Shown piece after piece: positions 1-64,000 of a stretch of 64,000 nt of DNA. This DNA is from Gammaproteobacteria bacterium (GTDB lineage Bacteria; Pseudomonadota; Gammaproteobacteria; CBDBNL01; JAAOII01). Position 1 is the stretch's first letter. Each line of letters begins with the position of its first letter. The position numbers and the translations under genes were made by a program. The notes beneath the pieces were generated by a model. The model was given only the letters and a program-made list of their open reading frames with translations, was not told the origin of the DNA and made no database searches. The stretch covers positions 648,958 through 712,957 of the forward strand of contig OZ242372.1 of the NCBI GenBank assembly GCA_965209035.1, in the 5' to 3' direction.

Positions 1-28
1 TCTTTTCGCTCATGCTTAAAATTGCCAA

Positions 29-1078
29 TTAGACATGTCGCAAATGGCGGAGAATGGCCCGAATCAGGCGAGCGTCTATCCGGACTTCGCGACACAGGAC
101 CCACAGATCCGAAATGCCGAAATGCTCGCATTTCACCGCATCCTTTTCCGTAATGATAATCGGTGCGGGCTTGGACCCGACGGTCGCAAAGTTAAGGTCT
201 TCCCGCCGAAACCGGTGATGATTGGGAAAACTGTGCGTTTCACACACAATATTCTTTTTCTTTAAGGTGTCAAAAAAATTCCACGGTTGGGCGATGCCGC
301 AAACCGCCCGCACCTTCTTGCCCGCATACAGCTTTTTCCATTGGGCGATGGTTTTAACTTCCTTTGTGCCGGCTCGTCTGAGGTAAATCTTCTTAAGTGT
401 CATTCGGTATGTCTTATCTTTGTTGGACGCCAACAAACGCAATAACCTTGGATTGATGCCATTATCTCCCAAGTTCAAACAGTTTAGCAAGATATAATCC
501 ACTTTTTTCAGACGGGAAAGCGGTTCGCGCAGCGGACCGGCCGGCAGACAGTGCCCGTTACCAACACCCCCGACCGCATCCAGCACGGCAATTTCCAAAC
601 TGCGATGCATCGCATAGTGTTGCAAGCCGTCGTCACTGATCACCAGATCCGGATTGCATTCCCTTGCCAGATTGGCTGCCGCCACCGCCCGCAGCGGATG
701 CACATACACCGGGCAGTCGGTTCGCCGTGCCAGCAGCAACGGCTCGTCGCCGACTGCCACCGCCTTGCTGTTCCGATTGACAAGCATCCCGTTTTTCCGA
801 GTCGCTCCTCCCTTATAGCCGCGGCTGATAATGCCCGTCTTCAGACCGCGTTTCACCAGAACTTCGGCTAAACCGATCACCGCGGGTGTCTTGCCGGCAC
901 CGCCGACCGTCAGCCCTCCCACAACAATAATCGGCGGGTTAACTCGTCGGCTCGGCGGCCGCAACGCGTAGAACGCCCGCAGAGCTCCCATCGCGAGCCT
1001 GTATAAAAGTTCAAAAGGGAGTAAAAATAATGGAAAGATTCCGGAACCGGACCAGAGAGTCCGAAGAATACGAGGCAT
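29..1078 (-). CDS. lpxK: Tetraacyldisaccharide 4'-kinase (lipid A biosynthesis)
   Basis: P-loop 'VGGLTVGGAGKTP' and 'SRGYKGG' motifs typical of LpxK, with end-to-end collinearity to the LpxK fold. ATG at 1078 chosen over the upstream TTG at 1093. Sits downstream of msbA as in other Gram-negatives. Confidence 0.85.
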   Translation of the reverse strand: MPRILRTLWSGSGIFPLFLLPFELLYRLAMGALRAFYALRPPSRRVNPPIIVVGGLTVGGAGKTPAVIGLAEVLVKRGLKTGIISRGYKGGATRKNGMLVNRNSKAVAVGDEPLLLARRTDCPVYVHPLRAVAAANLARECNPDLVISDDGLQHYAMHRSLEIAVLDAVGGVGNGHCLPAGPLREPLSRLKKVDYILLNCLNLGDNGINPRLLRLLASNKDKTYRMTLKKIYLRRAGTKEVKTIAQWKKLYAGKKVRAVCGIAQPWNFFDTLKKKNIVCETHSFPNHHRFRREDLNFATVGSKPAPIIITEKDAVKCEHFGISDLWVLCREVRIDARLIRAILRHLRHV

Positions 1079-1125
1079 CAACAACAACAACAATTAAAAA
1101 CGCAAGACGGATCGGACAGACCCCG

Positions 1126-1152
1126 AATAGCCATAATAGCCATAATAGCCAT
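1126..1152. repeat. Tandem 9-bp repeat (AATAGCCAT)x3 flanked by a 6-bp inverted repeat (CCGAAT...ATTCGG), in the msbA-lpxK spacer
   Basis: Read directly from the sequence at 1121-1158. Confidence 0.8.
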
Positions 1153-1169
1153 TCGGAAAATGTCGTTAT

Positions 1170-2902
1170 TTAGTCGCTGAACTGGCGGCGATACAAAGAA
1201 GCATAATGTCCTTTCTTGCTCAGCAATTCTTTGTGTGATCCTTCCTCCAGGACCCGCCCCTTGTCCAAAACAATGATCTTGTCCATTTTTCTGACCGTAG
1301 AAAGACGATGGGCGATCACCAAGACCGTTCTACCCCGCATACTCTCTTCCAGCGCAAGTTGAATCTTATGCTCCGTATCCGTGTCCAAAGAGGAAGTTGC
1401 CTCGTCCAAAATTAGGATCGGCGAGTTTCTAATCAAGGCACGTGCCAAAACAATCCGTTGTTTTTGGCCGCCGGAAAGAAGAACTCCTTTTTCACCTATC
1501 ACCGCATTCAATTGGTTTGGCATTTTTTCGACAAACTCCCAGGCCTGCGCTCTTTCCAAAGCGATTTTTAGTTCTTTGTCTGTCGGGTTTCTTTGCAAGC
1601 CATAAGTCAAGTTGTAACGCAAGGTATCGTCAAACAAAAAAATGTCCTGACTGACATAAGCGATACCGGCACGCCAAGCATACAACTCCAATTCCCGCAG
1701 ATCCGTATCGCCGATGCAAATCGCCCCTTTTTCTGGCTGGTAAAAACGAAACAACAGGCTAACAATTGTGCTCTTACCGCTGCCGGATTTGCCGACCAAC
1801 GCATTTTTGGCGCCGCCGATAATTTTTAAGTTAAATTCTCAAAAACAGGCAACCCCTTCTTGTAAGCAAAAGAAAGATTTTTGATATGAACATCCCGATG
1901 CTGCTCTTTCGGAGTGATTAAGCCCTTGCCCGCATTTGGTTCGTAACTTAACTTGAGGTACTCGATATAATCGCGCGCCGCCTCCTCGCCCGACACCATC
2001 TTGCCTTGAATACCGGACAGACTGCGGATATGCGGACCCAACAAAAAAATGGCGGTGATGTAACCCATGAATTCACCGAATGTCGAAAAACCGACGGATT
2101 GGACATTCATTGCAACCCAAATGATGGTCGCAAAGGCGATGGAAACAACAACGGACAACAAGGGCGATAATGTTGCGGAGACCACCACCATTTTAAGAGA
2201 TTGCCTCTTGTTACGAGCAATCAGTTTTTTGTATTTTTTGAATTCGTAATCTTCGGCTGCGGATGCCTTGATTAGAGACAAGGCGCCGAAGGCATCAATC
2301 ATCCGGCGCGATAACAAGACGGCCAGTTTCCGCAAGCGACCGGCAAGAACCTTAATTCTCTTTTTAAAGAAGTACATCATCACCAACAAAACGGGGACAG
2401 TTGCAAAAATGATCAGCGTCAACAACCAATTAAAGTAAAACAGGTAGCCCAAAAGAAAAATAAAGGAGATACCATCCCGTAACAGCACCGTCAAACCGGA
2501 ATTCAAGGCACCCACAATTAAACCGACATTGTAATTCAATTTGTTCAGGACTTCGCCGACGGATGTTTTGTCATAAAAATTGCGGGGAAGCCACATCAGA
2601 TGTCGATACATACGCACCGAGAGTTTTGCGGACACATTCACGGAAACATAGGATGCCGTTAGTCCCCCCAAAATGAGCCCTATACCGCGCATCAAAGTAA
2701 CCCCAACGATACCGAGCGGGATATACCATCGCCACAAAGAATCGGGTTGCGTATAAGCATCTTCCATTTTGTGCACCAATTCCGCCATACCCACATTGCC
2801 CAGGGAAGCAAGGGCAAAAAAGATGACGGCGAAAAAATACAACGACAGGTCTTTTTTTACATAACGGCCCAGCCCGATCAGGCCACGATAGGACTTAAAC
2901 AT
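1170..2902 (-). pseudogene. msbA: Lipid A/LPS ABC exporter MsbA, interrupted by a 1-nt frameshift. The transmembrane half is ORF 1826..2902 and the ATPase half is ORF 1170..1799.
   Basis: The upstream ORF has six-TM ABC exporter topology and ends '...PVFENLT*'. The downstream ORF begins in the -1 frame with '(E)FNLKIIGGAKNALVGKSGSGKST' (Walker A) and carries the ABC signature 'LSGGQKQR', Walker B 'ILILDEAT' and an H-loop. Joining the frames gives 'PVFENLNLKIIGGAKNALVGKSGSGKST', which is collinear with the E. coli MsbA junction '[28 protein letters not shown]'. Whether this is a true pseudogene or a sequencing or assembly indel cannot be told from the sequence alone. Confidence 0.7.
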
Positions 2903-2920
2903 CTTAGTTAAGATAACGGA

Positions 2921-3343
2921 TCAGAATTCGGTTGCTTCGCGCGTGGTAATTCGGATATTGAAAAAACCAAGTTGCCCGGCGACATCCATTAACAACACCA
3001 CCTTGCCATGGACAACCCTGGCATCCGCGGTGACTTGCAGTTCCCGCAAGTCCGACGCATCGCGCGCCCGCCTCAATGCGAGCGTCAATGTGTCGCGCCG
3101 GTTATTCGCCAACTTCTTGTCGTTCACAATATAGTTGCCGCCGGCGTCCACAATCACAGTAATTAATTCCGCCTCGCTTGCCGGATAACGCGATTGCGCC
3201 TCCGGCAGAACAACGGACAACCGATTTTCTTTAATAAAGTTCGTCGTCAGAATAAAAAACACCAGCATCATAAACACCACATCTATGAGAGGTGTCAGAT
3301 TAATTTGAATATTATTTTGTTCCGGCAGTCGCGGGAATTTCAC
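2921..3343 (-). CDS. exbD: ExbD/TolR-family biopolymer transport protein
   Basis: About 140 aa with an N-terminal single TM ('LTPLIDVVFMMLVFFIL') and an ExbD/TolR-like periplasmic domain. Paired with the upstream MotA/TolQ/ExbB protein. There are no tolA, tolB or pal genes, so ExbBD-type is more likely than TolQR. Confidence 0.75.
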   Translation of the reverse strand: MKFPRLPEQNNIQINLTPLIDVVFMMLVFFILTTNFIKENRLSVVLPEAQSRYPASEAELITVIVDAGGNYIVNDKKLANNRRDTLTLALRRARDASDLRELQVTADARVVHGKVVLLMDVAGQLGFFNIRITTREATEF

Positions 3344-3360
3344 TTGTACTTGTTATTTCG

Positions 3361-3981
3361 TTATTTCGATCTTTTGTGCGGACGGAACATCATACTCAGT
3401 AACACGGAAGCCTGTCGCTCCATCTCCACACTGATGTCTTCCAGCCGTCTGATAAACATTCTGTGAAACACCACCGCCGGAATGGCGATGATCAAACCAT
3501 AAGCAGTCGTTAGCAGTGCCTGCGAAATACCGCGCGCCATAAAGGACGGTGAGGCGGTTTCCTGAAACGAGAAAAAAACTTCTATCATTCCGAGAACCGT
3601 GCCGAGAAGACCCAACAAAGGAGAAACAACCGCCACTGTTCCAAGTGCGTTAAGAAATCGTTTCAGTTTGTTTACCTGTTGCGCCGCTTCTTCTTCCATA
3701 CGCAAACTCATCTCATCGCGCCCGTATTTGGAATGATTCAACCCCGCCATCAAAATTCTGCCGAGTGGGTATCTTTGACTCATCTTATCCATTTGTTCCG
3801 AGGACAGTTGCTTACTTTCCACAAGATCCCACAGTCTGTAAACCAGCTCCGGCGGCGCCACATTTCTTTTGCGCAGAACCCAGAGTCTCTCCAAAATAAC
3901 GGCACAGCCGACCACGGAGAATAAAGTTAAAAAGTACATTACCGGACCGCCGGCAAGAAAAATTTCAAGCATAAGTGTCAA
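3361..3981 (-). CDS. exbB: MotA/TolQ/ExbB-family proton channel protein
   Basis: 206 aa with three TM segments and the conserved C-terminal 'GLLGTVLGMIEVF' region of ExbB/TolQ. Immediately upstream of exbD. Confidence 0.78.
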   Translation of the reverse strand: MTLMLEIFLAGGPVMYFLTLFSVVGCAVILERLWVLRKRNVAPPELVYRLWDLVESKQLSSEQMDKMSQRYPLGRILMAGLNHSKYGRDEMSLRMEEEAAQQVNKLKRFLNALGTVAVVSPLLGLLGTVLGMIEVFFSFQETASPSFMARGISQALLTTAYGLIIAIPAVVFHRMFIRRLEDISVEMERQASVLLSMMFRPHKRSK

Positions 3982-4024
3982 ACATAATTTTCAAATGGCG
4001 ATGAAACACATCGCTTTATATAAT

Positions 4025-6568
4025 TTAATGATCATAATTGAGATGCCAATAGCGTTTATTGATCACTCGATAACCCCTATTATAAGTTATTTTTTCTCCG
4101 CCCAATTCAAAAGTTGCCGCCCCCGTTTGCCAAAGAATTAATGGCACAGAGCCAATGCTTGCGTATCGGCGCACAATGTCCGCATGCGGGTGACCGTAAG
4201 GATTAAGATATCCGGCGGCAAAGACCGCATACAGAGGACGCACCGCCAGCACAAGCCTTTCGCCCGAGGCACCCGCACTGCCGTGGTGTGGCACCTGCAA
4301 CAGATCCGCCGTTGCGTTTGCCACGGCTGCCAAAAATTGCTCTTCCGCTTTTTGCGTGAGATCTCCCGTCAACAGAAGGCGATGCTCCCCCGCCGTCACT
4401 CTGAGCACGCAAGAATTATCATTCCGGTTTTTGCTTCTTTTACCCGGCACGGGATAGAGCAGCTCAAACAGCACCCCGTCCCATCTCCAGGATTGTCCGG
4501 CCTGACAGGGCAGGATCGGAAACCGGGAATTTGGCAGAGGGAAATTCAGCATCAGTTCGGTCCGGCGGGTGCGCTCCAACAGATCCTCCAGGCCGCCGCT
4601 GTGATCCCGATCCCGATGGCTGACAATGATCCTGTCCGGGTCCGCCCCGCCCAGATAGCTGAGATAAGGGGCTATCACCAGACTGCCGGCCGAACTGCGC
4701 GCAGAAAAAGAAGCCCCGGTATCATAAATTAACCGATGATTGGCGGTGCGAAGATACGTCGCCAACCCCTGACCGACATCCAAAAAAGTCACTTCCAGTT
4801 TGCCGGGGGCGAGTGACTTGTCCGCGGGAAAGAACAACGGCAAAAAGAACAATATTGCCAAAAGCGCATCCGCGGCGGAACGGCGGCATAGCCAAAAGAT
4901 GACCCCGACAACGGCACAAACTATGGCAAGAGCACTCGGCCGAGGGAGATGCACATAACTGCGGGGGAGACTCGCCGCCGCCGCCAAACCGTCATAACAA
5001 ACATCAATGAGCCAAACAAGAGGGACCAGCGAAAGTTCGCCAAGAACCGGCAAAACAAATAACAAAAAGGTTGTAAGAAAAATCCACGGCATCAAGACAA
5101 AAGTTGTCAGAGGAATTGCTATGAGGTTAACAAAAATTCCTGCGATGGAAAACTCGTAAAAGAAAAACAAAATAAACGGCGCCAAACAAAATACCAAACT
5201 CACCTGTAAAAACAACAACGAGCGAAAAAAAGCGAGCGGGCCGGCAGCTGGGCCGGCGGACGCACCGCCAAGCCGCCGGCTTGCCAAGAGGATAAAACCG
5301 GCGGCCGCAAAAGACAACCAGAAACCGGCACCAAGTGCCGCCAAAGGATTAATCATCAACACCGCCGCCATCGCCAAGACATAAATATTCAACAGGCGAT
5401 AAAAACGCCCGCAGAGCAGCAGCAACAAAAAAATACCCAGCATGATCAACGCGCGCTGTGTCGGCAACGAGAAGCCGGCAATAACGGCATAGCACCCTAT
5501 CAAAGGCAAGGTCATAAGTGCCGCCCATCCAAGCGGCGAACCGGCTGCGGAGAAAAGCGAGCCGCCGCTCAGTCGATGCAGTCTGCCAAACAAAAACATC
5601 AGGACGCCAAAAATGAAGCCACCCACCATGCTCAGATGCAAGCCGGATATGGCGATTAGATGCGAAATACCGTTGCGCCGCAACGCCAGCCTGTCCTCGG
5701 CGGATATTTCGCCACGGTCGCCGATCATCAGGGCATTCAGCAACCCGAGCGCATGCGACGAAGCACTCTGTTGCGAAAACTTGCGTTTGATTTTCCAACG
5801 TAATTGGGCAATCGGATACCGATGGCTTTCCCCGAGGAGCCGGGGAGCCGGTTTCGGGCGAACATAGCCCTGTCCTTTAATACCGGATTGCAGCATATAA
5901 CTCTCGTAATCAAAACCACCCGGGTTGCGAAACGAGTGGGGCCGGCGGATACGCATCGTTAGCCGCCATTTCTGTCCGGGAGCAATTTCCGTTCCTTCCG
6001 GCGGATCATACCAACTGAGTTGCACCCTGCGAAACGGCAAGGGCCTTGTGCCGGCTGCGGACAACAGGTTGCCGGCCGGATCCCGTAGCTCCCGGATGAC
6101 GAACACGAACCGAATGCGTCTTGCGCCCGGTGTCGGCAGGTCCGCAACATAACCGACGGCCTCCAGATCTTTCTTCTGCCAGTCCGCCGGCAGAACTGTG
6201 TGTGTCCGCCACAGACCCCAGCCGCAGGACCAAACGCCGCCGCAGATCAGTGCCAGGCATACCAGCCGGATCATATGAAGACGCGGCGGACAAGACGGCA
6301 GAGGAGAAAAGGCCGCCAGGAACGCGACTAGTAAAATAACCGCGATGGTCCCGGGAGCGGGCAGTTCCGGGATCAGGCTTGCCGCAATGATCCCCATATT
6401 GAAAAAAAGCAACAACAACGCAAAAGGCACTTGCCTTAATTGCCGCGCTTGGCAGTTGTTTACCGGTCTAAAAGCGCGCATACCGCTTCCCCTTGCCACC
6501 TTGCCGTCCGCTGCTTTTGATGCCTTTGAAGTATTTGAAGTATTTGAAGCCTCCGCAGGTTTCGTCAA
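4025..6568 (-). CDS. comEC: DNA internalization competence protein ComEC/Rec2
   Basis: Large polytopic membrane protein with a C-terminal metallo-beta-lactamase domain ('VSHRDRDHSGG', then 'LLLTGDL' and 'VPHHGS' motifs). Start codon uncertain: the maximal ORF includes an N-terminal low-complexity stretch encoded by a tandem repeat, and the true start may be an internal Met (MRAFRP or MGIIAASL). Confidence 0.8.
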   Translation of the reverse strand: MTKPAEASNTSNTSKASKAADGKVARGSGMRAFRPVNNCQARQLRQVPFALLLLFFNMGIIAASLIPELPAPGTIAVILLVAFLAAFSPLPSCPPRLHMIRLVCLALICGGVWSCGWGLWRTHTVLPADWQKKDLEAVGYVADLPTPGARRIRFVFVIRELRDPAGNLLSAAGTRPLPFRRVQLSWYDPPEGTEIAPGQKWRLTMRIRRPHSFRNPGGFDYESYMLQSGIKGQGYVRPKPAPRLLGESHRYPIAQLRWKIKRKFSQQSASSHALGLLNALMIGDRGEISAEDRLALRRNGISHLIAISGLHLSMVGGFIFGVLMFLFGRLHRLSGGSLFSAAGSPLGWAALMTLPLIGCYAVIAGFSLPTQRALIMLGIFLLLLLCGRFYRLLNIYVLAMAAVLMINPLAALGAGFWLSFAAAGFILLASRRLGGASAGPAAGPLAFFRSLLFLQVSLVFCLAPFILFFFYEFSIAGIFVNLIAIPLTTFVLMPWIFLTTFLLFVLPVLGELSLVPLVWLIDVCYDGLAAAASLPRSYVHLPRPSALAIVCAVVGVIFWLCRRSAADALLAILFFLPLFFPADKSLAPGKLEVTFLDVGQGLATYLRTANHRLIYDTGASFSARSSAGSLVIAPYLSYLGGADPDRIIVSHRDRDHSGGLEDLLERTRRTELMLNFPLPNSRFPILPCQAGQSWRWDGVLFELLYPVPGKRSKNRNDNSCVLRVTAGEHRLLLTGDLTQKAEEQFLAAVANATADLLQVPHHGSAGASGERLVLAVRPLYAVFAAGYLNPYGHPHADIVRRYASIGSVPLILWQTGAATFELGGEKITYNRGYRVINKRYWHLNYDH
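6525..6549. repeat. Tandem 9-bp repeat (TTTGAAGTA)x2.7 in the yggS-comEC spacer / extended comEC 5' region
   Basis: Read directly at 6525-6549. It encodes 'NTSNTS' in the maximal comEC ORF. Confidence 0.8.
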
Positions 6569-6620
6569 TTTCGTTATCTTGTTACTGTGCCATATTGCCG
6601 GGCGGGGCTACCGCGCGACA

Positions 6621-7376
6621 TCACCGGGTTGCAACCTTTGGTCGCGGGCCGAACAGAGCACTGCCAATCCGCAGCATGGTCGCCCTGTGCCGAATGGCAA
6701 TTTCCAAATCCGCACTCATCCCCATTGAAAGAGTGTCCCAATCCGCGGGCATCTTCTCGCCGATGGTCTCAAACAGACGGCGCATACGTTCGTAGTCTTT
6801 GCCGAGCAACTCCGTATTTTCAGTCTGCCGGGGGATCGTCATCAGCCCGCGCAAGCGCAACCATTCCATTTCGCTGATTTGGTCGCACAAAGACATGGCA
6901 TCTTCGGCGGCACAACCTCCTTTTGTTTCCTCGCCGCTGATGTTCACCTGCACGCAAACATTGAGTTTGCCTTTTTCCGGCGGGCGTTGACGGTTGAGAC
7001 GCCGGGCAATCTTCAAAGAGGTCACAGTTTGTGCCCAATCAAAGTGTTCGGCAATTGGTTTGGTCTTGTTGGACTGGATGCGTCCTATGTAGTGCCGACA
7101 TATATCGCCAGCCGTTGTTTCCGTATTCTCCGGCTTTTCCATCTTGCTTATCTTGCTTAATGCCTCTTGCAGATAATTCTCGCCAAAATCCCGTTGCCCG
7201 AGAATACGCACGGCGGCAACCGCCTCGGCCGATTGTCCTTTGGAAACGGCAACCAACCGGATTTCCTTTTGTGTTGCGGCTGAAATACGCCGGCGCAGTT
7301 GCTCCATCCGTTCTTTAATAACCGTTACGGCGGCCGAAGAATTCGCGGAAGAATTTGCCGGAAAATTTAAAGACAT
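6621..7376 (-). CDS. yggS: YggS-family pyridoxal-phosphate homeostasis protein (alanine-racemase N-terminal-like fold)
   Basis: Motifs 'LVAVSKGQ', 'FGENYLQE', 'HYIGRIQSNK', 'LSMGMSADLE' and 'IGSALFG' align along E. coli YggS. ATG at 7376 chosen by N-terminal alignment. Confidence 0.8.
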   Translation of the reverse strand: MSLNFPANSSANSSAAVTVIKERMEQLRRRISAATQKEIRLVAVSKGQSAEAVAAVRILGQRDFGENYLQEALSKISKMEKPENTETTAGDICRHYIGRIQSNKTKPIAEHFDWAQTVTSLKIARRLNRQRPPEKGKLNVCVQVNISGEETKGGCAAEDAMSLCDQISEMEWLRLRGLMTIPRQTENTELLGKDYERMRRLFETIGEKMPADWDTLSMGMSADLEIAIRHRATMLRIGSALFGPRPKVATR

Positions 7377-7632
7377 TTTAGAAACACCGCTCCCCCGCAA
7401 TGCTTTTTCTCATCCACCCGGTCATTGGTTTGATTTTTGTTATTGTTATTATTAATGTCATCTTGCTCATATTTCGCGCTCTTTTTTGTCTATCTGTTTT
7501 TTGTTTTTTGTTTTTAATGCTTTCCTTTATTTTATAAGACGCAGCCGCATAACCGCGCAACCGCAGAAGAAACTCAAGAACATCGGCATGATCTCGCGGG
7601 CTATCTGTGATAATCTATATCTGTGCGCGGAA

Positions 7633-8343
7633 ATGAAAAAACGAATGTCTGACAAAGAAATTAAAAAGTTCAATGCTCTGGCTGCGGATTGGTGGCAACC
7701 AACCGGCAGTATGGAACCGTTACACAGAATTAACCCTTTGCGCTGCCTGTTTTTAGATACCTATGTGTCCGTGGCCGGCAAGCGTGTTCTCGACATTGGC
7801 TGCGGCGGCGGGCTGTTTGCCGAAAGTATGGCGGAAAGAGGGGCAAGAGTCACCGCCATAGATCCGGCGCCGGACCTCATAGAAGCAGCCCGTCGGCATA
7901 GTACCCAGTCGGTGCCTTCCGCCAATATTTCTTATCGGGTTGCCGAAGTGCAGGACCTAATCGCCGAAGGCGATGGGCCCTACGATATGGTCAGTTGTCT
8001 GGAGGTGTTGGAGCATACGGAGGAACCGGAAGAATTAATGAAGAGATCTGTTCAACTAATCAAGCCGGGCGGTTGGGGCTACTTCTCCACGATTAATCGC
8101 ACCCCGCTTGCCTTTGCCAAGATGATTGTGGCGGCGGAATATGCGCTCGGCTGGCTGCCGCGCGGAACGCACAGCTATCGGCAGTTCATTCGCCCGTCCG
8201 AAATGGCAAGTTGTCTGCTATCTCATAAAATGGAATTAATCGATATGAAAGGAATTACCTATGATGTTTTGCGGCGCAAGTTCGTGCTGTCTTCCAAGAC
8301 AGACACGAATTATCTTCTTTTAACTCGCAAATCAGCCTCCTAA
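7633..8343 (+). CDS. ubiG: Ubiquinone biosynthesis O-methyltransferase
   Basis: SAM-methyltransferase motif 'VLDIGCGGGLFAESMA' plus UbiG-like N- and C-terminal regions. ATG at 7633 chosen (MKKRMSDKEI...). Confidence 0.8.
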   Translation: MKKRMSDKEIKKFNALAADWWQPTGSMEPLHRINPLRCLFLDTYVSVAGKRVLDIGCGGGLFAESMAERGARVTAIDPAPDLIEAARRHSTQSVPSANISYRVAEVQDLIAEGDGPYDMVSCLEVLEHTEEPEELMKRSVQLIKPGGWGYFSTINRTPLAFAKMIVAAEYALGWLPRGTHSYRQFIRPSEMASCLLSHKMELIDMKGITYDVLRRKFVLSSKTDTNYLLLTRKSAS

Positions 8344-8357
8344 CCAAACAGGTCCCG

Positions 8358-8846
8358 GTGCGTCGTCTGTCTGTCTTTTTGTTTTGTGCCTTTGCCATCC
8401 TGGTAGCGGATCAATGGAGCAAACAGGCGGTGACCGTGGCACTCAACCAAGGAGAGCGTATCGCCGTTTTTTCTTGGCTGGACATTACACTGGCGTATAA
8501 TCGCGGGGCCGCCTTCGGTTTTCTGGCAAACACCCCCTGGGCCAACCATATTTTTACCCTGGTGGCATCCGCAGCCTCCATCCTGATTCTTTATTATTTG
8601 TTTAGAAACCGAAACGCGGCTATTTTTCTGCAACAAAGTGCCTTGTCTCTCATCCTCGCCGGAGCACTCGGCAATCTTGCTGACAGGTTCAAACATGGCT
8701 ATGTGACCGACTTTGTCTCCCTGCATTACGGCAATTGGTATTATCCGAGTTTTAATGTTGCCGATGCCGCCATTAGTATCGGCGCCTGCTTTCTGCTGGC
8801 GGATGTTTTTTGGGAAACGTTCCGGTCGGTGCGAAAGAATCGTTAA
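8358..8846 (+). CDS. lspA: Lipoprotein signal peptidase II
   Basis: Four-TM protein with LspA motifs 'NRGAAFGFL', 'GALGNLADR' and 'FNVADAAI'. GTG start. Directly upstream of ispH as in the conserved lspA-ispH arrangement. Confidence 0.85.
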
Positions 8847-8875
8847 TTCTTATTAACTCTTTAAGGCATCAACAA

Positions 8876-9946
8876 ATGGAGATCATTCTGGCAAATCCGC
8901 GCGGGTTTTGCGCGGGCGTGGATCGGGCAATTTTATTAGTGGAAAGGGCTCTGATATTGTTTGGCAAGCCCGTTTATGTCCGGCATGAAATTGTGCATAA
9001 CAAGTATGTTGTTGCGGAGTTGGAAAAGCGCGGTGTCATCTTCGCGGAAGATATCCGCGAGATCCCGCCGAAAAGCACGGTGATTTTCAGCGCGCACGGC
9101 AGTTCCAAAAAAATTCGCCGGGAGGCGGAAGAACGCAGCCTCCGTATTTTTGATGCCATCTGTCCGTTGGTGACCAAAGTGCATATGGAAGTCCAAAGAT
9201 TTGAACTGGAAGGCTACGAATGCATCTTAATCGGACATGCCGGACATCCCGAAGTAGAGGGGACACTGGGGCAGTTCGGGCAGCTGCGGCAGTCCGGTGA
9301 AAAGCGAACCTCAGAACAAGCCCCCAAACAAACAGAAGCACTAACCGAGGCATCACCGGCCAAAGGCATCTATCTGGTGGGCGACTGTTGCCAAGCCGAA
9401 ACAGTGCAAGTCCGCAACCCGGCAAAACTTGCTTATGTCACTCAGACCACTCTGTCCGTGGACGATACAAAAGAAATCATCGGTGTCCTCAAACGCCGCT
9501 TCCCGCAGATCAAAGAGCCGGCAAAAGACGACATCTGCTACGCAACACAAAACAGACAGGACGCGGTCAAGTCGCTGGCCGCCAAATGCGATTTAATTCT
9601 GGTCATCGGCTCGGAGAACAGTTCCAATTCCAACAGGCTCTGTGAAATTGCCAAGAGTTACGGCAGTGTTTCTTACCTGATCAATGATGTCTCTCATATT
9701 AAAAAGAAATGGCTGGATGATGTTCGGGTTGTCGGCATTACCGCCGGGGCATCCGCACCGGAGAAACTGGTGCAAAACACTTTAGATTTTTTTCGTGCAA
9801 ACTATCCGCGCTGCGTGATTCGCAATGCGCCCGGCAAGCCGGAAAATGTCATCTTTAACTTGCCCGCGGAAATTCGCGCGCTGCCGATTAAGAATATTCC
9901 CGTTTGGGAATCCTTGTCCGAGTTCGGCGCGAACGGGGCAAAATAG
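8876..9946 (+). CDS. ispH: 4-hydroxy-3-methylbut-2-enyl diphosphate reductase (IspH/LytB)
   Basis: N-terminus '[19 protein letters not shown]', 'SAHG', 'HPEVEGT', '[10 protein letters not shown]' and '[11 protein letters not shown]' align with E. coli IspH. It carries a roughly 25-aa low-complexity insert ([28 protein letters not shown]) not present in E. coli. Confidence 0.9.
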
Positions 9947-10034
9947 CGCGCACCTCGTTTGCCGATGACGCGTTTTTTATTTTTACTTTTATTTTTACTT
10001 TTTTTACTTTTAATGCTTAGTTAATGAATAGATC

Positions 10035-10547
10035 ATGCAAAAAAATATTTTTCTAACACTTACGATCCTACTCTGCTGGGGCAGTGTTGCGATCGCCTAC
10101 TTTTACTTTCAGTTGTTCGTCGGTCTGCCCCCCTGCCCTTTGTGTATCCTGGACAGGATGGTCTTGATCTTCATCGGCGTCTGTGTCGCCGGGATGCTGT
10201 TTCTGCCGGGCCTCGCCAAACGCATCGCCTATGCTCTCGCACTGCTCGGCCTGGTTGCCGGTCTTGCCGTCGGCATCCGACATGTTTTGTTGGAACGCTT
10301 GCCACACGACAGCGGCAGTTCGGGCGGCTGTATTCCACAAAAACAGGCGCAGGGTCTGTTGGAATTTTTGACTTCCGCGTTTATTGGCACGGGAGACTGC
10401 GGGGTGGTTTATTGGACTCTGTGGGGGTTCAGCCTGGCGGACTTCACCCTCGTCCTGTATGCGGTTATTGCCTTTTTTTTATTGTTTTTGTTTCCGGCCC
10501 GTCCCGGTCGGTCCTCAAAAGGGGGGGGAATAGAGAGGGAGAAATAA
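10035..10547 (+). CDS. dsbB: Disulfide bond formation protein B
   Basis: Four-TM protein with a 'PCPLC' first Cys pair and a second Cys pair ('GGCIPQ...GDCG') in the second periplasmic loop. Size and topology match DsbB. Confidence 0.72.
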   Translation: MQKNIFLTLTILLCWGSVAIAYFYFQLFVGLPPCPLCILDRMVLIFIGVCVAGMLFLPGLAKRIAYALALLGLVAGLAVGIRHVLLERLPHDSGSSGGCIPQKQAQGLLEFLTSAFIGTGDCGVVYWTLWGFSLADFTLVLYAVIAFFLLFLFPARPGRSSKGGGIEREK

Positions 10548-10566
10548 GGATACTAAAAATTCGGAA

Positions 10567-12027
10567 CTAAAAGTGATAGACAAGGCCGTATTGCATCCTC
10601 AGGCGCGGATACTCGGCATTGTTGCGTCCGTTAAAGGTTTCGTGATACAAGTAGCCGATCTCATAGATAAAGTTTAGTCCTTCCCGCACCTCGTGCAGAT
10701 AGTTGAAATGCAACGAGTGCAAAGACTTTGTGGCACCGCCGCCCAATGCCAGTTCGTGTTCCTCGTCTGTCAGGGTGCCACTGAGAATTAAATTGTATCT
10801 TTTGCCGAAGTCCGCGCCAAACACATAGGAATGACTCGTAACCTCCGCCAGTTTGTAATCCGTCGCCCCCCGTTGAAACACCTTGGTCGGTACCACTATA
10901 TAAGACGGGTTGGGGTTGTCGCGCAGGTAGGTGCCACCGTTGTAGATGTATGCCAACTGAATGGCACTGTCGCGTAAAAAGTGCCATCGCCCGCCCAGGT
11001 GAAAGCCGGGGCTTAACACACTCAACCCGCCGGAAAGGGCCTCGTTGAGAGCCAGTTCTTCTTTCAATGCCGGCACTGGCACGGTAGAACCGCCATCGTC
11101 GGCATCGCTCCTCAGTTGTAGCAGCCCTTCGTCTTCTTCAAACAACAGCGGCGCGTTATTGTCCAAACGGACATAACGCATTACCAGGGATACGAACCAA
11201 TCCTGATCCGGCCGTTTTCGGTAATAAGTAAAAACAAAATCCGGTAACACACCGCGGGTTCGGAGACGTCGCCCAACCTTATAAATCCTCTTGTCCTCTC
11301 CATTAAGATCAACAACGTGTACGCGCGGATCGGTAAACACCGTATGCGAGTTCAAATTATCCGCAGGCACATTCTCCGTATCAGTCAGCCCAAAGCCGCG
11401 ATACACCGGATTGTTCGCCTCTTCAAAACCCAAGTAGTAATCTTCACCGAGCCTCAGTCGGATCAGGAACTGCCGCTTGTAGGGAACACCGACGGGGCCG
11501 TTGTATTCAATGAAGTGCGGATAAAAATCCTGTTGAAAATCGGTAAAAGTGGACCAGCCATAACCGAAACTCACGCTCTTGTATTCCGCCCACAATCTGT
11601 ATAGGCGCGGCACAAAGGGATCTTCCCTGTCGCCTTCCATAATGCCCTCGGCGAACACATCATGATGCTCCCCGCGGTGCCCGATACGCACCCGCGAGCC
11701 ACTTAGGGTCCCGCCAAATACGGGCGTATCCGAAAGAAGAGGGCGGCAGTTTAATACATTTCCATCCTCGTCCAGATCCGTAGGAATGCAGGTATTGTCG
11801 GCATCCGGGTCACCGCCGCCGTAATCACCGAACACCGGGGTGCGGGCGGCACGCAGATATGGATCCGCATAAATACTGTCGGCAAAAACACCCACTTGCA
11901 GTTGCCCGCTTACATACCAATCGTCTTCCGATGCTTTCGGTTCGGATTCTTGTGCCGCAAGAACCGGAGGCAACAACAGAACGCAAAAAAACAGGACCGT
12001 GCAGTCACGGTAAATGCGGTATCCCAA
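10567..12027 (-). CDS. Outer-membrane beta-barrel protein of unknown function (signal peptide, C-terminal aromatic 'YHF')
   Basis: N-terminal signal peptide (LFFCVLLLPPVLAAQE), alternating amphipathic beta-strand-like segments rich in Y/F/G, and a C-terminal Phe typical of BAM substrates. Only a TTG start is available in frame. Confidence 0.55.
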   Translation of the reverse strand: MGYRIYRDCTVLFFCVLLLPPVLAAQESEPKASEDDWYVSGQLQVGVFADSIYADPYLRAARTPVFGDYGGGDPDADNTCIPTDLDEDGNVLNCRPLLSDTPVFGGTLSGSRVRIGHRGEHHDVFAEGIMEGDREDPFVPRLYRLWAEYKSVSFGYGWSTFTDFQQDFYPHFIEYNGPVGVPYKRQFLIRLRLGEDYYLGFEEANNPVYRGFGLTDTENVPADNLNSHTVFTDPRVHVVDLNGEDKRIYKVGRRLRTRGVLPDFVFTYYRKRPDQDWFVSLVMRYVRLDNNAPLLFEEDEGLLQLRSDADDGGSTVPVPALKEELALNEALSGGLSVLSPGFHLGGRWHFLRDSAIQLAYIYNGGTYLRDNPNPSYIVVPTKVFQRGATDYKLAEVTSHSYVFGADFGKRYNLILSGTLTDEEHELALGGGATKSLHSLHFNYLHEVREGLNFIYEIGYLYHETFNGRNNAEYPRLRMQYGLVYHF

Positions 12028-12036
12028 AATCTTTTA

Positions 12037-12710
12037 TTAAAACGGATTAAAGTAAGGGTCCAATGTCGTGTACCTGTTAGCCGCGCATGCGGGTGCGTTA
12101 GCCACTTGTCTTGTATCGCCGGGAATCCCAAGGCCAAGATAGAGAGTTTCCCCCTCACGCAAGTAAACACTGCAAACTCTTGCTCTGCCCTGTCTCGCTG
12201 CATCTCCCGCATAGACATAATTGATGGCAGTTGTAGTTCGATTCATACCGCCCAGTGTGGCTATGATTGATCCGGCGGAAAATACGGTGCCGGCGGCGGC
12301 CGCTATATGAGATCTAATACGGGAACGGTCCAATGGAATAATCCGTGCCTGTTGAATAATAGTATTCCTGTCGGCTTCCGACAGCTGCTCGGCATAGCTG
12401 CCGTCTTCCAAATTACATTTAGCGGGATTACTGCCGGATTGCTGAACATAACCCGAAACGGCCTTGCTACCCTCAAAATAAAAAAAACAACGGGTGGGTG
12501 TGTTGCCGACCAGGTCAAATACGGTGCAACCGCAAGCATTGGCTTGGATCCAAAGTCCTTGCAGAGCCTCAATACCGTCGCCGGAGGAGCCGCTGTTGCC
12601 ACCGCCGCCGCAGCCTGAAAGAACAAGCAGCGGAAACAGAGGCAGCAGGCATTTTCTAAAAAACCCCTTGCGAAAAGACGCCGGTTTTGTCAATTTTGTA
12701 AGATAATTCA
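12037..12710 (-). CDS. Cys-rich lipoprotein of unknown function
   Basis: Lipobox 'LLVLSGC' followed by a Gly/Ser linker. ATG at 12710 (MNYLTKLTKP...) chosen over the longer ORF. It ends 9 nt before the outer-membrane protein gene on the same strand, so it is probably co-transcribed. Confidence 0.5.
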
Positions 12711-12895
12711 TTTCCTTATTATACAATTCTTTACTGTCGTTTTTTTCACGGAATGACCCCGCAATACATCTAATGCGACAACAGAAGCACACCAAAACAA
12801 TACGCAACGGACTTCGCAAACGCAAATAGCAGCCGTTATCCCGGGATCTATTGCCGCACGATCGCAAGGCAACGGAATAAACCTATGCAGTTTTT

Positions 12896-14026
12896 TCACA
12901 GAACCACCAAGTTATCGCGATGAATCAATTCGGGTTCGTATTCATAGCCCAAAATCTTGCCTATCTCACCGCTGGCCTTACCGCAAAGTTTTTGACAGTC
13001 CGCCGTCCCGTAATTAACCAGACCGCGCACAACTTCTTTCCCTTTACTGTCATAGCAACCGACCGGATCGCCACGCTCAAACAGCCCTTCAGCACGCACA
13101 ACCCCCACAGGCAGCAAACTGACACCGCTATGGAACACCGCTCGGATGGCGCCGTCGTCCAGATAGAGTTTACCGCGCGGCCGCAACTGGCCGACAAGCC
13201 AACGCTTGCGGGCTGCGGAAGGGGCCCGTCCCGCTCTAAACAGGCTGCCGATATCTTCTCCCAGATGAAGACGACACAACACATTTCGCTCGCCGCCGTG
13301 TGCGACCCGGGTGGGTGTGCCGGAATGCGCCGCCAGACGCGCCGCCCGAATTTTTGTCAGCATACCGCCGCGCCCCAATTCGCCCTTACCGCCGGCAAGG
13401 GCCGCCGTTTTTTCGTCTTCCGCATTCGCTTCTTTGATTAATTTTGCATTCGGAAACAGGCGCGGGTCCGCATCATACAGACCGTCGCAATCCGTCAAAA
13501 TAACGAGAAGATCCGCATTCAACAGATTGGCCGTCATGGCGGCAAGTTCGTCATTATTGCCGAAACAGACTTCCTCATCCAGCAGGGTATCGTTTTCGTT
13601 AACAATCGGCACAAGCCCCAAGTCCAGCAACCTAATCAGAGTGGCGCGCGCATTCAGATAACTTTTGCGTCTTTCCAGGTCATAGTGCGTGAGTAACACC
13701 TGCGCGACACGAAGCCCGTAGGTATCGGCAATGTGTCGCCAGGTACTCATCACAGTCGGCTGTCCCACCGCGGCAGCGGCCTGGAGACTCCGCAACGAAA
13801 CATCCTTTTCTTTCCAACCCAACACTTGTCTGCCGGCTGCCACAGCCCCGGAAGAAACCAACACCAACCGCAGGCCGCGGTCGCGCAGCTCCGCCAACTG
13901 ACGACAAAGGGAATTAATCAGTTGATCGTTGAGCCCCTCTTCTGTCTGACCCTGTTGTGCCAATAAGGAACTGCCGATCTTAACAATCCACAAGGGCGTC
14001 TCGGCGGTCTTTTTTGCTATGTTCAT
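12896..14026 (-). CDS. proB: Glutamate 5-kinase (with C-terminal PUA domain)
   Basis: 'IVKIGSSLL' N-terminus, amino-acid kinase fold and a C-terminal PUA-like region. Full-length collinearity with ProB. Confidence 0.9.
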   Translation of the reverse strand: MNIAKKTAETPLWIVKIGSSLLAQQGQTEEGLNDQLINSLCRQLAELRDRGLRLVLVSSGAVAAGRQVLGWKEKDVSLRSLQAAAAVGQPTVMSTWRHIADTYGLRVAQVLLTHYDLERRKSYLNARATLIRLLDLGLVPIVNENDTLLDEEVCFGNNDELAAMTANLLNADLLVILTDCDGLYDADPRLFPNAKLIKEANAEDEKTAALAGGKGELGRGGMLTKIRAARLAAHSGTPTRVAHGGERNVLCRLHLGEDIGSLFRAGRAPSAARKRWLVGQLRPRGKLYLDDGAIRAVFHSGVSLLPVGVVRAEGLFERGDPVGCYDSKGKEVVRGLVNYGTADCQKLCGKASGEIGKILGYEYEPELIHRDNLVVL

Positions 14027-14495
14027 CGTCTTTTAATTTTAGGATACCGGACCGCAAATTTGGGCCGCAGATTTGATGCGACAGCCCGCAACAGCCGATA
14101 AAAGTCCGAATTCCCGGAACTCTGGCCAATCTCCCCCAATCTCCCGGTGGCGTGACACAAGATGAACACCAAGTGTCCGCCACAGGAATCTGTAAGTGCA
14201 TCCGTCAGTCGTCGGACAGCCGTCAATGCGAACCCGGAGGATATGGTCGTCGCGGTCCCGACACATTCCTTGCCGTAATTGTGTAAAAGAACTTGTCTTT
14301 GTTACGGATGCGGAGTTGCAAATGCGGAAAATACCGTTCAATATTCAAAGGGCGTATCTTGTTGTACCTTTTGGGAAAATTTTCATTCCTTTGGCAGACT
14401 AAGGCTTTCAATTGTTGCGTATGTTTCGTATATTTCATGTGTTGCATACCGGAATCGCAAAAAATACTCGTTGATGATGACTGATGATTAATGCC

Positions 14496-15566
14496 TTAAT
14501 CGGAGACGGGCTTGGCGGCGGGAGCAGCTGGATTCTCGAGAAGCGAAGAGTCGCCGGTGTTGCGGGCGGTATCGGCGGCCAGGAATGTTCGCACCTTCCG
14601 GCAAACCGCATCCACCCCCTCACCTCGCAGAGAGGATACCTTGTAAACCGGCAGACCAAATTGTTTGAGTTGGTTGAGTCGCAAACTAAGGCACTTCGCA
14701 TCCGGCAGATCGGCCTTGGAACCGAGAATCCACCTGGGTATCCTTAGCAGGTTTTTGTCAAAGGCACTCAACTCTCTTTCAAAAATGCGGACATCTTCCG
14801 CGGGGTCTGCACCCGACAAGTCCGTCAGATGAAACAGCAGACGCGCCCTGCGGATATGCCTTAAAAATTCCAAACCCAGTCCTTTGCCGGCGGCGGCTCC
14901 CTTTATGATACCGGGTAAATCCGCCAGGATTAGACCCCGTTCCGCCCCGGACACAGCCTCCGCAAAAACACCGCATGCCGGATCCAGCGTGGTGAACGGA
15001 TAGTTGGCAACCTTTGGTTTGGCGGCCGTCGCGGCGGCAAGAAACGAAGACTTGCCCGCATTCGGCAGACCGACCAGCCCGACATCCGACAGAATTCGCA
15101 ATTCCAATTTTAGTTTTCGCTTCTCGCCCGGGAATCCCGAAGTGGCTTTAACCGGCGCCCGTCGGACGGAGCTCTTGAAATGCCTGTTGCCGTATCCGCC
15201 CTTGCCGCCGTAGGCGACCGCCAACCGTTCGCCGTCTGTCATAACTTCTCCAATCCGTTCGTCGCTGTCGGCGTCATATACCAGAGTCCCAATCGGCACG
15301 GGTAACACAAGCTCTTTGCCGTCCGCTCCCCGCCTGTTTGTTTTGCCTCCGGATTTGCCGGACGGCGCCGCATAGGCATCGGTGTACTTGTAATCCAACA
15401 GACTGTGCAGTTTGTCATCGCCCAACAAGAACACATCGCCCCCCTTGCCGCCGTCGCCGCCGTCCGGTCCGCCGCGGGCGACATTTTTTTCTCGCCGGAA
15501 GGAAACAATTCCTTTGCCGCCATCGCCGGCCTTCACCGTGATTAAGGCACCGTCAACAAACCGCAT
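14496..15566 (-). CDS. obg: GTPase Obg/CgtA
   Basis: Gly-rich Obg fold N-domain ('KAGDGGKG', 'GGPDGGDGGKGG'), G-domain 'GLVGLPNAGKSS', and 'NYPFTTLDP'. First ATG at 15566. Confidence 0.9.
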   Translation of the reverse strand: MRFVDGALITVKAGDGGKGIVSFRREKNVARGGPDGGDGGKGGDVFLLGDDKLHSLLDYKYTDAYAAPSGKSGGKTNRRGADGKELVLPVPIGTLVYDADSDERIGEVMTDGERLAVAYGGKGGYGNRHFKSSVRRAPVKATSGFPGEKRKLKLELRILSDVGLVGLPNAGKSSFLAAATAAKPKVANYPFTTLDPACGVFAEAVSGAERGLILADLPGIIKGAAAGKGLGLEFLRHIRRARLLFHLTDLSGADPAEDVRIFERELSAFDKNLLRIPRWILGSKADLPDAKCLSLRLNQLKQFGLPVYKVSSLRGEGVDAVCRKVRTFLAADTARNTGDSSLLENPAAPAAKPVSD

Positions 15567-16070
15567 GATCAATGAAAAACATCACCTTACCGGTATCAAG
15601 GGGAACCCCTGCCGATGAGAGTGTTTTGAGGATGTATCCCAAAATACGAATGCCTCCCGCACAGCATAACCGAAAAAGAGCGGGGGAACGCATGCCGATG
15701 CAAATTGTTTTTGGGAAGCCGGCAGGAAGCAACCGGAATGCAGCCGGGAATAGGGATGCTGTCCGCATAGCCGCGGGGACCGAGGTCGCGTTGGAATTGA
15801 TCTTGTTGTGAGCGATTTGAGGAACTCACAACTCACCCCGGAGGACTGTTTGGGCCCTAAGTTTTTTGCGTGTTCGGGCTGTTTAAGCATCTAAATTTCT
15901 AAAAAGCCCAAATCGTCCGGGGTGTCCGAACCGTCCGAACTGTCCAAACCTTATAAGATTTGTAATCTGTCTTATCTGACTTACCCGCCTTATTTTTTTA
16001 CCCTACCCCAACTCGTAGGATTGGATTGGATTGGATTGACCCTCACATTGCGCCCGGTGAGGTTTCCGAA

Positions 16071-16331
16071 TCAGACGGGCGGCAGAATATCTATGTACTT
16101 GCGTCTGTGCGGGCCGCGCACCGAAAAGGATACAACTCCGTCCGCCTTGGCAAAAAGAGTCCAATCGCCGCCACAGCCGACATTGTCACCCGCGTGAAAC
16201 CCTGTACCGCGCTGGCGGACAATAATGTTGCCGGAACGCACCTTTTGGCCGCCGAAACGCTTGACACCAAGTCGTTTGGAATGCGAATCTCGACCGTTGC
16301 GAGTGCTACCCGCCGCTTTTTTATGTGCCAT
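16071..16331 (-). CDS. rpmA: 50S ribosomal protein L27
   Basis: '[16 protein letters not shown]...' is near-identical to the bacterial L27 N-terminus. 85 aa. Confidence 0.95.
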
Positions 16332-16397
16332 AACTTCTAACTTTTATTGATTTATCAATCTATTGGTCTATTAATTTATGAATGTTCCTCAATGTAT

Positions 16398-17264
16398 TTA
16401 TTTTGAACCCTTTTTCTGAGCCGACCTGCGTCCGAAAAGTTTGCCGACTACGGAGCGACCCGGCTTCTTGGCTGCCATCTTGGGGTCAATAGCGGGCGAA
16501 GCGGGTTTGGCTGCCGGACTCGCTTTCTCCGACTTGGATGGTTGAACAGTCGGGGAAGATTTTTTTGTGTCTTTTTGTTTCTCTTTTAATAACAATTCCA
16601 CTCCCGCCCCTGTGTCCGTCCGGGTCTGTTTTGCCGCCGGCTCGGATGCAACGGAACTCCCTTTCGCCAGTTTTGAACCCTTTGCCGGCGACGATGTCCC
16701 GGATGTTTCGGCCGGCGTGACAGCGGCACTCTTTGCGGTTCCTTTGACGGAAAGGGCCGCGGCCTTACCGCTCGGCGGCGGGAGGCGAACAGGGCGGTTA
16801 AGAGATGCTCTGAGTTTTGTTACTTTATCGGAATCGGGTTTTTCGTCCGCCCCCAAAATTAATACTTCCGTGAACCACTGGCGATGTCCCTGTCGCTTCA
16901 AACTGTGCTTGCGCCGCTTAAACTTGATGATCCTTATCTTGTCGCTTCTCGCATGGCGGATCACGACCGCACGCACTGTTTGGTTGGCAAGGTATGGTGT
17001 GCCGAATTCAGTTTTAGTATTCATGCCGTTGCCCTTGCTACTGCTGTCGGCACCGCCATTATTACCATGACCTTCGCCTTGAGGGCTGCCGGCGGCATCA
17101 TCGGATTTGGCGGCGGAATCACCCTGTGCGGCAAAAAGGACCTTGTCAAAAAGAACCTCTTCGCCCTCTCGCTGGTTTAGTTTTTCCAAACGGACAAGCG
17201 AACCGACGGCAACTCGGTATTGCTTGCCACCGCTTTCAAAAATTTTGTAAGACACAGAAGACAT
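16398..17264 (-). CDS. rplU: 50S ribosomal protein L21 with an internal insert and a long K/A/S/P-rich C-terminal extension
   Basis: The L21 core ('FESGGKQYRV...RLEKL', 'KFKRRKHSLKRQGHRQWFTEV') is conserved. A roughly 33-aa insert and a low-complexity tail of about 150 aa follow the core, compared with about 103 aa in E. coli. Confidence 0.85.
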   Translation of the reverse strand: MSSVSYKIFESGGKQYRVAVGSLVRLEKLNQREGEEVLFDKVLFAAQGDSAAKSDDAAGSPQGEGHGNNGGADSSSKGNGMNTKTEFGTPYLANQTVRAVVIRHARSDKIRIIKFKRRKHSLKRQGHRQWFTEVLILGADEKPDSDKVTKLRASLNRPVRLPPPSGKAAALSVKGTAKSAAVTPAETSGTSSPAKGSKLAKGSSVASEPAAKQTRTDTGAGVELLLKEKQKDTKKSSPTVQPSKSEKASPAAKPASPAIDPKMAAKKPGRSVVGKLFGRRSAQKKGSK

Positions 17265-17299
17265 AATGTTTTTATTTTATAACAAACCACACATTAATA

Positions 17300-17387
17300 G
17301 GGCAAAAACCGCACTATTTTCCAAACCCGAATAAAAATAATCCCCGTATCGCCCTGCTCGGTTTGGAAAATAGTGCGGTTTTTGCCC
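17300..17387. repeat. Perfect 28-bp inverted repeat (GGGCAAAAACCGCACTATTTTCCAAACC / GGTTTGGAAAATAGTGCGGTTTTTGCCC) with a roughly 32-nt loop, between the tsaB 3' end and the rplU 5' end
   Basis: Read directly. It lies about 35 nt upstream of the rplU start. Confidence 0.8.
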
Positions 17388-17613
17388 GCGCCGAACCCGC
17401 GAGAATTGTTTAGTAAGCATAATAGCGCAGTTTGAAGGTTCTCAAAAAAGCCCGTCAATGCGTTTGGGCGTTTGGCGTTGAACGCCCAAAGATTTTAAAC
17501 AGAATATGTCGCGACTATTCCGCCGGGGTTCGGTAAAATTTGCACGTTTCGGTACCGTATGCTTGCAAAGAAGGGATGTTATTTCATATAAAAGCATATA
17601 AAAGCAAGGATGA

Positions 17614-18393
17614 CTAAACCGCCCGATTCGGGTAAATTGGCAAGAGTTTGTCCGGCGAACAGAATTGTGGTTTGGGTATGTTGCCGAGCCACTCCAGCAG
17701 GTCGACAGCCAACGGGTGAGATTCCGGGAAAAGAACGATCCGTTTTTTTATGGAGCGGTTTCCGGATGCACCAAAAATCTTCCAAGCGTCTCCCGGCACC
17801 ACCAAAGGGTGTTTTGTTTTGGGCAGAAGGTCGGCGGTGATTTCGGCGGGGCTGCTTAAAGATGCCGTTCCGTATTCACCGGGATTGGCGGGTTGAACCG
17901 CATCCGGCACAGGGGCGACGGCATCTTTTGCGAGAGAAGGCCCTTTTTGTTTTTGTTTTTCTTTTTGTTTTGATGACGACTGATAACATGCCCAATATAT
18001 CCGACCAAAACGGGCGTCTGTCATCGGCAAGATGACGCAGTTTGCAATGCCGGCTTTGCGGGCGAGATTCTGTCCGCGGAGGGCAAGGGATTGCATGGAA
18101 GAGACTCCGAACACGGGGATGTCGGCGGCATAAGCAAGCGATTGGGTTGCGGCGACTCCGAGCCGCACTCCCATGAGAGATCCGGGACCGATATCACAGA
18201 CAATGGTATGCAATTGCCGAATGCGGATTTGAGATTCCGCCAGAAGTCTGTCGATCATGGGCAGTAATAAGCGATTATGCACCCGGGGCTTGACACGCAA
18301 CAGTTGCCGAACGGGACCCTTGCCACCCAACTGCAAGGCAACCGAGCAGGCGGATGAACCGCAACTAATTGCAAGTCGGTAGTCGTGCGGCAT
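17614..18393 (-). CDS. tsaB: tRNA threonylcarbamoyladenosine biosynthesis protein TsaB (YeaZ)
   Basis: ASKHA-fold 'GPGSLMGVRLGVA' motif, with size and N-terminal architecture of TsaB. Contains a KQKEKQKQK low-complexity insert. Confidence 0.75.
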   Translation of the reverse strand: MPHDYRLAISCGSSACSVALQLGGKGPVRQLLRVKPRVHNRLLLPMIDRLLAESQIRIRQLHTIVCDIGPGSLMGVRLGVAATQSLAYAADIPVFGVSSMQSLALRGQNLARKAGIANCVILPMTDARFGRIYWACYQSSSKQKEKQKQKGPSLAKDAVAPVPDAVQPANPGEYGTASLSSPAEITADLLPKTKHPLVVPGDAWKIFGASGNRSIKKRIVLFPESHPLAVDLLEWLGNIPKPQFCSPDKLLPIYPNRAV

Positions 18394-18528
18394 GCATTAA
18401 TACATTAATGAATGATGATGCGGTTTTTATTTTTTGTGTTTTTGCATTGGAAGGAGAAATCACCTGTACCGAAACACTCGGGCGGACGCTCTTTCTTTTA
18501 AGGGAGCAGAGTTTAGCGGGCAGTCTAA

Positions 18529-19170
18529 CTAAAACAGGTCTTTCAGTTGTTGGGTTAGGACATCCGCGGACAGAGTCGCATCCGGACGATGATAGCGGCA
18601 ATCGGTTTCGGCGGAAAGTTTTTGGTAGTAGGAGCAGACTTTCAAGGTGGTGTTGGCATAGTCTTCTATGCGTTTTTGGACCGATTCGCGGGTGTCGTCC
18701 GCCCGTTGTTCCAAAGGTTCGCCGGTAATGTCGTCCTTGCCTTCGGATTTGGGCGGGTTAAACAAAAGATTGTAGATACGGCCGGATGCCGCATGCACTC
18801 GGCGGCTGCTGAGCCGTTTGATGAGATCCTCGGTCGGGCAGTAAAATTCCACAACATGATCTATGCGGATGTTGTGTTGTTTGAGGTATTCGGCTTGGTT
18901 GACAGTGCGCGGGATACCGTCAAGAATAAAGCCGGCGGCACAATCGGGCTGTTGCAAACGATTAACAACCAATTCCCCGATGATTGCATCTTCTATCAGT
19001 TCGCCTTTGTTCATTTTCTGTTTTACCCGACGCCCCAGTTCGCTGTTGCGGCGCGTTTCGTCGCGCAGCATGTCGCCCGTGCTGATATGAGCAATGCCGA
19101 AATGCCGGGATAGGACCGCGGACTGAGTTCCTTTGCCGCTGCCGGGCGGACCGAGAAAAACAATATTCAT
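18529..19170 (-). CDS. adk: Adenylate kinase
   Basis: 'MNIVFLGPPGSGKGTQ' P-loop and the LID and NMP-binding regions. 213 aa. Confidence 0.92.
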   Translation of the reverse strand: MNIVFLGPPGSGKGTQSAVLSRHFGIAHISTGDMLRDETRRNSELGRRVKQKMNKGELIEDAIIGELVVNRLQQPDCAAGFILDGIPRTVNQAEYLKQHNIRIDHVVEFYCPTEDLIKRLSSRRVHAASGRIYNLLFNPPKSEGKDDITGEPLEQRADDTRESVQKRIEDYANTTLKVCSYYQKLSAETDCRYHRPDATLSADVLTQQLKDLF

Positions 19171-19259
19171 TCTTGTCTTATGTTTGTTTAGGGTTGGTTA
19201 GGTTTGCCAAAGTTTGGAAGCGCGGCGGTATGCGTATACCTGCGAATGCGGGTATGCCG

Positions 19260-20300
19260 TTATACGGTCGCACAGACACGCCTTGGCAGCAACCTGCCGT
19301 CTTTCAATTCCGCCAGACCCAAAAAAACAGGCCGTTCGTCGGCGGGGGATTTTATTTGCGTGTTTTTTGTAAAAAAGACGCCCACTCGCGGGGGACTTTC
19401 GGTATGTCGAAGGGAACTGTCTTTTAAGGATGCTTCTTTTAAGGACGCAGGTAAGGGCGACGATAAGGGCGGCGGGGCGTAAGGAAAGTCCATACCCCGA
19501 ACAAACAATTCTCTCTCTTGCGGGGAAAGAAATATATTGGGCATCAGATGCGAAAAATCCTCGGGGGGCAAAAGGAAATGAGAGAGATCCAACGCCTCTT
19601 CCAGTGCGGCGAAGGTGTGCATCCGTTCGGCGGAAAATCTGTCTATGCCGGTGCGTCTTAGCCGACTGACATGAGCGCCGCAACCGAGTGCCTCCCCCAA
19701 GTCGGTTGCCATGCTTCTTATATAGACGCCTTTGGAGCATTTAATTTTTAAGGAAATACGGGGGAGGTCAAAATCTGTTAAGAGCAAGGAATGAATGAAG
19801 ACCCGGCGTGCCGATGGCAGGACGGGATGGCCGCTGCGCGCATACTTATACAGGGGCTTGCCTTTGTATTTGATAGCCGAGTAAACGGGCGGACATTGCA
19901 TAATCTCGCCGCGAAATCGGACCAGGGCATCGCGAACATCTTGCTCGGACAGATCGTCGGGGTCGGCGCGTCGGGTAATCTTACCTTCGCGGTCGCCGGT
20001 ATCCGTAGTAACGCCGAGTATCCATTGCGTTTCATATTCTTTGACGGCACCAAGGAACATGTCCGCCAGTTTTGTATAGCCGCCGAGAAGGATGGGCAGC
20101 ATCCCTTCTGCAAGCGGATCCAGACTGCCGCCGTGTCCCGCTTTGGGCCCCGCCTTGGGACCCGCTTCGGCACCGAATTGGCGTTGTCGGAACAATCGCT
20201 TAACCATACTGAGTGCCCGATTGGAGGTAATGCCCGCGGGCTTATCCAACAACAGAATGCCGTCGGATACCGGGGTGTTCGCTTTTATGGTTGTCTCCAT
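19260..20300 (-). CDS. truB: tRNA pseudouridine(55) synthase
   Basis: 'LLLDKPAGITS' and the catalytic 'GHGGSLDPLAEGMLPI' motif. Position downstream of rbfA. Carries an AGPKAGPK tandem insert just before the catalytic Asp motif. Confidence 0.9.
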   Translation of the reverse strand: METTIKANTPVSDGILLLDKPAGITSNRALSMVKRLFRQRQFGAEAGPKAGPKAGHGGSLDPLAEGMLPILLGGYTKLADMFLGAVKEYETQWILGVTTDTGDREGKITRRADPDDLSEQDVRDALVRFRGEIMQCPPVYSAIKYKGKPLYKYARSGHPVLPSARRVFIHSLLLTDFDLPRISLKIKCSKGVYIRSMATDLGEALGCGAHVSRLRRTGIDRFSAERMHTFAALEEALDLSHFLLPPEDFSHLMPNIFLSPQERELFVRGMDFPYAPPPLSSPLPASLKEASLKDSSLRHTESPPRVGVFFTKNTQIKSPADERPVFLGLAELKDGRLLPRRVCATV

Positions 20301-20325
20301 ATGACAGGGCTTGGGATTGGAAGTT

Positions 20326-20697
20326 CTAACTTTCCTGAACTCGGTTCAGAAGATGTTGCACATAGGACTCTTCTTCCGGCGTGCGGTCGTAATGAAATAC
20401 AAGGTTGGGGAGGAACTTAAGCGACAATAAAGGCGCCAGGTTGTGCCGAATAAACTGACTTTTTTCGTTCAGATCCCGGATGAGATCCGCAGGCTTAATC
20501 TTTGGGTCATCCGCAACACACCGGCAGTACACATTTGCAATCCGCAGATCATTGGTCATATTAATGAAACTCACGGTGATGCTTTGAGATTGAAAGTAAG
20601 AACTTTTGCGGTGGAGAATCTGTGTCAATGCCCGGATAAGAACATTTGCCACGCGGTCTTTGCGATGGGGGTCTTTTTTCACGGGCATCTCGAGCAT
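20326..20697 (-). CDS. rbfA: Ribosome-binding factor A
   Basis: 123-aa KH-like protein between infB and truB, with an RbfA-like N-terminal 'RxxRVxxxI' region. Confidence 0.82.
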   Translation of the reverse strand: MLEMPVKKDPHRKDRVANVLIRALTQILHRKSSYFQSQSITVSFINMTNDLRIANVYCRCVADDPKIKPADLIRDLNEKSQFIRHNLAPLLSLKFLPNLVFHYDRTPEEESYVQHLLNRVQES

Positions 20698-20736
20698 TTT
20701 ATGCTTCTTTCCATCTTTCCAAAACCAAAAAAATTT

Positions 20737-23274
20737 TTAAGGAGAAGTCGGTAAGTTCTTGTCGTAGACCTCTATTTGATCGCCGGCACGCACATCTTTG
20801 TAGTCTTTAATGCCTATGCCGCATTCCACTTCTTTTTGGACTTCTTTGACATCTTCTTTAAATCTGCGCAGCGATTCGAGAACTCCTTGGTAAATGACTT
20901 TGTTATCACGCAGGACACGAATGGGTTTTTCTTTCAGGATCTTGCCTTCGATTACCATGCAGCCGGCTATCTGACCGTAAGTTTTTGCGCGAAATACTTC
21001 CTTCACTTCGGCAATGCCCAGTATCTTCTCCGTCCCGCGCAGCATGGATTTTTCTTTAATGACGCGTTGCAATTCATTCCCCAGTTCGTAAATGACGCTG
21101 AAATACTGCACTCTTTCCACAAGATTGCGTTGCTTGATCAATTTCTTGGCCGCACTGTCCGGACGGACATTAAATCCGAGAATTAAGGCGTCGGTTGCTT
21201 CGGCAAGACTGACATCCGTGACATTGATCGCACCCGCGGACTTGGAAACAATATTCACTTCCAAGGAATTTTGGTCGTCCGCTTCGGCAATTACGGTATC
21301 CATCAAAGAGCCGATGGCTTCCAACGAACCCGAGACATCGGTTTTAAGAATTAAGTTGATCTTGGTAATGTGCGTTTGCTTGTCTTGCATAAACGCCACG
21401 GCGTCCGGCGCTCTCGGTCCGGATTGTGTGGTCTTTTTGGCAAGGTTTTGTTTTATTTCGGCAAGTTTGCGCGCTTCTTTCTCGGTCGCACAAACCAGGA
21501 AGGCATCGCCGGCGGACGGAACGCCGCTGAGACCGAAAATCTCCGCGGCTTCGGCCGGGCTGGCTTGCCCAATCGGTTTGCCTTGGTCGTCTCGCATAAT
21601 TTTTATCCGTCCGTAGTGGGAGCCGCTGCTGATAATATCTCCTTTGTTGAGAACACCGTGACGCACCAGCAAGGTGGCGACGGTTCCCATGTTTTTGTCC
21701 AGACGGGATTCAAGCACTCTCCCTCTTGCGGGAATGTCCGTTGCGGCTTTTAAGTCCATGACTTCGGCTTGCACCAAAACGGACTGTAACAATTTGTCTA
21801 TGTTGGTTCCTTCCTTGGCGGATATCTCCACGAACTGAACATCTCCGCCCCATTCCTCGGACTTAAGCCCGCGGGAGGCAAGTTCTTTGCGTATTTGCTC
21901 GGTATTCAAATCGGGTTTGTCTGTTTTTGTGAGCGCGACAACTATCGGCTTTTCGGCAAGGGTGGCGTGCTTAATGGCTTCTTCTGTTTGCGGTTTGATG
22001 CCTTCGTCGGCCGCCACAACCAAAATGACGATATCGGTTACACCGGCACCGCGCGCCCGCATGGCACTAAACGCGGCGTGGCCGGGCGTATCCATGAAAG
22101 TAATCTTTTGACCTTTTAGGTTGACCGTGTAGGCACCCAAGTGCTGGGTGATATTGCCCGCTTCGTTTTCCGCAAGTTTCGTTTTGCGGAGGTAGTCTAA
22201 CAGGGTTGTCTTGCCGTGATCCACATGCCCCATCACTGTTACTATGGGGGGGCGGGAGATCATCTTTGCATCGGCGGGAGGAGCATCAATGCGGCGTTCG
22301 GATATCTCTTCTTCGGTTTCCACCAATAACACCTTGTGTCCGAGTTCTTCCACCAAAAGCGATGCCGTATCCCGGTCCAGAAACCGTTCTTCCCCGACAG
22401 TATCCAGTTCGTCTTGCTTAATTTTTGCTTCAATTTTTTCGACCTTTACCGCCAGTTGGGCGGCAAGATCTTCAAGGGCAATTTTGTCGCCCAAACGAAT
22501 TTCTTTTTGTTTTTGAACGGCCGGTTTTACAAAGCCGTGCCTGGGAGCCACTTTAACACCATTGGCCTTGAACATCTCGCGCCGCAGGGATTGGGAGCCG
22601 GTGCGCGCACCGCCTTGTTTGTTCATCATTTCTTCTATCTCCGCGATATCGTCACTGGTGACACGAATGCCGTAACGCTGCACGGATTTGTCTATGATGG
22701 TTTGGATCTCTTGCGAGCGGGTGCGCTTGTTCTTTTTTTCTTTACTTTGGGCCTGGGCTGCGTCACTCGCACCGGTCTTGACAGGATATTTTCGGACAGG
22801 TTTGGTTGCCGCTTTGGACGATATCGGGTAGGCGGGTCTGCCACTTTTATTTGCTTCAAAAGAACTTCTATTTTTAAGGGGGTTTTTATTATTAAAGGAT
22901 GTTTCCGGCCCTTTTGCGGAACGCATCGGTTTTTGGCCGACTCTTTGATATTCGCCGCTCTGGCGTCTTTGGGCATCCGCCGGGTTTTTGGCTGGAGTTT
23001 TTCCTCTGTTTTGACCGTGCGGTCCCGCCGAGGGCCGTGCCCCCCTTTGGAAACCGGGGCGTCCCTTATGCGGCGCGTTCTTATCGGGTGTTCTTCTTTT
23101 TAATTTTTGCTTGGGGCGGCTGAGTGCGCGGATAATTTTTTCCTTGTCTTTGTAATCCAAAAGGCTATCAACCGTATATTTGGTTAATCCGCCTTTGTGG
23201 ATTCTTGCCAACAGGGAATTCGGATCCACTCTAACGCTCTCGGCAAATTCCTTGAGCGTTATCTTATCGGACAT
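20737..23274 (-). CDS. infB: Translation initiation factor IF-2
   Basis: GTPase '[14 protein letters not shown]' and 'DTPGHAAF', the C-terminal IF2 domains, and a low-complexity N-terminus. Start at 23274 (MSDKIT...); ATG at 23295 is an alternative. Confidence 0.9.
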   Translation of the reverse strand: MSDKITLKEFAESVRVDPNSLLARIHKGGLTKYTVDSLLDYKDKEKIIRALSRPKQKLKRRTPDKNAPHKGRPGFQRGARPSAGPHGQNRGKTPAKNPADAQRRQSGEYQRVGQKPMRSAKGPETSFNNKNPLKNRSSFEANKSGRPAYPISSKAATKPVRKYPVKTGASDAAQAQSKEKKNKRTRSQEIQTIIDKSVQRYGIRVTSDDIAEIEEMMNKQGGARTGSQSLRREMFKANGVKVAPRHGFVKPAVQKQKEIRLGDKIALEDLAAQLAVKVEKIEAKIKQDELDTVGEERFLDRDTASLLVEELGHKVLLVETEEEISERRIDAPPADAKMISRPPIVTVMGHVDHGKTTLLDYLRKTKLAENEAGNITQHLGAYTVNLKGQKITFMDTPGHAAFSAMRARGAGVTDIVILVVAADEGIKPQTEEAIKHATLAEKPIVVALTKTDKPDLNTEQIRKELASRGLKSEEWGGDVQFVEISAKEGTNIDKLLQSVLVQAEVMDLKAATDIPARGRVLESRLDKNMGTVATLLVRHGVLNKGDIISSGSHYGRIKIMRDDQGKPIGQASPAEAAEIFGLSGVPSAGDAFLVCATEKEARKLAEIKQNLAKKTTQSGPRAPDAVAFMQDKQTHITKINLILKTDVSGSLEAIGSLMDTVIAEADDQNSLEVNIVSKSAGAINVTDVSLAEATDALILGFNVRPDSAAKKLIKQRNLVERVQYFSVIYELGNELQRVIKEKSMLRGTEKILGIAEVKEVFRAKTYGQIAGCMVIEGKILKEKPIRVLRDNKVIYQGVLESLRRFKEDVKEVQKEVECGIGIKDYKDVRAGDQIEVYDKNLPTSP

Positions 23275-23284
23275 CGGCTGGCCT

Positions 23285-24808
23285 TCAGTCGGCATCTATT
23301 TGGCGCGCGGCGAGAATGATTTTTTCTCCCAATTCTGTTTCAAAACTTTCACCGAGCATTTTGTTCAACTCATCCAATGAACATTCCGCCAATGCCTTGC
23401 GTGTGAAAACTTTGTTGTCAATCAGGCAATTGGCAATATCATTATTAATTCCTTCTATTTCTATCAATTCCTTCGTCGCCTCATAACGAAAAGCCTCGGA
23501 CATCAGGTAATCGCTCGCTCTTTGGCAAAGTTCTTCCACCAATTCTTCGTCAAAATCTTTGATGCGCAGCAACTTTTCCGTGGGAGCATATGCGATCTGT
23601 TGGATACTGGTGAACCCGCTTTCTATGAGATCCATGGCAATATCGTCTTCCAAATCAAGAACCCGGATGTAAAAACTCTTGAGGGCTTCCAATGCTTGTT
23701 CGTGCTTTTCCTTGGCTTCGTCGGCACGCATCACATTAATGTCCCAGCCGATCAGCCGAACGGCCAAACGGACATTTTGACCGTTACGACCGAGAATTTC
23801 ACCGATGTTATCCGCATCGGCGGCAACGTCTATGTTGCGGTTGGCGGTGTTAATGGTAACCGCAATAATGTTGCGGTTGGCAAGAACATTTCGCACAAGT
23901 TGTTCGGGCGAATCACTCCATTCCAGAATATCCACTTTTTCGCCGCGCAGTTCTTCTTCCACCGCTTGGACGCGTTTTCCTTGCATGCCGATACACGCAC
24001 TCATCGGGTCAATCCGTTTGTCTTTGGCACGCACCGCCACCTTGCATCTGAGGCCGGGAAGACGCGCAATTGCACGAATTTCAACAATTTGCTGGGCAAC
24101 TTCGGGCACCTCGCGGACAAAGAGACCGCGGATCATGTTATCGCTGGTGCGGCTGAGATAGAGTTGATGCATGCTTTTTTCGGCGTCAACAAGTTCCAGT
24201 ACCGCGCTAATGTCGTCATCGGGATAATACTTGTCCTGTGGCAGCATGGCATCTTGCGGCAAAATGGCTTCCACTCGCTCGTTGAGAAGAACGATGATGT
24301 CGCCCGTTCTTGTGATGCGTTTGACCACCCCGGAAAGGACCTTGCCGAGTTTGGGGCGGTAGTCTTCCACCAGTTGTTTTCTTTCGGCTTCGCGCACCTT
24401 TTGCATAATTAAATGCTTGGCGGTTTGAATGGCGATTCTGTCAAACTCTATGCCGGGAATTTCTTTGAATTCAAGGTTTGGATTTGGTGAGGTCTCAGCA
24501 TTGTCAGGGTTGGGGTCAGGGTTGGGGTCAAGGTCGGGTTCCGTATCGGAAGTTTCGGTTTCCGGTGCGGGCACTTTTTCTTCCCTCGCCGGTTCCTCCG
24601 CATCCTCTTCGATCACCGCTTGCCATATGGTGTAATAGCCGTTTTCTTTGTCAATACTCACTTTTATTGTTTCGTGGGGACAATGCAGCTGTTTGCTAAC
24701 GGCTCCGGCAATGGCGTACTCAAGCGCACCGGCAATAGCTTCTTTGTCCAATCCCTTTTGTTGTGAGAGGACATTAATCATTGAGATCACTTCTTTTGGA
24801 TTCATCAT
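23285..24808 (-). CDS. nusA: Transcription termination/antitermination factor NusA
   Basis: N-terminal RNAP-binding domain, S1 and two KH domains, and C-terminal acidic repeats. Contains a DPNPDPNPD low-complexity insert encoded by a short tandem repeat. Confidence 0.92.
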   Translation of the reverse strand: MMNPKEVISMINVLSQQKGLDKEAIAGALEYAIAGAVSKQLHCPHETIKVSIDKENGYYTIWQAVIEEDAEEPAREEKVPAPETETSDTEPDLDPNPDPNPDNAETSPNPNLEFKEIPGIEFDRIAIQTAKHLIMQKVREAERKQLVEDYRPKLGKVLSGVVKRITRTGDIIVLLNERVEAILPQDAMLPQDKYYPDDDISAVLELVDAEKSMHQLYLSRTSDNMIRGLFVREVPEVAQQIVEIRAIARLPGLRCKVAVRAKDKRIDPMSACIGMQGKRVQAVEEELRGEKVDILEWSDSPEQLVRNVLANRNIIAVTINTANRNIDVAADADNIGEILGRNGQNVRLAVRLIGWDINVMRADEAKEKHEQALEALKSFYIRVLDLEDDIAMDLIESGFTSIQQIAYAPTEKLLRIKDFDEELVEELCQRASDYLMSEAFRYEATKELIEIEGINNDIANCLIDNKVFTRKALAECSLDELNKMLGESFETELGEKIILAARQIDAD

Positions 24809-24813
24809 TTTTC

Positions 24814-25293
24814 TTATTTCTTAAAAAGACCGGTGTAATCCGGTTCAAGTTGTCCTTTTTCAATATGAACATGCATTAATTGATATAGTTTTTGCTCCCG
24901 TTGAAGCGCATCGGATTCGCGCAGGCTCAGAGTATTCTCGTCACTGGCGATCAAACAACCCAGAAAGTTGCGTTGTCCGTCAATCGGCACTCTGGTGCGA
25001 ACTCGGATTTGTTTGCCGATATAGTCCGTGTATTGCTGCGGTTGAAAAAATTTACGCGCAAGGCCGGGCGAAGAGACTTCCAGCACATAATTTTCTTCTC
25101 TGAGACACAAACTCAGTTGGCGGTTAACTCGGGCACAGTCTTCAACACTGATGCCGATGTTTGACTTTTTGGCGTCCAAGATGTCTATATACACCCGGAC
25201 CAGACAAGAAAATCTGCCGGGAATGACTTCCATACCCCACAGAATATAACCCAGAGAGCGAACTTCGTCCGCCACCAAATTATTTAACTCCAT
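24814..25293 (-). CDS. rimP: Ribosome maturation factor RimP
   Basis: Collinear with E. coli RimP ('GYILWGMEVI', 'LEVSSPGL'). Start at 25293 (MELNNLV...). First gene of the rimP-nusA-infB operon. Confidence 0.8.
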   Translation of the reverse strand: MELNNLVADEVRSLGYILWGMEVIPGRFSCLVRVYIDILDAKKSNIGISVEDCARVNRQLSLCLREENYVLEVSSPGLARKFFQPQQYTDYIGKQIRVRTRVPIDGQRNFLGCLIASDENTLSLRESDALQREQKLYQLMHVHIEKGQLEPDYTGLFKK

Positions 25294-25468
25294 ATTTACT
25301 TTGTTTATCATATAAAAAAGACACATTTATCTAAAATATCTGTCATAGAATGACCGAGTAATAGTTTATCACAATTATGATTCCAAAATCACTTTCCGGG
25401 TTATGAATCGGAGAATATGCGAACCTCCGCGGCGATGCTCTCAATGAATCGGGTAAGAATCGGGGGAA

Positions 25469-26116
25469 ATGACGACGAAGCGCGCGGATCCCTTTCGTAA
25501 AAAAGCGATAATTGAAGGTTATCGTTCCCGGGCTGCCTATAAATTGATGCAAATAGACGATAAATACCATGTTCTTGCCGGGTGTCGGGGTATTGTGGAA
25601 CTGGGTGCCTATCCGGGAGGATGGACACAGGTGATTTTGCGGCGCGCATCTACGGCATTGACGGTGACATGCGATAAGATTGCGACCGGACCGGAACATA
25701 TGGCGGAATTGAGGCAGATGACAGACAAGACGCGCCTTGTCACGATTTGCGGTGATTTTAGAAGAGCAGAAGTCCGAAAGGAAATTACCGGGCATATCGG
25801 CTCTGTTCCGATTGATCTTGTTTTATCCGATATGTCGCCCAACATCAGCGGTAACCGTTTGAGAGATCAGGCCGGAATACGCGAACTGGCAACGGATGCT
25901 CTGACATACGCAACGAGCATTCTGGCCGGCGAGCGCGGCGCGTTTTTGATCAAATTTTTTCAGGGCGAAGAGATGAATGATTTTGTCGCACAAGTGCGCG
26001 CGCATTTTCGAGTTCTGAAGATCATCAAGCCCGGCGCGTCCAAAAAAGAATCAGCGGAAGTTTATGTGCTGGGTAATCGTTTTGTTGGCGGAAATCACGG
26101 CAAGGTGAGTGAATAG
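25469..26116 (+). CDS. rlmE: 23S rRNA (uridine2552-2'-O)-methyltransferase RlmE/FtsJ
   Basis: 'RSRAAYKL' and 'ELGAYPGGWTQV' SAM-MTase motifs. Immediately upstream of ftsH as in the conserved ftsJ-ftsH pair. Confidence 0.88.
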   Translation: MTTKRADPFRKKAIIEGYRSRAAYKLMQIDDKYHVLAGCRGIVELGAYPGGWTQVILRRASTALTVTCDKIATGPEHMAELRQMTDKTRLVTICGDFRRAEVRKEITGHIGSVPIDLVLSDMSPNISGNRLRDQAGIRELATDALTYATSILAGERGAFLIKFFQGEEMNDFVAQVRAHFRVLKIIKPGASKKESAEVYVLGNRFVGGNHGKVSE

Positions 26117-26163
26117 TCGGTGTCGAGTTGCACAGAGGAGCCGTTATGTGTTAAAATAAATGT

Positions 26164-28116
26164 ATGATGAGAAACATTCTTTTGTGGCTGATGATTGCCA
26201 CTTTTTTGGCGGCGGTGTTTGGAAACGGATTGCAACTGACCCGGATGACCAATAATAATAAGGTTACATATTCCACTTTTATTAGAGAAGTCAATCAAGG
26301 GGCTGTGGCAACCGTTACAATAGACGGCTATACGATTCGCGGTGAGTATACCAACGGCGATGCTTTTATCACGACGCGGCCGGCGGCTCAGGACGGGCAG
26401 TTAATGGAAGACTTATTTCGCAATAATGTCGAAATTAAGGGAGTGGAACCGCAAAGACAAGGGTTTTTACGCCAGTTGCTATTGGCGGCATTTCCCGTTC
26501 TTCTTCTTTTTGGTATCCTGTTTTTGGCGATGCGCAGCTTGCAGGGACGCGGCGGCATGATGGGAGGGAATAACCCGACCTCTTTTGGACGAAGTCGCGC
26601 GCGGATGCTCAACAAAGAAGATGTGAAAACAACCTTTAAAGATGTGGCGGGAATAGAAGAAGCCAAGGAAGAGGTCAGCGAATTGGTGGACTTTTTACGG
26701 GATCCGGGGAAGTTTAGTCGGTTGGGCGCGCGCATTCCGAGAGGCGTTTTGATGTGCGGGCCGCCGGGGACCGGCAAGACTTTGTTGGCACGCGCCATTG
26801 CGGGAGAGGCGGATGTTCCCTTTTTTAGTATTTCCGGTTCGGACTTTGTGGAGATGTTCGTCGGGGTGGGGGCATCGCGCGTTCGGGATATGTTTGCTCA
26901 GGCAAAAAAACAATCTCCTTGTATTATCTTCATAGACGAAATTGATGCGGTGGGACGGCACAGGGGTGCCGGGCTAGGCGGCGGACATGACGAACGGGAG
27001 CAAACTCTCAATCAACTGTTGGTGGAGATGGACGGTTTTGAGGGTAAGGAGGGAATCATTATCATTGCCGCCACCAACCGACCGGATGTTTTGGACCCGG
27101 CACTTTTGCGTCCCGGACGGTTTGACCGACAGGTCATTGTGCCGCTGCCGGATGTGGCGGGGCGAACGGAGATCCTTAAGGTGCATCTGGAAAAAATTAA
27201 AAAAGAAACCGATTTGGATCCGGCCATGATTGCCCGCGGGACACCCGGGTTTTCCGGGGCGGATTTGGCCAATCTGGTCAATGAGGCGGCATTGTTGTGC
27301 GCGCGCGCAAAAAAGAATAAGGTGGGAATATCCGAATTGGATCAGGCCAAGGATAAGATCATGATGGGCAGGGAGCGGCGTTCTATGGTTATGAGCGAAG
27401 ATGAAAAAAAATTGACCGCTTATCACGAGGCAGGCCATGCAATTGTCGGGCTGAGTGTGCCGGAGCATGACCCAATTTACAAGGTGACCATTATTCCGCG
27501 CGGGAGAGCCCTGGGGGTGACGATGTTCTTGCCGGAGCGAGACAAATACAGTATGAGCAAGAACGCACTTTTAAGCCAACTGTGCAGCCTTTACGGCGGT
27601 CGGGTTGCCGAAGAATTGGTTTTTGGGAAAGAGCAAATTACGACCGGGGCATCCAATGACATAGAGCGTGCCACAGATATGGCGCGGTCGATGGTTACAA
27701 AATGGGGACTCTCCGAGGAATTGGGACCGCAGAAATATGACGAGGATAACGATTCGGTGTTTCTGGGAAGGCGAGCCGCGGTTCAATCGCAACTGCAAAT
27801 TTCGCAGGAGACTAGCAAGAAGATAGACGCCGAAATTCATAAAATTCTTTCGCAATCCTATCAAAGGGCAAAAACAATATTGCAAGATAAAATCAATATC
27901 TTGCACTTAATGGCACGGAGTTTGATGAAATACGAGACGATCAATCACGAACAGATTCAGGTGATCATGACGGGCAAGAACCCACCACCGCCACCAAGTT
28001 GGAATGATCGCGGGACGGGAACAGGCAAGAAAAAGACCCGCAAAAAGAAAAAAAGCGAAACCGGTCCGACTTCTTTGGCGGGAGGCTCTTCTTTGGCGAC
28101 AGGAAATACGCCATGA
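26164..28116 (+). CDS. ftsH: ATP-dependent zinc metalloprotease FtsH
   Basis: Two N-terminal TM segments, AAA Walker A 'GPPGTGKT', SRH, and the zinc site 'HEAGHA'. Confidence 0.96.
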
Positions 28117-28255
28117 AGGATCTCACCTACTTTTCTTACTCTTAATAAAATTTTTTAAGGTTTCACCGGGCGGGCGGCTACCCGTATGCTATCAGCTGCT
28201 CGTTTATTCCCCTTCCCGTACCGGTCGGGGGTTATTTTGTTGACGACTTAAACAG

Positions 28256-28296
28256 AAGGACCTCTTGCCTTGAGAGGTTAAATCATTTATTTTTTG
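28256..28296 (+). terminator. Putative rho-independent terminator between convergent ftsH and acs
   Basis: Stem GACCTCTTG/CAAGAGGTT... followed by a TTTATTTTTTG run on the plus strand. Confidence 0.45.
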
Positions 28297-28300
28297 CGGT

Positions 28301-30262
28301 TTACTTACGGTTGCTTGCGGTTTGTTTGTGGCTTTTGATGAGATCATCCACAACGGAGGCGTCGGCAAGAGTGGATGTGTCTCCCAGTTCTTCGTGTTCG
28401 CCCGTTGCAATTTTGCGGAGAATGCGGCGCATGATTTTACCCGAGCGGGTTTTGGGCAGTGCGGGTGTCAACAGCAGAATATCCGGTTTGGCAATCGGGC
28501 CAATTTGCTCGCGCACAGTTTGAATTAATTCTTCTCGCAGAGAATTGGTGGGTTCCGCTCCCAATACCGGAGTAACATACGCATAAATACCCTGCCCCTT
28601 TATCTCGTGCGGAAAGCCGACCACGGCTGCTTCCGCCACCGCCGGATGGGCCACCAAGGCACTTTCTATTTCGGCTGTCCCCAGTCTGTGGCCGGAAACA
28701 TTAATGACATCGTCCATACGCCCGGTAATCCAATAGTAACCGTCTTTGTCGCGTCTTGCCATATCACCGCTAAAATAGTAGTTTTCAAAAGTACTGAAAT
28801 AGGTTGTCACAAAGCGTTCGTGATTGCCGTATATGGAGCGGGCCTGACCGGGCCAGGAGTCGCTGATCACCAGAGCGCCGTTCGCTTCGCCGGTCTGTTC
28901 CTCTCCTTTTTCATTCAATAATGCGGGCCGGACGCCGAAAAACGGCAGGGTCGCCGAGCCGGGCTTTAAGGGGGTGGCTCCGGGCAAGGGTGTTATCATA
29001 TGACCGCCGGTTTCGGTTTGCCACCAGGTGTCCACTATGGGAAGTGTGTTGTTGCCCAATACTTTGCGATACCAACGCCAGGCTTCCGGGTTGATTGGCT
29101 CGCCCACTGTTCCGAGGACCTTAAGACTCTTGAGAGAACATTTTTCATATATTTTGTCCCCTTCGCGCATCAAGGCGCGGATCGCCGTCGGTGCCGTATA
29201 AAACGATGCGACCTTGTGTTTGTCGATGATCTCGCCCCAGCGTGCGGAAGTCGGATAGTTGGGCAGGCCTTCATACATTAAAGTGATCGCGCCGTTGGCA
29301 AGTGGTCCGTAGACAATGTAACTGTGGCCGGTAACCCATCCCACATCGGCACCACACCAATAGACATCGCCGTCATGATAGTCAAAAGTATATTGATGCG
29401 TGATGGAACACCATACCAGGTAGCCGCCAATGGTATGCATTAATCCCTTGGGCTTGCCGGTAGAGCCGGATGTATAAAGAATAAAAAGAGGGTCTTCCGC
29501 ATTTAGAGGCTCCGGTGGGCAGTCCGCACTTTGTTCGGCAATCAGCTCGTGATACCAAACATCATTAATAGTATGGCCCGCGCGAAAAGGAATGTCGGCG
29601 TTTGTTGCCCGGACGACCAGGGTGTGCTTCACTGTTTTGGTTTTTTCCAGAGCCCTGTCCACATTTTGTTTGAGCGGAATACGTTTGCCACCGCGCACAC
29701 CTTCGTCCGCGGTAATCACCAGGTTGCTGTCGGAATCATTGATGCGTCCGGCCAGGGCTTCGGGCGAGAACCCGCCAAAAACAACCGAATGGATGATCCC
29801 CAGTCTGGCACAGGCAAGCATGGCGACAGCGGCTTCGGGGATCATTGGCATGTAAATGGTGGCAACATCTCCTTTTTTGTAGTTAAGCGATTTTAGACCG
29901 TTCGCCAGTTTGCATACCTCTGCGTGCAATTCTTTGTATGTGAGAGTCGCGTCTTTGTCGGGTGTGTCTCCCTCCCAAATGATGGCGACCTGATCGCCGC
30001 GTTTTGCCAGATGTCGGTCCAAACAATTATGGCATGCGTTAAGGACGCCGTCTTCAAACCATCGGATGTCTACCTTGTCGCGTTGAAACGATGTGTTCTT
30101 AACCTTGCCGTAAGGTTTAAACCAGTCCAATCGTCTGCCTTGCTCGGCCCAAAATTTTTCCGGGTCCGCCAAGGAAGCGGCGTACATCTCTTTATATTTC
30201 TTTGCGTCTATCCAGGCCTTTTTTGCCAAAAGGGCATCCGGTAAGTAAATGTTTTGACTCAT
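28301..30262 (-). CDS. acs: Acetyl-CoA synthetase (AMP-forming)
   Basis: 653 aa. Adenylate-forming motifs '[11 protein letters not shown]' and '[24 protein letters not shown]', and a C-terminal acylatable Lys region '[11 protein letters not shown]'. AAGGAG Shine-Dalgarno upstream. Confidence 0.93.
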
Positions 30263-30374
30263 AAATAATCTCCTTTTTTGTTTTGTTTATTAGTATCAAT
30301 TTATTTCGGTTATTTTACCAAAATTTTTTTGGTTTTGCCCTATTTTTGAATATGGTCTTGCTGTCTCTTTTTGA

Positions 30375-31674
30375 TGCATAGTCTCATAAAGGTTCTGGAC
30401 TCTGAGTTTGGTATTGTGCGTCCTCAGATCAAGCAGCCGGAGGTTCTGTCGGACGGGTCGAAAATAGATCCGGCAACGGGTCTTCGGTATGTGGAGCTAG
30501 ATGAATGAAACGGGCAAGAAGGACGGATAGCTGTTTTGCTCTCACCGCCGCAGACAGCGGAGGCTTGTTGTTGATAAAACTGTCTAGGTGTATCCGCTGG
30601 CGAGACGGTACGGTTTGTGAGGGCAGCCGGACTGCACATTGGAAATGAGAGGAACACGTTTACGCTACATTGGTTATCGCGTGCGCGGTTTCAATAAAAT
30701 GGTGGTTTTAGCAAACAAATATTCAAACATGTCTAAAACCACCAAAATCAAACTGGACACCTTAGCGTTCGCGCGCAAACATGGTGTCGCGGCGGCGCTG
30801 GATCATGCCGGGATCAGTCGTGCTACATTCTACGAGTGGCAGCGGCGTTTCCGTGAAGGCGGGGTCGATGAACTGGCGAACAACTATGGGTATCAGCCCA
30901 AGCGGTCCAACACCTGGCCACCGGCACTGATTGACAAGATCCGGTCTTGGCGACAAGAGCGACCGAATATCGGTCCCAATAAACTGGTCTGCTTGTTACC
31001 CGAATGGTGCCAGCAGCAGGGGCTGCCGGCACCCAGCCGGTCAACCATTGCCCGCATCATCGCTGATGCACCGGGTAAGATGCGGCACCAGTCATCGCTG
31101 ACCGAGCAGAAGAACCCGCGGCAAGGTGCTCCTCGCGAGCGCAAGGACATCTGCTTTGTTGCGGGCCGGAGAGGTGAATGTGTTGCCTTTGATACGCTCG
31201 TCCGCATCGTCGATGGCCGGCGCTTTTATTGGCATGTCGGCATTGACCTATTTTCCCGCTTCTCACTGGTCAGTGTCGACACCTCCGCTGCTTCGGCCAG
31301 TTCCGCCCGGCTCTTTACCGCCATGCAAAACATACTCGGCACTCGGATCGAAAAAGTCCTCACCGATAATGGCAGTGAGTTCGCCAAAGACTTTCACCGG
31401 ATCGTGACCGCAAACGGCAGCACCCACTGGTATACTTATCCAAGGAAACCGCAAATGAATGCACACTGCGAACGGTTTAATCGCACTCTCTGGGAAGAGT
31501 TCGGTTGTCATATGCGGCATCTCTTGGTTAAGGATATGCCGGCATTCAACGCCAAACTCATCGAGTGGTTGGCTTGGTATAATCTTGAACGTCCCCATTA
31601 TGCTCTCAAACAACTCTCGCCGATCCAATTTTTGCAAAAACAACAAAAGTCCAGAAATGGGTGGGACCATACAA
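30375..31674 (+). mobile_element. IS element copy 1 (IS481-like, 1300 bp)
   Basis: A 1300-bp unit repeated in direct tandem. Left end TGCATAGTCTCATAAAGGTTCTGGAC, right end ...GTCCAGAAATGGGTGGGACCATACAA (imperfect terminal inverted repeats sharing TTCTGGAC). It is flanked by TTTGA / TTTG and encodes a single HTH plus rve-type transposase. Confidence 0.75.
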
Positions 31675-31685
31675 TTTGTGCATGA
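30729..31685 (+). CDS. Transposase (HTH + DDE/rve integrase core), IS481-family-like
   Basis: N-terminal HTH ('ISRATFYEWQRRFREGG'), an rve core with 'D..D' and the C-terminal 'NAHCERFNRTLWEEF' E-motif. Single ORF with no frameshift. Confidence 0.8.
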   Translation: MSKTTKIKLDTLAFARKHGVAAALDHAGISRATFYEWQRRFREGGVDELANNYGYQPKRSNTWPPALIDKIRSWRQERPNIGPNKLVCLLPEWCQQQGLPAPSRSTIARIIADAPGKMRHQSSLTEQKNPRQGAPRERKDICFVAGRRGECVAFDTLVRIVDGRRFYWHVGIDLFSRFSLVSVDTSAASASSARLFTAMQNILGTRIEKVLTDNGSEFAKDFHRIVTANGSTHWYTYPRKPQMNAHCERFNRTLWEEFGCHMRHLLVKDMPAFNAKLIEWLAWYNLERPHYALKQLSPIQFLQKQQKSRNGWDHTICA

Positions 31686-32978
31686 TCTCATAAAGGTTCT
31701 GGACTCTGAGTTCGGCATTGTGCGTCCTCAGATCAAGCGGCCGGAGGTTCTGTCGGACGGGTCGAAAATAGATCCGGCAACGGGCCTTCGGTATGTGGAG
31801 CTAGATGAATGAAACGGGCAAGAAGGACGGATAGCTGTTTTGCTCTCACCGCCGCAGACAGCGGAGGCTTGTTGTTGATAAAACTGTCTAGGTGTATCCG
31901 CTGGCGAGACGGTACGGTTTGTGAGGGCAGCCGGACTGCACATTGGAAATGAGAGGGACACGTTTACGCTACATTGGTTATCGCGTGCGCGGTTTCAATA
32001 AAATGGTGGTTTTAGCAAATCAATATTTAAACATGTCTAAAACCACCAAAATAAAACTGGACACCTTGGCGTTCGCGCGCAAACATGGTGTCGCGGCCGC
32101 GTTGGATCATACCAGGATCAGTCGTGCTACATTCTACGAGTGGCAGCGGCGTTTCCGTGAAGGCGGGGTCGATGAACTGGCGAACAACTATGGGTATCAG
32201 CCCAAGCGGTCCAACACCTGGCCACCGGCACTGATTACCAAGATCCGATCTTGGCGACAACAGCGTCCGAACATCGGTGCCGGTAAACTGGTCTGCTTGT
32301 TACCCGAATGGTGTCAGCAGCGCGGGCTGCCGCTGCCCAGCCAATCAACGCTCTCTCGCATCATTGCCGATGACCCGGATAAGATGCGGTGCAAACCATC
32401 GCGGTCCGTGCCGAAACGCCCGCGGCATGGTGCTCCGCGCGAGCGCAAGGACACCCGCTTTGTTGCGGGCCGGAGAGGTGAATGTGTTGCCTTTGATACG
32501 CTCGTCCGCATCGTCGATGGCCGGCGCTTTTATTGGCATGTCGGCATTGACCTATTTTCCCGCTTCTCACTGGTCAGTGTCGACACCTCCGCTGCTTCGG
32601 CCAGTTCCGCCCGGCTCTTTACCGCCATGCAAAACATACTCGGCACTCGGATCGAAAAAGTCCTCACCGATAATGGCAGTGAGTTCGCCAAAGACTTTCA
32701 CCGGGTCGTGACCGCAAACGGCAGCACCCACTGGTATACCTATCCAAGGAAACCGCAAATGAATGCACACTGCGAACGGTTTAATCGCACTCTCTGGGAA
32801 GAGTTCGGTTGTCATATGCGGCATCTCTTGGTTAAGGATATGCCGGCATTCAACGCCAAACTCATCGAGTGGTTGGCTTGGTATAATCTGGAACGTCCCC
32901 ATTATGCTCTCAAACAACTCTCGCCAATCCAGTTTTTGCAAAAACAACAAAAGTCCAGAAATGGGTGGGATCATACAA
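31679..32978 (+). mobile_element. IS element copy 2 (IS481-like, 1300 bp), separated from copy 1 by 4 bp (TTTG) and followed by TTTGA
   Basis: Near-identical ends to copy 1. One internal segment is highly diverged from copy 1. Confidence 0.75.
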
Positions 32979-32983
32979 TTTGA
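32033..32983 (+). CDS. Transposase (second copy)
   Basis: Same architecture as the copy-1 transposase. Confidence 0.8.
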   Translation: MSKTTKIKLDTLAFARKHGVAAALDHTRISRATFYEWQRRFREGGVDELANNYGYQPKRSNTWPPALITKIRSWRQQRPNIGAGKLVCLLPEWCQQRGLPLPSQSTLSRIIADDPDKMRCKPSRSVPKRPRHGAPRERKDTRFVAGRRGECVAFDTLVRIVDGRRFYWHVGIDLFSRFSLVSVDTSAASASSARLFTAMQNILGTRIEKVLTDNGSEFAKDFHRVVTANGSTHWYTYPRKPQMNAHCERFNRTLWEEFGCHMRHLLVKDMPAFNAKLIEWLAWYNLERPHYALKQLSPIQFLQKQQKSRNGWDHTI

Positions 32984-33016
32984 CCTCATCCCGGTATTTT
33001 TGACTTATAATACAAG

Positions 33017-33057
33017 AAATATTATTATATTTAATTAACAACAAAGGAGTAATTATT
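33017..33057 (+). promoter_or_regulatory. Putative sigma70 promoter (TTGACT-17-TATTAT) and AAAGGAG Shine-Dalgarno for the symporter gene
   Basis: Motifs read at 33017-33049, beginning about 40 bp after the IS right end. Confidence 0.35.
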
Positions 33058-34986
33058 ATGCAAGCTGCAGTTCTTTGGCTGTGGGTTTTAGTTGTCCTGT
33101 ATTGGGCATATTGCATCTACTGGGGTATCCGGTGTATGCGTATGTCCAAGACAGCGGGAGATTACATGATTGCGGGGAGAAGTCTTCCAATCTGGGTATA
33201 TGTCCTGGCAGCAACTGCCACATCCTTTTCCGGCTGGACTTTTGTCGGCCACCCCGGTCTGTTATACACATCCGGGTTTCAATATGCTTACGCATCTTTT
33301 TATGCTATTACTATTCCGCTTACCGGTCTTCTGTTCCTTAAAAGGCAATGGCTGCTCGGCAAACGTTTCGGTTATGTAACACCGGGCGAAATGTTCGGTG
33401 ATTATTTCCGTTCCAATGCCATTCGTGTGTTGATCGTAATAGTTGCGTTTATATTTTCCGTGCCTTATCTGGGCATTCAGTTACGTGCCTCCGGCTTTTT
33501 GTTTCATGTATTGACAAACGAGGCCGTAGGTATTAACGCAGGGATGATCCTTCTTTCCGCGGTGGTGATACTTTATGTAGCATCCGGTGGTCTGAGGGCT
33601 GTTGCCTATGTGGATACATTGCAAGCAGTTTTGCTGGCATTCGGTATTCTACTCATTGGCTTTATCTCTCTGACTGCAATAGGCGGGATAGAAAGCTTTT
33701 CACGAGGGATTTTCCAGTTATCTCAAATTGATCAAAACCGAACACCGGCGGGTTATAGCCATTACATCGCCATTCCGGGAGTCATTCAGTTTGTATCCGC
33801 GGGTGCCAAGGCACAAGGCGGAGCATGGACCGGGGCAATGAATCTGACTTATATGTTCGCTCTTATGGGTATTCAATCCTCGCCGGCATTTTCTATGTGG
33901 GCATTTGCCAATCAAACACCGCGTTCCTTCGCACCTCAACAGGTATGGGCGTCTTCTTTTGGTATTGGTTTCATTCTGATCGTCTTTACCGCGATTCAAG
34001 GTATGGGCGGACATCTGCTTGGAGCGGATACGGCTTTCAACGCCGCATACCCAAACAGTGTGAATAATATCCTGGGAGATGGCCTTGGCGGCTTGGATCT
34101 GCTTCAAGTTGCCGGCGCCCAAGGGCAGTTGGTTCCGCGCTTGATTCAGTCTCTGGGCGATACTGCTCCGTTTCTGGTGGGTCTGCTGGCAGTCTGTGCG
34201 CTTGCCGCAATGCAATCCACAGGTGCGGCTTATATGTCCACGGCCGGTACCATGCTGACACGCGATGTCCTCTTACATTTCTTCAATCCGAAAATGTCGG
34301 ACGGCACACAAAAATTTTGGGCGCGTCTCAGTGTGTTAGTTATTGTTGGCTTGGCATTGGTTGTTGCGATCACTTCCACGGATGCTCTGGTTCTGCTCGG
34401 CGGGCTGGCAGTCGCATTTGGTTTTCAAATGTGGACAGCTCTCATGGCGATATGCTACTTTCCTTGGCTTACCAGAACCGGTGTTGTCGTTGGCTTGGTT
34501 TTGGGACTGATTGCCGTGATGATGACGGAAAGCATCGGCGTATCCTGGTTTGGCATAGAAGCCTGGGGTCGCTGGCCTCTGACATTGCATTCCGCTTTCT
34601 GGGGTATGCTGTTTAACCTGCCTGTGGCAATTGCCATTTCGTTCTTCACGCAGAACGCGGAAGATGCCGCACACAAAAATAAGTTCCACGACTTTTTGCG
34701 CGCCCACAGCGGCGTTCCGCAAGAGAAGAGAAGTTTGGTGCCGGTGGCATGGATCTTCGCTTTGGTGTGGTTCTTCTTTGGCGTAGGACCCGGTGCGGTC
34801 ATTGGCAATACTCTGTTTGGCAATCCCAACGATATTAACACCTGGCTTTTTGGCATCCCTTCCATTTGGACATGGCAAATCATCTGGTGGGCTATCGGGG
34901 TTTGCATGATGTGGTTTCTTGCTTATAAGATGGAATTTTCCACCTTTGGCGAGAAAGCGGACAGCATCAAGACCCTAAAAGAATAA
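33058..34986 (+). CDS. Sodium:solute symporter family (SSS/SSF) transporter
   Basis: 642 aa with at least 13 predicted TM segments and a 'GRSLP' motif near TM1 characteristic of the SSS family. Substrate unknown; the neighbouring acs suggests possible acetate or monocarboxylate uptake, which is inference only. Confidence 0.72.
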   Translation: MQAAVLWLWVLVVLYWAYCIYWGIRCMRMSKTAGDYMIAGRSLPIWVYVLAATATSFSGWTFVGHPGLLYTSGFQYAYASFYAITIPLTGLLFLKRQWLLGKRFGYVTPGEMFGDYFRSNAIRVLIVIVAFIFSVPYLGIQLRASGFLFHVLTNEAVGINAGMILLSAVVILYVASGGLRAVAYVDTLQAVLLAFGILLIGFISLTAIGGIESFSRGIFQLSQIDQNRTPAGYSHYIAIPGVIQFVSAGAKAQGGAWTGAMNLTYMFALMGIQSSPAFSMWAFANQTPRSFAPQQVWASSFGIGFILIVFTAIQGMGGHLLGADTAFNAAYPNSVNNILGDGLGGLDLLQVAGAQGQLVPRLIQSLGDTAPFLVGLLAVCALAAMQSTGAAYMSTAGTMLTRDVLLHFFNPKMSDGTQKFWARLSVLVIVGLALVVAITSTDALVLLGGLAVAFGFQMWTALMAICYFPWLTRTGVVVGLVLGLIAVMMTESIGVSWFGIEAWGRWPLTLHSAFWGMLFNLPVAIAISFFTQNAEDAAHKNKFHDFLRAHSGVPQEKRSLVPVAWIFALVWFFFGVGPGAVIGNTLFGNPNDINTWLFGIPSIWTWQIIWWAIGVCMMWFLAYKMEFSTFGEKADSIKTLKE

Positions 34987-35021
34987 GGGGATTGCAAACC
35001 TAATAACCATCCCGACCATTT

Positions 35022-35231
35022 ATGCTTCTCGGCGTAGTCATTTTGGCGGCACTGCTTTATTATCCGGTGTATCGGTTAATTCTTGTGTTAAGTGTCGGTC
35101 GCCTGCAGAAAAAACTCGGCAAACCTCTGTCCGAAGAGGAAATCAACGGACAGAAACGCCGGGCACTTTTTATTTCTATTCTGCTGGTGCCCGTGTTTTC
35201 GTACATTTACAATGTGGGGATAAACGCTTGA
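35022..35231 (+). CDS. Small two-TM membrane protein of unknown function
   Basis: 69 aa with two hydrophobic helices. Its stop overlaps the start of the next gene (TGAATG). Confidence 0.4.
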   Translation: MLLGVVILAALLYYPVYRLILVLSVGRLQKKLGKPLSEEEINGQKRRALFISILLVPVFSYIYNVGINA

Positions 35232-35819
35232 ATGAAGCAAGACAGCCAATATGCGGCTCTTAAGTATGTCGCCTTTGGACTGGGAGCGGTATGGTTAATA
35301 TGGATCTTTTATGACGGCGTCCTGCAGGACGCCGGAGATCCATTAAAATCCGCTTACAATCGCGCATCGCGCGATTTTAAAGACGGTCATTACGACAAAG
35401 CACTCGCAAGTTATGATGCCGTGCTTTCCATTGAGCCAAACCACGAGGGGGCTCTTGGCGGCAAGGCCGCTTCTTTTTCAATGCTTGGACGATACCAAGA
35501 ATCTTTGGAAACTTACAATTTTTTAATTCGCGAATATCCGGGAGACGGCATTCATTATGCCAATCGCGGCATACTGCACGACAGGATGGGCTCTTATCGC
35601 CCGGCAATAGCCGACTATGACAAGGCTTATCAGCTGGATAAGGATCTGAACAAGGGACCGGGTTGGTTGACGCGGTTTTTACGCAATCAACAAAAAACTC
35701 CCGCTACCATAGTTGCCAGATCACATTACCTGAAAGAGCAACTGAAGTTGCCACCGCAGGAAAGAGTTTTGACTAACCCGCCGGAAGACAAAAAACAAAG
35801 ACCCTATATCAGAAGATAG
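35232..35819 (+). CDS. TPR-repeat protein with N-terminal TM anchor
   Basis: N-terminal TM helix followed by three or four TPR-like units (e.g. 'HYDKALASYDAVLSIEPNH', 'YQESLETYNFLIREYP', 'YRPAIADYDKAYQLD'). Confidence 0.6.
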   Translation: MKQDSQYAALKYVAFGLGAVWLIWIFYDGVLQDAGDPLKSAYNRASRDFKDGHYDKALASYDAVLSIEPNHEGALGGKAASFSMLGRYQESLETYNFLIREYPGDGIHYANRGILHDRMGSYRPAIADYDKAYQLDKDLNKGPGWLTRFLRNQQKTPATIVARSHYLKEQLKLPPQERVLTNPPEDKKQRPYIRR

Positions 35820-35862
35820 CGGGTCTATGCCATGCGGGGCTGTGCGGGGCCGTGCGGGGTTA

Positions 35863-36999
35863 TTACCGGCTGATCCTTTTTTGAGTGCGCGGAGAAAACA
35901 GATGGAATTCTTTAACACTGAGACGAATTTTTTCGCCGACGCCAAAGTTTTGCCGTCGATGAAACAGGACAATTAATGGGTCTCCGGGCGGCGACAGACA
36001 ATGCAGCACAGTTTGTGAACCCGTGTGTTCCGCCAATGTAACCCGCACTTCCGTTCCTTCTCTCGTGCTCGCTTCTTTGTCTTTTTTAATGCTCTTTTTT
36101 TCCGAAGCAGATAAATGAAAATGTTCGGGGCGAACACCGAGGATCACTTCTTTCTCCCTATTATCATTGTTATCATTACCTTTTACACTTGCGACATCCG
36201 TATTGGGTAACTCGAGTGACCAGTTGTTTTTATGAAATACAAGTGCGCCCTTCTCTCTTCGCACAGTTCCCCGGATAAAATTCATTGCCGGCGAGCCAAT
36301 GAAACCCGCCACAAACAGGTTGTTCGGTTTGTCATACAACTCCATCGGTTTTCCCTGCCGAACAATGCGACCGCGATCCAAAATGACGACTTGATCGGCA
36401 AGGGTCATGGCTTCCACCTGGTCGTGGGTTACATAAATAATGGTGTTCTTAAATTTTTGATGCAGTCTTTTGATTTCGGAACGCATGTGCATACGCAATT
36501 TGGCGTCCAAGTTAGACAGAGGTTCGTCAAACAAAAATAAATCGGGATTACGCACCAGAGCGCGACCCATCGCAACGCGTTGCCTTTGGCCGCCGGATAA
36601 TTGGGCGGGGCGATAACTGAGTTGCTCGCGAAGATTGAGCGTATCGGCGACCTCCCCCACCCTTCTTTTTATTTCTTTGGCGGATACCTTGCGAATTTTT
36701 AAGCCGTAAGAAATATTGTCGTAAACATTCATATGGGGAAAGAGCGCGTAGCTCTGAAAAACCATTGAAGTGTTTCTTTGTTGGGGAGCGAGACGGGTGT
36801 AGTCCCGGTTATTGACTAGAACCCGTCCCCGGGTGGGCTCTTCCAGACCGGCAATGATCCGCAGAAGAGTTGTTTTGCCGCAACCGGAAGGGCCGATCAG
36901 GACGACAAATTCTTTATCGGCAATTTTCATGTTGATGTTTTCAAGGACAGCTTTGTCGCCAAATGATTTGTCAATGTTTTTGATTTCAAGTTTTGCCAT
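35863..36999 (-). CDS. Sugar ABC transporter ATP-binding protein (MalK/UgpC type)
   Basis: Walker A 'GPSGCGKTT', signature 'LSGGQRQR', Walker B 'FLFDEPLSNLD', and a C-terminal MalK-like regulatory (TOBE) domain. Confidence 0.88.
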   Translation of the reverse strand: MAKLEIKNIDKSFGDKAVLENINMKIADKEFVVLIGPSGCGKTTLLRIIAGLEEPTRGRVLVNNRDYTRLAPQQRNTSMVFQSYALFPHMNVYDNISYGLKIRKVSAKEIKRRVGEVADTLNLREQLSYRPAQLSGGQRQRVAMGRALVRNPDLFLFDEPLSNLDAKLRMHMRSEIKRLHQKFKNTIIYVTHDQVEAMTLADQVVILDRGRIVRQGKPMELYDKPNNLFVAGFIGSPAMNFIRGTVRREKGALVFHKNNWSLELPNTDVASVKGNDNNDNREKEVILGVRPEHFHLSASEKKSIKKDKEASTREGTEVRVTLAEHTGSQTVLHCLSPPGDPLIVLFHRRQNFGVGEKIRLSVKEFHLFSPRTQKRISR

Positions 37000-37029
37000 G
37001 GTGTTACTGTTTGTGTTTGTTTGTTATTG

Positions 37030-37830
37030 TTAGAAACTGTTTGTGTTGCTGTCGGTGATCTCGGCTGCCATGCCAATATTGCCGACACTCAGTCCGCAAT
37101 CTACGGGTAGCAGAACGCCGCTAATGGCGGCTGCCTTGTCCGAGAGTAAGAATTCGGCCGCATCGGCAATATCCTGCGGACAGACCAAGCGGCCGAGCGG
37201 ATAATATTTGCGGAGAGTTTGCATTAGTTGCGGTCGCTTGGCCAGACGCTGTTCCCAGGCGACTGTCTTGACAGAACCGGGACAGATGGCATTAATCCGC
37301 AGTCCGTGACGGCCGTATTCGGCCGCCAGGGAAAAGACCATATTATGAAGAGCCGCTTTGGCCGCACTGTAGGCCGGATTCCCGTAATACCGGAAACCGT
37401 TGACACTACCGATGAACAACATCACTCCCGCCCTTTTTATGAAGGCCGGCATCAGCGCATGGCAACAATAATAGGCGGAATTCATATTTAAGTTCATCTC
37501 CGTTTGCCATTGGGTCGGGTCTAAGGCCGCGTATGTTTCCGCTCGGGTCTCGCCGACATTGTTGATAAACCTTGTAATGCCAGAATTCTCCGCGGGCAAC
37601 CGAGAAAAAACCTTCGCCACTTCGGCGGCGGAAGTAACATCCAAGCAGACAAACCGTACTCTGCCATCGCATTCGGTGAGAGTGTTGTTAATGCGTTCGG
37701 CGGATTTTTGCCCCGCCTTCTCGTCCCGGTCTATGGCGAACACTTGCATACCCAAGCGGGCAAAATGAGCGGTCAGTGCTTCGCCTATGCCTTTGGCAGA
37801 TCCGGTAATGATGATCCCTGCGGCTTTCAT
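37030..37830 (-). CDS. Short-chain dehydrogenase/reductase (SDR) family oxidoreductase
   Basis: 'ITGSAKGIG' cofactor-binding motif, catalytic 'YSAAK', and a 'NAICPG' region. Confidence 0.88.
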   Translation of the reverse strand: MKAAGIIITGSAKGIGEALTAHFARLGMQVFAIDRDEKAGQKSAERINNTLTECDGRVRFVCLDVTSAAEVAKVFSRLPAENSGITRFINNVGETRAETYAALDPTQWQTEMNLNMNSAYYCCHALMPAFIKRAGVMLFIGSVNGFRYYGNPAYSAAKAALHNMVFSLAAEYGRHGLRINAICPGSVKTVAWEQRLAKRPQLMQTLRKYYPLGRLVCPQDIADAAEFLLSDKAAAISGVLLPVDCGLSVGNIGMAAEITDSNTNSF

Positions 37831-39011
37831 ATGGCGTTCCGGCCTCTTTTGTGCAAAATTTGTTTAAGGGTTTTCAAATTATCGGTTGTTAGGAGACCGT
37901 AGTTATAAAAAGCAATTTGAGGAATTTCGTGCTTTGCCAATTCCGGAAGTATTTGATTGAGTTCTTCGGTCTGCATATCCGGTAAGCCGGGACGCAGAAT
38001 GCAGTTGATGTCTGCCTTTGCCGCGGCCGAGCGATTGCGAACCATTAGGAAATTGGCAAGAATTTTTGTGAAGTTGTCGCCATAAAGCGGAAGTTCCAAA
38101 TAATCCGACGCTTTGGCAAGGGCGGCATAATCCGTTCCTTCGGTCCAAGCAAGGCCGAGCGGTTGTCGAACACTCGGGATACAACCCAGGGATACCGCCG
38201 AAGGAATACTTTGTTTTATCTCGCCGACCAAAGATGTCACTTGTTGGCTGCGCCAATTAATGAAATCACCGAGGCCTTCGCCTTGTTTGTCTTGCAGAAA
38301 ATCATAGAGCATCCAGCTTTCGGCACTGTCGGCGAGATCCGGCGCGTAGTTTAGTTGAAAATCCAATTGCTTTTTGACTTTGTCACGGACGGAAACAAAG
38401 TCTATGCCGGCCGCCTCGGCTCGCTTTTGGCAGGCCTCGCAAAAACACAATCCCAGCAGAGTTTCAACAAAAGCATTGAGCGGAAATTGCGAAAATTCAT
38501 GGTGGTAACCGTGCGCGTAAGGCATAAAGCCGGGCGTTTCAACAACGATGCTTTGGATGGGATAATTCTCGGCCAGGTCTTTGCAGAGAGTGACGGCGTA
38601 TTCTCGGACAGAATCTTGAGACAAGCATAAGTTGTACACATATCCGTCGCCATAGACATTCTTGACTGTGAGGTGCGGGTGTTTGCCACCCAGTCGGCTG
38701 TTGTGAAAGAGCACTGTCCAAGCGCGAACATCGGCTTGAGTGGCAATCTTTTTATAAAGATCCGTATCGTTTACGATGGAACTCATTTGGGGTTTGACTT
38801 CGCCGTAAACCGCCCGCGGACGAAAGTAAACCGTGCCGTCTTCGGGAAAGTAAACGCGAGATTTTTGGTTGCGCGGCTGCAAGAACTTGCCGGCATGATA
38901 GGATGCCGCCAGAGTGATGCTGTCGCAGCCGAGGGATTTTAAGTCAGTTAATGCGTCCCGCAGTGGTCTGTCGGCCAGGTCCCATAAGTATACATAAGCG
39001 GAAAATTTCAT
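37827..39011 (-). CDS. Hypothetical protein (394 aa), possible TIM-barrel-type carbohydrate-active enzyme, embedded in the sugar ABC operon
   Basis: Start MKFSAYVYLWDL at 39011, overlapping the upstream permease stop. Its own stop overlaps the SDR start. I recognise no signature motif, so the function is not assignable from the sequence. Confidence 0.45.
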   Translation of the reverse strand: MKFSAYVYLWDLADRPLRDALTDLKSLGCDSITLAASYHAGKFLQPRNQKSRVYFPEDGTVYFRPRAVYGEVKPQMSSIVNDTDLYKKIATQADVRAWTVLFHNSRLGGKHPHLTVKNVYGDGYVYNLCLSQDSVREYAVTLCKDLAENYPIQSIVVETPGFMPYAHGYHHEFSQFPLNAFVETLLGLCFCEACQKRAEAAGIDFVSVRDKVKKQLDFQLNYAPDLADSAESWMLYDFLQDKQGEGLGDFINWRSQQVTSLVGEIKQSIPSAVSLGCIPSVRQPLGLAWTEGTDYAALAKASDYLELPLYGDNFTKILANFLMVRNRSAAAKADINCILRPGLPDMQTEELNQILPELAKHEIPQIAFYNYGLLTTDNLKTLKQILHKRGRNAI

Positions 39012-39838
39012 TTTACCGCTCCCATGGACAGACCTTCTATGAGGTACTTTTGCAGCCAAGCAAAAGCGATCGCCACGGGAAGAATTGCAAGCAGACTGGC
39101 GCCCATCACATGATGCCATTCTATTGAGTATCGGCCGCCGACCAGAGAATGAACTTGCAAAGTGAGGGTGAACTTCTCTTGCGAACGCAGCACGGACAGG
39201 GCTATGACGAATTCATTCCATGCCATGACGAAAGTGAAAATGGCGGCTACAACCAGGGCCGGAAGTGCAAGGGGTAAAAATACGCCGATGACGCCGCGCA
39301 GCCTTCCGCAGCCTTCCAGCCAGGCCGCTTCTTCCAGATCCTTGGGGATCGTCGCAAAGTAATTTTGCAGCATCCAAACACAAAACGCAAGATTGAAAGC
39401 GGTATAACATAAAACCAGAGAATTCAGTTGGTCTATGAGACCCAGATAAGCAATGAGTTTAAACAGCCCGACGACAAGAACAATCGGCGAGAGCATTTGA
39501 GTTACCAGTAAGAAGTAACTGACAAAATTTTTGGCGCGAAATTTGTAACGTGCCAGCGCGTAAGCCATCGGGACGGCAATGAACAGAGTGCAGATGGTGC
39601 TGGCACCCGCCACATACAAACTGTTAACCAGGGCTCTGCCGAAGCCGGTCGCTTGCCACATGTCCGCATAGTTCCGCCAATTGAACATTTCGGGCAGCCA
39701 GCGAGTCGGATAGGCGAATACTTCCGCCTGGGACTTGAGCGAGGTGAGCAGCATGACAGCCATCGGGAACAAAATAAAAAATAGAACCGGAAGCATGAAC
39801 GACCAGCAGATTAAAGTCTTATATAGTTTGTTTTGCAC
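39008..39838 (-). CDS. Sugar ABC transporter permease (MalG/UgpE-like)
   Basis: Six TM segments and an EAA-like loop ('LEEAAWLEGCG...'). Confidence 0.82.
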   Translation of the reverse strand: MQNKLYKTLICWSFMLPVLFFILFPMAVMLLTSLKSQAEVFAYPTRWLPEMFNWRNYADMWQATGFGRALVNSLYVAGASTICTLFIAVPMAYALARYKFRAKNFVSYFLLVTQMLSPIVLVVGLFKLIAYLGLIDQLNSLVLCYTAFNLAFCVWMLQNYFATIPKDLEEAAWLEGCGRLRGVIGVFLPLALPALVVAAIFTFVMAWNEFVIALSVLRSQEKFTLTLQVHSLVGGRYSIEWHHVMGASLLAILPVAIAFAWLQKYLIEGLSMGAVK

Positions 39839-40739
39839 TTTTTTGTATCAGTCGGATATATAAAACAATAAAAATCATTAGGATGGCGAACATAATCAGC
39901 GAAAGAGCGGCGGCATCATCCAAACGCCCGAAACGAAATGCCAACTTGTATAAATAAGTTACCAGAATGTCCGTGGCATTTGCGGGACCTCCCTGAGTGG
40001 TGACCCAAATGATCGGGAAAGAATTAAAGACATAAATCATGTTCAACACAATTGCCATGTTCAAAAAAGGACGCATCATTGGCAAGGTGAGGGTGTAAAA
40101 TCTGCGCACATAGTCGGCGCCTTCCACTCTGGCCGCATCATAAATCTCCGCGGAAATAGACGCCAAACCGCCAAGAAAAATTGCAACTGTGAACGGAATA
40201 GAAACAATGATGCCGATGACTATTTGCCAGGCAAATGCGGTGATTGCCGTCCCAAACCAAAATATAGGTTCGTTGATTAACCCGGCCTGACGTAACAGAT
40301 GGTTCATTAACCCGTATTCTCCGTTTAGAACCCAACGCCAAACAATGCCCATCATGGCAAGAGAGATTGCCCAGGGTAACATGATCAAAACACGGGCGAT
40401 GTTTCTGCCGTAAAAATTTTCTCGCAGAATTAATGCCAGGGGCATAGACAAAACAATGGTCCCCGTAACCACAAGGATCATCCATATCAGGGTGCGCGCA
40501 AGAGCGCCAAAAAATAAAGGGTCGGTAAGAACAGTGCCGAAGTTTTCCAGACCGACAAAACCGCGCAGGCTGCCAAAACGACTTACATTATGCGATGCCA
40601 GAATAATGAGCTCCGTTAGCGGGTAAAGAATGACAAATCCCGCAAACAATAATCCGGGAAGGACCATCATATAAGGGAAGTATCCGCCTCTTTGGCGCAA
40701 GTTTTCCTTGGGCCTCACTTTTTCTTCTTGCCGCCGCAC
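39819..40739 (-). CDS. Sugar ABC transporter permease (MalF/UgpA-like)
   Basis: Six TM segments and the EAA motif 'IYDAARVEGADYVRRF'. Start uncertain (could be the internal MMVLPG). Confidence 0.8.
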   Translation of the reverse strand: MRRQEEKVRPKENLRQRGGYFPYMMVLPGLLFAGFVILYPLTELIILASHNVSRFGSLRGFVGLENFGTVLTDPLFFGALARTLIWMILVVTGTIVLSMPLALILRENFYGRNIARVLIMLPWAISLAMMGIVWRWVLNGEYGLMNHLLRQAGLINEPIFWFGTAITAFAWQIVIGIIVSIPFTVAIFLGGLASISAEIYDAARVEGADYVRRFYTLTLPMMRPFLNMAIVLNMIYVFNSFPIIWVTTQGGPANATDILVTYLYKLAFRFGRLDDAAALSLIMFAILMIFIVLYIRLIQKSAKQTI

Positions 40740-40864
40740 TATTATTGCACTCTTATATCACCAAAAAGATGAACGGGGTTCTCTCTTTTTGTTAAATTCA
40801 AAACCGCTGTAAACCGCCATGGCACCGTATAAAACGGTGCCATAACGAGAAATAATTGACTTAT

Positions 40865-42088
40865 TTAATTTTTAATGATGCGATTAACTTGCTTGGCCGC
40901 CCGTCTGAGGTTGGTGCGCGCGTTGCCCTTGCCTTGGTAAGTTTTTTGCAAGGCACTGCCGGTCGCATCCGCAGCTTCTTCCCAACCCTTCAGAGTCGGC
41001 GCAAAGTGCGCATAGGGTAACATGCCGGAAAATGCTTGCAGGTTTGGATCATTGGCAAAGTAAGGATCCGCCGCCACCTTCACGTGCACAGGCATAAATC
41101 CCTCTCCTTTGGTGAACTTGCTGCGCCACTTCTCTTGGAAAATAAAGTCCAGGAATTTAAATGCCGCATCCTTGTTTTTGGAATTTTTGAAAAGAACAAT
41201 GGAGTCTGTCACGCCGTATGTTGCATACCTTTTGGCCTTGGGAATGAGAGCAATACCAAAATCAACATTTGGCGCTTCCGCTTTCATTTGACCCGTCAGC
41301 CAGGGACCGGTAAACATCATACCGAGCCTTCCCTGCTTGAACAGATTCTGAAGGTCTTCGCGCGCATAATCGGTTACACCGGGCTGTGTCAAACCTTTGT
41401 CAATCATCTTTTTATAGAAGTTTGCCGCTTGTATGGCTTCGGGAGAAGCAATGCCACTCTTACCGTCAACGACAATATCACCGCCAAAGGCCCAGAGTGC
41501 GTAATACCAATAAGCATCCGTTTCAATTTCCTTGCCCTGTAAGCCGAATCCATAGGCATCCGGTAAGGCGGAAATTTTTTCGGCAGCTGCGTAAAGTTGA
41601 TCCCAAGTTTCGGGAACGGAAGTTACGCCGGCCTTTGCAAAAAGTTCTTTATTGTAATACATGGCACGGGCCGAGGCGGCTACGGGCAAGCCGTAGGTTT
41701 TGCCGTTCAGAACGGACGGTGCCAGGAAGTTACCAATGAACCTGCTTTTTAACTCGGGCGTCATATGACCGTCCAAGGGTTCAATCACATCTTGGTCGAC
41801 AAAATCCAACAGCCATCTGGTGCCGATAATGGCGATGTCCGCGTTGGCATTGGCGGTAATGTCGGTAGTCAGTTTTTGTAACAGGTTATCCCAGTTAACA
41901 ACTTCCACTTTGACCTTAATGTTTTTGTTCTGTCTTTCAAATGCACGGGCGGCCTCTTCAAAGATGGGGCCGGATTTGGCACTATAGTATGCCACCGTGA
42001 ATCTGACTTCATCGGCTGCTTGAACATTGATGCTCAAGAACCCGAAAGATAAAAGAAAGATATAAAAAAGAGTTTTGATTTTTTTCAT
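40865..42088 (-). CDS. Extracellular solute-binding protein (family 1, sugar ABC)
   Basis: Signal peptide (MKKIKTLFYIFLLSFGFLSINVQA) and a roughly 380-aa periplasmic binding-protein fold with typical Trp/Tyr-rich segments. Confidence 0.8.
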   Translation of the reverse strand: MKKIKTLFYIFLLSFGFLSINVQAADEVRFTVAYYSAKSGPIFEEAARAFERQNKNIKVKVEVVNWDNLLQKLTTDITANANADIAIIGTRWLLDFVDQDVIEPLDGHMTPELKSRFIGNFLAPSVLNGKTYGLPVAASARAMYYNKELFAKAGVTSVPETWDQLYAAAEKISALPDAYGFGLQGKEIETDAYWYYALWAFGGDIVVDGKSGIASPEAIQAANFYKKMIDKGLTQPGVTDYAREDLQNLFKQGRLGMMFTGPWLTGQMKAEAPNVDFGIALIPKAKRYATYGVTDSIVLFKNSKNKDAAFKFLDFIFQEKWRSKFTKGEGFMPVHVKVAADPYFANDPNLQAFSGMLPYAHFAPTLKGWEEAADATGSALQKTYQGKGNARTNLRRAAKQVNRIIKN

Positions 42089-42362
42089 ACTAATTATGTT
42101 CTCCTTAATGAATGATTTGATTAAAAGTAATATGCCGGATGTTATGGCAAGAGAACATCGCCCTGTTCAATCCACGGACTGAATGCGGCGACCTTCTCTT
42201 TTTGTATAACATCTGTCATTTGTTTATTATATACACAAAATTGGATTTTTGTCACTTAAAAGAAAAAACGGACTTCGGGACCGAGAGCTCGCCCCCCGGA
42301 AAATCTCCCCGGAAGAGATAATATCAACAACAAAGTTCCAAATAATTCTCCCGTTGTTTATA

Positions 42363-43355
42363 ATGGAAAGCATGAAAGGACTTATCCTTAACCAAGATAC
42401 GGAGGGAAAAACTCTCGCTCAGGTGACAGCAATTGACGAAGCACAATTGCCCGAAGGAGATATCACTATTAATGTGGGTTATTCCGCCATTAACTATAAA
42501 GATGCACTCGCTATTACCGGTAAAGGCAAAATTGTCCGGTCGTTTCCGTTTGTGCCGGGTATTGACTTATGCGGCGAGGTTTGTGCTTCTGCAAATGCCT
42601 CCTTCCCGGTAGGGATGAAAGTCGTTGCTACCGGTTGGGGCATAGGAGAACGCCATTGGGGCGGGCTTGCGGAAAAAGCGCGTCTAAAAGCAAAATGGGT
42701 TACCCCCCTGCCGGAGGAATTGGATGAGATTTCAGCAATGTCACTCGGTACCGCGGGGATTACGGCAATGTTGTGTGTTGATGCATTGAGATCAACAGAT
42801 CCCGGGAAAGGCCCCATGATCGTCAGCGGCGCGAGCGGCGGCGTCGGGAGTTTGGCGGTGAAGTTACTTGCCGAACTCGGTTATGAGGTGACCGCGGTCA
42901 CTTCGGAGGCCGGTAAGGATTGGGTGCGAGAATTGGGCGCAAAACAATGTGTGATGCGAGAAGAAATGGCAAAAGAATGCCGACCTTTGGAAGGAGCAAA
43001 ATGGGCCGGGGGCGCGGACACGGTCGGTGGCACAGTGTTGTCCCGTATTCTGGCAGAATCTATGCCGGGTAGTTCGGTCGCAGCCTGCGGTTTGGCGGGC
43101 GGAGTTTCCTTAAAGACGACTGTGATGCCGTTTATTTTACGCGGCGTCAAACTAATCGGTATAGACAGTGTTTATATAGAACCCGCAAAACGCGTTGAAT
43201 TGTGGCAGTTTTTGGCAAAAACATTGAAAAGGGATTTTCTACACAAAATGGCAACCGTCATATCATTGGATGAGGCAGCCACATACGGCGAACAGATATT
43301 GAAAGGTGAAACTACGGGCCGTATTGTTGTTGATGTAAAAAAAAATAAAGATTGA
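42363..43355 (+). CDS. MDR-superfamily NAD(P)H-dependent oxidoreductase, YhdH/AcuI (acrylyl-CoA reductase)-like
   Basis: Zn-free MDR fold. 'GASGGVGSLAVKLLAELGYEVTAV' Rossmann motif and YhdH-like N-terminal domain. Confidence 0.7.
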   Translation: MESMKGLILNQDTEGKTLAQVTAIDEAQLPEGDITINVGYSAINYKDALAITGKGKIVRSFPFVPGIDLCGEVCASANASFPVGMKVVATGWGIGERHWGGLAEKARLKAKWVTPLPEELDEISAMSLGTAGITAMLCVDALRSTDPGKGPMIVSGASGGVGSLAVKLLAELGYEVTAVTSEAGKDWVRELGAKQCVMREEMAKECRPLEGAKWAGGADTVGGTVLSRILAESMPGSSVAACGLAGGVSLKTTVMPFILRGVKLIGIDSVYIEPAKRVELWQFLAKTLKRDFLHKMATVISLDEAATYGEQILKGETTGRIVVDVKKNKD

Positions 43356-43426
43356 CCGTATATCCTTACCTAATGACTAATTTAACCCTATAATGACATT
43401 GTGGAGGTACCAAAGAAACAACTATT

Positions 43427-44647
43427 ATGAAAAACAACGAAGCGATTTATCTTGATTATTCGGCAACTACGCCGGTGGATCCCCGTGTTGCCAAAAAGAT
43501 GATACATTATCTTGACCCAAACGGCGTTTACGGTAATCCGGCTTCCCGTTCGCATTCATTTGGGTGGAAAGCCGAAGAGGCGGTGGAACATGCCCGCCAA
43601 CAAATTGCGGATTTACTAAACTGTGACCCGCGGGAAATTGTTTGGACTTCCGGTGCAACCGAAAGCGACAATTTGTGCATCAAGGGGGCCGCTCACTTTT
43701 ACGCAAAAAAGGGGAAGCATCTCATTACTTCAAAAATAGAGCATAAGGCTGTGCTGGATACCTGCAGACAATTGGAAAGAGAAGGCTACGAGGTGACTTA
43801 TTTGGATCCGGACAGTGACGGAATGATAAGCCCACAACAGGTGGCGGATGCTATCCGAGAAGATACGACTTTAGTAAGTCTAATGCATGTTAATAATGAA
43901 ATTGGCGTTATTAACGACATCAAAGCGATTGGCGAAGTTACGAGAAGTAAAGGCGTTTTGTTTCATACGGATGCGGCGCAAAGTCCGGGGAAGGTTCCCA
44001 TAGATCTGCAAGAAATGAAAGTGGATTTGATGAGCCTTTCGGCACACAAGGTATACGGGCCAAAAGGCATAGGCGCAGCCTTTGTGCGGCGCAAGCCCAG
44101 AGCACGAATAGAAGCACAAATGCACGGCGGCGGACATGAACGCGGGATGCGCTCCGGCACTTTGCCAACACATCAAATCGTCGGCATGGGAGAAGCATTT
44201 GCTATCGCCAAGCAGGATCTGCGGAAAGATTACAAAAAAATCGAGCAACTTCATCAAAGATTTTGGCGACAAATAAAGGATATGGAAGAAGTTTATGTTA
44301 ACGGTTCCGTTACGCAACGCGTCCCTCATAATCTCAATGTTAGTTTTAATTACATAGAAGGTGAGTCTTTGATGATGGCACTTAAGGACTTGGCGGTTTC
44401 TTCCGGGTCTGCCTGCACTTCCGCCAGTTTGGAACCGTCTTATGTTTTACGCGCTTTGGGAAGAAACGACGAACTCGCACACAGTTCCATTCGGTTTTCT
44501 TTTGGAAGGTTCACCACAGAAGAACAGGTGGACAGAGCCGCCGCGGGGCTCCGGCATGCCGTCACAAAATTGAGAGGACTTTCTCCGCTGTGGGATCTTT
44601 ACAAAGACGGTGTCGATCTAAATACGATTGAATGGGCGACACATTAA
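43427..44647 (+). CDS. iscS: Cysteine desulfurase IscS
   Basis: PLP-Lys region '[12 protein letters not shown]' and the 'SSGSACTS' active-site Cys loop. Followed by iscU. Confidence 0.92.
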
Positions 44648-44711
44648 TCATTAATTAGAATTAGGAATCCGATTTAATTTAACTATACTATATTTTTAAG
44701 AGGTAATCATA

Positions 44712-45134
44712 ATGGCATATAGCGATAAAGTAATCAATCATTACGAGAATCCGCGTAATGTGGGCACATTGGACAGTAAGTCGTCCGAAGTAGGAACGGG
44801 TATGGTGGGTGCACCGGCTTGCGGTGATGTAATGCGTCTGCAAATCAAGGTGAACAAAGAAGGTGTGATAGAAGACGCCAAGTTTAAGACCTATGGTTGC
44901 GGTTCTGCAATTGCTTCCAGTTCTCTTGCTACCGAATGGATGAAAGGTAAGACAATCGAAGAGGCCGGTAAAATTAAGAATACTGAGATCGTGGAAGAAC
45001 TTGCTTTGCCTCCTGTCAAGATACATTGTTCGGTTTTGGCCGAAGATGCTATCAAGGCGGCAGTGGAAGACTACAAAAAGAAACAAACAAAAGATTCAGA
45101 GCCACAATCCACACAAGCAGTTGCATCCTCTTAA
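44712..45134 (+). CDS. iscU: Fe-S cluster assembly scaffold IscU
   Basis: 'APACGDVMRLQ', 'GCGSAIASSS' and 'LPPVKIHCSVLAEDA' conserved Cys motifs. Confidence 0.93.
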   Translation: MAYSDKVINHYENPRNVGTLDSKSSEVGTGMVGAPACGDVMRLQIKVNKEGVIEDAKFKTYGCGSAIASSSLATEWMKGKTIEEAGKIKNTEIVEELALPPVKIHCSVLAEDAIKAAVEDYKKKQTKDSEPQSTQAVASS

Positions 45135-45147
45135 GGGGAGCGAAGCA

Positions 45148-45504
45148 TTGCCGGGGAATCGTAAGAACGAAGCCGATGGTGGTTGTATTTCTTTGTCGGA
45201 AAATGCAGTCGAACACATTCGCAAGCAACTTAGTCAGCGCGGTAGCGGTTTGGGCATTCGGGTTGGTGTTCGCACAACCGGATGCTCCGGTCTTTCTTAT
45301 GTACTGGAATTCGTTGATAAAAAAAACGAAAAAGATGAGGTTTTTGAAAGCGGGGGTGTGCACATCTTTATAGACCCCGAAAGTTTTCCTTTTTTACGCG
45401 GAATCACGATGGATTATACAAAAGAAGGTCTAAACGAGGGATTTTGCTTTGTTAATCCGAACTCCAAAGGAGAATGCGGCTGCGGAGAAAGCTTTCATAC
45501 TTAA
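45148..45504 (+). CDS. iscA: Fe-S cluster insertion protein IscA (HesB family)
   Basis: C-terminal 'CGCGESF' A-type carrier motif. Start uncertain (TTG at 45148 proposed). Confidence 0.7.
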   Translation: MPGNRKNEADGGCISLSENAVEHIRKQLSQRGSGLGIRVGVRTTGCSGLSYVLEFVDKKNEKDEVFESGGVHIFIDPESFPFLRGITMDYTKEGLNEGFCFVNPNSKGECGCGESFHT

Positions 45505-45535
45505 TGATTTGATCCCCAAACAGCGGGATGATATG

Positions 45536-45569
45536 ATAAACCTTTCTTTTGAAAGGTTTTTTTATGTTT
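45536..45569 (+). terminator. Putative rho-independent terminator after iscA
   Basis: AAACCTTTC-TTTT-GAAAGGTTT hairpin followed by a TTTTTTAT run. Confidence 0.5.
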
Positions 45570-45680
45570 GTCGGATTACTTCCTTTTTGTTCCCCCGGGG
45601 CTTAGCTTATATTGGGGTATTTGTTGTATTGCGAGAGTTAGAGTTACTTCCTCTTTACTTCCCTTCTCCCCGGTTCTTGC

Positions 45681-48600
45681 TTATAGGACCGCGTCATCGG
45701 CGGAAACCTGAGCATCATCCGATTTGGAAGCGGGTTCTTCGCCGTTTATATCTTCTGTTACTGAGTTCTCACCGGCTTCGGCTTGCTGCTGTTGAATACT
45801 CTTATAATACGAAAAACCCGTGCCCGCGGGTATCAGGCGACCCACAATTACATTTTCTTTCAATCCTTTTAGCGTATCTTCCTTGGCATGGATAGCCGCT
45901 TCTGTGAGGACACGCGTTGTCTCTTGAAAGGATGCCGCGGAAATAAATGACTCGGTGGACAAGGAAGCACGAGTGATACCCAGTAAGATGTGTTTATATT
46001 GTGCCGGCTTTTTCTTATCTTCTTTGAGTTGGTGATTCATCTCCAGCAAGCGATTATACCCTATTTGATCGCCTGTAATTAAGTCGGAATCACCCGGATT
46101 GGTGATGCTTACTTTACGCAACATCTGTGAGATAATCACTTCTATGTGCTTATCGTCAATATGAACACCCTGTGATCTGTAGATGTTTTGAACCTCGCGC
46201 ACCATATATTCAACCAGACTCCCTACCCCTTTGAGAGCAAGAATGTCATGCGGATTATAGATACCTTCACAAAGCATATCTCCTACCGCAACCGGATTAC
46301 CGTCAAACACGCTGATGTGACGACGCTTGGGAATCGCGATCTCATTCAATAGTTCTTCCCGGGCTGAAAGAATCCGGACCTTTATCTTATCTTTGGTCTC
46401 CTTGCCGAACTTGACTGTTCCGGCAACGGGGGCAAGGATTGCGGCATCTTTGGGGACACGTGCTTCAAAAATATCCGCAACACGCGGTAAGCCACCGGTA
46501 ATGTCGCTGGACTTTTGCTCTTCTATGGCAATTCTGGCGATAGCATCTCCTTCGCTAACTTTTGCTCCTTCCTCAAGAGAAACTACCGACCGGGCGGGAA
46601 GAACATAAACCAAGAGTCTTTCCGTGCCGGGTTCATGAATTTGTTTTTTATTTTTATCTACCAGGTAGATCGCCGGCTTTAAATCCCTGCCAGTTGTGGG
46701 TCTTTCAAGGGGATTGATCACCTCAATAGAAGTTGTCCCGGTCATCTTGTCTGTCTGACGACGAATACTCATGTTTTCTTCAAAATCGGCAAAAAGCAAA
46801 TATCCGTTCACCTCGGCAATAATGGGCATGTTGTGTGGTTCCCATACTGCTATTGTTTGACCGCCCGTTACTTTTTCGCCATTTTTTACCGAGATAATGG
46901 CACCATAGATAATCTTGTAATTTTCACATTCGCGATCATTGACATCCAGAATAGACAAACTACCGGAACGGGAAGTGACGACATAACAATCGTCTTTGTT
47001 TTTCACATAGGTAATGTTATTAAAACGCACCGTACCACCTATCTTAACAGTCACATTGCTGTCGCGAGTTTGCCGACTTGCCGCACCTCCCACATGAAAG
47101 GTTCGCATGGTTAATTGGGTGCCGGGTTCGCCGATAGACTGGGCGGCGATGATACCAACCGCTTCGCCTATATTTACAAGTGCTCCGCGTGCCAAGTCAA
47201 TACCATAGCATTTTTTACATATCCCGTGCTTGGTTTGACATGTAATGGAGGATCGCACATAAACTTGATTAATATGATACTCTTCAAGGACTTTCAGTTT
47301 CTCTTCATCTACATATGTCCCTTTCGGCAATATCACCTTATTATTTGCCGCGACGATATCCTTGGCAAGTATCCGACCAAATACCCGTTCCGATAAAGAA
47401 ATCGTTGTGGTTCCTCCTTCAATAACAGCACTCATACTGACACCCCGCTCGGTTTCGCAATCTTCTTCCGTGATGATGACATCTTGTGAAATATCAACCA
47501 ACCGGCGCGTCAAGTAACCGGAGTTAGCAGTCTTCAACGCCGTATCCGCCAGCCCTTTGCGTGCTCCGTGTGTGGATATAAAGTATTGCAGAACCGAAAG
47601 GCCCTCGCGAAAGTTGGCGGTGATTGCGGTTTCAATGATAGAGCCATCGGGTTTGGCCATCAGACCGCGCATGGCCGCCAGTTGCCGAATTTGCTGTTCG
47701 GAACCTCTTGCGCCGGAATCGGCCATCATGTATACGGAGTTAAAAGATTCTTCTTCCACCGGGTCTTCCGTCTTATCCTTACTTGGCACAACCTCTTTGC
47801 TCATTCCAATCATCATTTCTTTGGAAACTCTGTCACCGGCATTTGACCAGAGATCAACGACCTTGTTATACTTCTCACCTTGCGTGATAAGACCTTCAGA
47901 AAATTGCTTTTCTATAAATACCACTTCTTTTTCCACCCCTTGCAATATGGTTTTCTTTGTCTTCGGAATCTGAAGATCTTCCACCGCGATAGATGTCCCG
48001 GAAGATGTCGCATATTGAAATCCAAGATACATTAACTGATCCGCAAAAACAACCGTATCTTTCAAACCCAAACGACGATAGCTGATATCCACCAGATTTG
48101 AGATATTCCCTTTTTTCATGGTTGTATTCACCGGATAAAAATCTATCCCGCGCGGAACAATCCCAAACAAAATGACTCTTCCCGTTGTTGTGGTGTAAAT
48201 CCTTTCTTCCATAATCTCATGGCCGTTCTCGTCAATGGAATAGGACTTAATTCTGGCACGAATACGAGCATGCAGGGCAACTTCTCCGTTATGATAGGCA
48301 CGCTCCACTTCGGCGGCATCGGCGAATAACATATTTTCGCCCTTGGAATTCAGTTTTTCACGCGTTAAATAATACAAGCCAAGAACAATATCCTGCGAGG
48401 GGACAATGATCGGGGCTCCGTTTGCCGGCGACAAGATGTTGTTGGTTGACATCATAAGAACACGTGCCTCTTCCTGCGCCTCGTAACTCAACGGAACATA
48501 TACCCCCATCTGATCTCCGTCAAAATCGGCGTTATAGGCGGCACATACCAAAGGATGGAGCTGAATTGCCTTGCCTTCTATGAGGACCGGTTCAAATGCT

Positions 48601-50033
48601 TGAATTCCCAAGCGATGCAAAGTGGGTGCCCGATTGAGCAAAACAGGATGCTGCTTGATAACTTCCGCCAGTATATCCCACAGACTTGCATCTTCCCTTT
48701 CCACAATTTGCTTGGCCTCTTTGATGCTGCTCGCTTCACCGCGATTAATTAATTTGGAAAATACAAACGGCTTAAACAATTCTATTGCCATTTTTTTTGG
48801 CAAGCCACATTCATGCAGTTTAAGATCCGGTCCCACCGCAATAACCGAACGGCCGGAATAGTCCACTCGCTTTCCAAGCAAGTTTTGTCGAAACCGTCCC
48901 TGTTTGCCCTTGATCATGTCCACCAAGGATTTAAGCGGCCGCTTATTATGGTCCACCAGAGGTTGGTTGTCCCGACTATTGTCCAGTAACCGATCTACGG
49001 ATTCTTGCAGCATGCGTTTTTCATTGTTTATGATAATTTCCGGGGCATGCAAATCCAACAGTTTCTTAAGGCGGCCGTTACGATTAATGACCCGGCGATA
49101 GCAGTCATTTAGATCGGAAGCGGCAAAGCGACCGCCCTCCAACGGAACCAAGGGGCGTAATTCCGGCGGCAACACGGGGAGAACCTTAAATATCATCCAA
49201 GAAGGTTTGTTCTTGCCGGCATCAAACGCCTCCAACACTTTTAACCTGGCAGAAAGTTTTCTTTCAGTGAGTTCGGAACGACGACGTGCCGCCGTCAATT
49301 GAAGACGAACCGCCTTAATTTGTTCGGGAATGTCCACTTTTTCGATCATCTCCAATATGGCTTCGGCCCCCATTCCAACTCGGAATGCGTTCGGGTCGGG
49401 ATACTCCTCGCGCAGATGATGATATTCTTCCTCCGTGAGAATTTGCCCGACTTTGACTTGCTTGGTTTCCGATTCGTCTTTGTCTTTTTTATCTTTTTTA
49501 CCTTTCTTATCTTTTGTCTCTTTCTTATCTTTTGTCTCTTTCTTACCCGTTTCGCTTTTATCGGTCTTTTCGGCAGCGACATCCAAAATGACATGGGATT
49601 CAAAGTAAAGAATTCGCTCCAAACTCCTCAAAGGAAGTCCCAAAAATAAAGCAAGGCGAGAAGGCAATGACTTGAGAAACCAGATATGTGCCACGGGGCT
49701 GGCAAGTTCAATATGTCCCATACGCGTTCGCCGAACTTTGGAAAGTGTGACCTCCACACCGCATTTTTCGCAAACAACACCGCGATGTCGCTGCCTTTTA
49801 TACTTGCCGCAAAGACATTCGTAATCTTTGATGGGGCCGAAAATTCTGGCACAAAAGAGCCCGTCTCTCTCGGGCTTAAAAGTGCGATAATTGATGGTCT
49901 CGGATTTCTTAACTTCTCCGTAAGACCAAGAACGAATAGTTTCCGGAGATGCCAGGCGAATAAAAACCGAGCGGATTTCTTTGCGAGCCTCTGTGCCGAT
50001 CTCCTTATTATTGTTTATCATTTCATCAATCAT
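45681..50033 (-). CDS. rpoC: DNA-directed RNA polymerase subunit beta'
   Basis: N-terminal zinc finger 'CLCGKYKR...CEKCGVEV', the 'NADFDGDQM' catalytic motif, and full-length collinearity. Carries a K/E/T-rich insert of about 40 aa near residue 170. Confidence 0.97.
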
Positions 50034-50093
50034 ATATTTACTCCGTGAAAAATTGAAAAAAAATTAATTCTTGTAATCCTAGTTTTTGTAATC

Positions 50094-53000
50094 CTAATTC
50101 TTGTAATCGATGTTTAATCCGAGTGAACGAATTTCATTAATCAATACATGAAATGACTCGGGGATGTAGTGGACGGAATAAGAAGAACCGGCAATGATAT
50201 TCTTATAAACTTCGTTTCTTCCTCTTTCGTCATCGGATTTCACTGTCAACATTTCTTGCAGAGTGTATGCGGCACCATAAGATTCCAACGCCCATACTTC
50301 CATTTCACCAAAACGTTGTCCTCCCATTTGCGCCTTACCGCCAAGAGGCTGCCGAGTAACCAGACCATAAGAGCCGATGGAACGCGCGTGAATCTTATCT
50401 TCTACCAAATGATTTAACTTGAGCATGTATACCTGCCCGACAGTCACAGGACGATCAAATTGCTCGCCGGTACGCCCGTCAAAGAGCACCTTGCGTTCGG
50501 ACGGAGAGGCACCGGCAATATTCAGCATCTCTTTTATATCCTCTTCTTTTGCGCCGTAAAAAACCGGGGTGGCAAAAGGAACGCCGTCTTTGTAATTTTG
50601 ACATACTTCCAGTAATTGTTCATCGGTCAAGTCACCAAAAAACTTTTTGGCACGCCCGTTATCCATACTTGCGTAAACTTTATCAAGTAACTTACGCAAT
50701 GCGGTAAGTTTTTTTTCATTGGACATCAAGGCAGTAATTTTTCTTCCCAATTCTTTGGCAGCATCTCCAAGATGTGCTTCCAAAAGTTGACCAATATTCA
50801 TACGAGAAGGTAGCCCCAAAGGACTGAGAACAATATCAAGGGCGTTTCCCTCTTCGTCATGGGGCATGTCCTCCGTTGGCATCACCGCGGACACCACACC
50901 TTTGTTACCATGGCGACCCGCCAGCTTGTCTCCCGATTGTATCGGTCTTTTGGCCGCAACATAAACCTTGACAATTTTTAGAACACCGGGGGCAAGACCT
51001 TCGGCACCGGATCTGATGCCTTTTTCTTGTTTCTTTAATTGCTTGTTAAGATTAACTTCCACTTCTTCCAAATTCTCTCTTGCCTTTTCCAAAAGATCGT
51101 TTAGGGCCGCACTGCGCATACTCAGCCCGAAAATGTCTTCGAGTTCACATTTTGCCAGATAGGCGGCGGTTATGTTTTGCCCCGCCTTCAGTCCCTTGCC
51201 TTTCGCCGCCGCTTTACCTTTTAACTTTTCTTTAAGATTGGTTTCGGTAATCTTACGAACCATCTGATAGCGGATTTTACTCTCTTTGCGGATTTCCGCA
51301 AGCTGTTCTTTGTCAATCTCTTTTGCCCGGCTGTCCTTATTTTCTTTGCCCTTGGTAAATACTTCCACATCTATGACCTTGCCCTTTACTCCCGAAGGCA
51401 ACCGCAAAGAACTGTCTTTAACATCGGCCGCTTTTTCACCAAAGACCGCTCGCAGTAAACTTTCTTCGGCGGTCAGTGTGTCCTCGCTTTTGGGGGTAAT
51501 CATACCAACCAAAATATCTCCGCTTTTTACCTGAGCACCGACGCGAATGATGCCGGATGTATCCAGGTTGGCAAGAGCCGCTTCGCCGATGTTTGGTATT
51601 TCTCTGGTAATCTCTTCGTCTCCCAGTTTTGTATTGCGCACGGTACAGACAAACTCCATAATATGAATACTGGTTAAAACATCGTCGGCTACCAGACGCT
51701 CGGAAATCAAAATAGAGTCTTCAAAATTGTAGCCCTTCCAACACATGAAGCCCACACGCAGATTTGTGCCGAGCGCAAGTTCCCCCATATCGGTTGCCGC
51801 CCCGTCCGCGAGAACATCCATTGGTTCCACTTTGTCTCCCAACTTGACAACAGGCCTCTGACTAATCACAGTGTTTTGATTGGAGCGACGAAATCTTGCC
51901 AAAGAATAGATGTCCACGGGTAGCTCATCATCATCTTCGGTAACACGCACAACAATTCGCTTGGCATCTATTTCTTCAACAATACCCTTGCGGCGAGCAA
52001 GGATACAACTGCCGGCATCCCTGGCAACATAGCTTTCCATTCCGGTCCCAACCAACGGCTTTTGTTTTTTTAGCAACGGGACCGCCTGTCTTTGCATGTT
52101 GGAACCCATTAAGGCCCTGTTCGCATCATCATGCTCCAAAAAAGGAATCAGGGACGCGGCAACGGATATTAATTGTTTGGCATCCACATCCATCAGGGTA
52201 ATCTCTTCGCGCGGCATAAAAATCACATCGCCTTTATGTCTGACCATGAGCATTTTCTCAACAAACTTGTTTTGGGAGTCCAGCAAATTGTTGCCGGATG
52301 CAATTGTATGTTCTTTTTCGTCCATAGCCGAAAGCCAGACTACTGCATCGGTTGCCTTGCCGTTGCTAACCTTACGATAAGGAGTTTCCAGAAAACCAAA
52401 CTCATTAATTTTGGTGTGAATTGCCATAGAATTAATGAGGCCGATGTTTGCTCCTTCAGGGGTTTCTATGGGACATAAGCGGCCATAATGGGTGGGATGT
52501 ACATCACGAACCTCAAATCCTGCCCGGTCACGCGACAGACCACCGGGTCCCAAAGCCGATATACGCCTTTTATGCGTAATTTCAGCCAACGGGTTAATTT
52601 GATCCGTTAATTGAGACAACTGGCTGCTTGTAAAAAAATCACGTATTGCCCCGGAAACCGCTTTTGCACTCACCAAATCCTTTGGGGTGTAAGTATCTAT
52701 ATCCGGCAAACTGAGTCTTTCGCGTACCGCGCGTTCTATACGCAAAAGGCCCAAACGAAGTTGGTTGAACATCATTTCACCGACTTGACGGACGCGGCGA
52801 TTGCTGAGGCTGTCTATATCATCTACCTCGCTAACACCCTTACGAATATCCAAAAGAATTTTGACCGTATCAATAATATCTTTCCTTTGTAAGACCATCA
52901 CATCTTCACCATCTTTACTGTCCCTACCCAGCCGCTTATTTAATTTCATACGACCGACATGCGATAAACTATACCGGTCATCGCTAAAGAACAGATTATT

Positions 53001-54149
53001 GAAAAATTGAACGGCTACATCAAGATTTTCCATTTCACCCGGGCGCATAATTCGATAAAGTTCGAGAACCGCCTCATTCTTATCCGGCACAGGATAATCG
53101 CGAACCGTGTCAGCAATAAATGCGCCTTTGGTTAGTTCGTTTGTATAGATTGTATGAAACTCGGCAACACTTTCTTCGCGAAACTTGTCCAGCATTTCTT
53201 TGGTAATATGCATGTTGGATGTAAAAGTCGCATCCCGAAGAGAAAAATCTCCCGACAAGGGCTTGCCGATCAAGTATTCATCGGGGACTTCTATTTCTTC
53301 TACTCCCGCTTCTTCCAGTAATCGGATATGCTCGGGCGTGATCCGCTGATCTTTGGCAATCAAGACCTTGCCGGCACCGGTTTCTATGCTTTGCATTGCG
53401 GTTTCGCCTCTCAAATGTTCGGGAATGACCCTGAGCATCCATTTGTCACCCAGAAGCCGAACAGTATCCTTGTCATAAAACTCTTCCAAAATTTGATCCA
53501 CACTCATACCAAGAGCGGTCAATAAAACATTGATCGGAACTCTGTAACGGCGGTCAATTCTTGCGAACAGTCTGTCGCGCGAATCAAATTCAAAATCCAG
53601 CCAGGAGCCGTGATAAGGAATGATACGCGCACTGTAGGATTTGCCCGATATATAAGCACTTGTCTTTTCTTGGCTGAAAAAAACACCCGGCGAGCGATGT
53701 AATTGAGAAACAACCACGCGCTCGGTACCATTGACAATAAACGAACCTTCCGGGGTCATCAAATTAATATCGCCAATGTAAACTTCTTTCTGCTCAATGC
53801 GCTTTTTGATGCTTTTATACTTGTCCGCTCTGTCTCTTACAATCAAACACAATGTCGCATATAAAGGAACGGCATAGTTGGCACCGTGCATCCTGCTCTC
53901 CCTTTCATTGTAATGAGGGGGACCAAGATGGCATGAGAGAAATTCTATACTCGCCCGATTGTTGCGTCCTTTTATCGGAAAAACAGACTCCATTGCTTTT
54001 TGAATGCCCGACTCTTTGCCGTCCAATCCGTGTAAAAAGTCGTTATAGGAATCTTTCTGACTTTGCAGTAAAGAACGAATGTCTATTAGATCCTCAGATT
54101 TTCCAAATTTTTTGCGCAATCGTTTGCGCGCCATTAAATTATAGCTCAT
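50094..54149 (-). CDS. rpoB: DNA-directed RNA polymerase subunit beta
   Basis: Full-length collinearity with RpoB (1351 aa), with conserved regions throughout. Confidence 0.97.
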   Translation of the reverse strand: MSYNLMARKRLRKKFGKSEDLIDIRSLLQSQKDSYNDFLHGLDGKESGIQKAMESVFPIKGRNNRASIEFLSCHLGPPHYNERESRMHGANYAVPLYATLCLIVRDRADKYKSIKKRIEQKEVYIGDINLMTPEGSFIVNGTERVVVSQLHRSPGVFFSQEKTSAYISGKSYSARIIPYHGSWLDFEFDSRDRLFARIDRRYRVPINVLLTALGMSVDQILEEFYDKDTVRLLGDKWMLRVIPEHLRGETAMQSIETGAGKVLIAKDQRITPEHIRLLEEAGVEEIEVPDEYLIGKPLSGDFSLRDATFTSNMHITKEMLDKFREESVAEFHTIYTNELTKGAFIADTVRDYPVPDKNEAVLELYRIMRPGEMENLDVAVQFFNNLFFSDDRYSLSHVGRMKLNKRLGRDSKDGEDVMVLQRKDIIDTVKILLDIRKGVSEVDDIDSLSNRRVRQVGEMMFNQLRLGLLRIERAVRERLSLPDIDTYTPKDLVSAKAVSGAIRDFFTSSQLSQLTDQINPLAEITHKRRISALGPGGLSRDRAGFEVRDVHPTHYGRLCPIETPEGANIGLINSMAIHTKINEFGFLETPYRKVSNGKATDAVVWLSAMDEKEHTIASGNNLLDSQNKFVEKMLMVRHKGDVIFMPREEITLMDVDAKQLISVAASLIPFLEHDDANRALMGSNMQRQAVPLLKKQKPLVGTGMESYVARDAGSCILARRKGIVEEIDAKRIVVRVTEDDDELPVDIYSLARFRRSNQNTVISQRPVVKLGDKVEPMDVLADGAATDMGELALGTNLRVGFMCWKGYNFEDSILISERLVADDVLTSIHIMEFVCTVRNTKLGDEEITREIPNIGEAALANLDTSGIIRVGAQVKSGDILVGMITPKSEDTLTAEESLLRAVFGEKAADVKDSSLRLPSGVKGKVIDVEVFTKGKENKDSRAKEIDKEQLAEIRKESKIRYQMVRKITETNLKEKLKGKAAAKGKGLKAGQNITAAYLAKCELEDIFGLSMRSAALNDLLEKARENLEEVEVNLNKQLKKQEKGIRSGAEGLAPGVLKIVKVYVAAKRPIQSGDKLAGRHGNKGVVSAVMPTEDMPHDEEGNALDIVLSPLGLPSRMNIGQLLEAHLGDAAKELGRKITALMSNEKKLTALRKLLDKVYASMDNGRAKKFFGDLTDEQLLEVCQNYKDGVPFATPVFYGAKEEDIKEMLNIAGASPSERKVLFDGRTGEQFDRPVTVGQVYMLKLNHLVEDKIHARSIGSYGLVTRQPLGGKAQMGGQRFGEMEVWALESYGAAYTLQEMLTVKSDDERGRNEVYKNIIAGSSYSVHYIPESFHVLINEIRSLGLNIDYKN

Positions 54150-54179
54150 AAAAATCGAACAAGTATTACCCTAAGAAAG

Positions 54180-54566
54180 CTACTTAATTTCTACCGTTGC
54201 GCCTGCTTCTTCCAATTGTTTCTTGATTTTTTCCGAATCTTCTTTTGAAACATCCGTCTTAACAGAAACAGGAGCACTTTCGACCAAATCTTTGGCTTCC
54301 TTAAGTCCCAGTTCGGTAACGGCTCGAACGGCCTTGATTACATTTATTTTGTTTGCGCCAAACTCTTTGAGAACCACCTCAAACTCGGTTTGCTCTTCCG
54401 CGGTTTCTTCCGGACCGCCGCCCGCAGGGGTCGCAGCCGCCGGTGCCGCAACTGCGGCAGCCGAAACGCCAAACTCTTCCTCTATTGCCTTAATAAGTTC
54501 TACCAATTCCATGACGCTCATTTCGCCAATAGATTTCAGAATATCTTCTTTTGATACTTTTGCCAT
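54180..54566 (-). CDS. rplL: 50S ribosomal protein L7/L12
   Basis: Ala-rich hinge and a conserved C-terminal domain. Confidence 0.95.
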
Positions 54567-54603
54567 AATGTCTTTTTTATATTATTTATTGATATATAGT
54601 TTT

Positions 54604-55125
54604 CTAAGAAGACTTGCTCTGTTGGACTTCCCGCAGAACGCGAGCAAGTCCGGTGGGTACTTGATTAAGTAGGACAGCAAAGTTACCAAGCGGTGCCTGA
54701 AGGATCCCTGCCAGCATTGACAATGCCTGTTCTCGCGTCGGCAAACTTGCCAAAGTATCTATCTCGTCTGCGGGCAAAAAACGCCCGTTGACAGCCAAAC
54801 ACTTTACGCGAAAAGAAGGATTCTTTTTTGCAAAATCCTTAAACAGGCGCGCGACGGAACCGGCTTCCTCAAGTGAGAACCCAAGCAAAGTGGGGCCTTC
54901 CAGTTCGGATTCCATACAGGAAAATTGCGTTCCGGTAAGCCCTCTTTTAATCAGGGTGTTTCGGGTAATCTTTAAGAACACCCGATTTTCACGCGCCAGA
55001 TTTCTGAGTTCTGTCATATTGGTAACATCTGTTCCGGTATAGTCCGCAACCGCACCATCATGAGCACGACTTGCCTGATCATTTACCAAAGCAATTATCT
55101 TCTCTTTGTCTTTTTTAGTTAACAT
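54604..55125 (-). CDS. rplJ: 50S ribosomal protein L10
   Basis: Size, position in the operon, and the L10 N-domain. Confidence 0.9.
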   Translation of the reverse strand: MLTKKDKEKIIALVNDQASRAHDGAVADYTGTDVTNMTELRNLARENRVFLKITRNTLIKRGLTGTQFSCMESELEGPTLLGFSLEEAGSVARLFKDFAKKNPSFRVKCLAVNGRFLPADEIDTLASLPTREQALSMLAGILQAPLGNFAVLLNQVPTGLARVLREVQQSKSS

Positions 55126-55256
55126 TGCATGTAGATTGTGTAAACGGGAAACACCAAAAGAGATGGTCCCGGATTAACCGTCTGCGCGGGGTATTAAGCA
55201 AAATGCTCCCGCGGTCTTCAACAATGAAATTAAAAATCGTACGCATCTTCTTCGGG
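55126..55256 (-). promoter_or_regulatory. rplJ leader region (putative L10 autoregulatory leader)
   Basis: A 131-nt untranslated spacer between rplA and rplJ, as in the E. coli L10 leader. Structure not verified. Confidence 0.3.
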
Positions 55257-55958
55257 CTAGGACCTGTCTTCCGGGAGAATTTCCAAAGACGGTCCCATAG
55301 TGGATGATAAAAAAATACGCTTCAAATAGACTCCCTTACTTGTTTTGGGCTTTAATTTGCGAATTTCGTTTAAAACAGCATAAAAATTCTTTGTCAAATC
55401 TTCGGTGTTTGCGTTTAATTTTCCTATGCCACAATGCACTATACCGCCCTTTTCATTGCGAAATCTTACCTGTCCCGATTTTGCAGCCTTAACAGTTGCC
55501 GCAACTTCGTTTGTAACCGTTCCGTCTTTCGGATTTGGCATGAGCCCTTTGGGACCTAACACTCTCCCCAAACGACTTGCAATCTTCATTGTGGCGGGAG
55601 TAGCAATCACCACATCATAATCCATCCGCCCCTTTTGCATGGATTCGGCCAAATCGTCCATACCCACGGCATCCGCGCCGGCGTCTTTGGCTTCCTTCGC
55701 GGTGTCCCCTTCCGCAAACACAGCTATGCGCACCTTTTTGCCGGAACCACCCGGCAAGGAGGCAAGACCGCGTACCATTTGATCTCCCTTGCGAGCATCA
55801 ATTCCCAGTTTAACCGCCAGATCCAAGCCTTGGTCAAACTTACAGGGAGGAAGATTCTTAAGAAAGTTAATGGCATCCAAAGGCGAGTAGGCTGAGGCTC
55901 CTTTTTTATCGTTCAGCCCGGCTTGAATCTGTTTTGCCCGTTTTGTTGTTTTATTCAT
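55257..55958 (-). CDS. rplA: 50S ribosomal protein L1
   Basis: Full-length L1 collinearity. Confidence 0.95.
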   Translation of the reverse strand: MNKTTKRAKQIQAGLNDKKGASAYSPLDAINFLKNLPPCKFDQGLDLAVKLGIDARKGDQMVRGLASLPGGSGKKVRIAVFAEGDTAKEAKDAGADAVGMDDLAESMQKGRMDYDVVIATPATMKIASRLGRVLGPKGLMPNPKDGTVTNEVAATVKAAKSGQVRFRNEKGGIVHCGIGKLNANTEDLTKNFYAVLNEIRKLKPKTSKGVYLKRIFLSSTMGPSLEILPEDRS

Positions 55959-55964
55959 CGCTAT

Positions 55965-56420
55965 TTATCCTTCCACCTCCAATCCCATGCTACGCGCCGT
56001 TCCTTCTATAATGCGCGCAGCGGCATCCATATTCGCCGCATTAAGATCCGGCTTTTTCTTTTCCGCAATCTCTTTTAACTGATCTCTCGTGACCTTGCCC
56101 ACTTTATTTTTGTTTGGCTCACCGCTTCCTTTTTGAATATTTGCCGCTTTGCGTAACAAAAATGAGGCCGGCGGGGTCTTAACAATAAAAGTAAAACTGC
56201 GATCCTTGTAGACTGTCACAATGACAGGTAACGGCATCCCCTGCTCTTCTTTGGAGGTCTTATCATTAAATGACTTACAGAATTCCTGGATGTTCGCCCC
56301 GTGTTGACCCAACGCGGGCCCAACCGCAGTACCGGGGTTAGCTTGCCCGGCGGGAAGTTGTAACTTAATGATCGCCGCAATCTTATCCTTGGAAATGCCT
56401 TGTTTTGCTTTCTTGTTCAT
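55965..56420 (-). CDS. rplK: 50S ribosomal protein L11
   Basis: The '[14 protein letters not shown]' motif. Roughly 9 extra N-terminal residues relative to E. coli. Confidence 0.92.
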
Positions 56421-56959
56421 CCTTTTTCTACCTTTTTAAATTCTATCTCTACGGGGGCCGTTCTGCCAAATATGGAAACCAGAACATTTAACCTTTGTTT
56501 TGCACTATCTACCTTCTCCACTGTTCCGCTAAATCCGGAAAAAGGACCGTCTGTAATACGCACAATTTCGCCCACACTAAATAATTGTGTTTCCACCTTT
56601 CCTTCCAATCTGCGCTGAATTGCATCTATTTCTTTTTTCCGTATAGGGGCGGGATTTTTTGCTGTCCCGCCAATGAAACCCATGACCCAGGGAGTGGAAC
56701 GCACCAGATGCCAACTCTTGTCGTTCATATCCATTCTAACCAGCAAACATCCCGGGAAAAACTTTTTTTCGGTAGAACGCCGCTGATTACCGTGAAGTTC
56801 GACAATTTTTTCCGACGGCACTAAAATATCCGGCTCATCACCGAAATCTTTCGCCGCGGCACCTTCTTCTTCTTGCTCTTCTCTTATACGCTCTTCCAAA
56901 AACCGTTTAACTTGGTTTTCATATCCGGAATATGCTTGAACCACATACCAATCCATCAT
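56417..56959 (-). CDS. nusG: Transcription termination/antitermination factor NusG
   Basis: NGN and KOW domains. Operon position between secE and rplK. Confidence 0.92.
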
Positions 56960-56962
56960 TTC

Positions 56963-57337
56963 CTAACCCAATATAGCGGCAGCCGCCCAAGCAAATATCG
57001 AATCCAATCCCCACAAAAGGAGCATCACCAAGATAACCATCAAAATAACGGAAATAAAGGTTTGCATCATTTCCGACCTGGTCGGCCAAATCACTCTTCC
57101 TATTTCCAATCTCGCTTGCAACATTAACGCAACTGTTTTCTTTCCTCGCTCGGTCGTGTAAAATATTCCGCCAGCCACTGCCAACAATATCAACCCCAGT
57201 ACTACTCTGTAAAAAACAGAGTAATTGGCATAGTAATAATTTCCGGCGACTATCGCAACCATTATGATACAAATAGCAACCCACTTAACAGAGGCGGAAA
57301 AAGAGCTACCGAGAATTACCTTGTTCGCGTCACTCAT
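56963..57337 (-). CDS. secE: Preprotein translocase subunit SecE
   Basis: Three-TM SecE with a conserved C-terminal TM and amphipathic helix. Confidence 0.85.
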   Translation of the reverse strand: MSDANKVILGSSFSASVKWVAICIIMVAIVAGNYYYANYSVFYRVVLGLILLAVAGGIFYTTERGKKTVALMLQARLEIGRVIWPTRSEMMQTFISVILMVILVMLLLWGLDSIFAWAAAAILG

Positions 57338-57374
57338 TTTATTTCTCTTTTTAAGTTCAATTTGACTAACACAA

Positions 57375-57447
<73 letters not shown>

Positions 57448-57470
57448 AAAAAAATAGACTGTGAACTCTA

Positions 57471-58661
57471 TTATTTTATGACTTTGGCCACCACGCCCGC
57501 ACCAACAGTCCGACCGCCTTCCCGTATGGCAAAGCGCAACCCTTCTTCCATGGCAATAGGAGCGATCAATTTAACCAACATCTTGATGTTATCTCCCGGC
57601 ATGACCATTTCTACCTTGTCCGGTAACTCGACCTCGCCGGTAACATCAGTGGTCCGAAAATAAAACTGCGGCTTATAACCCTTTATAAACGGCGTATGTC
57701 TTCCGCCTTCGTCTTTGGTCAGAATGTAAACCTCGGCTTCAAACTCAGTATGCGGAGTGATACTGCCGGGTTTGGCAAGCACCTGTCCGCGCTCCACGTC
57801 TTCGCGCTTTGTCCCTCTCAACAAGACGCCCACATTCTCGCCGGCTCTGCCTTCATCCAAAAGTTTTCTAAACATTTCAACGCCGGTGCAGGTCGTCTTT
57901 GTTGTATCCTTGATACCGATAATTGCCACTTCCTCATGAACCTTAACGATCCCGCGCTCAATTCGCCCGGTGACCACGGTCCCACGGCCTGAGATGCTGA
58001 AGATATCTTCTATGGGCATCAAAAACGGCTTGTCTATGTCTCTCTTAGGTTCCGGAAAATACTCGTCAAGCGTTTCCACCAGTTTAATGACAGAACCCGC
58101 CCCCATCTCACTCGTATCTCCCTCCAGAGACTTGAGTGCGGAGCCCACAATAATCGGAGTATCGTCACCGGGGAACTCGTATTTTGTCAGAAGTTCTCTG
58201 ATTTCTACTTCCACCAGTTCCAATAGTTCTTTGTCGTCGACCTGATCGGCTTTGTTAAGATAAACCACAATTCGGGGGACCCCTACCTGGCGTGCCAGAA
58301 GGATGTGCTCCCGAGTCTGCGGCATAGGACCGTCGGCGGCGGAAACCACCAAAATAGCGCCGTCCATTTGGGCCGCACCGGTAATCATGTTTTTGATGTA
58401 GTCCGCGTGTCCCGGACAATCCACATGCGCATAATGTCTCTTGTCACTTTGGTATTCCACATGCGAGGTTGCTATGGTAATACCGCGTTCTTTTTCTTCC
58501 GGAGCATTGTCAATACCCGCAAAAGTCAGAGCATCTCCGCCCCATTTGTCGGCACAAACTTTTGTAAGAGCGGCCGTCAAAGTAGTTTTCCCATGATCCA
58601 CATGACCGATGGTTCCCACATTAATATGGGGTTTTGTTCTTTCGTATTTTTCTTTTGCCAT
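57471..58661 (-). CDS. tuf: Elongation factor Tu
   Basis: '[31 protein letters not shown]' and full-length identity pattern to EF-Tu. Confidence 0.98.
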
Positions 58662-58716
58662 TTTTTATCTTCTAAAATAAAATTTAATTTTTATAAAATC
58701 CAATCGTCAAACTCAA

Positions 58717-58789
<73 letters not shown>

Positions 58790-58822
58790 AACCTCATTCT
58801 TATTTGCCGTTACTTTAACTTA

Positions 58823-58893
58823 AGCGGGTAGCGGGGATCGAACCCGCATTCTCAGCTTGGAAGGCTGATGTGCTACCATTATACCATACCCGC
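58823..58893 (-). tRNA. tRNA-Gly (UCC)
   Basis: Cloverleaf with anticodon TCC. Confidence 0.85.
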
Positions 58894-59057
58894 AAGAATT
58901 GCATAAAACATAAGACTCGCACAGCACATGATACAAAAGCATTAATAAAATAATACCCGACAGAGAATGACTCGCACCAACGCAACACAAGAATTATAAC
59001 AAAAAAAACTAAAAAAACACGCTTTTTAATGATTTTTTATCAAATCTTTGTTAAAAA

Positions 59058-59139
59058 TGGAGAGGGCAGGATTCGAACCTACGAAGCACGAGGCGGCAGG
59101 TTTACAGCCTGCTGGGTTTGACCGCTCCCCAACCTCTCC
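59058..59139 (-). tRNA. tRNA-Tyr (GUA), long variable arm
   Basis: Cloverleaf with anticodon GTA and an extended variable arm. Confidence 0.85.
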
Positions 59140-59148
59140 CCAATAATA

Positions 59149-59221
<73 letters not shown>

Positions 59222-59371
59222 CAGAGATGTTATTTTAACCTTCAATGATTGAATGTGTAACAGATTTTTCCAAATTTTTGCCCCATAAAACAGATTTGCA
59301 CTCTTAATTAAGATAATCAATGTTACTATTCATTAATCAATAATCTCACACAAACACCGTGAACAGAATTC

Positions 59372-60877
59372 TTAATAATATGTGGATTCCAGTTCGGTGA
59401 ATATCTCTATCTGGGTTTTTCGTTCGTCTCTTCTGGTTCGGTCCAGTTCAAGCAAATAATCCGGCGTGATCCCGCCTGTAACATATTTGCCGTCAAACAT
59501 AGAACAATCAAAGTTTTTAATTTTTGTAGTGTCTCCGCCAACCGCTTCCACCAAAGAAGGCAGATCTTGGTAAACCAAACCGTCTGCACCGATGGAAGCA
59601 CAAATATCTTCCGCATCGCAGCCATGTGCAATGAACTCGCTCTGAGAAGGCATGTCTATGCCGTAAACATTGGGGTAGCGCACAGGAGGCGCGGCAGATG
59701 CATAATAAACATGTTTTGCCCCGGCCTGACGTGCCATAGCGATAATCTGTCGGCAGGTTGTTCCGCGCACAATCGAATCATCCACCAATAGGACATTCTT
59801 ATTACGAAATTCAAAATCTATGATGCTCAGTTTACGACGAACCGAAGCATCTCTTAGGTGTTGATGTGGCATGATAAAAGTTCGACCGATGTAACGATTT
59901 TTGACGAGTCCCTCTCTGTAGTTGATGCCAAGATTCAATGCCACTTCAACCGCGGATACGCGACTACTGTCCGGAACAGGAATGACCACATCTATGCGGT
60001 CTTTGGGGATCTTTTGGCGAATTCGCTTGCTGAGAGAAACACCCATTCGCTGCCTCGCCTGATGAACGGAGATCCCGTCAAGAACAGAATCCGGACGCGC
60101 AAAGTAAACATACTCAAAAATACAGGGCGATTTTTTGCCGCCATAAACATGACGAAACAAGTCACCTGTCTCGGTGATTAACAACGCCTCACCGGCTTCC
60201 AGATCACGCACAACGGAAAAGCCTTGAGACTGCAAAGCAACCGATTCGGAAGCAACCATGTATTCTGTTTTTGCCAAGCGGCGCCCTCGGCGTTCTCCCA
60301 AAATCAGAGGACGAATGCCATGTTTGTCGCGAAATGCCAATACGCCTATCCCCAGCAGCAAGCAAACAGCCGCATAACCGCCTTCGCAGTTTTGGTACAA
60401 CTGTTCAAGTGCCTTAAAAATTTGTGACGGCTCCGAAATATTGGAAGCAACGGGTTCCAAACAATATGCCAAATAATTGAGCATTAGTTCCGAATCGGAA
60501 TTTGTATTGATATGCCGACGAGCATTAAGACGTAATTCTTCGCGAAGTTCGTGCGTATTGTTAATTGTCCCGTTATGGGCCAAGGAAATTCCATAGGGGC
60601 TGTTAACATAAAAAGGTTGACACTCGTTCGGATGCTCACCGCCGGCTGTCGGGTAACGCACATGTCCGATGCCCATATTGCCTCGCAATTGCAAAAGATG
60701 TTTCGATTCGTCAAATACTTCACTAACCAACCCCTTCTGACGACGCAGATAAATAGAGTTTTTTTGGGCAGTTGCAATCCCGGCACCGTCTTGCCCGCGG
60801 TGTTGAAGCATAGTCAAGGCATCAAAAATACTCTGATTGACATCAGTTTGGGCATATATACCCACCAGCCCGCACAT
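59372..60877 (-). CDS. purF: Amidophosphoribosyltransferase
   Basis: N-terminal 'MCGLVGI' Ntn-glutaminase Cys and a PRTase domain. Confidence 0.92.
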   Translation of the reverse strand: MCGLVGIYAQTDVNQSIFDALTMLQHRGQDGAGIATAQKNSIYLRRQKGLVSEVFDESKHLLQLRGNMGIGHVRYPTAGGEHPNECQPFYVNSPYGISLAHNGTINNTHELREELRLNARRHINTNSDSELMLNYLAYCLEPVASNISEPSQIFKALEQLYQNCEGGYAAVCLLLGIGVLAFRDKHGIRPLILGERRGRRLAKTEYMVASESVALQSQGFSVVRDLEAGEALLITETGDLFRHVYGGKKSPCIFEYVYFARPDSVLDGISVHQARQRMGVSLSKRIRQKIPKDRIDVVIPVPDSSRVSAVEVALNLGINYREGLVKNRYIGRTFIMPHQHLRDASVRRKLSIIDFEFRNKNVLLVDDSIVRGTTCRQIIAMARQAGAKHVYYASAAPPVRYPNVYGIDMPSQSEFIAHGCDAEDICASIGADGLVYQDLPSLVEAVGGDTTKIKNFDCSMFDGKYVTGGITPDYLLELDRTRRDERKTQIEIFTELESTYY

Positions 60878-60975
60878 TTTTATTTACTCGTGTTTTTTGA
60901 AAAAGAAGTCGTCAAGATTTCCCAACCCGACATGCCCGACGAGAAGACCGGGCATCCTTTGGCAGATTTACAAGT

Positions 60976-61503
60976 TTACAAAACACATAGCCCGCCCCAA
61001 AGAACATCACATATTTTTTGTAAAACAGAGTTTGCCCAATACAACTCCCATTGTTCCAAATAGGGAGTCAGACGAGAATTTTGCCAATAAGCACTTTCGT
61101 CCAAAGTTAAAAGGCGAACGATCTGGACAATAAAAATGCTTTGAACGGCCAACAAAGGCAAACTCAGAATCCCGCCAATCGCCCTTGTCAGAGGGACGGT
61201 GGTAACATTTGGATAACTTAACATCACAAAAGATACGATGATCCTAAGAAAAACGAACAGAAAGAAAAATATCAGGGCAAAGGGTAATAACAGCAAAAGT
61301 TCCGGGTCGGTAACATAGCGGCCCAATGGCTTTTGCAAAATACCCGCAATCACTTGCGAAGAAGTCAAAACAGCTAACCAGAGAATGAGTGCAATCAAAG
61401 CCTTCACAAAGCCGCGAGATATGCCCACGCCGATTAAAATAACCGCCAAGGCGACAAGTATCCAGTCCGTCTCATTAAATGAGGTAATGTTTATTAGTTC
61501 CAC
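60976..61503 (-). CDS. cvpA: CvpA-family membrane protein (colicin V production protein homolog)
   Basis: Four-TM protein of about 175 aa, directly upstream of purF as in the conserved dedD-cvpA-purF arrangement. Confidence 0.78.
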   Translation of the reverse strand: MELINITSFNETDWILVALAVILIGVGISRGFVKALIALILWLAVLTSSQVIAGILQKPLGRYVTDPELLLLLPFALIFFFLFVFLRIIVSFVMLSYPNVTTVPLTRAIGGILSLPLLAVQSIFIVQIVRLLTLDESAYWQNSRLTPYLEQWELYWANSVLQKICDVLWGGLCVL

Positions 61504-62051
61504 TTTCTTATTATGCTATCCATTTGAAATAATCTGTCAACTTCTCCTTTATTATGAAGGGCTTTATCTTTTTGTAGGGTTGGTCCCACATAAACCGCGT
61601 ATATTATATCATTTTCGGATTGTTTATGACTATGTGTAAAAGAAATAAATCCTTTGTCCGCCAATTCTTGCTTCAATTTTTGTGCGGATTCTTTGCTTTT
61701 TAATGAAGCCACCTGAACTACCCAGCGCACCGGAATTCCATTATCATCAAAAGAAAAAGCATCCAGGCCGGCCTCACCGGCTTTGGGTTTGACGGTTTTC
61801 TTGGCATCTTTGCCGGAATTTTTTGCTTGAGTTTGAACATTTTCTTTGATTTCGGATAATTTTTCTTTGATCTCCAAAGAGTCAGAGACGGGCGGCGGCG
61901 GTTTTAACTCAAGCTCAACAAATCCCGGCGGCACTTCAATATCCCGATAGGAATGCGGCGGGATGTTGCGTAAAAGTTGTAAAAAAACAATCACCGCAAT
62001 CACCAAAACAATGACCCCGCCTAAGATGCGAGAGCGAATCTTGTCATCCAT
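61494..62051 (-). CDS. dedD: DedD-like cell-division protein (N-terminal TM + C-terminal SPOR domain)
   Basis: Single TM, a charged linker, and a C-terminal roughly 75-aa SPOR-like domain ('VVQVASLKSKESAQKLKQEL...YAVYVGP'). Confidence 0.62.
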   Translation of the reverse strand: MDDKIRSRILGGVIVLVIAVIVFLQLLRNIPPHSYRDIEVPPGFVELELKPPPPVSDSLEIKEKLSEIKENVQTQAKNSGKDAKKTVKPKAGEAGLDAFSFDDNGIPVRWVVQVASLKSKESAQKLKQELADKGFISFTHSHKQSENDIIYAVYVGPTLQKDKALHNKGEVDRLFQMDSIIRKWN

Positions 62052-62072
62052 TTTGTTAATTCAATTTCAACA

Positions 62073-63677
62073 TCAATCAAAAACAACCCGAATGCCTATG
62101 ACGGAAGATTTGTGATGCAAAGGGGCCTTTGCATAATAACTATAATACGCGCTTAATGGACCGGGAAGGCGATAGTTTCCTCCTTTAACTATGGCCTTAA
62201 GAGTCGCACCTTCCGGGGTAAAAGAACTTGTCCATTCCGAAATATTACCCGCCATTGACACCACCCCTGTGTTTGTTTTATCCGCTAACTCTTTGCGAAC
62301 AGGAATCGGCACATCCGGCGTATATTGATTTTCAAGATCTCGCACATGCGCCGCTTCTTTTTGATACGCATTTCCCCAGGGGTAAGGCTTACGAGAGTCA
62401 CCGCCGAAAGCATAAAGCCATTCGCGTTCGGTAGGCAGCCTGCCCCCGGCCCATTTCGCAAATGCATAAGCACTCCACCAATCAATACCAACCACAGGCA
62501 GATCCAATTGACCGGTCTGTTCTTGCCAATTCGTTGGTCGATAAGAATGTTTACGCGGTTGGTTTTTGTTCGCATAAAAGCCGAGACCGGCAAAAGGGTC
62601 ACGCAAAAAACTTCGATATTGTGCCCGACTCACTTCATACTTACCAAACCTAATGTCCCCGTTCTGCGGAGAAACTGCCGAGAGAAAGTTTCTAAAAGAA
62701 GACGGTTTGATTTCTTCGGATCGCGACAGTAACTTGGGCGCATAATGCCGAGCAGCAATGCCGATAAAATAAGAACCACCCGAAACACGAACGACCTTAC
62801 TTTTTGCATTCCACGGTATTTCTCGCACGGAGTTTTTCAAGTCTTTGTCCCGGTTGTTCGGCGGGTAAACACAACGAAACCCGGTGTACTTGGAACGAAA
62901 AGAAAAAGGTGCCGGCCGTGCAATAAAATTGAGAGCATGGATCTGATGCGGGCGATTATAACTGTTACCGCCGCGTAGCACAGATCTTTTGTCTTCCGTG
63001 ATCTCCAAAGTCCATTCCGAAAGACCGCTCCCCAAATCATAAACACCTTCGGGACTGGCATTTGGCTGACGCTGTTTATCCGAGGCCGCCAAATTCAACA
63101 GAGGATCACTATAACGCCATGCCGAGGCAACAAACTTCTCTCCCCAAGGATAGGATCTGTTTTCTTTGCCGCCGGCAGCGGCAATCCATTGTTCTCGATT
63201 TGGGAGAGAGCCACCGACTGCGGAACAATAAGCATAGGCCTCGTAAAAGCTCACCCCGGCTGCCGGAAGTGCCAGTTTTCCTAAAATAGGATGTCGGGCA
63301 TGCGGGTTTTGAAAACGATAGTCCGCTGGCTGAGAAACATGCACATGCCGTTGCCCGGATGCTCCTTGTAAAACATACCAGTTCAGAAATTGGCGGTAAT
63401 CACTTTGACGAACTTCGTATTTATCAATATAAAAAGCGTCGATCCGCAACATCTCACCCGAAGCCATGATTTGATCCCTTAGTTCCCCGTTACCCAAAAC
63501 ATAACCGGCGTGTTCGGCAATTGCCCGGTCCAAACCGCTCAGCGGAGTTTCTTGAGCGGGAACATCCAACGCGACGCGTTCTATGAAACGTGCCTGTACT
63601 CGTAAAAAAATAAGATAAACCGCCAGTGCGAAAACCGGCAATATCCATAAAACAAGGTAAGTGAATCGTCTCAGCAT
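62073..63677 (-). CDS. Membrane-anchored protein with two tandem FGE-sulfatase/SUMF1-like domains
   Basis: N-terminal TM, then two repeats, each with 'YEVxxxxYRxFL', a 'W...GGxLP(N/T)ExEW' core, 'PWGxxF', and an 'RGGNxxxxP / GFRCV'-type C-terminal motif characteristic of the FGE/SUMF1/PvdO/EgtB fold. Confidence 0.62.
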   Translation of the reverse strand: MLRRFTYLVLWILPVFALAVYLIFLRVQARFIERVALDVPAQETPLSGLDRAIAEHAGYVLGNGELRDQIMASGEMLRIDAFYIDKYEVRQSDYRQFLNWYVLQGASGQRHVHVSQPADYRFQNPHARHPILGKLALPAAGVSFYEAYAYCSAVGGSLPNREQWIAAAGGKENRSYPWGEKFVASAWRYSDPLLNLAASDKQRQPNASPEGVYDLGSGLSEWTLEITEDKRSVLRGGNSYNRPHQIHALNFIARPAPFSFRSKYTGFRCVYPPNNRDKDLKNSVREIPWNAKSKVVRVSGGSYFIGIAARHYAPKLLSRSEEIKPSSFRNFLSAVSPQNGDIRFGKYEVSRAQYRSFLRDPFAGLGFYANKNQPRKHSYRPTNWQEQTGQLDLPVVGIDWWSAYAFAKWAGGRLPTEREWLYAFGGDSRKPYPWGNAYQKEAAHVRDLENQYTPDVPIPVRKELADKTNTGVVSMAGNISEWTSSFTPEGATLKAIVKGGNYRLPGPLSAYYSYYAKAPLHHKSSVIGIRVVFD

Positions 63678-63719
63678 TTTATTATCATATGATTATAATG
63701 CAACACCTATCTGCGGAAC

Positions 63720-64000
63720 TTACGAAGTCAGGCGAGTACGGGTAATGCCGCTACCAAGTGCCCAAAGAACCATCACAATTAAAATAAAGGTCCCGCCGTA
63801 AACCAGACTCAACACGATCTCACGCCGAGAAGAAAAAACCGGTAACTTGGTAAAAATGGACTGACTTCCCAAGTAAACTTTGTTCAGTTCCCCCAAAACT
63901 CCAAAATCAAACCCTTCAATAATTTCACCTCCGTAAACATATCCGATGACCACATCGGAGATGTTCGGATCCAAAACAGCGACGGGATACCACCGCTCAA
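63720..64000 (-). CDS. 3' portion of a CDS running off the window edge; hypothetical protein with C-terminal TM helix
   Basis: The reading frame stays open to position 64000. The C-terminal hydrophobic segment is 'LVYGGTFILIVMVLWAL'. Confidence 0.3.
   Translation of the reverse strand, partial: ERWYPVAVLDPNISDVVIGYVYGGEIIEGFDFGVLGELNKVYLGSQSIFTKLPVFSSRREIVLSLVYGGTFILIVMVLWALGSGITRTRLTS

Follow-up and report, generated by a model that had tools for sequence, protein, structure and literature searches.

The msbA gene of the window, as we call the whole 64,000-nucleotide stretch of DNA that was analysed, is interrupted at a defined site by a one-base difference from its nearest orthologue. Both halves of the gene are themselves intact and under selective constraint, and the orthologues are intact. 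We infer, with a probability of roughly three in four, that the missing A is a residual single-base deletion error in the consensus. AAA would thus have been misread as AA in the consensus of a long-read metagenome-assembled chromosome, and msbA would be fully functional in all other respects. The organism would then make a normal MsbA half-transporter of 577 aa, which would dimerise and flip core-lipid A across the inner membrane, and msbA would be co-transcribed with lpxK. A sequence-only reading of the locus had left the choice between a sequencing or assembly error and a very recent inactivation, and this choice is supported by the intact orthologue, by the purifying selection acting on both halves of the gene and by the intact lpxK.

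According to the ORF list and the three-frame translation, msbA comprises, on the minus strand, a 358-aa ORF (2902..1826) followed by an ATPase half in the -1 frame, which is open between 1838 and 1170. Frame 0 reads ...NLSFAYKKGLPVFENLT* and is closed by a premature TAA at 1828-1826, which leaves the ORF with the tail KGLPVFENLT. The -1 (= +2) frame opens at 1838, directly after the TGA at 1841-1839, reads EFNLKIIGGAKNALVGKSGSGKST... and stops at 1172-1170. In the three-frame translation, the ten bases 1838..1829 (GAATTTAACT on the coding strand) are the sole stretch in which both frames are open, and the frame change is therefore confined to this interval. The 5' part (1826..2902, minus strand), as delimited by the ORF list and by a Pfam ABC_membrane match in the first ORF (115 bits, 6e-33), carries the transmembrane domain and approximately the first 35 residues of the ATPase domain. 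Judging by position, the strand that bears the A-loop tyrosine (...NLSFAY...) should belong to this fragment. The 3' part (1170..1838, minus strand) carries the remainder of the ATPase domain in the -1 frame, as indicated by its translation, by its dN/dS ratio and by a Pfam ABC_tran match of 100 bits (2e-28) that begins at position 5 of the 137 positions of the profile.

The closest relative of the protein is P0122, an intact MsbA of 577 aa encoded on the 48-kb metagenome contig L058 (95.5% aa identity). When the window gene is aligned with L058:860-2593 at the DNA level, the alignment comprises 1,734 columns at 94% nt identity and contains one gap, which lies in the interval where the two frames overlap (1829..1838, minus strand). 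At this gap, the window reads GAGAATTT-AACTTAAAA, against GAGAATTTAAACTTAACA in L058. The window has TTTAAC where the relative has TTTAAAC, the AAA run being short by one A, and the remaining AA is located at 1832-1831 (TT at 1831-1832 on the plus strand). When one A is added back, a collinear protein of 577 aa is obtained, the junction of which reads PVFENLNLKI, as compared with PVFENLNLTI in P0122. The three-frame translation and the single gap relative to L058 confirm that msbA is split by a one-nucleotide frameshift, as the sequence-only reading had claimed, and its peptide strings, the FENLT-stop, the -1 frame and the coordinates 1799-1845 are accurate. The missing A that it had proposed as a repair exactly matches the gap relative to the intact, 94%-identical orthologue. 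Only the length of the repaired ORF has to be corrected, from the approximately 580 aa it had given to 577 aa.

Over its entire length, the repaired protein aligns collinearly with the MsbA structures of A. baumannii (8gk7/7met, 389 bits) and E. coli (3b5w, 353 bits). With the membrane domain alone, the strong PDB matches are essentially limited to MsbA (151 bits), the next family being ABCB9 (50 bits). The best NCBIfam model is TIGR02203, MsbA_lipidA, with 507 bits, which is approximately 140 bits above the best model of any other transporter family. This score is below the curated equivalog cut-off of 602, as are those of the intact P0122 (503) and P0001 (535), and the low score is therefore explained by the divergence of the lineage and not by decay. 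The motifs of the ATPase are complete in the 1838-1170 frame, with the Walker A GKSGSGKST, the Q-loop VSQD, the signature LSGGQKQR, the Walker B ILILDEATS and the H-loop IAHRLST. In the alignment to the E. coli MsbA chains, R72, R142 and R293 of the window protein correspond to R78, R148 and K299, which we take to be the basic residues that contact the phosphates of lipid A. The protein resembles the MsbA of E. coli and A. baumannii in its full-length collinearity, in its best NCBIfam family and in its comEC-...-msbA-lpxK-kdsB neighbourhood. In contrast, its identity to named MsbA proteins is only about 35-39% (about 37% for named gammaproteobacterial MsbA), its score is below the equivalog cut-off, and its frame is broken by one base in the record. 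As deposited, the membrane (PF00664) and ATPase (PF00005) domains are adjacent but in two frames, and they belong to a single polypeptide only after the A has been restored. We accept the msbA assignment, with the TIGR02203 cut-off as a caveat, and lipid A flipping is predicted on this basis.

The genes flanking msbA are intact. The lpxK gene, encoding lipid A 4'-kinase, is directly downstream and in the same orientation (29..1093, minus strand), and the Pfam LpxK match of its product (305 bits) extends over positions 3-327 of 328, which bears out the earlier statement that this gene is intact. The LpxK of the relatives aligns to the window in one frame, from 1060 to about 32-41, and the true start of lpxK is probably a little downstream of 1093. 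Upstream of msbA, all on the minus strand, are exbD (2921-3343) and exbB (3361-3981), both supported by Pfam matches of full length and by single-frame alignment of the ExbD and ExbB of the relatives, and comEC (4025-6568), supported by single-frame alignment of the ComEC of the relatives. The gene order comEC-exbB-exbD-msbA-lpxK-kdsB is common to the relatives L095 and L098. The linkage of msbA to lipid A and Kdo genes is provided by the adjoining lpxK in the window and by the succession msbA-lpxK-kdsB in the relatives. The spacer between msbA and lpxK exhibits, at 1130-1156, a 9-bp unit (CCATAATAG / AATAGCCAT) that is present three times in tandem, with one unit fewer in L058.

We consider it unlikely that a real and very recent 1-bp deletion inactivated msbA, which would leave a truncated membrane fragment and no functional ATPase. 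This possibility is weakened by the observation that all full-length relatives retrieved have kept msbA intact. Clustering at 90% identity groups the N-terminal fragment P0003 (358 aa) with only two other proteins, the second fragment P0121 (209 aa) and the intact P0122. Both fragments are encoded on one contig, evidently that of the source genome. The next MsbA relatives (P0001, P0002 and P0004-P0010), which show 44-60% identity and have 586-616 aa, are full-length where they are complete, and all of them keep L-(N/T/S)-L-x-I at the junction. When the genome and metagenome contig collections were scanned with the repaired protein, none of the matches was closer than 35-46% identity, except for a partial match of 99 residues with 54% identity. 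The collections searched contained no independent assembly of the same strain.

The pattern of substitutions in msbA also bears on a real loss. Relative to L058, dN/dS (Nei-Gojobori) is 0.108 for the whole gene, 0.138 upstream of the shift and 0.070 downstream of it, with a dS of approximately 0.21. The amino acid differences between the window protein and P0122, 26 in total, were polarised with nine outgroup sequences: nine are derived in the window, eight are derived in the relative and nine are ambiguous. Downstream of the shift, two derived changes are observed in the window versus four in the relative. No relaxed selection is detected in the window lineage, since there is no excess of amino acid changes and dN/dS is 0.07-0.14, and no second lesion (extra stop or indel) is present in msbA, the alignment with L058 having one gap only. 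If the ATPase half had been drifting along the whole branch, tens of extra replacements would be expected over the 512 downstream non-synonymous sites, and none is seen. The low dN/dS, the lone gap and the nine versus eight derived changes thus give no sign of a decaying pseudogene. A real inactivation would have to be so recent as to have left neither relaxed selection nor a second lesion. Even if each of the 2-3 changes downstream of the shift that are window-derived or ambiguous is assigned to the time after inactivation, the event would be dated, by rough estimate, to approximately the final 15% of the divergence separating the window from its nearest relative, and the true interval is probably much shorter.

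With regard to the origin of the data, RpoB (rpoB, 50094-54149) has a 100% match solely on the contig that carries the two msbA fragments. It shows 74-75% identity to two metagenome contigs and only approximately 55% to the RpoB of any named gammaproteobacterium. A handful of metagenome contigs of 1.8-2.3 Mb represent the nearest relatives. From these sequences, the organism looks like a member of a deep or fast-evolving uncultured lineage with small genomes. Judging by the names of the contigs of the relatives, which include s291.ptg000325l (2.167 Mb), ctg48610_3.15x_l and ctg150394c (2.318 Mb; the final c probably marks a circular contig), this lineage looks to be known only from long-read metagenome assemblies. 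From these names and from the two resolved tandem copies of a 1,304-bp IS, we infer that the window is part of a long-read metagenome-assembled chromosome. In long-read metagenome assemblies, single-base indels are the main residual error. In the related low-coverage contig L097 (ctg40508_2.78x_l, labelled 2.78x), 1-nt indels split rplJ into 91 + 103 aa and shorten nusG to 134 aa; these breaks are at 3482-4100 and 1881-2285, and the genes of the window and of L096 are intact at both places. We read these breaks as assembly errors in essential genes, and such data therefore do put 1-nt errors into essential genes. The msbA break resembles the singleton frameshifts of the GeneTack survey (PMC3711429) and the gene-fragmenting indels of long-read data (PMC12007338) in being a lone, non-conserved 1-nt break with homologue support on both sides. 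It differs from them in that the run in msbA is only 3 nt long and in that no other such break is present in the window.

The immediate context of the missing base is less favourable to a consensus error. The base is missing from a run of only three A, whereas the 24 homopolymers of 5-7 nt in the same msbA are all in frame. The earlier suggestion of an error in an A/T run is correct in that the lesion is in an A run, but a run of only 3 nt does not make a textbook homopolymer error. A purely length-dependent homopolymer error would be expected first in one of the 24 longer runs. In addition, the window otherwise looks accurate: as no other frame break was seen in the parts of it that were compared or inspected, the indel error rate of the assembly is low, which also speaks against an error. 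When the ORFs of L058, L095 and L096 were translated and searched against the window, msbA was the sole protein aligning in two frames within the approximately 31 kb that are comparable. The window and L096 show 95.8% nt identity over 19.9 kb, with indels that are either intergenic or in-frame in coding sequence. No frame disruption was found in the suspicious pairs of adjacent or overlapping ORFs on the same strand, every pair consisting of distinct complete genes; these pairs include a methyltransferase gene, lspA and ispH, two permease genes, cvpA and the gene of a SPOR-domain protein, and truB and rbfA. General genome decay was rejected for the window, as msbA is the only frame-disrupted gene among those comparable with the relatives. 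Since the window does not come from a decaying genome, the IS tandem and the in-frame insert in rpoC provide no support for pseudogenisation. Inserts and IS tandems had been put forward as a hint of inactivation, but with the rest of the window undisrupted they do not make a real pseudogenisation likelier.

The same context may be turned in favour of a real deletion, because so short a run is not where platform errors typically arise and because the window is otherwise clean. The frameshift is, moreover, present in the sole sequence of the strain at hand. A fast-evolving lineage, with an RpoB approximately 55% identical to that of named gammaproteobacteria and with a tandem IS, would fit a host-associated or small-population lifestyle in which deleterious mutations can fix. 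A few species, among them Neisseria meningitidis, can dispense with msbA and with lipid A synthesis, and this was also counted in favour of a real loss. After such a loss, the cells could survive if a different flippase took over, if they needed less LPS or if a host sheltered them, a scenario that we likewise regard as doubtful. A second MsbA-like exporter, which the sequence-only reading had advised looking for, was not found in the window, where the only other ABC ATPase (35863-36999) adjoins importer-type permeases. Furthermore, lpxK is intact directly downstream, and lipid A synthesis thus still looks functional at this step at least. Depletion of LpxK in A. baumannii indicates that blocking the lipid A pathway late, while its early steps proceed, is toxic even where the loss of lipid A is tolerated (PMC5555675), and MsbA is described as essential in Gram-negative bacteria (PMC2888566). 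As late-pathway blocks are toxic and MsbA is described as essential, a real msbA null is unlikely to be the consensus, and a strongly deleterious allele is in general unlikely to become the consensus of an environmental population. Errors strike genes regardless of their importance, whereas fixed nulls should almost never hit a conserved, strongly constrained gene that is described as essential, least of all when lpxK, and presumably the other steps of lipid A synthesis, are still active.

Nothing beyond the single base supports a real loss. We find it highly doubtful that the missing base is real and that the canonical lipid A flippase was lost only a short time ago from a lineage in which lpxK, the only lipid A synthesis gene visible, is still intact. 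If this were true, it would point to an alternative route of lipid A export or to a population caught at the first step of the loss of outer-membrane LPS. It would then document how an LPS export step that is normally essential is lost in nature, a rare event seen as it happened, in a lineage without a cultured member. If the missing A is instead an error in the consensus, as we prefer, the msbA of this genome is to be treated as intact in annotation. In that case, P0003 (358 aa) and P0121 (209 aa), which are separate public protein entries, are not to be read as a natural split transporter.

A further explanation, which we judge extremely improbable, is that the deletion is real and is rescued, either by a -1 ribosomal slip at G_AAU_UUA_AC, giving ...ENLNLKI..., or by restart and assembly of the fragments. 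If the Leu-tRNA slipped by -1 from UUA to UUU and AAC were read next, a protein of wild-type length would result, and low-level spontaneous slippage is conceivable. Known programmed frameshifts include the -1 shift of dnaX at A_AAA_AAG, the +1 shift of prfB and those of IS transposases. The msbA site resembles them in that its two frames overlap and would be fused by a -1 slip to yield a full-length product, but it differs in having neither a canonical heptamer, nor a stimulatory structure, nor a conserved shift. The only candidate heptamer, G_AAU_UUA, is not of the X_XXY_YYZ type, and a slip would require the P-site pairing to change from AAU to GAA. No stable RNA structure is predicted for the 91 nt that surround and follow the site, the MFE being -19.4 kcal/mol versus a mean of -20.7 for shuffled sequences (z = 0.45). 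As the gene of the nearest relative reads through this position in frame, the shift is not conserved. A programmed -1 frameshift was rejected in the absence of slippery heptamer, stimulatory structure and conservation. Phase variation was also rejected on the sequence, as the run is only 2-3 nt. Transcriptional realignment has been reported for A/T runs of n > 7-8 (PMC3711429), and no A or T run reaches this length here; the longest nearby homopolymer is A5, and transcriptional slippage was rejected for this reason.

Function in two pieces fares no better. The cut precedes the Walker A motif, so that the beginning of the ATPase domain remains attached to the membrane fragment. Among the usual start codons (ATG/GTG/TTG), the earliest that the ATPase frame offers is a TTG at 1799, which lies only two residues ahead of Walker A and lacks a Shine-Dalgarno sequence. 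With the ATPase domain divided in this way and no codon suitable for a restart, the two fragments are hardly likely to function on their own. A functional two-piece transporter was thus rejected as implausible.

Several other features of the window were noted. At 30375-32982, two copies of the 1,304-bp IS are arranged head-to-tail without a spacer and are 95% identical to each other. Each copy encodes a transposase of approximately 350 aa with HTH and rve integrase domains, and no further copy is present in the window. Such diverged IS copies in perfect tandem are unusual. In rpoC, at approximately 49492-49526 (minus strand, about residues 165-190), a 27-nt in-frame insertion is observed relative to both close relatives, in a lysine/aspartate-rich low-complexity stretch that reads KKEAKDKKSKKDKDE in the relatives; this insertion has the appearance of a repeat expansion. 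Another in-frame indel, of 3 nt, is located separately at 45792. A 430-aa ORF without Pfam match (37827-39119, minus strand) lies directly downstream of two importer-type ABC permease genes (39008-40739), and the ABC ATPase gene at 35863-36999 is two genes beyond it, past a 266-aa ORF at 37030-37830. The 430-aa ORF may encode a divergent substrate-binding protein. In ispH/lytB (8777-9946), the LytB match covers 302 protein residues for 264 profile positions, which suggests an insertion of about 38 residues within the LytB domain.

Follow-up and report, generated by a model that had tools for sequence, protein, structure and literature searches.

Two apparently functional, non-identical copies of an IS481-like insertion sequence (IS) were identified between acs and a sodium:solute symporter gene in a 64,000-nt stretch of a Gammaproteobacteria bacterium genome, which as a whole is referred to here as the window. 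The copies, designated A and B, meet in an "IS dimer"-type junction (IRR-5 bp-IRL), which we attribute with moderate confidence to the joining of two copies that had been distant from each other. The IS type is ordinary, and the arrangement is of a known kind. The placement of two IS481-like elements in head-to-tail tandem between these two genes, as proposed in the original prediction, is confirmed by the repeat structure, the protein domains and the family match.

Architecture of the IS pair and its flanks

Self-comparison of the window revealed a direct repeat with a start-to-start distance of 1304 bp spanning positions 30375-32978. The two copies (Table 1) align without gaps in head-to-tail orientation, and their base-by-base alignment, suggested earlier as a check, contains 65 differing positions in 1,299 bp (95.0% identity). 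The identity amounts to 97.8% in the leader, 95.9% in the 5' part of the open reading frame (ORF), 82.2% in the central 230 nt and 98.8% in the 3' 509 nt. As judged from the sister proteins, A and B represent two sequence subtypes, each of which has further members in this genome; this recurrence, together with the 65 differences, indicates that the tandem is not an assembly duplication. Given the different subtypes and the central block with only 82% identity, it is improbable from the sequences that one copy was recently derived from the other.

The 15 listed members of a 20-member protein cluster are all encoded on one 2.18-Mb contig, and two of them are the proteins of copies A and B. The listed sister proteins are identical up to the residues ...NGWDHT and diverge after this point, with tails of 1-77 aa. 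The sister copies are mosaics of the subtypes (e.g., copy A combines a subtype-A centre with subtype-B-like residues FSLVS), which shows that the copies do recombine or undergo gene conversion. No tandem copies were found among 80 metagenomic loci, most of which are IS-sized contigs where repeats collapse.

Table 1. Coordinates of the IS pair, its ends and the neighbouring genes in the window
Feature	Position	Strand	Details
IS copy A	30375..31673	+	1,299 bp; alignment with B; ends are where 15 sister proteins diverge, and L006 copy
IS copy B	31679..32977	+	1,299 bp; alignment with A; protein is database protein P0128
IRL of copy A	30375..30401	+	TGCATAGTCTCA...TTCTGGACT; imperfect inverted repeat with 31648-31673
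IRR of copy A	31648..31673	-	Reverse complement TGTATGGTCCCACCCATTTCTGGACT
Left flank of copy A, TTTGA	30370..30374	.	Differs from ATTTG after A and after B
Spacer ATTTG, IRR of A / IRL of B	31674..31678	.	5 bp; also left direct repeat of copy B
Right direct repeat ATTTG of copy B	32978..32982	.	Sequence
Transposase gene, copy A	30645..31685	+	346 aa; Pfam rve / rve_3 / HTH_32 / HTH_28; NCBIfam IS481 best match
Transposase gene, copy B	31949..32983	+	344 aa; same Pfam domains; TGA 32981-32983 in flanking DNA
acs (acetate--CoA ligase)	28301..30262	-	NCBIfam NF001208 1042 bits, TIGR02188 983 bits, above cut-offs; Pfam ACAS_N / AMP-binding / AMP-binding_C
Sodium:solute symporter (SSF family)	33058..34986	+	Pfam SSF 106 bits; orthologues in L009-L011 at 87% identity
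Extended -10-like TGGTAAAAT upstream of acs	30312..30320	-	Outside IS, 54 bp from IS left end; putative
Promoter-like TTGACT-17-TATTAT upstream of symporter	33000..33028	+	Consensus scan, 10/12 matches; outside IS; putative

To fix the element ends, TGCAT...ATACA, the window copies were compared with ISKpn28, 47 relatives, one metagenomic copy and upwards of 15 sister copies. Each copy carries imperfect terminal inverted repeats of 26-27 nt, beginning with TGCAT and ending with ATACA. In copy A, 9-10 of the terminal 12 nt match, as does an inner 9-nt block TTCTGGACT, and the same design is present in the 47 relatives. Within the 64-kb window the IS end motifs occur only at the positions of copies A and B (shuffled sequences are expected to contain 0). 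The last bases ...CATACA lie at 31673 in copy A and at 32977 in copy B, one base before the boundary drawn in the original prediction, and the spacer is therefore the 5-bp ATTTG. The ~1300-bp units split by TTTG that had been described earlier are thus refined to units of 1,299 bp; TTTG is literally present at 31675-31678, inside the true spacer. At the junction, an A-type right end (GGGACCATACA) is joined to a B-type left end (TGCATGA).

Copy B is flanked by the perfect 5-bp repeat ATTTG, which is the sole exact direct repeat abutting element ends, whereas copy A is without a duplication. The fixed short duplication expected for the IS481 family was 5 bp in every case where it was seen: the metagenomic copy in L006 (3731-5027) has a perfect 5-bp duplication ACACG, perfect 5-bp duplications were found in 9 cases among the 47 relatives, and ISKpn28 has AGTAT and, in a dimer, CCTCC. 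The outer flanks of the pair, TTTGA on the left versus ATTTG on the right, do not match, and transposition of the pair as a single unit was rejected for this reason. The bracketing TTTGA taken earlier for a target-site duplication is literally present on both sides (30370-30374 and 32979-32983), but the right occurrence is 1 nt off the IS end, i.e., out of register and against the 5-bp rule. Such a recurrence has an estimated chance of about 1%, a hint at a possible relationship between the outer flanks; they may represent, for example, a 6-bp duplication TTTTGA/ATTTGA that is atypical and carries a single mismatch (5/6 matching).

Transposase genes and family assignment

Both copies encode an intact transposase with HTH and DDE (rve) domains as one continuous ORF preceded by a 270-nt leader. 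The catalytic residues D183, D241 and E276, with spacings of 58 and 35 (DD(35)E), do not vary in an alignment that includes 13 relatives, and the ATG start at 30645 is backed by relatives with 40% identity, in which the first 28 residues are conserved. In neither copy does the element contain a stop codon for the transposase gene. The gene of copy A is closed by the in-frame TGA at 31683-31685, which constitutes nt 5-7 of the copy B IRL. Stop-less transposase genes are also found in 45/47 relatives, in ISKpn28 and in all sister copies, and a stop triplet occupies left-end nt 5-7 in 47/47 relatives; in the window element it is TAG or TGA.

The IS481 model NF033577 of NCBIfam is by far the best IS family match, with scores of 178.3 bits (A) and 172.3 bits (B) that fall below its cut-off of 224; the IS3 model is next at 106 bits. 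The closest named relative is the IS481-like ISKpn28 (33% amino acid identity over 98% of the protein). IS481 family elements are about 1-1.3 kb long (ISfinder range), and the window element (1,299 bp) is at the long end of this range because of its leader; the relatives measure 1,084-1,149 bp, with one of 1,228 bp. The terminal inverted repeats of IS481 elements start with 5'-TGT (bioRxiv 10.1101/2022.12.17.520857). In the window element the IRR begins with TGT and the IRL with TGC, as in 36/47 relatives, and we counted these ends as agreeing with the family. Sequence comparison therefore supports its assignment as a divergent member of the IS481 family, on the ISKpn28-like branch, that has no name yet.

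The IS3 family shares with the window element a related DD(35)E rve core (NCBIfam IS3, 106 bits, below its own cut-off of 160), TG-starting ends and short duplications, and IS3 dimers and circles are known. In contrast to the single ORF of the window element, IS3 has two ORFs (orfA/orfB) fused via a -1 frameshift. Membership in IS3 was rejected on the basis of HTH and DDE domains in one frame and a score below the cut-off.

Several candidate features in and around the leader were also considered. Rfam searches, run on the region as well as on the whole window, returned five tRNAs located far away and a sub-threshold "mir-3047" match, the latter being merely a 12-bp hairpin at 30700-30746. This hairpin has one compensatory pair relative to L008, and it was discarded as a family feature (mean folding energy of -14.2 in 53 relatives versus -14.7 in a control region). 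A role in masking the start codon was dropped, since the true start is upstream at 30645. The leader as a structured RNA was likewise rejected (MFE z-score of -1.64, not significant), and the leader resembles neither other parts of the IS nor any of the fetched loci apart from its own close copies. A second, ancestral IRL beside the start codon gave no convincing alignment. An upstream ORF is present at 30505-30648 and is not claimed as a gene.

Genomic context of acs and the symporter gene

The pair begins 112 bp from the acs start (30263-30374) and ends 80 bp from the symporter start (32978-33057), as had been stated in the original prediction. The insertion was proposed there to have entered a control region shared by the two divergent genes. 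Neither of the two nearest relatives available has acs next to the symporter gene. The symporter orthologues in L009-L011 have aconitase as their upstream neighbour, and the upstream neighbours of the acs orthologues in two relatives are a 1,254-aa fn3 protein and an ABC transporter. In a relative with a 2.17-Mb sequence, acs and the symporter gene are divergent and ~37.7 kb apart, and the window is colinear with this relative on both sides. Topologically, this arrangement is that of a simple deletion. The ~38-kb block between the two genes includes aconitase, an S49 peptidase, an ABC transporter (ABC-FtsX) and the fn3 protein; of the intervening genes, those tested are all absent from the window. 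The two relatives used for synteny are ~90% identical to each other at the amino acid level versus ~80% to the window organism, and for this reason parsimony does not assign the ~38-kb change to a lineage.

Since the two genes are apart in relatives and the flanks are colinear, the pair is probably the trace of a deletion or rearrangement associated with ISs rather than of an insertion into a shared control region. By the same comparison, acs and the symporter gene were probably brought together by IS activity, not split by an insertion, and ~38 kb, including aconitase in the relatives, were probably lost or moved at this locus. The idea of shared acs/symporter regulation is to be dropped for this reason.

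The proposal that the IS pair displaces regulatory sites and can supply outward promoters was not supported either. Putative promoters of both genes lie outside the ISs (Table 1), and for acs the motif is conserved, with TGGTA(A/G)AAT at the aligned place upstream of acs in the relatives L013 and L014. No outward-facing or junction promoter was detected in a consensus scan of the IS pair that covered one promoter type, and no terminator-like sequence is located between the copy B transposase gene and the symporter gene. Both genes thus appear to keep putative core promoters, while the DNA farther upstream would have been replaced by IS sequence.

Origin of the junction and comparison with known IS dimers

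We propose that copy A resided first upstream of acs and that copy B, with its duplication ATTTG, resided first upstream of the symporter gene, both in the same orientation and tens of kb apart. Transposase would then have connected A, through its right end, to a point 5 bp beyond the left end of B, by the end-joining chemistry of IS circles and tandem dimers in copy-out-paste-in elements, and the intervening DNA would have been removed or relocated, leaving A-ATTTG-B-ATTTG. In a close variant, B would have inserted in the 5 bp abutting the right end of A, the flank of A having been lost earlier via an IS-mediated deletion.

The same final sequence results from transposase joining and from homologous recombination followed by an abutting insertion. 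The latter route, in which recombination between same-orientation copies or an adjacent deletion would have left A with mismatched flanks before B landed next to it, is in our view rather unlikely. It yields exactly what is observed, with a perfect ATTTG repeat on B and none on A; the mosaic sister copies attest to recombination or gene conversion, and insertion beside resident inverted repeats is documented for IS30 and IS911 (PMC9333248). It requires, however, one event more than direct joining and an insertion exactly where a resident IS ends, a target preference that the IS481 family is not known to have. Abutting insertions do not seem to be frequent either, because the 3-residue tail of a tandem junction occurs in 1/15 listed sister proteins, copy A itself. 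The entry of an IS or of the pair into an ancestral acs/symporter intergenic region with duplication of TTTGA, followed by local duplication or dimerisation, was the scheme of the original prediction; its empty site would be an uninterrupted ...CTCTTTTTGACCTCATCC...-type sequence between adjacent acs and symporter genes. The TTTGA on both sides, readable with its one-base offset as the 6-bp duplication discussed above, speaks for this scheme, as do the ISKpn28 dimers, which document the passage from a single IS to DR-IS-DR-IS-DR, and a synteny difference whose direction parsimony does not fix. We nevertheless consider it improbable: the ...ACA ends and 5-bp duplications of sister copies, relatives and ISKpn28 make the outer flanks a mismatch, the copies are of two subtypes that differ strongly in the central block, and other genes adjoin the symporter in three relatives and acs in two. 

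An assembly artefact would require a single IS or two distant ISs to have been chained wrongly, e.g., via reads from excised IS circles. Repeats of 1.3 kb in ~20 copies are indeed hard to assemble, and reads from a circle junction would carry IRR-5 bp-IRL. Nonetheless, an artefact is very improbable in view of the 65 differences between the copies, a junction of an A-type right end with a B-type left end that is not obtainable from a circle of either single copy, a contig that is a single 2.18-Mb sequence, and the same architecture in many independently sequenced ISKpn28 plasmids.

Returning to the joining of distant copies, a stronger version would be that the pair is the direct transposase product of an excision of ~38 kb and that this IS481 branch is built for such junctions, which we put forward only as an unlikely extension. 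The stop triplet at left-end nt 5-7 would close the gene after exactly three extra codons, an outcome restricted to right and left ends that meet across a 5-bp spacer, as in a circle or tandem dimer. If true, this would provide sequence-level evidence for circle or dimer (copy-out-paste-in-like) intermediates in the IS481 family, and the form of the element would set the C-terminus of the transposase. Together with the window tandem and the ISKpn28 dimers, the family-wide pairing of a stop-less gene with a left-end stop triplet gives a hint on the movement of IS481 elements, for which circle and dimer intermediates are not established.

The pair resembles the tandem dimers (IS30)2 and (IS21)2 and those of IS911, IS2 and IS256 in its head-to-tail copies, an IRR abutting an IRL (31673 is the last base of A and 31679 the first of B) and a spacer of the length of the target duplication. 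As in copy-out-paste-in dimers, the spacer sequence is derived from the flank of one end, ATTTG recurring as the 5 bp directly after B. The pair differs from them in that its copies are diverged variants and that a junction promoter, with a -35 in the IRR and a -10 in the IRL, was not detected; no sigma-70-like site spans 31640-31710 either by consensus scan or by eye. Abutted ends are hyper-reactive in IS30, IS21 and IS911, and if the same holds here, the locus may be a rearrangement hot spot. IS30 produces tandem dimers when ends are joined within a single IS or between two ISs far apart, and it also targets resident inverted repeats; dimers from two distant copies lose the intervening DNA (PMC9333248). 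The IS481 family is absent from the listed families shown to use copy-out-paste-in (PMC9333248), and our literature search found no direct reports of IS481 circles or of copy-out-paste-in in this family; a circle of ISKpn21 (IS481/IS3-related) carries a 5-bp spacer from the left flank (bioRxiv 10.1101/2022.12.17.520857).

The closest parallel is provided by ISKpn28, whose IRR-5 bp-IRL tandem dimers occur in at least 25 Klebsiella plasmid records. The two elements have in common TG...ACA ends, a 5-bp duplication, head-to-tail dimers with a 5-bp spacer, and a single ORF that ends with ...W-x-H-T at the element tip and continues into the flank, with a stop triplet at IRL nt 5-7. ISKpn28 is shorter (1,096 bp with a 58-nt leader versus 1,299 bp with a 270-nt leader). 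The ISKpn28 dimer examined, CCTCC-IS-CCTCC-IS-CCTCC, with its first ORF closed by TAA at IRL nt 5-7, consists of identical copies and the same 5 bp at three positions, in contrast to the 95%-identical window pair with TTTGA at its outer left. This mismatched left flank and the 65 differences fit a dimer of two different copies, not of one. A natural heterodimeric IS481-like tandem is now on record together with the ISKpn28 dimers of public plasmids.

Structure and coding content of the two elements

The interval between a bona fide acetate--CoA ligase gene (acs, left) and a sodium:solute symporter gene (right) contains two IS481-like elements, A and B, in tandem, as the original prediction held; their starts lie 1304 bp apart in a direct repeat (30375-32978) whose units align with zero gaps. 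Their end motifs are confined to these units in the 64-kb window, and shuffled sequences are expected to contain none. Each unit has a single long ORF whose product combines N-terminal helix-turn-helix (HTH) domains with an rve integrase core, in which the catalytic residues D183, D241 and E276 are invariant in alignment with relatives; both transposase genes are intact. Among curated family models, IS481 was best (178 and 172 bits) and IS3 second (106), both copies scoring under the IS481 cut-off of 224 bits; the predicted family stands broadly, as a divergent IS481-like element of the branch of ISKpn28, an element of Klebsiella pneumoniae plasmids, but below the model threshold.

The transposase falls in a 20-protein cluster encoded entirely on one 2.18-Mb NCBI contig, with two members being the products of A and B themselves. 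The 15 listed members are identical through ...NGWDHT, beyond which their tails (1-77 residues) are wholly divergent, indicating that the ORF has no stop codon within the element and that the element ends at the Thr codon ACA (31673 and 32977). The ATG assigned in A is the true start, since the first 28 residues are kept in 40%-identical relatives.

Features of the tandem pair, its surroundings and related loci (window coordinates unless a locus is named)
Feature	Position	Strand	Length	Remark
IS copy A	30375-31673	+	1,299 bp	
IS copy B	31679-32977	+	1,299 bp	
A/B termini			26-27 nt	imperfect inverted repeats
Transposase start codon	30645 (A), 31949 (B)	+		ATG
Leader uORF	30505-30648 (A), 31809-31952 (B)		47 codons	
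Hairpin	30700-30746 (A), 32004-32050 (B)		12 bp	perfect; TGGTGGTTTTAG / CTAAAACCACCA
TTTGA	30370-30374		5 bp	abuts A
ATTTG, spacer	31674-31678		5 bp	between A and B
ATTTG, repeat	32978-32982		5 bp	directly after B
TTTGA, right	32979-32983		5 bp	begins one base past B end
Extended -10-like site	30312-30320	-		TGGTAAAAT
Promoter-like site	33000-33028			TTGACT-17-TATTAT
FtsH-acs interval	28117-28300		184 bp	PEP carboxykinase gene here in L013, L014
tRNA genes	57375-59221	-		cluster of five
Decayed copy/fragment	L006 968-1915	reverse		
Decayed copy/fragment	L006 3731-5027			92%-identical copy
Decayed copy/fragment	L006 5394-5429	reverse		
Decayed copy/fragment	L006 7126-7371			
Decayed copy/fragment	L007 3427-4775			

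The leader from the left inverted repeat to the start codon measures 270 nt, whereas it is 34-58 nt in ISKpn28 and in 46 of the 47 distant relatives surveyed that have recognisable inverted repeats; no similarity of the extra ~230 nt (30402-30644) to anything else fetched was detectable. Other long leaders occur only in the related loci L008 (about 295 nt) and L025 (175 nt). The leader uORF has GGAG 8 nt ahead of its ATG, and its stop codon shares bases with the transposase start codon (ATGA, 30645-30648), an arrangement typical of translationally coupled genes. All five close copies keep this uORF intact, but each of the five nucleotide differences between A and the metagenomic contig L006 alters an amino acid, and the uORF is missing from the 45%-identical element of L008. 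Typical relatives (L033, L040, L044, L053 and L019, first about 50 nt) carry a short stem-loop between the left inverted repeat and the ATG (compare 30398-30410 in the window), with the Shine-Dalgarno sequence in its 3' arm (e.g. CTCCTTG...CAAGGAG-ATG) and stem sequences varying between elements; from sequence this looks like sequestration of the ribosome-binding site against read-through transcripts. The hairpin in the 5' end of the transposase gene encloses the conserved internal Met-29 codon and shows one compensatory pair relative to L008; no family-wide folding signal was found for it among relatives, and a sub-threshold mir-3047 match was rejected as a spurious product of the hairpin.

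Flanking genes and promoters

Insertion into a shared acs/symporter control region, as originally proposed, is not supported by the neighbours in relatives. The closest symporter orthologues (87% aa; L009, L010, L011) have aconitase and S49 peptidase genes upstream, divergently oriented, and nucleotide similarity of the window to these loci starts only at 33037, extending across the next two genes. For acs, the nearest orthologues (80% aa; L013, L014) are preceded by genes for a 1,254-1,264-aa fn3-containing protein and for an ABC/FtsX transporter. The 2.17-Mb contig that includes both L012 and L013 shares the gene order of the window on the left (NusA-RimP-FtsJ-FtsH-acs) and on the right (symporter-p71-TPR-MalK-SDR-...-permeases); there, the divergently oriented symporter and acs genes have about 37.7 kb between their starts, and none of the tested genes of this interval is present in the window. 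The window (35820-35862) also lacks the genes that L012 (1155-7098) has between the TPR gene and malK: one for restriction-modification, one for a DNA methylase, and a second symporter paralogue whose C-terminal 112 residues are ~86% identical to those of the first.

In these alignments the difference has the layout that a simple deletion or excision would leave, with endpoints coincident with the IS pair; its direction is unproven, since the two synteny relatives are closer to each other (about 90% identical) than to the window organism (about 80%). The tandem is probably tied to this rearrangement of about 38 kb.

The 112 bp left of A keep the extended -10-like site, which aligns with TGGTAGAAT and TGGTAAAAT upstream of acs in two relatives, and the 80 bp right of B hold the promoter-like site. 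IS481 itself is documented to carry outward promoters (PMC9330008); the promoter scan found no outward-facing site at either IS end and none across the junction, and no terminator-like site was found between the B ORF and the symporter start. The core promoters of both genes thus appear intact, with only DNA further upstream altered, and the predicted regulatory effects are not supported.

Origin of the tandem

The spacer, predicted as TTTG, proved to be ATTTG, the boundaries having been one base off; its presence on both sides of B gives B a textbook 5-bp target duplication. The proposed TTTGA duplication around the pair is not supported, the right TTTGA being offset from the B end, and no matching 5-bp repeat flanks A or the pair as a whole.

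A and B differ at 65 of 1,299 positions, so they are not the assembly duplication envisaged earlier. Their two ends are 98-99% identical, and a central 230-nt block, which codes for the stretch linking HTH and catalytic core, is 82% identical (differing codons: 20 synonymous, 27 non-synonymous). Sister proteins from the same cluster carry both central variants, plus mosaics, so A and B are two subtypes of an IS that diversified and recombined within the source genome, and the pair is not a recent self-duplication. Contigs of metagenome sample ERZ25069786 hold several degenerate copies and terminal fragments (86-92% nt) disrupted by frameshifts and indels, among them a solo left-end-plus-leader fragment, so the IS is older than the source genome or has spread beyond it. 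The 92%-identical L006 copy has the same TGCAT...ATACA ends and a perfect 5-bp duplication, ACACG.

Most likely, the pair arose by joining of A, upstream of acs, to B, which, with its ATTTG duplication, would have lain upstream of the symporter and pointed the same way as A. The 3' end of the right terminus of A would have been joined 5 bp outside the left terminus of B, the reaction by which copy-out-paste-in elements produce circles and tandem dimers; this history predicts exactly TTTGA-[A]-ATTTG-[B]-ATTTG, and a deletion or excision ending at the pair would explain A lacking a duplication. The same final sequence would also result if homologous recombination or an adjacent deletion came first and B then inserted precisely at the tip of A, a history we consider less likely. 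For end joining there are parallels: IS30 forms dimers from two distant copies and also targets resident inverted repeats (PMC9333248), and the circle of the IS481/IS3-related ISKpn21 has a 5-bp spacer derived from the left flank (bioRxiv 10.1101/2022.12.17.520857).

Left-end stop codons and known dimers

With the ORF flush with the element end and a 5-bp spacer, the reading frame takes in nucleotides 5-7 of the left end that follows. This triplet is TGA in B, where it closes the A gene at 31683-31685 and gives it the tail I-C-A; A itself has TAG, ISKpn28 has TAA, and all 47 relatives have TAA or TAG. Most of these relatives have left ends TGCATAA... and right ends TGTAT...; in 45 the ORF runs open across the right end, nine have perfect 5-bp duplications, and only 37 have a stop triplet at the equivalent right-end positions. 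A circle or dimer would consequently always give the transposase a defined 3-residue tail, whereas ordinary insertions give an arbitrary one. We offer this as a hypothesis: the stop triplet may be selected or may simply belong to the inverted-repeat consensus. L008 has two successive left-end-like sequences 50 nt apart (2706-2780; TGAACAACCTCAAATCAAAATGG and TGCATAACCTCAAATCAAAATGT), with a stop triplet at nucleotides 5-7 only in the inner one.

ISKpn28 is the closest named element (transposase 33% identical over 98% of the protein; 1,096 bp, as against 1,299 bp in the window, with duplication AGTAT), and its ORF is likewise open-ended, closing ...WWTHT. A synthetic ISKpn28 IRR-5 bp-IRL query gave contiguous full-length matches in at least 25 PLSDB plasmids; pCAV1392-131 carries CCTCC-[IS]-CCTCC-[IS]-CCTCC with identical copies, and the first gene of the dimer closes ...THT-PPV-stop. 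Tandem dimers with a spacer of duplication length therefore recur in the IS481 family as a real product. This precedent and the stop-codon regularity are the most useful by-products of the analysis and bear on how IS481-family elements transpose. The arrangement in the window is an IS tandem dimer, a kind already known, differing from that of ISKpn28 in being a heterodimer without the left repeat.

Follow-up and report, generated by a model that had tools for sequence, protein, structure and literature searches.

A carbohydrate uptake operon carrying a conserved barrel enzyme–dehydrogenase pair that probably starts oxidative breakdown of N-acetylated amino sugars

Introduction

Which sugar enters the cell through an ABC importer whose operon also encodes a short-chain dehydrogenase (SDR) and a 394-residue protein of no assigned family, and what do the two enzymes do to it? 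We addressed this question for six genes in a 64-kb stretch of gammaproteobacterial DNA (the window). The region is a single transcription unit, composed of a CUT1-type ABC importer and a conserved two-gene catabolic cassette, UNK–SDR, in which UNK denotes the 394-residue protein. Together, UNK and SDR probably start a previously undescribed oxidative breakdown route for N-acetylated amino sugars.

Results

Organization of the operon

All six minus-strand open reading frames of the initial annotation were recovered (Table 1), and Pfam and NCBIfam agree on the families of the five genes other than UNK. Translational coupling had been claimed throughout and holds at three of the five junctions. 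ATGA overlaps, read from the sequence, join permease 2 to UNK and UNK to SDR, thus at both ends of UNK, and the two permease genes overlap by 20 nt. The remaining junctions are gaps, with 125 nt between SBP and permease 1 and a 30-nt spacer between SDR and the ATPase. The UNK start at 39011 is correct, since all homologues begin at that methionine; a longer, 430-residue frame from 39119 lacks support. The six-gene order recurs in a related metagenomic genome (L001; protein identity 59–83%), and in 62 of the 77 loci that could be evaluated (81%) SDR follows UNK directly in the same orientation; therefore the arrangement is not due to chance.

Table 1. Genes and candidate regulatory elements of the operon, in window coordinates
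Feature	Position	Strand	Basis
Binding protein (SBP) gene	40865..42088	minus	ORF list; SBP_bac_1 1.8e-53
ABC permease 1 (MalF/UgpA-like)	39819..40739	minus	BPD_transp_1; UgpA/MalF models
ABC permease 2 (MalG/UgpE-like)	39008..39838	minus	BPD_transp_1
UNK, 394 aa, cytoplasmic (β/α)8-barrel	37827..39011	minus	Unannotated family, distant GHL10 relative
Classical SDR, 266 aa	37030..37830	minus	adh_short 1.5e-42
MalK/UgpC-type ABC ATPase	35863..36999	minus	ABC_tran + OB_MalK + TOBE_2
Sigma-70-like promoter candidate	42226..42255	minus	GTGACA-18 nt-TATAAT, 11/12 matches
Perfect 9-bp stem-loop	40819..40843	minus	ATGGCACCG-TTTTATA-CGGTGCCAT, read from sequence
Intrinsic-terminator-like hairpin	35790..35831	minus	AGACCC...GGGUCU stem, then UUUGUUUUUUG

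The promoter candidate is located ~140 nt upstream of the SBP start, and an AAGGAG Shine–Dalgarno sequence sits immediately 5′ of the SBP ATG. Sigma-70-like sites in the region are no more frequent than in shuffles, so this site is a candidate only. The stem-loop directly 3′ of the SBP stop codon, inside the gap before permease 1, may act within the operon to attenuate transcription or to stabilise the mRNA. The terminator-like hairpin lies 30 nt past the ATPase stop, overlaps the end of a convergent TPR gene and has an RNA fold of −22 kcal/mol for a 78-nt stretch; it was not flagged by the consensus scan. As initially noted, no regulator is found among the genes flanking the operon: IscS and a reductase of the AcuI/YhdH type lie at one end, and at the other come the TPR gene, an SSS symporter of generic type and two copies of IS481.

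The importer has the composition of a CUT1-type carbohydrate system, with a family-1 SBP, a pair of BPD_transp_1 permeases and an ATPase of the MalK type that carries OB_MalK and TOBE_2 domains at its C-terminus. SBP (407 residues) is periplasmic and carries an N-terminal Sec signal (..SINVQA/ADE). Its closest liganded structures are the oligosaccharide binders Lin1841, CbpB and GacH, and its closest liganded relatives bind glucans. Permease 1 is 80% identical to its L001 counterpart, and its real start may lie a few codons past the first GTG. The ATPase matches the UgpC subfamily model at 1.1e-129 and the MalK-type model at 2e-113 (NCBIfam).

UNK has a glycosidase-like fold with an unusual set of conserved residues

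UNK is a member of a large, widespread, unannotated enzyme family with the fold of GHL10/Cwp19-type barrels. The protein had been left unassigned, and it matches no characterised family with a known substrate: Pfam (E ≤ 0.01), NCBIfam and PDB sequences gave no match, and the suggested profile search and a fold comparison revealed similarity at the fold level only, to glycoside-hydrolase-like TIM barrels. By sequence and fold, UNK is also outside the known sugar lactonase families (SMP30/gluconolactonase, amidohydrolase-superfamily and metallo-β-lactamase-fold). The GHL10 profile (PF02638) does not match the window UNK at E ≤ 0.01 or E ≤ 1, whereas 21 of 28 relatives match it weakly (best 8.4e-7). 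The closest structural neighbours are all glycosidases or a lytic transglycosylase. GH42 β-galactosidases and the PgaB C-terminal domain (GH153) are only 12–15% identical to UNK, and the trimerisation and C-terminal domains of GH42 are absent. The closest fold member, the GHL10 protein Cwp19 of Clostridioides difficile (PDB 5oq2), shares the (β/α)8 barrel and has no settled substrate; it is reported to be a lytic transglycosylase (PMC6016235). Cwp19 is a secreted cell-wall protein, whereas UNK is a single-domain cytoplasmic protein, distinguished further by its His cluster, its Cys4 motif and a helical insertion of ~100 residues after β4. UNK is genetically tied to an SDR, a link not described for GHL10.

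About 60 positions are invariant among 28 aligned family members. The two sequence blocks singled out in the initial annotation are indeed conserved, VVETPGF..HGYHHEF (E158; H167/H170/H171/E172) and WTVLFHN (W98/H103/N104). E158 is family-invariant (100% of 124 representatives). The His cluster comprises H39, H103, H167, H170 and H171; R254 and K/R42 are conserved as well. The Cys4 motif (C129, C189, C191 and C194; 91–96% conserved) has a C..E..CxCxxC arrangement, which might correspond to the structural Zn site of GH42, in which four cysteines flank the acid/base Glu. No second carboxylate is conserved in the same 124 representatives (E291, 34%; E306, 27%; D345, 49%), and a single invariant acid with conserved histidines is not the pattern typical of classical two-carboxylate glycosidases. 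Residue roles were tentatively mapped by strand order. On this basis, strand 154–158 ends in E158 and strand 334–339 leads into R340-P-G342, which is variable and contains no Glu; the putative Cwp19 counterparts are Asp196 at the β4 C-terminus and Gly328, which replaces the clan GH-A β7 nucleophile. By the same strand order, Y310 (β6) and F368-Y369 (β8) match landmarks of Cwp19, GH42 and PgaB. Clan GH-A retaining glycosidases such as GH42 have two catalytic Glu residues, on β4 and β7; UNK keeps only E158, and the β7 Glu is not conserved.

These structural features bring up a possible, though rather unlikely, explanation, that UNK acts as a glycosidase in the cytoplasm and in effect defines a new GH family related to GHL10. 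It would cleave an imported HexNAc-containing disaccharide, such as chitobiose or its C1-oxidised form (GlcNAc-GlcNAc1A), by a substrate-assisted mechanism in which Glu158 acts as the acid and the nucleophile is the 2-acetamido group, and SDR would oxidise the released reducing HexNAc. The neighbouring glycosidase structures, the β4 location of E158 and the aromatic landmarks agree with this, as does the lack of a β7 nucleophile Glu, which UNK shares with GHL10 and which is expected for neighbouring-group mechanisms. R254 and K/R42 are potential binding residues for a carboxylate on the aglycone, and the kinship of SBP to oligosaccharide binders fits a disaccharide. However, five conserved histidines and no second conserved carboxylate would be atypical, it would be unusual for a glycosidase gene to be so closely coupled (81%) to a specific SDR, and the lactone made by SDR would be left without a dedicated hydrolase.

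The UNK–SDR pair is the conserved unit

SDR is a classical family member, with the motifs TGSAKGIG (residue 9), NNVG (90) and YSAAK (154); its β2 ends with Asp33, which is of the NAD(H) type. Its closest PDB entry, 5tt0, is uncharacterised. UNK–SDR loci occur in Alpha-, Beta- and Gammaproteobacteria, Acidobacteriota and Gemmatimonadota, and the conserved functional unit is the UNK–SDR pair, not the entire operon.

Partner families were counted within 6 kb of UNK in 82 loci. A Gfo/Idh/MocA dehydrogenase is found in 30 of them, and UNK–SDR–Gfo/Idh/MocA trios are common. Such trios would suit redox-assisted glycoside cleavage, in which SDR (with the Gfo/Idh/MocA enzyme, if present) oxidises a ring hydroxyl, for example at C3, and UNK eliminates or hydrolyses the keto-glycoside, in analogy to the 3-keto-glycoside routes for lactose, trehalose and levoglucosan. 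A 3′-ketolactose hydrolase is mentioned in PMC9007349. One invariant acid/base with histidines would suit elimination, and 3-keto-glycoside pathways do adjoin ABC transporters, as in the thuEFGK–thuAB operon. However, no GH-like barrel is known among the lyases and hydrolases of such routes, which have xylose-isomerase-like TIM barrels or belong to DUF1080. This explanation is very improbable, and leaves the link of UNK to the D-aminoacylase-like, D-serine-dehydratase-like (DSD-like) and RidA families described below, which need a C1 carboxylate beside the N-acyl carbon, unaccounted for.

Genome context points to amino sugars

By the genome-context comparison proposed initially, the likely substrates are restricted to amino sugars that are N-acetylated, or to the C1-oxidised acids of these. 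Among the 82 loci, a D-aminoacylase-like Amidohydro_3 protein is present in 26, a DSD-like PLP enzyme in 23, RidA in 28 (18 directly upstream of UNK), RpiR in 14 and a DGOK-family kinase in 10; KDPG aldolase, TonB receptors and SSS/MFS transporters are also present. Two Undibacterium loci (L037 and L061) each have a single operon, DGOK-SBP-perm-perm-RidA-UNK-SDR-ATPase-DSD-like-amidohydrolase, with transporter orthologues 49–54% identical to those of the window, and L017 combines RpiR, transporter, UNK, SDR, ATPase and amidohydrolase. SBP orthologues (49–77% identity) adjoin UNK in nine loci. In loci without a c3-type deacylase, other amidohydrolases are the commonest UNK partner and no sugar-acid dehydratase family is recurrent. 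Canonical lactonases are not recurrent in UNK loci either, Amidohydro_2 occurring in only two and SMP30 being absent from the recurrent families. In one locus (L035), the genes that follow encode a BadF/G kinase, a PIG-L deacetylase and a NagB-like protein.

These partners resemble the ong cluster for catabolism of oxidised chitin (GlcNAc1A) in Pseudoalteromonas prydzensis (PMC9537276; OngB structure, PMC12017989). About one third of UNK–SDR genomes share with it an OngB-type deacetylase, an OngC-type DSD-like deaminase, RidA (OngD), RpiR (OngR), a keto-deoxy-sugar kinase, and a TonB receptor with SSS or MFS transporters. In the published cluster a GH20 (OngA) is present and UNK and SDR are missing, whereas the window has UNK and SDR and no ong enzymes. 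The kinases differ too, being DGOK-type (galacto series) in UNK loci and KdgK in ong. All 22 UNK-linked deacylases retain the C/H/H/D set of metal and catalytic residues and read [F/Y/I]-A-D-[Q/L] at PpOngB positions A193, A256, Q298 and G348 (numbering validated against AfDam and PMC12017989), with Asp at the Q298 position in 20 of 22 and a mostly aromatic residue at the A193 position. Asp for Gln298 and Phe/Tyr/Ile for Ala193 place them in a specificity group different from OngB. They lack the GlcNAc1A-specific PpOngB pocket, therefore the acid they handle probably differs from GlcNAc1A itself.

The glycosidase alternative would let UNK stand in for the periplasmic OngA, with both disaccharide halves entering the N-acetylhexosaminate pathway. 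GH20 or GH3 is not recurrent in ong-like loci carrying UNK and TonB receptors occur in some clusters, in agreement with this. Against it, two loci already have a GH88 that would release monosaccharide, directly upstream of RidA-UNK in L067 and together with a PL8 lyase in L047, and the RbsD/FucU mutarotases of three other loci point to a monosaccharide.

An amino-sugar context elsewhere may not transfer to this genome. Here UNK and SDR could be a hydrolase and dehydrogenase for a neutral sugar or glycoside of plant, algal or host origin, which we regard as improbable. The 64-kb window contains no amidohydrolase, DSD-like, RidA, kinase or RpiR gene, ~24 of 82 loci have no tracked partner family near UNK except SDR, UNK is only 41–46% identical to the UNKs of ong-like loci, and the glucan-binding relatives of SBP would agree. 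Conversely, the ~60 invariant positions argue for one substrate class, amidohydrolases are the top partner even in non-ong loci, and the window transporter is orthologous (49–60% identity) to those of L017, L037, L052 and L061, all beside D-aminoacylase-like genes.

Discussion

The initial proposal, an uptake operon whose SDR and unassigned enzyme start the catabolism of a sugar, is supported. From gene content, layout, fold, conservation pattern, UNK–SDR linkage and partner-family co-occurrence, all observed directly, we infer the substrate, the order of the two steps, the lactonase chemistry and all catalytic roles. Our tentative assignment, less likely than not, is an N-acetylhexosamine uptake route with SDR as a HexNAc 1-dehydrogenase and UNK as a lactonase. 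The imported substrate would be a sugar of the N-acetylhexosamine type, either GalNAc or GlcNAc, as the free sugar or within a small glycoside. NAD+-dependent SDR would oxidise its anomeric carbon to the N-acetylhexosaminono-lactone, which UNK would open to the N-acetylhexosaminic acid using Glu158, at the β4 position, and the His cluster. In many other genomes, where genes for the following steps lie close by, the D-aminoacylase-like amidohydrolase would next take off acetate, the DSD-like enzyme and RidA would remove ammonia to give 2-keto-3-deoxy-hexonate, and a kinase and aldolase would complete the route.

In oxidative, non-phosphorylative aldose pathways, a sugar 1-dehydrogenase, such as L-fucose or D-xylose dehydrogenase, adjoins a lactonase gene. 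UNK–SDR likewise couples an NAD-type SDR to a hydrolase-like partner, and in other genomes enzymes from aldonic acid to 2-keto-3-deoxy acid, a kinase and an aldolase follow. The proposed pathway would differ in having deacetylation and PLP-dependent deamination in place of dehydration, and the lactonases of the known pathways are SMP30 β-propellers, amidohydrolase-superfamily barrels or metallo-β-lactamase folds, whereas UNK is a GH-like barrel. We know of no lactonase with a glycoside-hydrolase fold, so this key step would be without precedent. N-Acetylhexosamine 1-dehydrogenase (EC 1.1.1.240) is an orphan activity, for which our literature search found no paper.

For the proposal, the UNK partner families are components of the published GlcNAc1A pathway (PMC9537276). 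That pathway depends on an open-chain 2-acetamido-aldonic acid. To make one from free N-acetylhexosamine takes a 1-dehydrogenase and a lactonase, that is, two genes. The mutarotases, an aldose 1-epimerase in one locus and the GH88/PL8 partners indicate a free monosaccharide; the GH88/PL8 enzymes release free HexNAc. Against it, SBP resembles oligosaccharide binders more than monosaccharide binders, the Gfo/Idh/MocA dehydrogenase could be the actual 1-dehydrogenase, and the window is without downstream pathway genes.

It is possible, if doubtful, that UNK represents a new family in which a GHL10-like barrel was recruited as an N-acetylhexosaminono-lactonase, that SDR is a candidate for the orphan dehydrogenase, and that the pair opens an undescribed non-phosphorylative pathway. 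If true, this would resemble an amino-sugar version of the De Ley–Doudoroff route, running from HexNAc through the lactone, N-acetylhexosaminate and hexosaminate to 2-keto-3-deoxy-hexonate. Hundreds of species from soil, freshwater and the sea would have the pathway, fed by amino sugars from chitin, glycosaminoglycans or cell walls.

Organization of the sugar-uptake operon

The initial annotation placed six minus-strand open reading frames in this operon, and all six were recovered. Pfam and NCBIfam models name five of them, the exception being the 394-residue protein UNK. The proposal that the genes are translationally coupled holds for perm1/perm2, perm2/UNK and UNK/SDR, which overlap, by 20 nt at the first junction and by ATGA at the other two. 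It does not hold for SDR/ATPase, separated by 30 nt, or for SBP/perm1, separated by 125 nt with a perfect 9-bp hairpin directly after the SBP stop codon. All of these junctions were read from the sequence.

Positions of operon genes and other features in the window
Feature	Position	Strand	Models matched
Solute-binding protein, family 1 (SBP)	40865-42088	-	Pfam, NCBIfam
Binding-protein-dependent permease (perm1)	39819-40739	-	Pfam, NCBIfam
Binding-protein-dependent permease (perm2)	39008-39838	-	Pfam, NCBIfam
UNK, 394 aa	37827-39011	-	none (Pfam, NCBIfam)
Classical SDR	37030-37830	-	Pfam, NCBIfam
MalK/UgpC-type ATPase with OB_MalK and TOBE_2 domains	35863-36999	-	Pfam, NCBIfam
Upstream open stretch of the UNK frame	39012-39119	-	
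SSS symporter, 642 aa	33058-34986	+	
IS481-family element, first copy	30401-31678	+	
Transposase ORF of first copy, ~346 aa	30639-31685		
IS481-family element, second copy	31705-32982	+	
Transposase ORF of second copy, ~346 aa	31943-32983		
RpoC gene	45681-50033	-	
RpoB gene	50094-54149	-	

The SBP gene has a candidate promoter (11/12 matches) ~140 nt upstream and an AAGGAG ribosome-binding site before its ATG; a hairpin followed by a U-run lies 3' of the ATPase gene. No Rfam element or riboswitch was found in the region, where the sole match was a sub-threshold sok. Locus L001, from a related metagenomic genome, preserves all six genes and their chromosomal context, with identities of 59-83%; comparison of the window with L001, too diverged for that purpose, revealed no conserved operator upstream of the SBP gene. 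On one side the operon is flanked by an AcuI/YhdH-type reductase, iscSUA and rpoC, and on the other by a TPR protein, a generic SSS symporter, two IS481 copies and acs. From these gene identities no regulator adjoins the operon, as had been noted initially. ABC importers accompanied by catabolic genes are an ordinary type of operon.

The IS481 copies are tandem direct repeats, 95% identical over 1,278 nt, lying between acs and the SSS symporter. Synteny between the symporter and the operon extends to L001, where two paralogues of the symporter occur (75% and 86% identity).

No named organism has an RpoB more than 55% identical to that of the window, and the nearest named ones are all Gammaproteobacteria; closer relatives (59-75%) were found in metagenomes only, with contigs of ~2.2 Mb. 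The host is a deep, uncultured lineage, and the contig that holds the window measures 2.18 Mb. In a scan of species-representative genomes the UNK relatives did not exceed 46% identity, which means that this set lacks the lineage. Residues ~155-190 of RpoC form a highly charged insertion rich in Lys, Asp and Glu.

UNK represents a large family of hypothetical proteins

The first reading of the sequence could assign UNK to no family, and searches bear this out: Pfam and NCBIfam gave no match, and in the PDB neither the single sequence nor a profile matched anything beyond noise. Weak matches to Pfam GHL10 were found for 21 of 28 family members (best 8e-7), the window protein itself having none. 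A word-indexed search returned at least 1,220 homologues, every one labelled "hypothetical protein", while an exhaustive profile search with a cutoff of E≤1e-3 yielded 2,227 representatives at the 50% identity level, of which 734 reach E≤1e-30. Full-length members among the 150 best profile matches are single-domain proteins of ~370-455 residues; the shorter entries look like fragments. Scanning one genome per species located the family in at least 573 species of Alpha-, Beta- and Gammaproteobacteria, Acidobacteriota and Gemmatimonadota. A literature search found no publication characterizing it.

All homologues begin at the Met of 39011 and none has a signal peptide, which makes this a cytoplasmic protein. 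A 430-residue reading frame from 39119 was therefore rejected as UNK. The UNK frame does stay open for 36 further codons, to an ATG inside the permease gene, and automatic annotation may over-extend the gene, since every homologue lacks this extension. The closest relative, P0001, from a 78.7-kb contig of a sister strain, is 90% identical over 82% of the query and only 369 residues long. It may be truncated or C-terminally diverged, and the gene could be decaying in that strain.

Predicted fold and active site of UNK

UNK was modeled with high confidence by AlphaFold2 from a 28-sequence alignment (pLDDT 88.6, pTM 0.91). The model is a β/α barrel with a long helical insertion following the strand that ends at E158, and the Foldseek result agrees with this fold. 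Across 124 divergent representatives, whose identity to UNK is 25-43%, E158 is the sole invariant residue. D11, Y38, H39, W98, H103, C129, C189 and Y369 are at least 95% conserved, and H167, H170, H171, R254, C191, C194 and Y310 ~90-94%. E291 (34%), E306 (27%) and D345 (49%) vary in this sample, though they look invariant in the close set. A cysteine set, C129...C189-x-C191-xx-C194, surrounds E158 and may resemble the structural Zn site of Thermus GH42.

Structural landmarks of this fold are an acid at the end of β4 (Cwp19 D196, GH42 E161, PgaB D466), a Tyr at the end of β6 and an aromatic residue at the end of β8, and in GHL10 a Gly replaces the β7 nucleophile of clan GH-A (PMC5765458). Placed on the Cwp19 landmarks by strand order, UNK would have E158 at β4, Y310 at β6, F368-Y369 at β8 and R340-P-G342 after β7. 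UNK would therefore keep the acid but not the classical nucleophile.

The conserved unit is UNK–SDR

Reading frames were called in 82 non-redundant UNK loci and the neighbors classified by homology and Pfam. The counts are a homology-based recount; greedy calling had mixed antisense shadow frames with real genes. In 62 of the 77 evaluable loci, the gene that directly follows UNK in the same orientation is an orthologous SDR. The conserved unit is UNK–SDR and not the transporter, and the family is locked to one SDR subfamily. The earlier suggestion that the two proteins probably start the catabolism of some sugar or glycoside is supported, with refinements.

Genes within 6 kb (≤6 kb) of UNK among 82 loci
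Neighbor	Loci	Remark
Gfo/Idh/MocA dehydrogenase	30	
RidA	28	18 directly upstream
D-aminoacylase-like Amidohydro_3 protein	26	
D-serine-dehydratase-like PLP enzyme	23	
NMT1-type ABC binding protein	17	
RpiR	14	
114-aa protein without family (c14)	12	directly upstream in 9
DGOK-family kinase	10	
Orthologous CUT1 binding protein	9	

Other genes near UNK encode TonB receptors, SSS and MFS transporters and KDPG aldolase. In two Undibacterium loci (L037, L061) the partners form a single operon, DGOK-SBP-perm-perm-RidA-UNK-SDR-ATPase-DSD-like-amidohydrolase, with a transporter 49-54% identical to that of the window. At L017 the transporter is 58-60% identical and flanked by RpiR and an amidohydrolase. 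Single loci have partners that point to amino sugars: further along at L035 lie Gfo/Idh/MocA, an RbsD/FucU mutarotase, a BadF/G-type kinase, a PIG-L de-N-acetylase and a NagB-like protein; GH88 is directly upstream of RidA-UNK-SDR at L067; and L047 has GH88 and a PL8 lyase. Where the c3-type (D-aminoacylase-like) deacylase is missing, other amidohydrolases are still the commonest partner, and no sugar-acid dehydratase family recurs.

The c14 protein (~114 residues; e.g. L018:7617-7961, L058:7639-7983) matches no Pfam family and fills the position that RidA has at other loci; its usual companions are NMT1-type ABC transporter and Gfo/Idh/MocA genes. A PhyH-family (Fe/2-oxoglutarate) dioxygenase near UNK–SDR (L075:10058-11119, L071, L056 and others) gave three matches in the set of loci resembling the ong cluster (below) and five in the other set. 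A flavin monooxygenase-like gene lies ≤6 kb from UNK in six loci.

Comparison with the GlcNAc1A pathway

The ong cluster breaks down N-acetylglucosaminic acid (GlcNAc1A) from LPMO-oxidized chitin and comprises OngR (RpiR), OngB (D-aminoacylase type), OngC (D-amino-acid deaminase type), OngD (RidA), KdgK, and TonB and SSS transporters; the UNK neighbors match these component types (PMC9537276). None of the families GH20, GH3 and SMP30 is recurrent in the ong-like UNK loci. The ong-like set reaches the window's transporter, whose orthologs sit in the L037/L061 operon and at L017, and we consider it improbable that the substrate of the operon in this genome is unrelated to amino sugars. The SSS symporter beside the window operon was rejected as an OngIT-like partner: it shares only 21% identity with the SSS genes of ong-like UNK operons and hits nothing but generic models.

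The UNK-linked deacylases (cluster c3, e.g. L037:12548-14014) lie at roughly the same distance from AfDam as from PpOngB. Numbered with AfDam as ruler, for which 8/8 check residues agree with published ones (PMC12017989), all 22 keep the metal and catalytic residues (Cys/His/His/Asp). Their four specificity positions read [F/Y/I]-A-D-[Q/L], with Asp at position 298 in 20/22, in contrast to Gln298 in PpOngB, Leu298 in AfDam and Arg in BbDam, an N-acyl-D-glutamate deacylase. The proteins form a specificity group of their own and were rejected as true GlcNAc1A deacetylases because the pocket residues differ. Their best PDB match, 9g5m, was discarded as a guide to function, being a biocatalysis D-acylase that carries no physiological information. 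The kinase partner belongs to the 2-keto-3-deoxy-galactonate kinase family, and the nearest structure of the PLP partner is an uncharacterized "D-serine deaminase". Together, the pocket, kinase and PLP data indicate that the substrate acid is probably a 2-acetamido-aldonic acid, and not GlcNAc1A itself or not GlcNAc1A alone. Our guess is that a galacto-configured acid, from GalNAc, would suit the DGOK kinase and the GH88/PL8 partners.

Proposed function of the cassette

The downstream enzymes would require an open-chain N-acetylhexosaminic acid. Making it from a free N-acetylhexosamine would take two steps, dehydrogenation at C1 and then lactone opening. The SDR, whose motifs carry an NAD-type signature, is predicted to be an N-acetylhexosamine 1-dehydrogenase and UNK the lactonase, in which E158 and the histidines would activate water. 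A GH-like pocket, already suited to oxocarbenium-like or lactone-like sugars, would thus be reused. We favor this assignment because two steps are needed, exactly two genes are coupled and the SDR is of NAD type, and hold it tentatively, as a real possibility. A literature search for N-acetylhexosamine 1-dehydrogenase genes or an oxidative GlcNAc pathway returned nothing relevant.

The main rival makes UNK a true glycosidase, acting by substrate assistance on a HexNAc disaccharide (chitobiose, chitobionic acid), with the SDR oxidizing the freed sugar. It would fit the barrel fold and the oligosaccharide-like binding protein, but it accounts less well for the tight SDR coupling and leaves the GH88 and mutarotase contexts unexplained; we regard it as rather unlikely. 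That the UNK–SDR pair instead cleaves glycosides with redox assistance seems very unlikely. Our preferred reading is still the dehydrogenase and lactonase pair, and the cassette probably opens an oxidative pathway for N-acetyl amino sugars.

Unlike the operon architecture, the UNK–SDR cassette is out of the ordinary: it is widespread, unannotated and experimentally tractable, and two recombinant proteins with purchasable sugars would put the hypothesis to a direct test. UNK represents a family of >2,000 clusters at 50% identity with no model, name or solved relative, and thousands of "hypothetical proteins" would gain an annotation once its activity is assigned. The outcome would be a new glycoside-hydrolase family or else a GH fold performing lactonase chemistry. 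An assignment could also show how many bacteria outside the sea send N-acetyl amino sugars from chitin, glycosaminoglycans or peptidoglycan down an oxidative, D-amino-acid-like route, which would stand in place of NagK/NagA/NagB.
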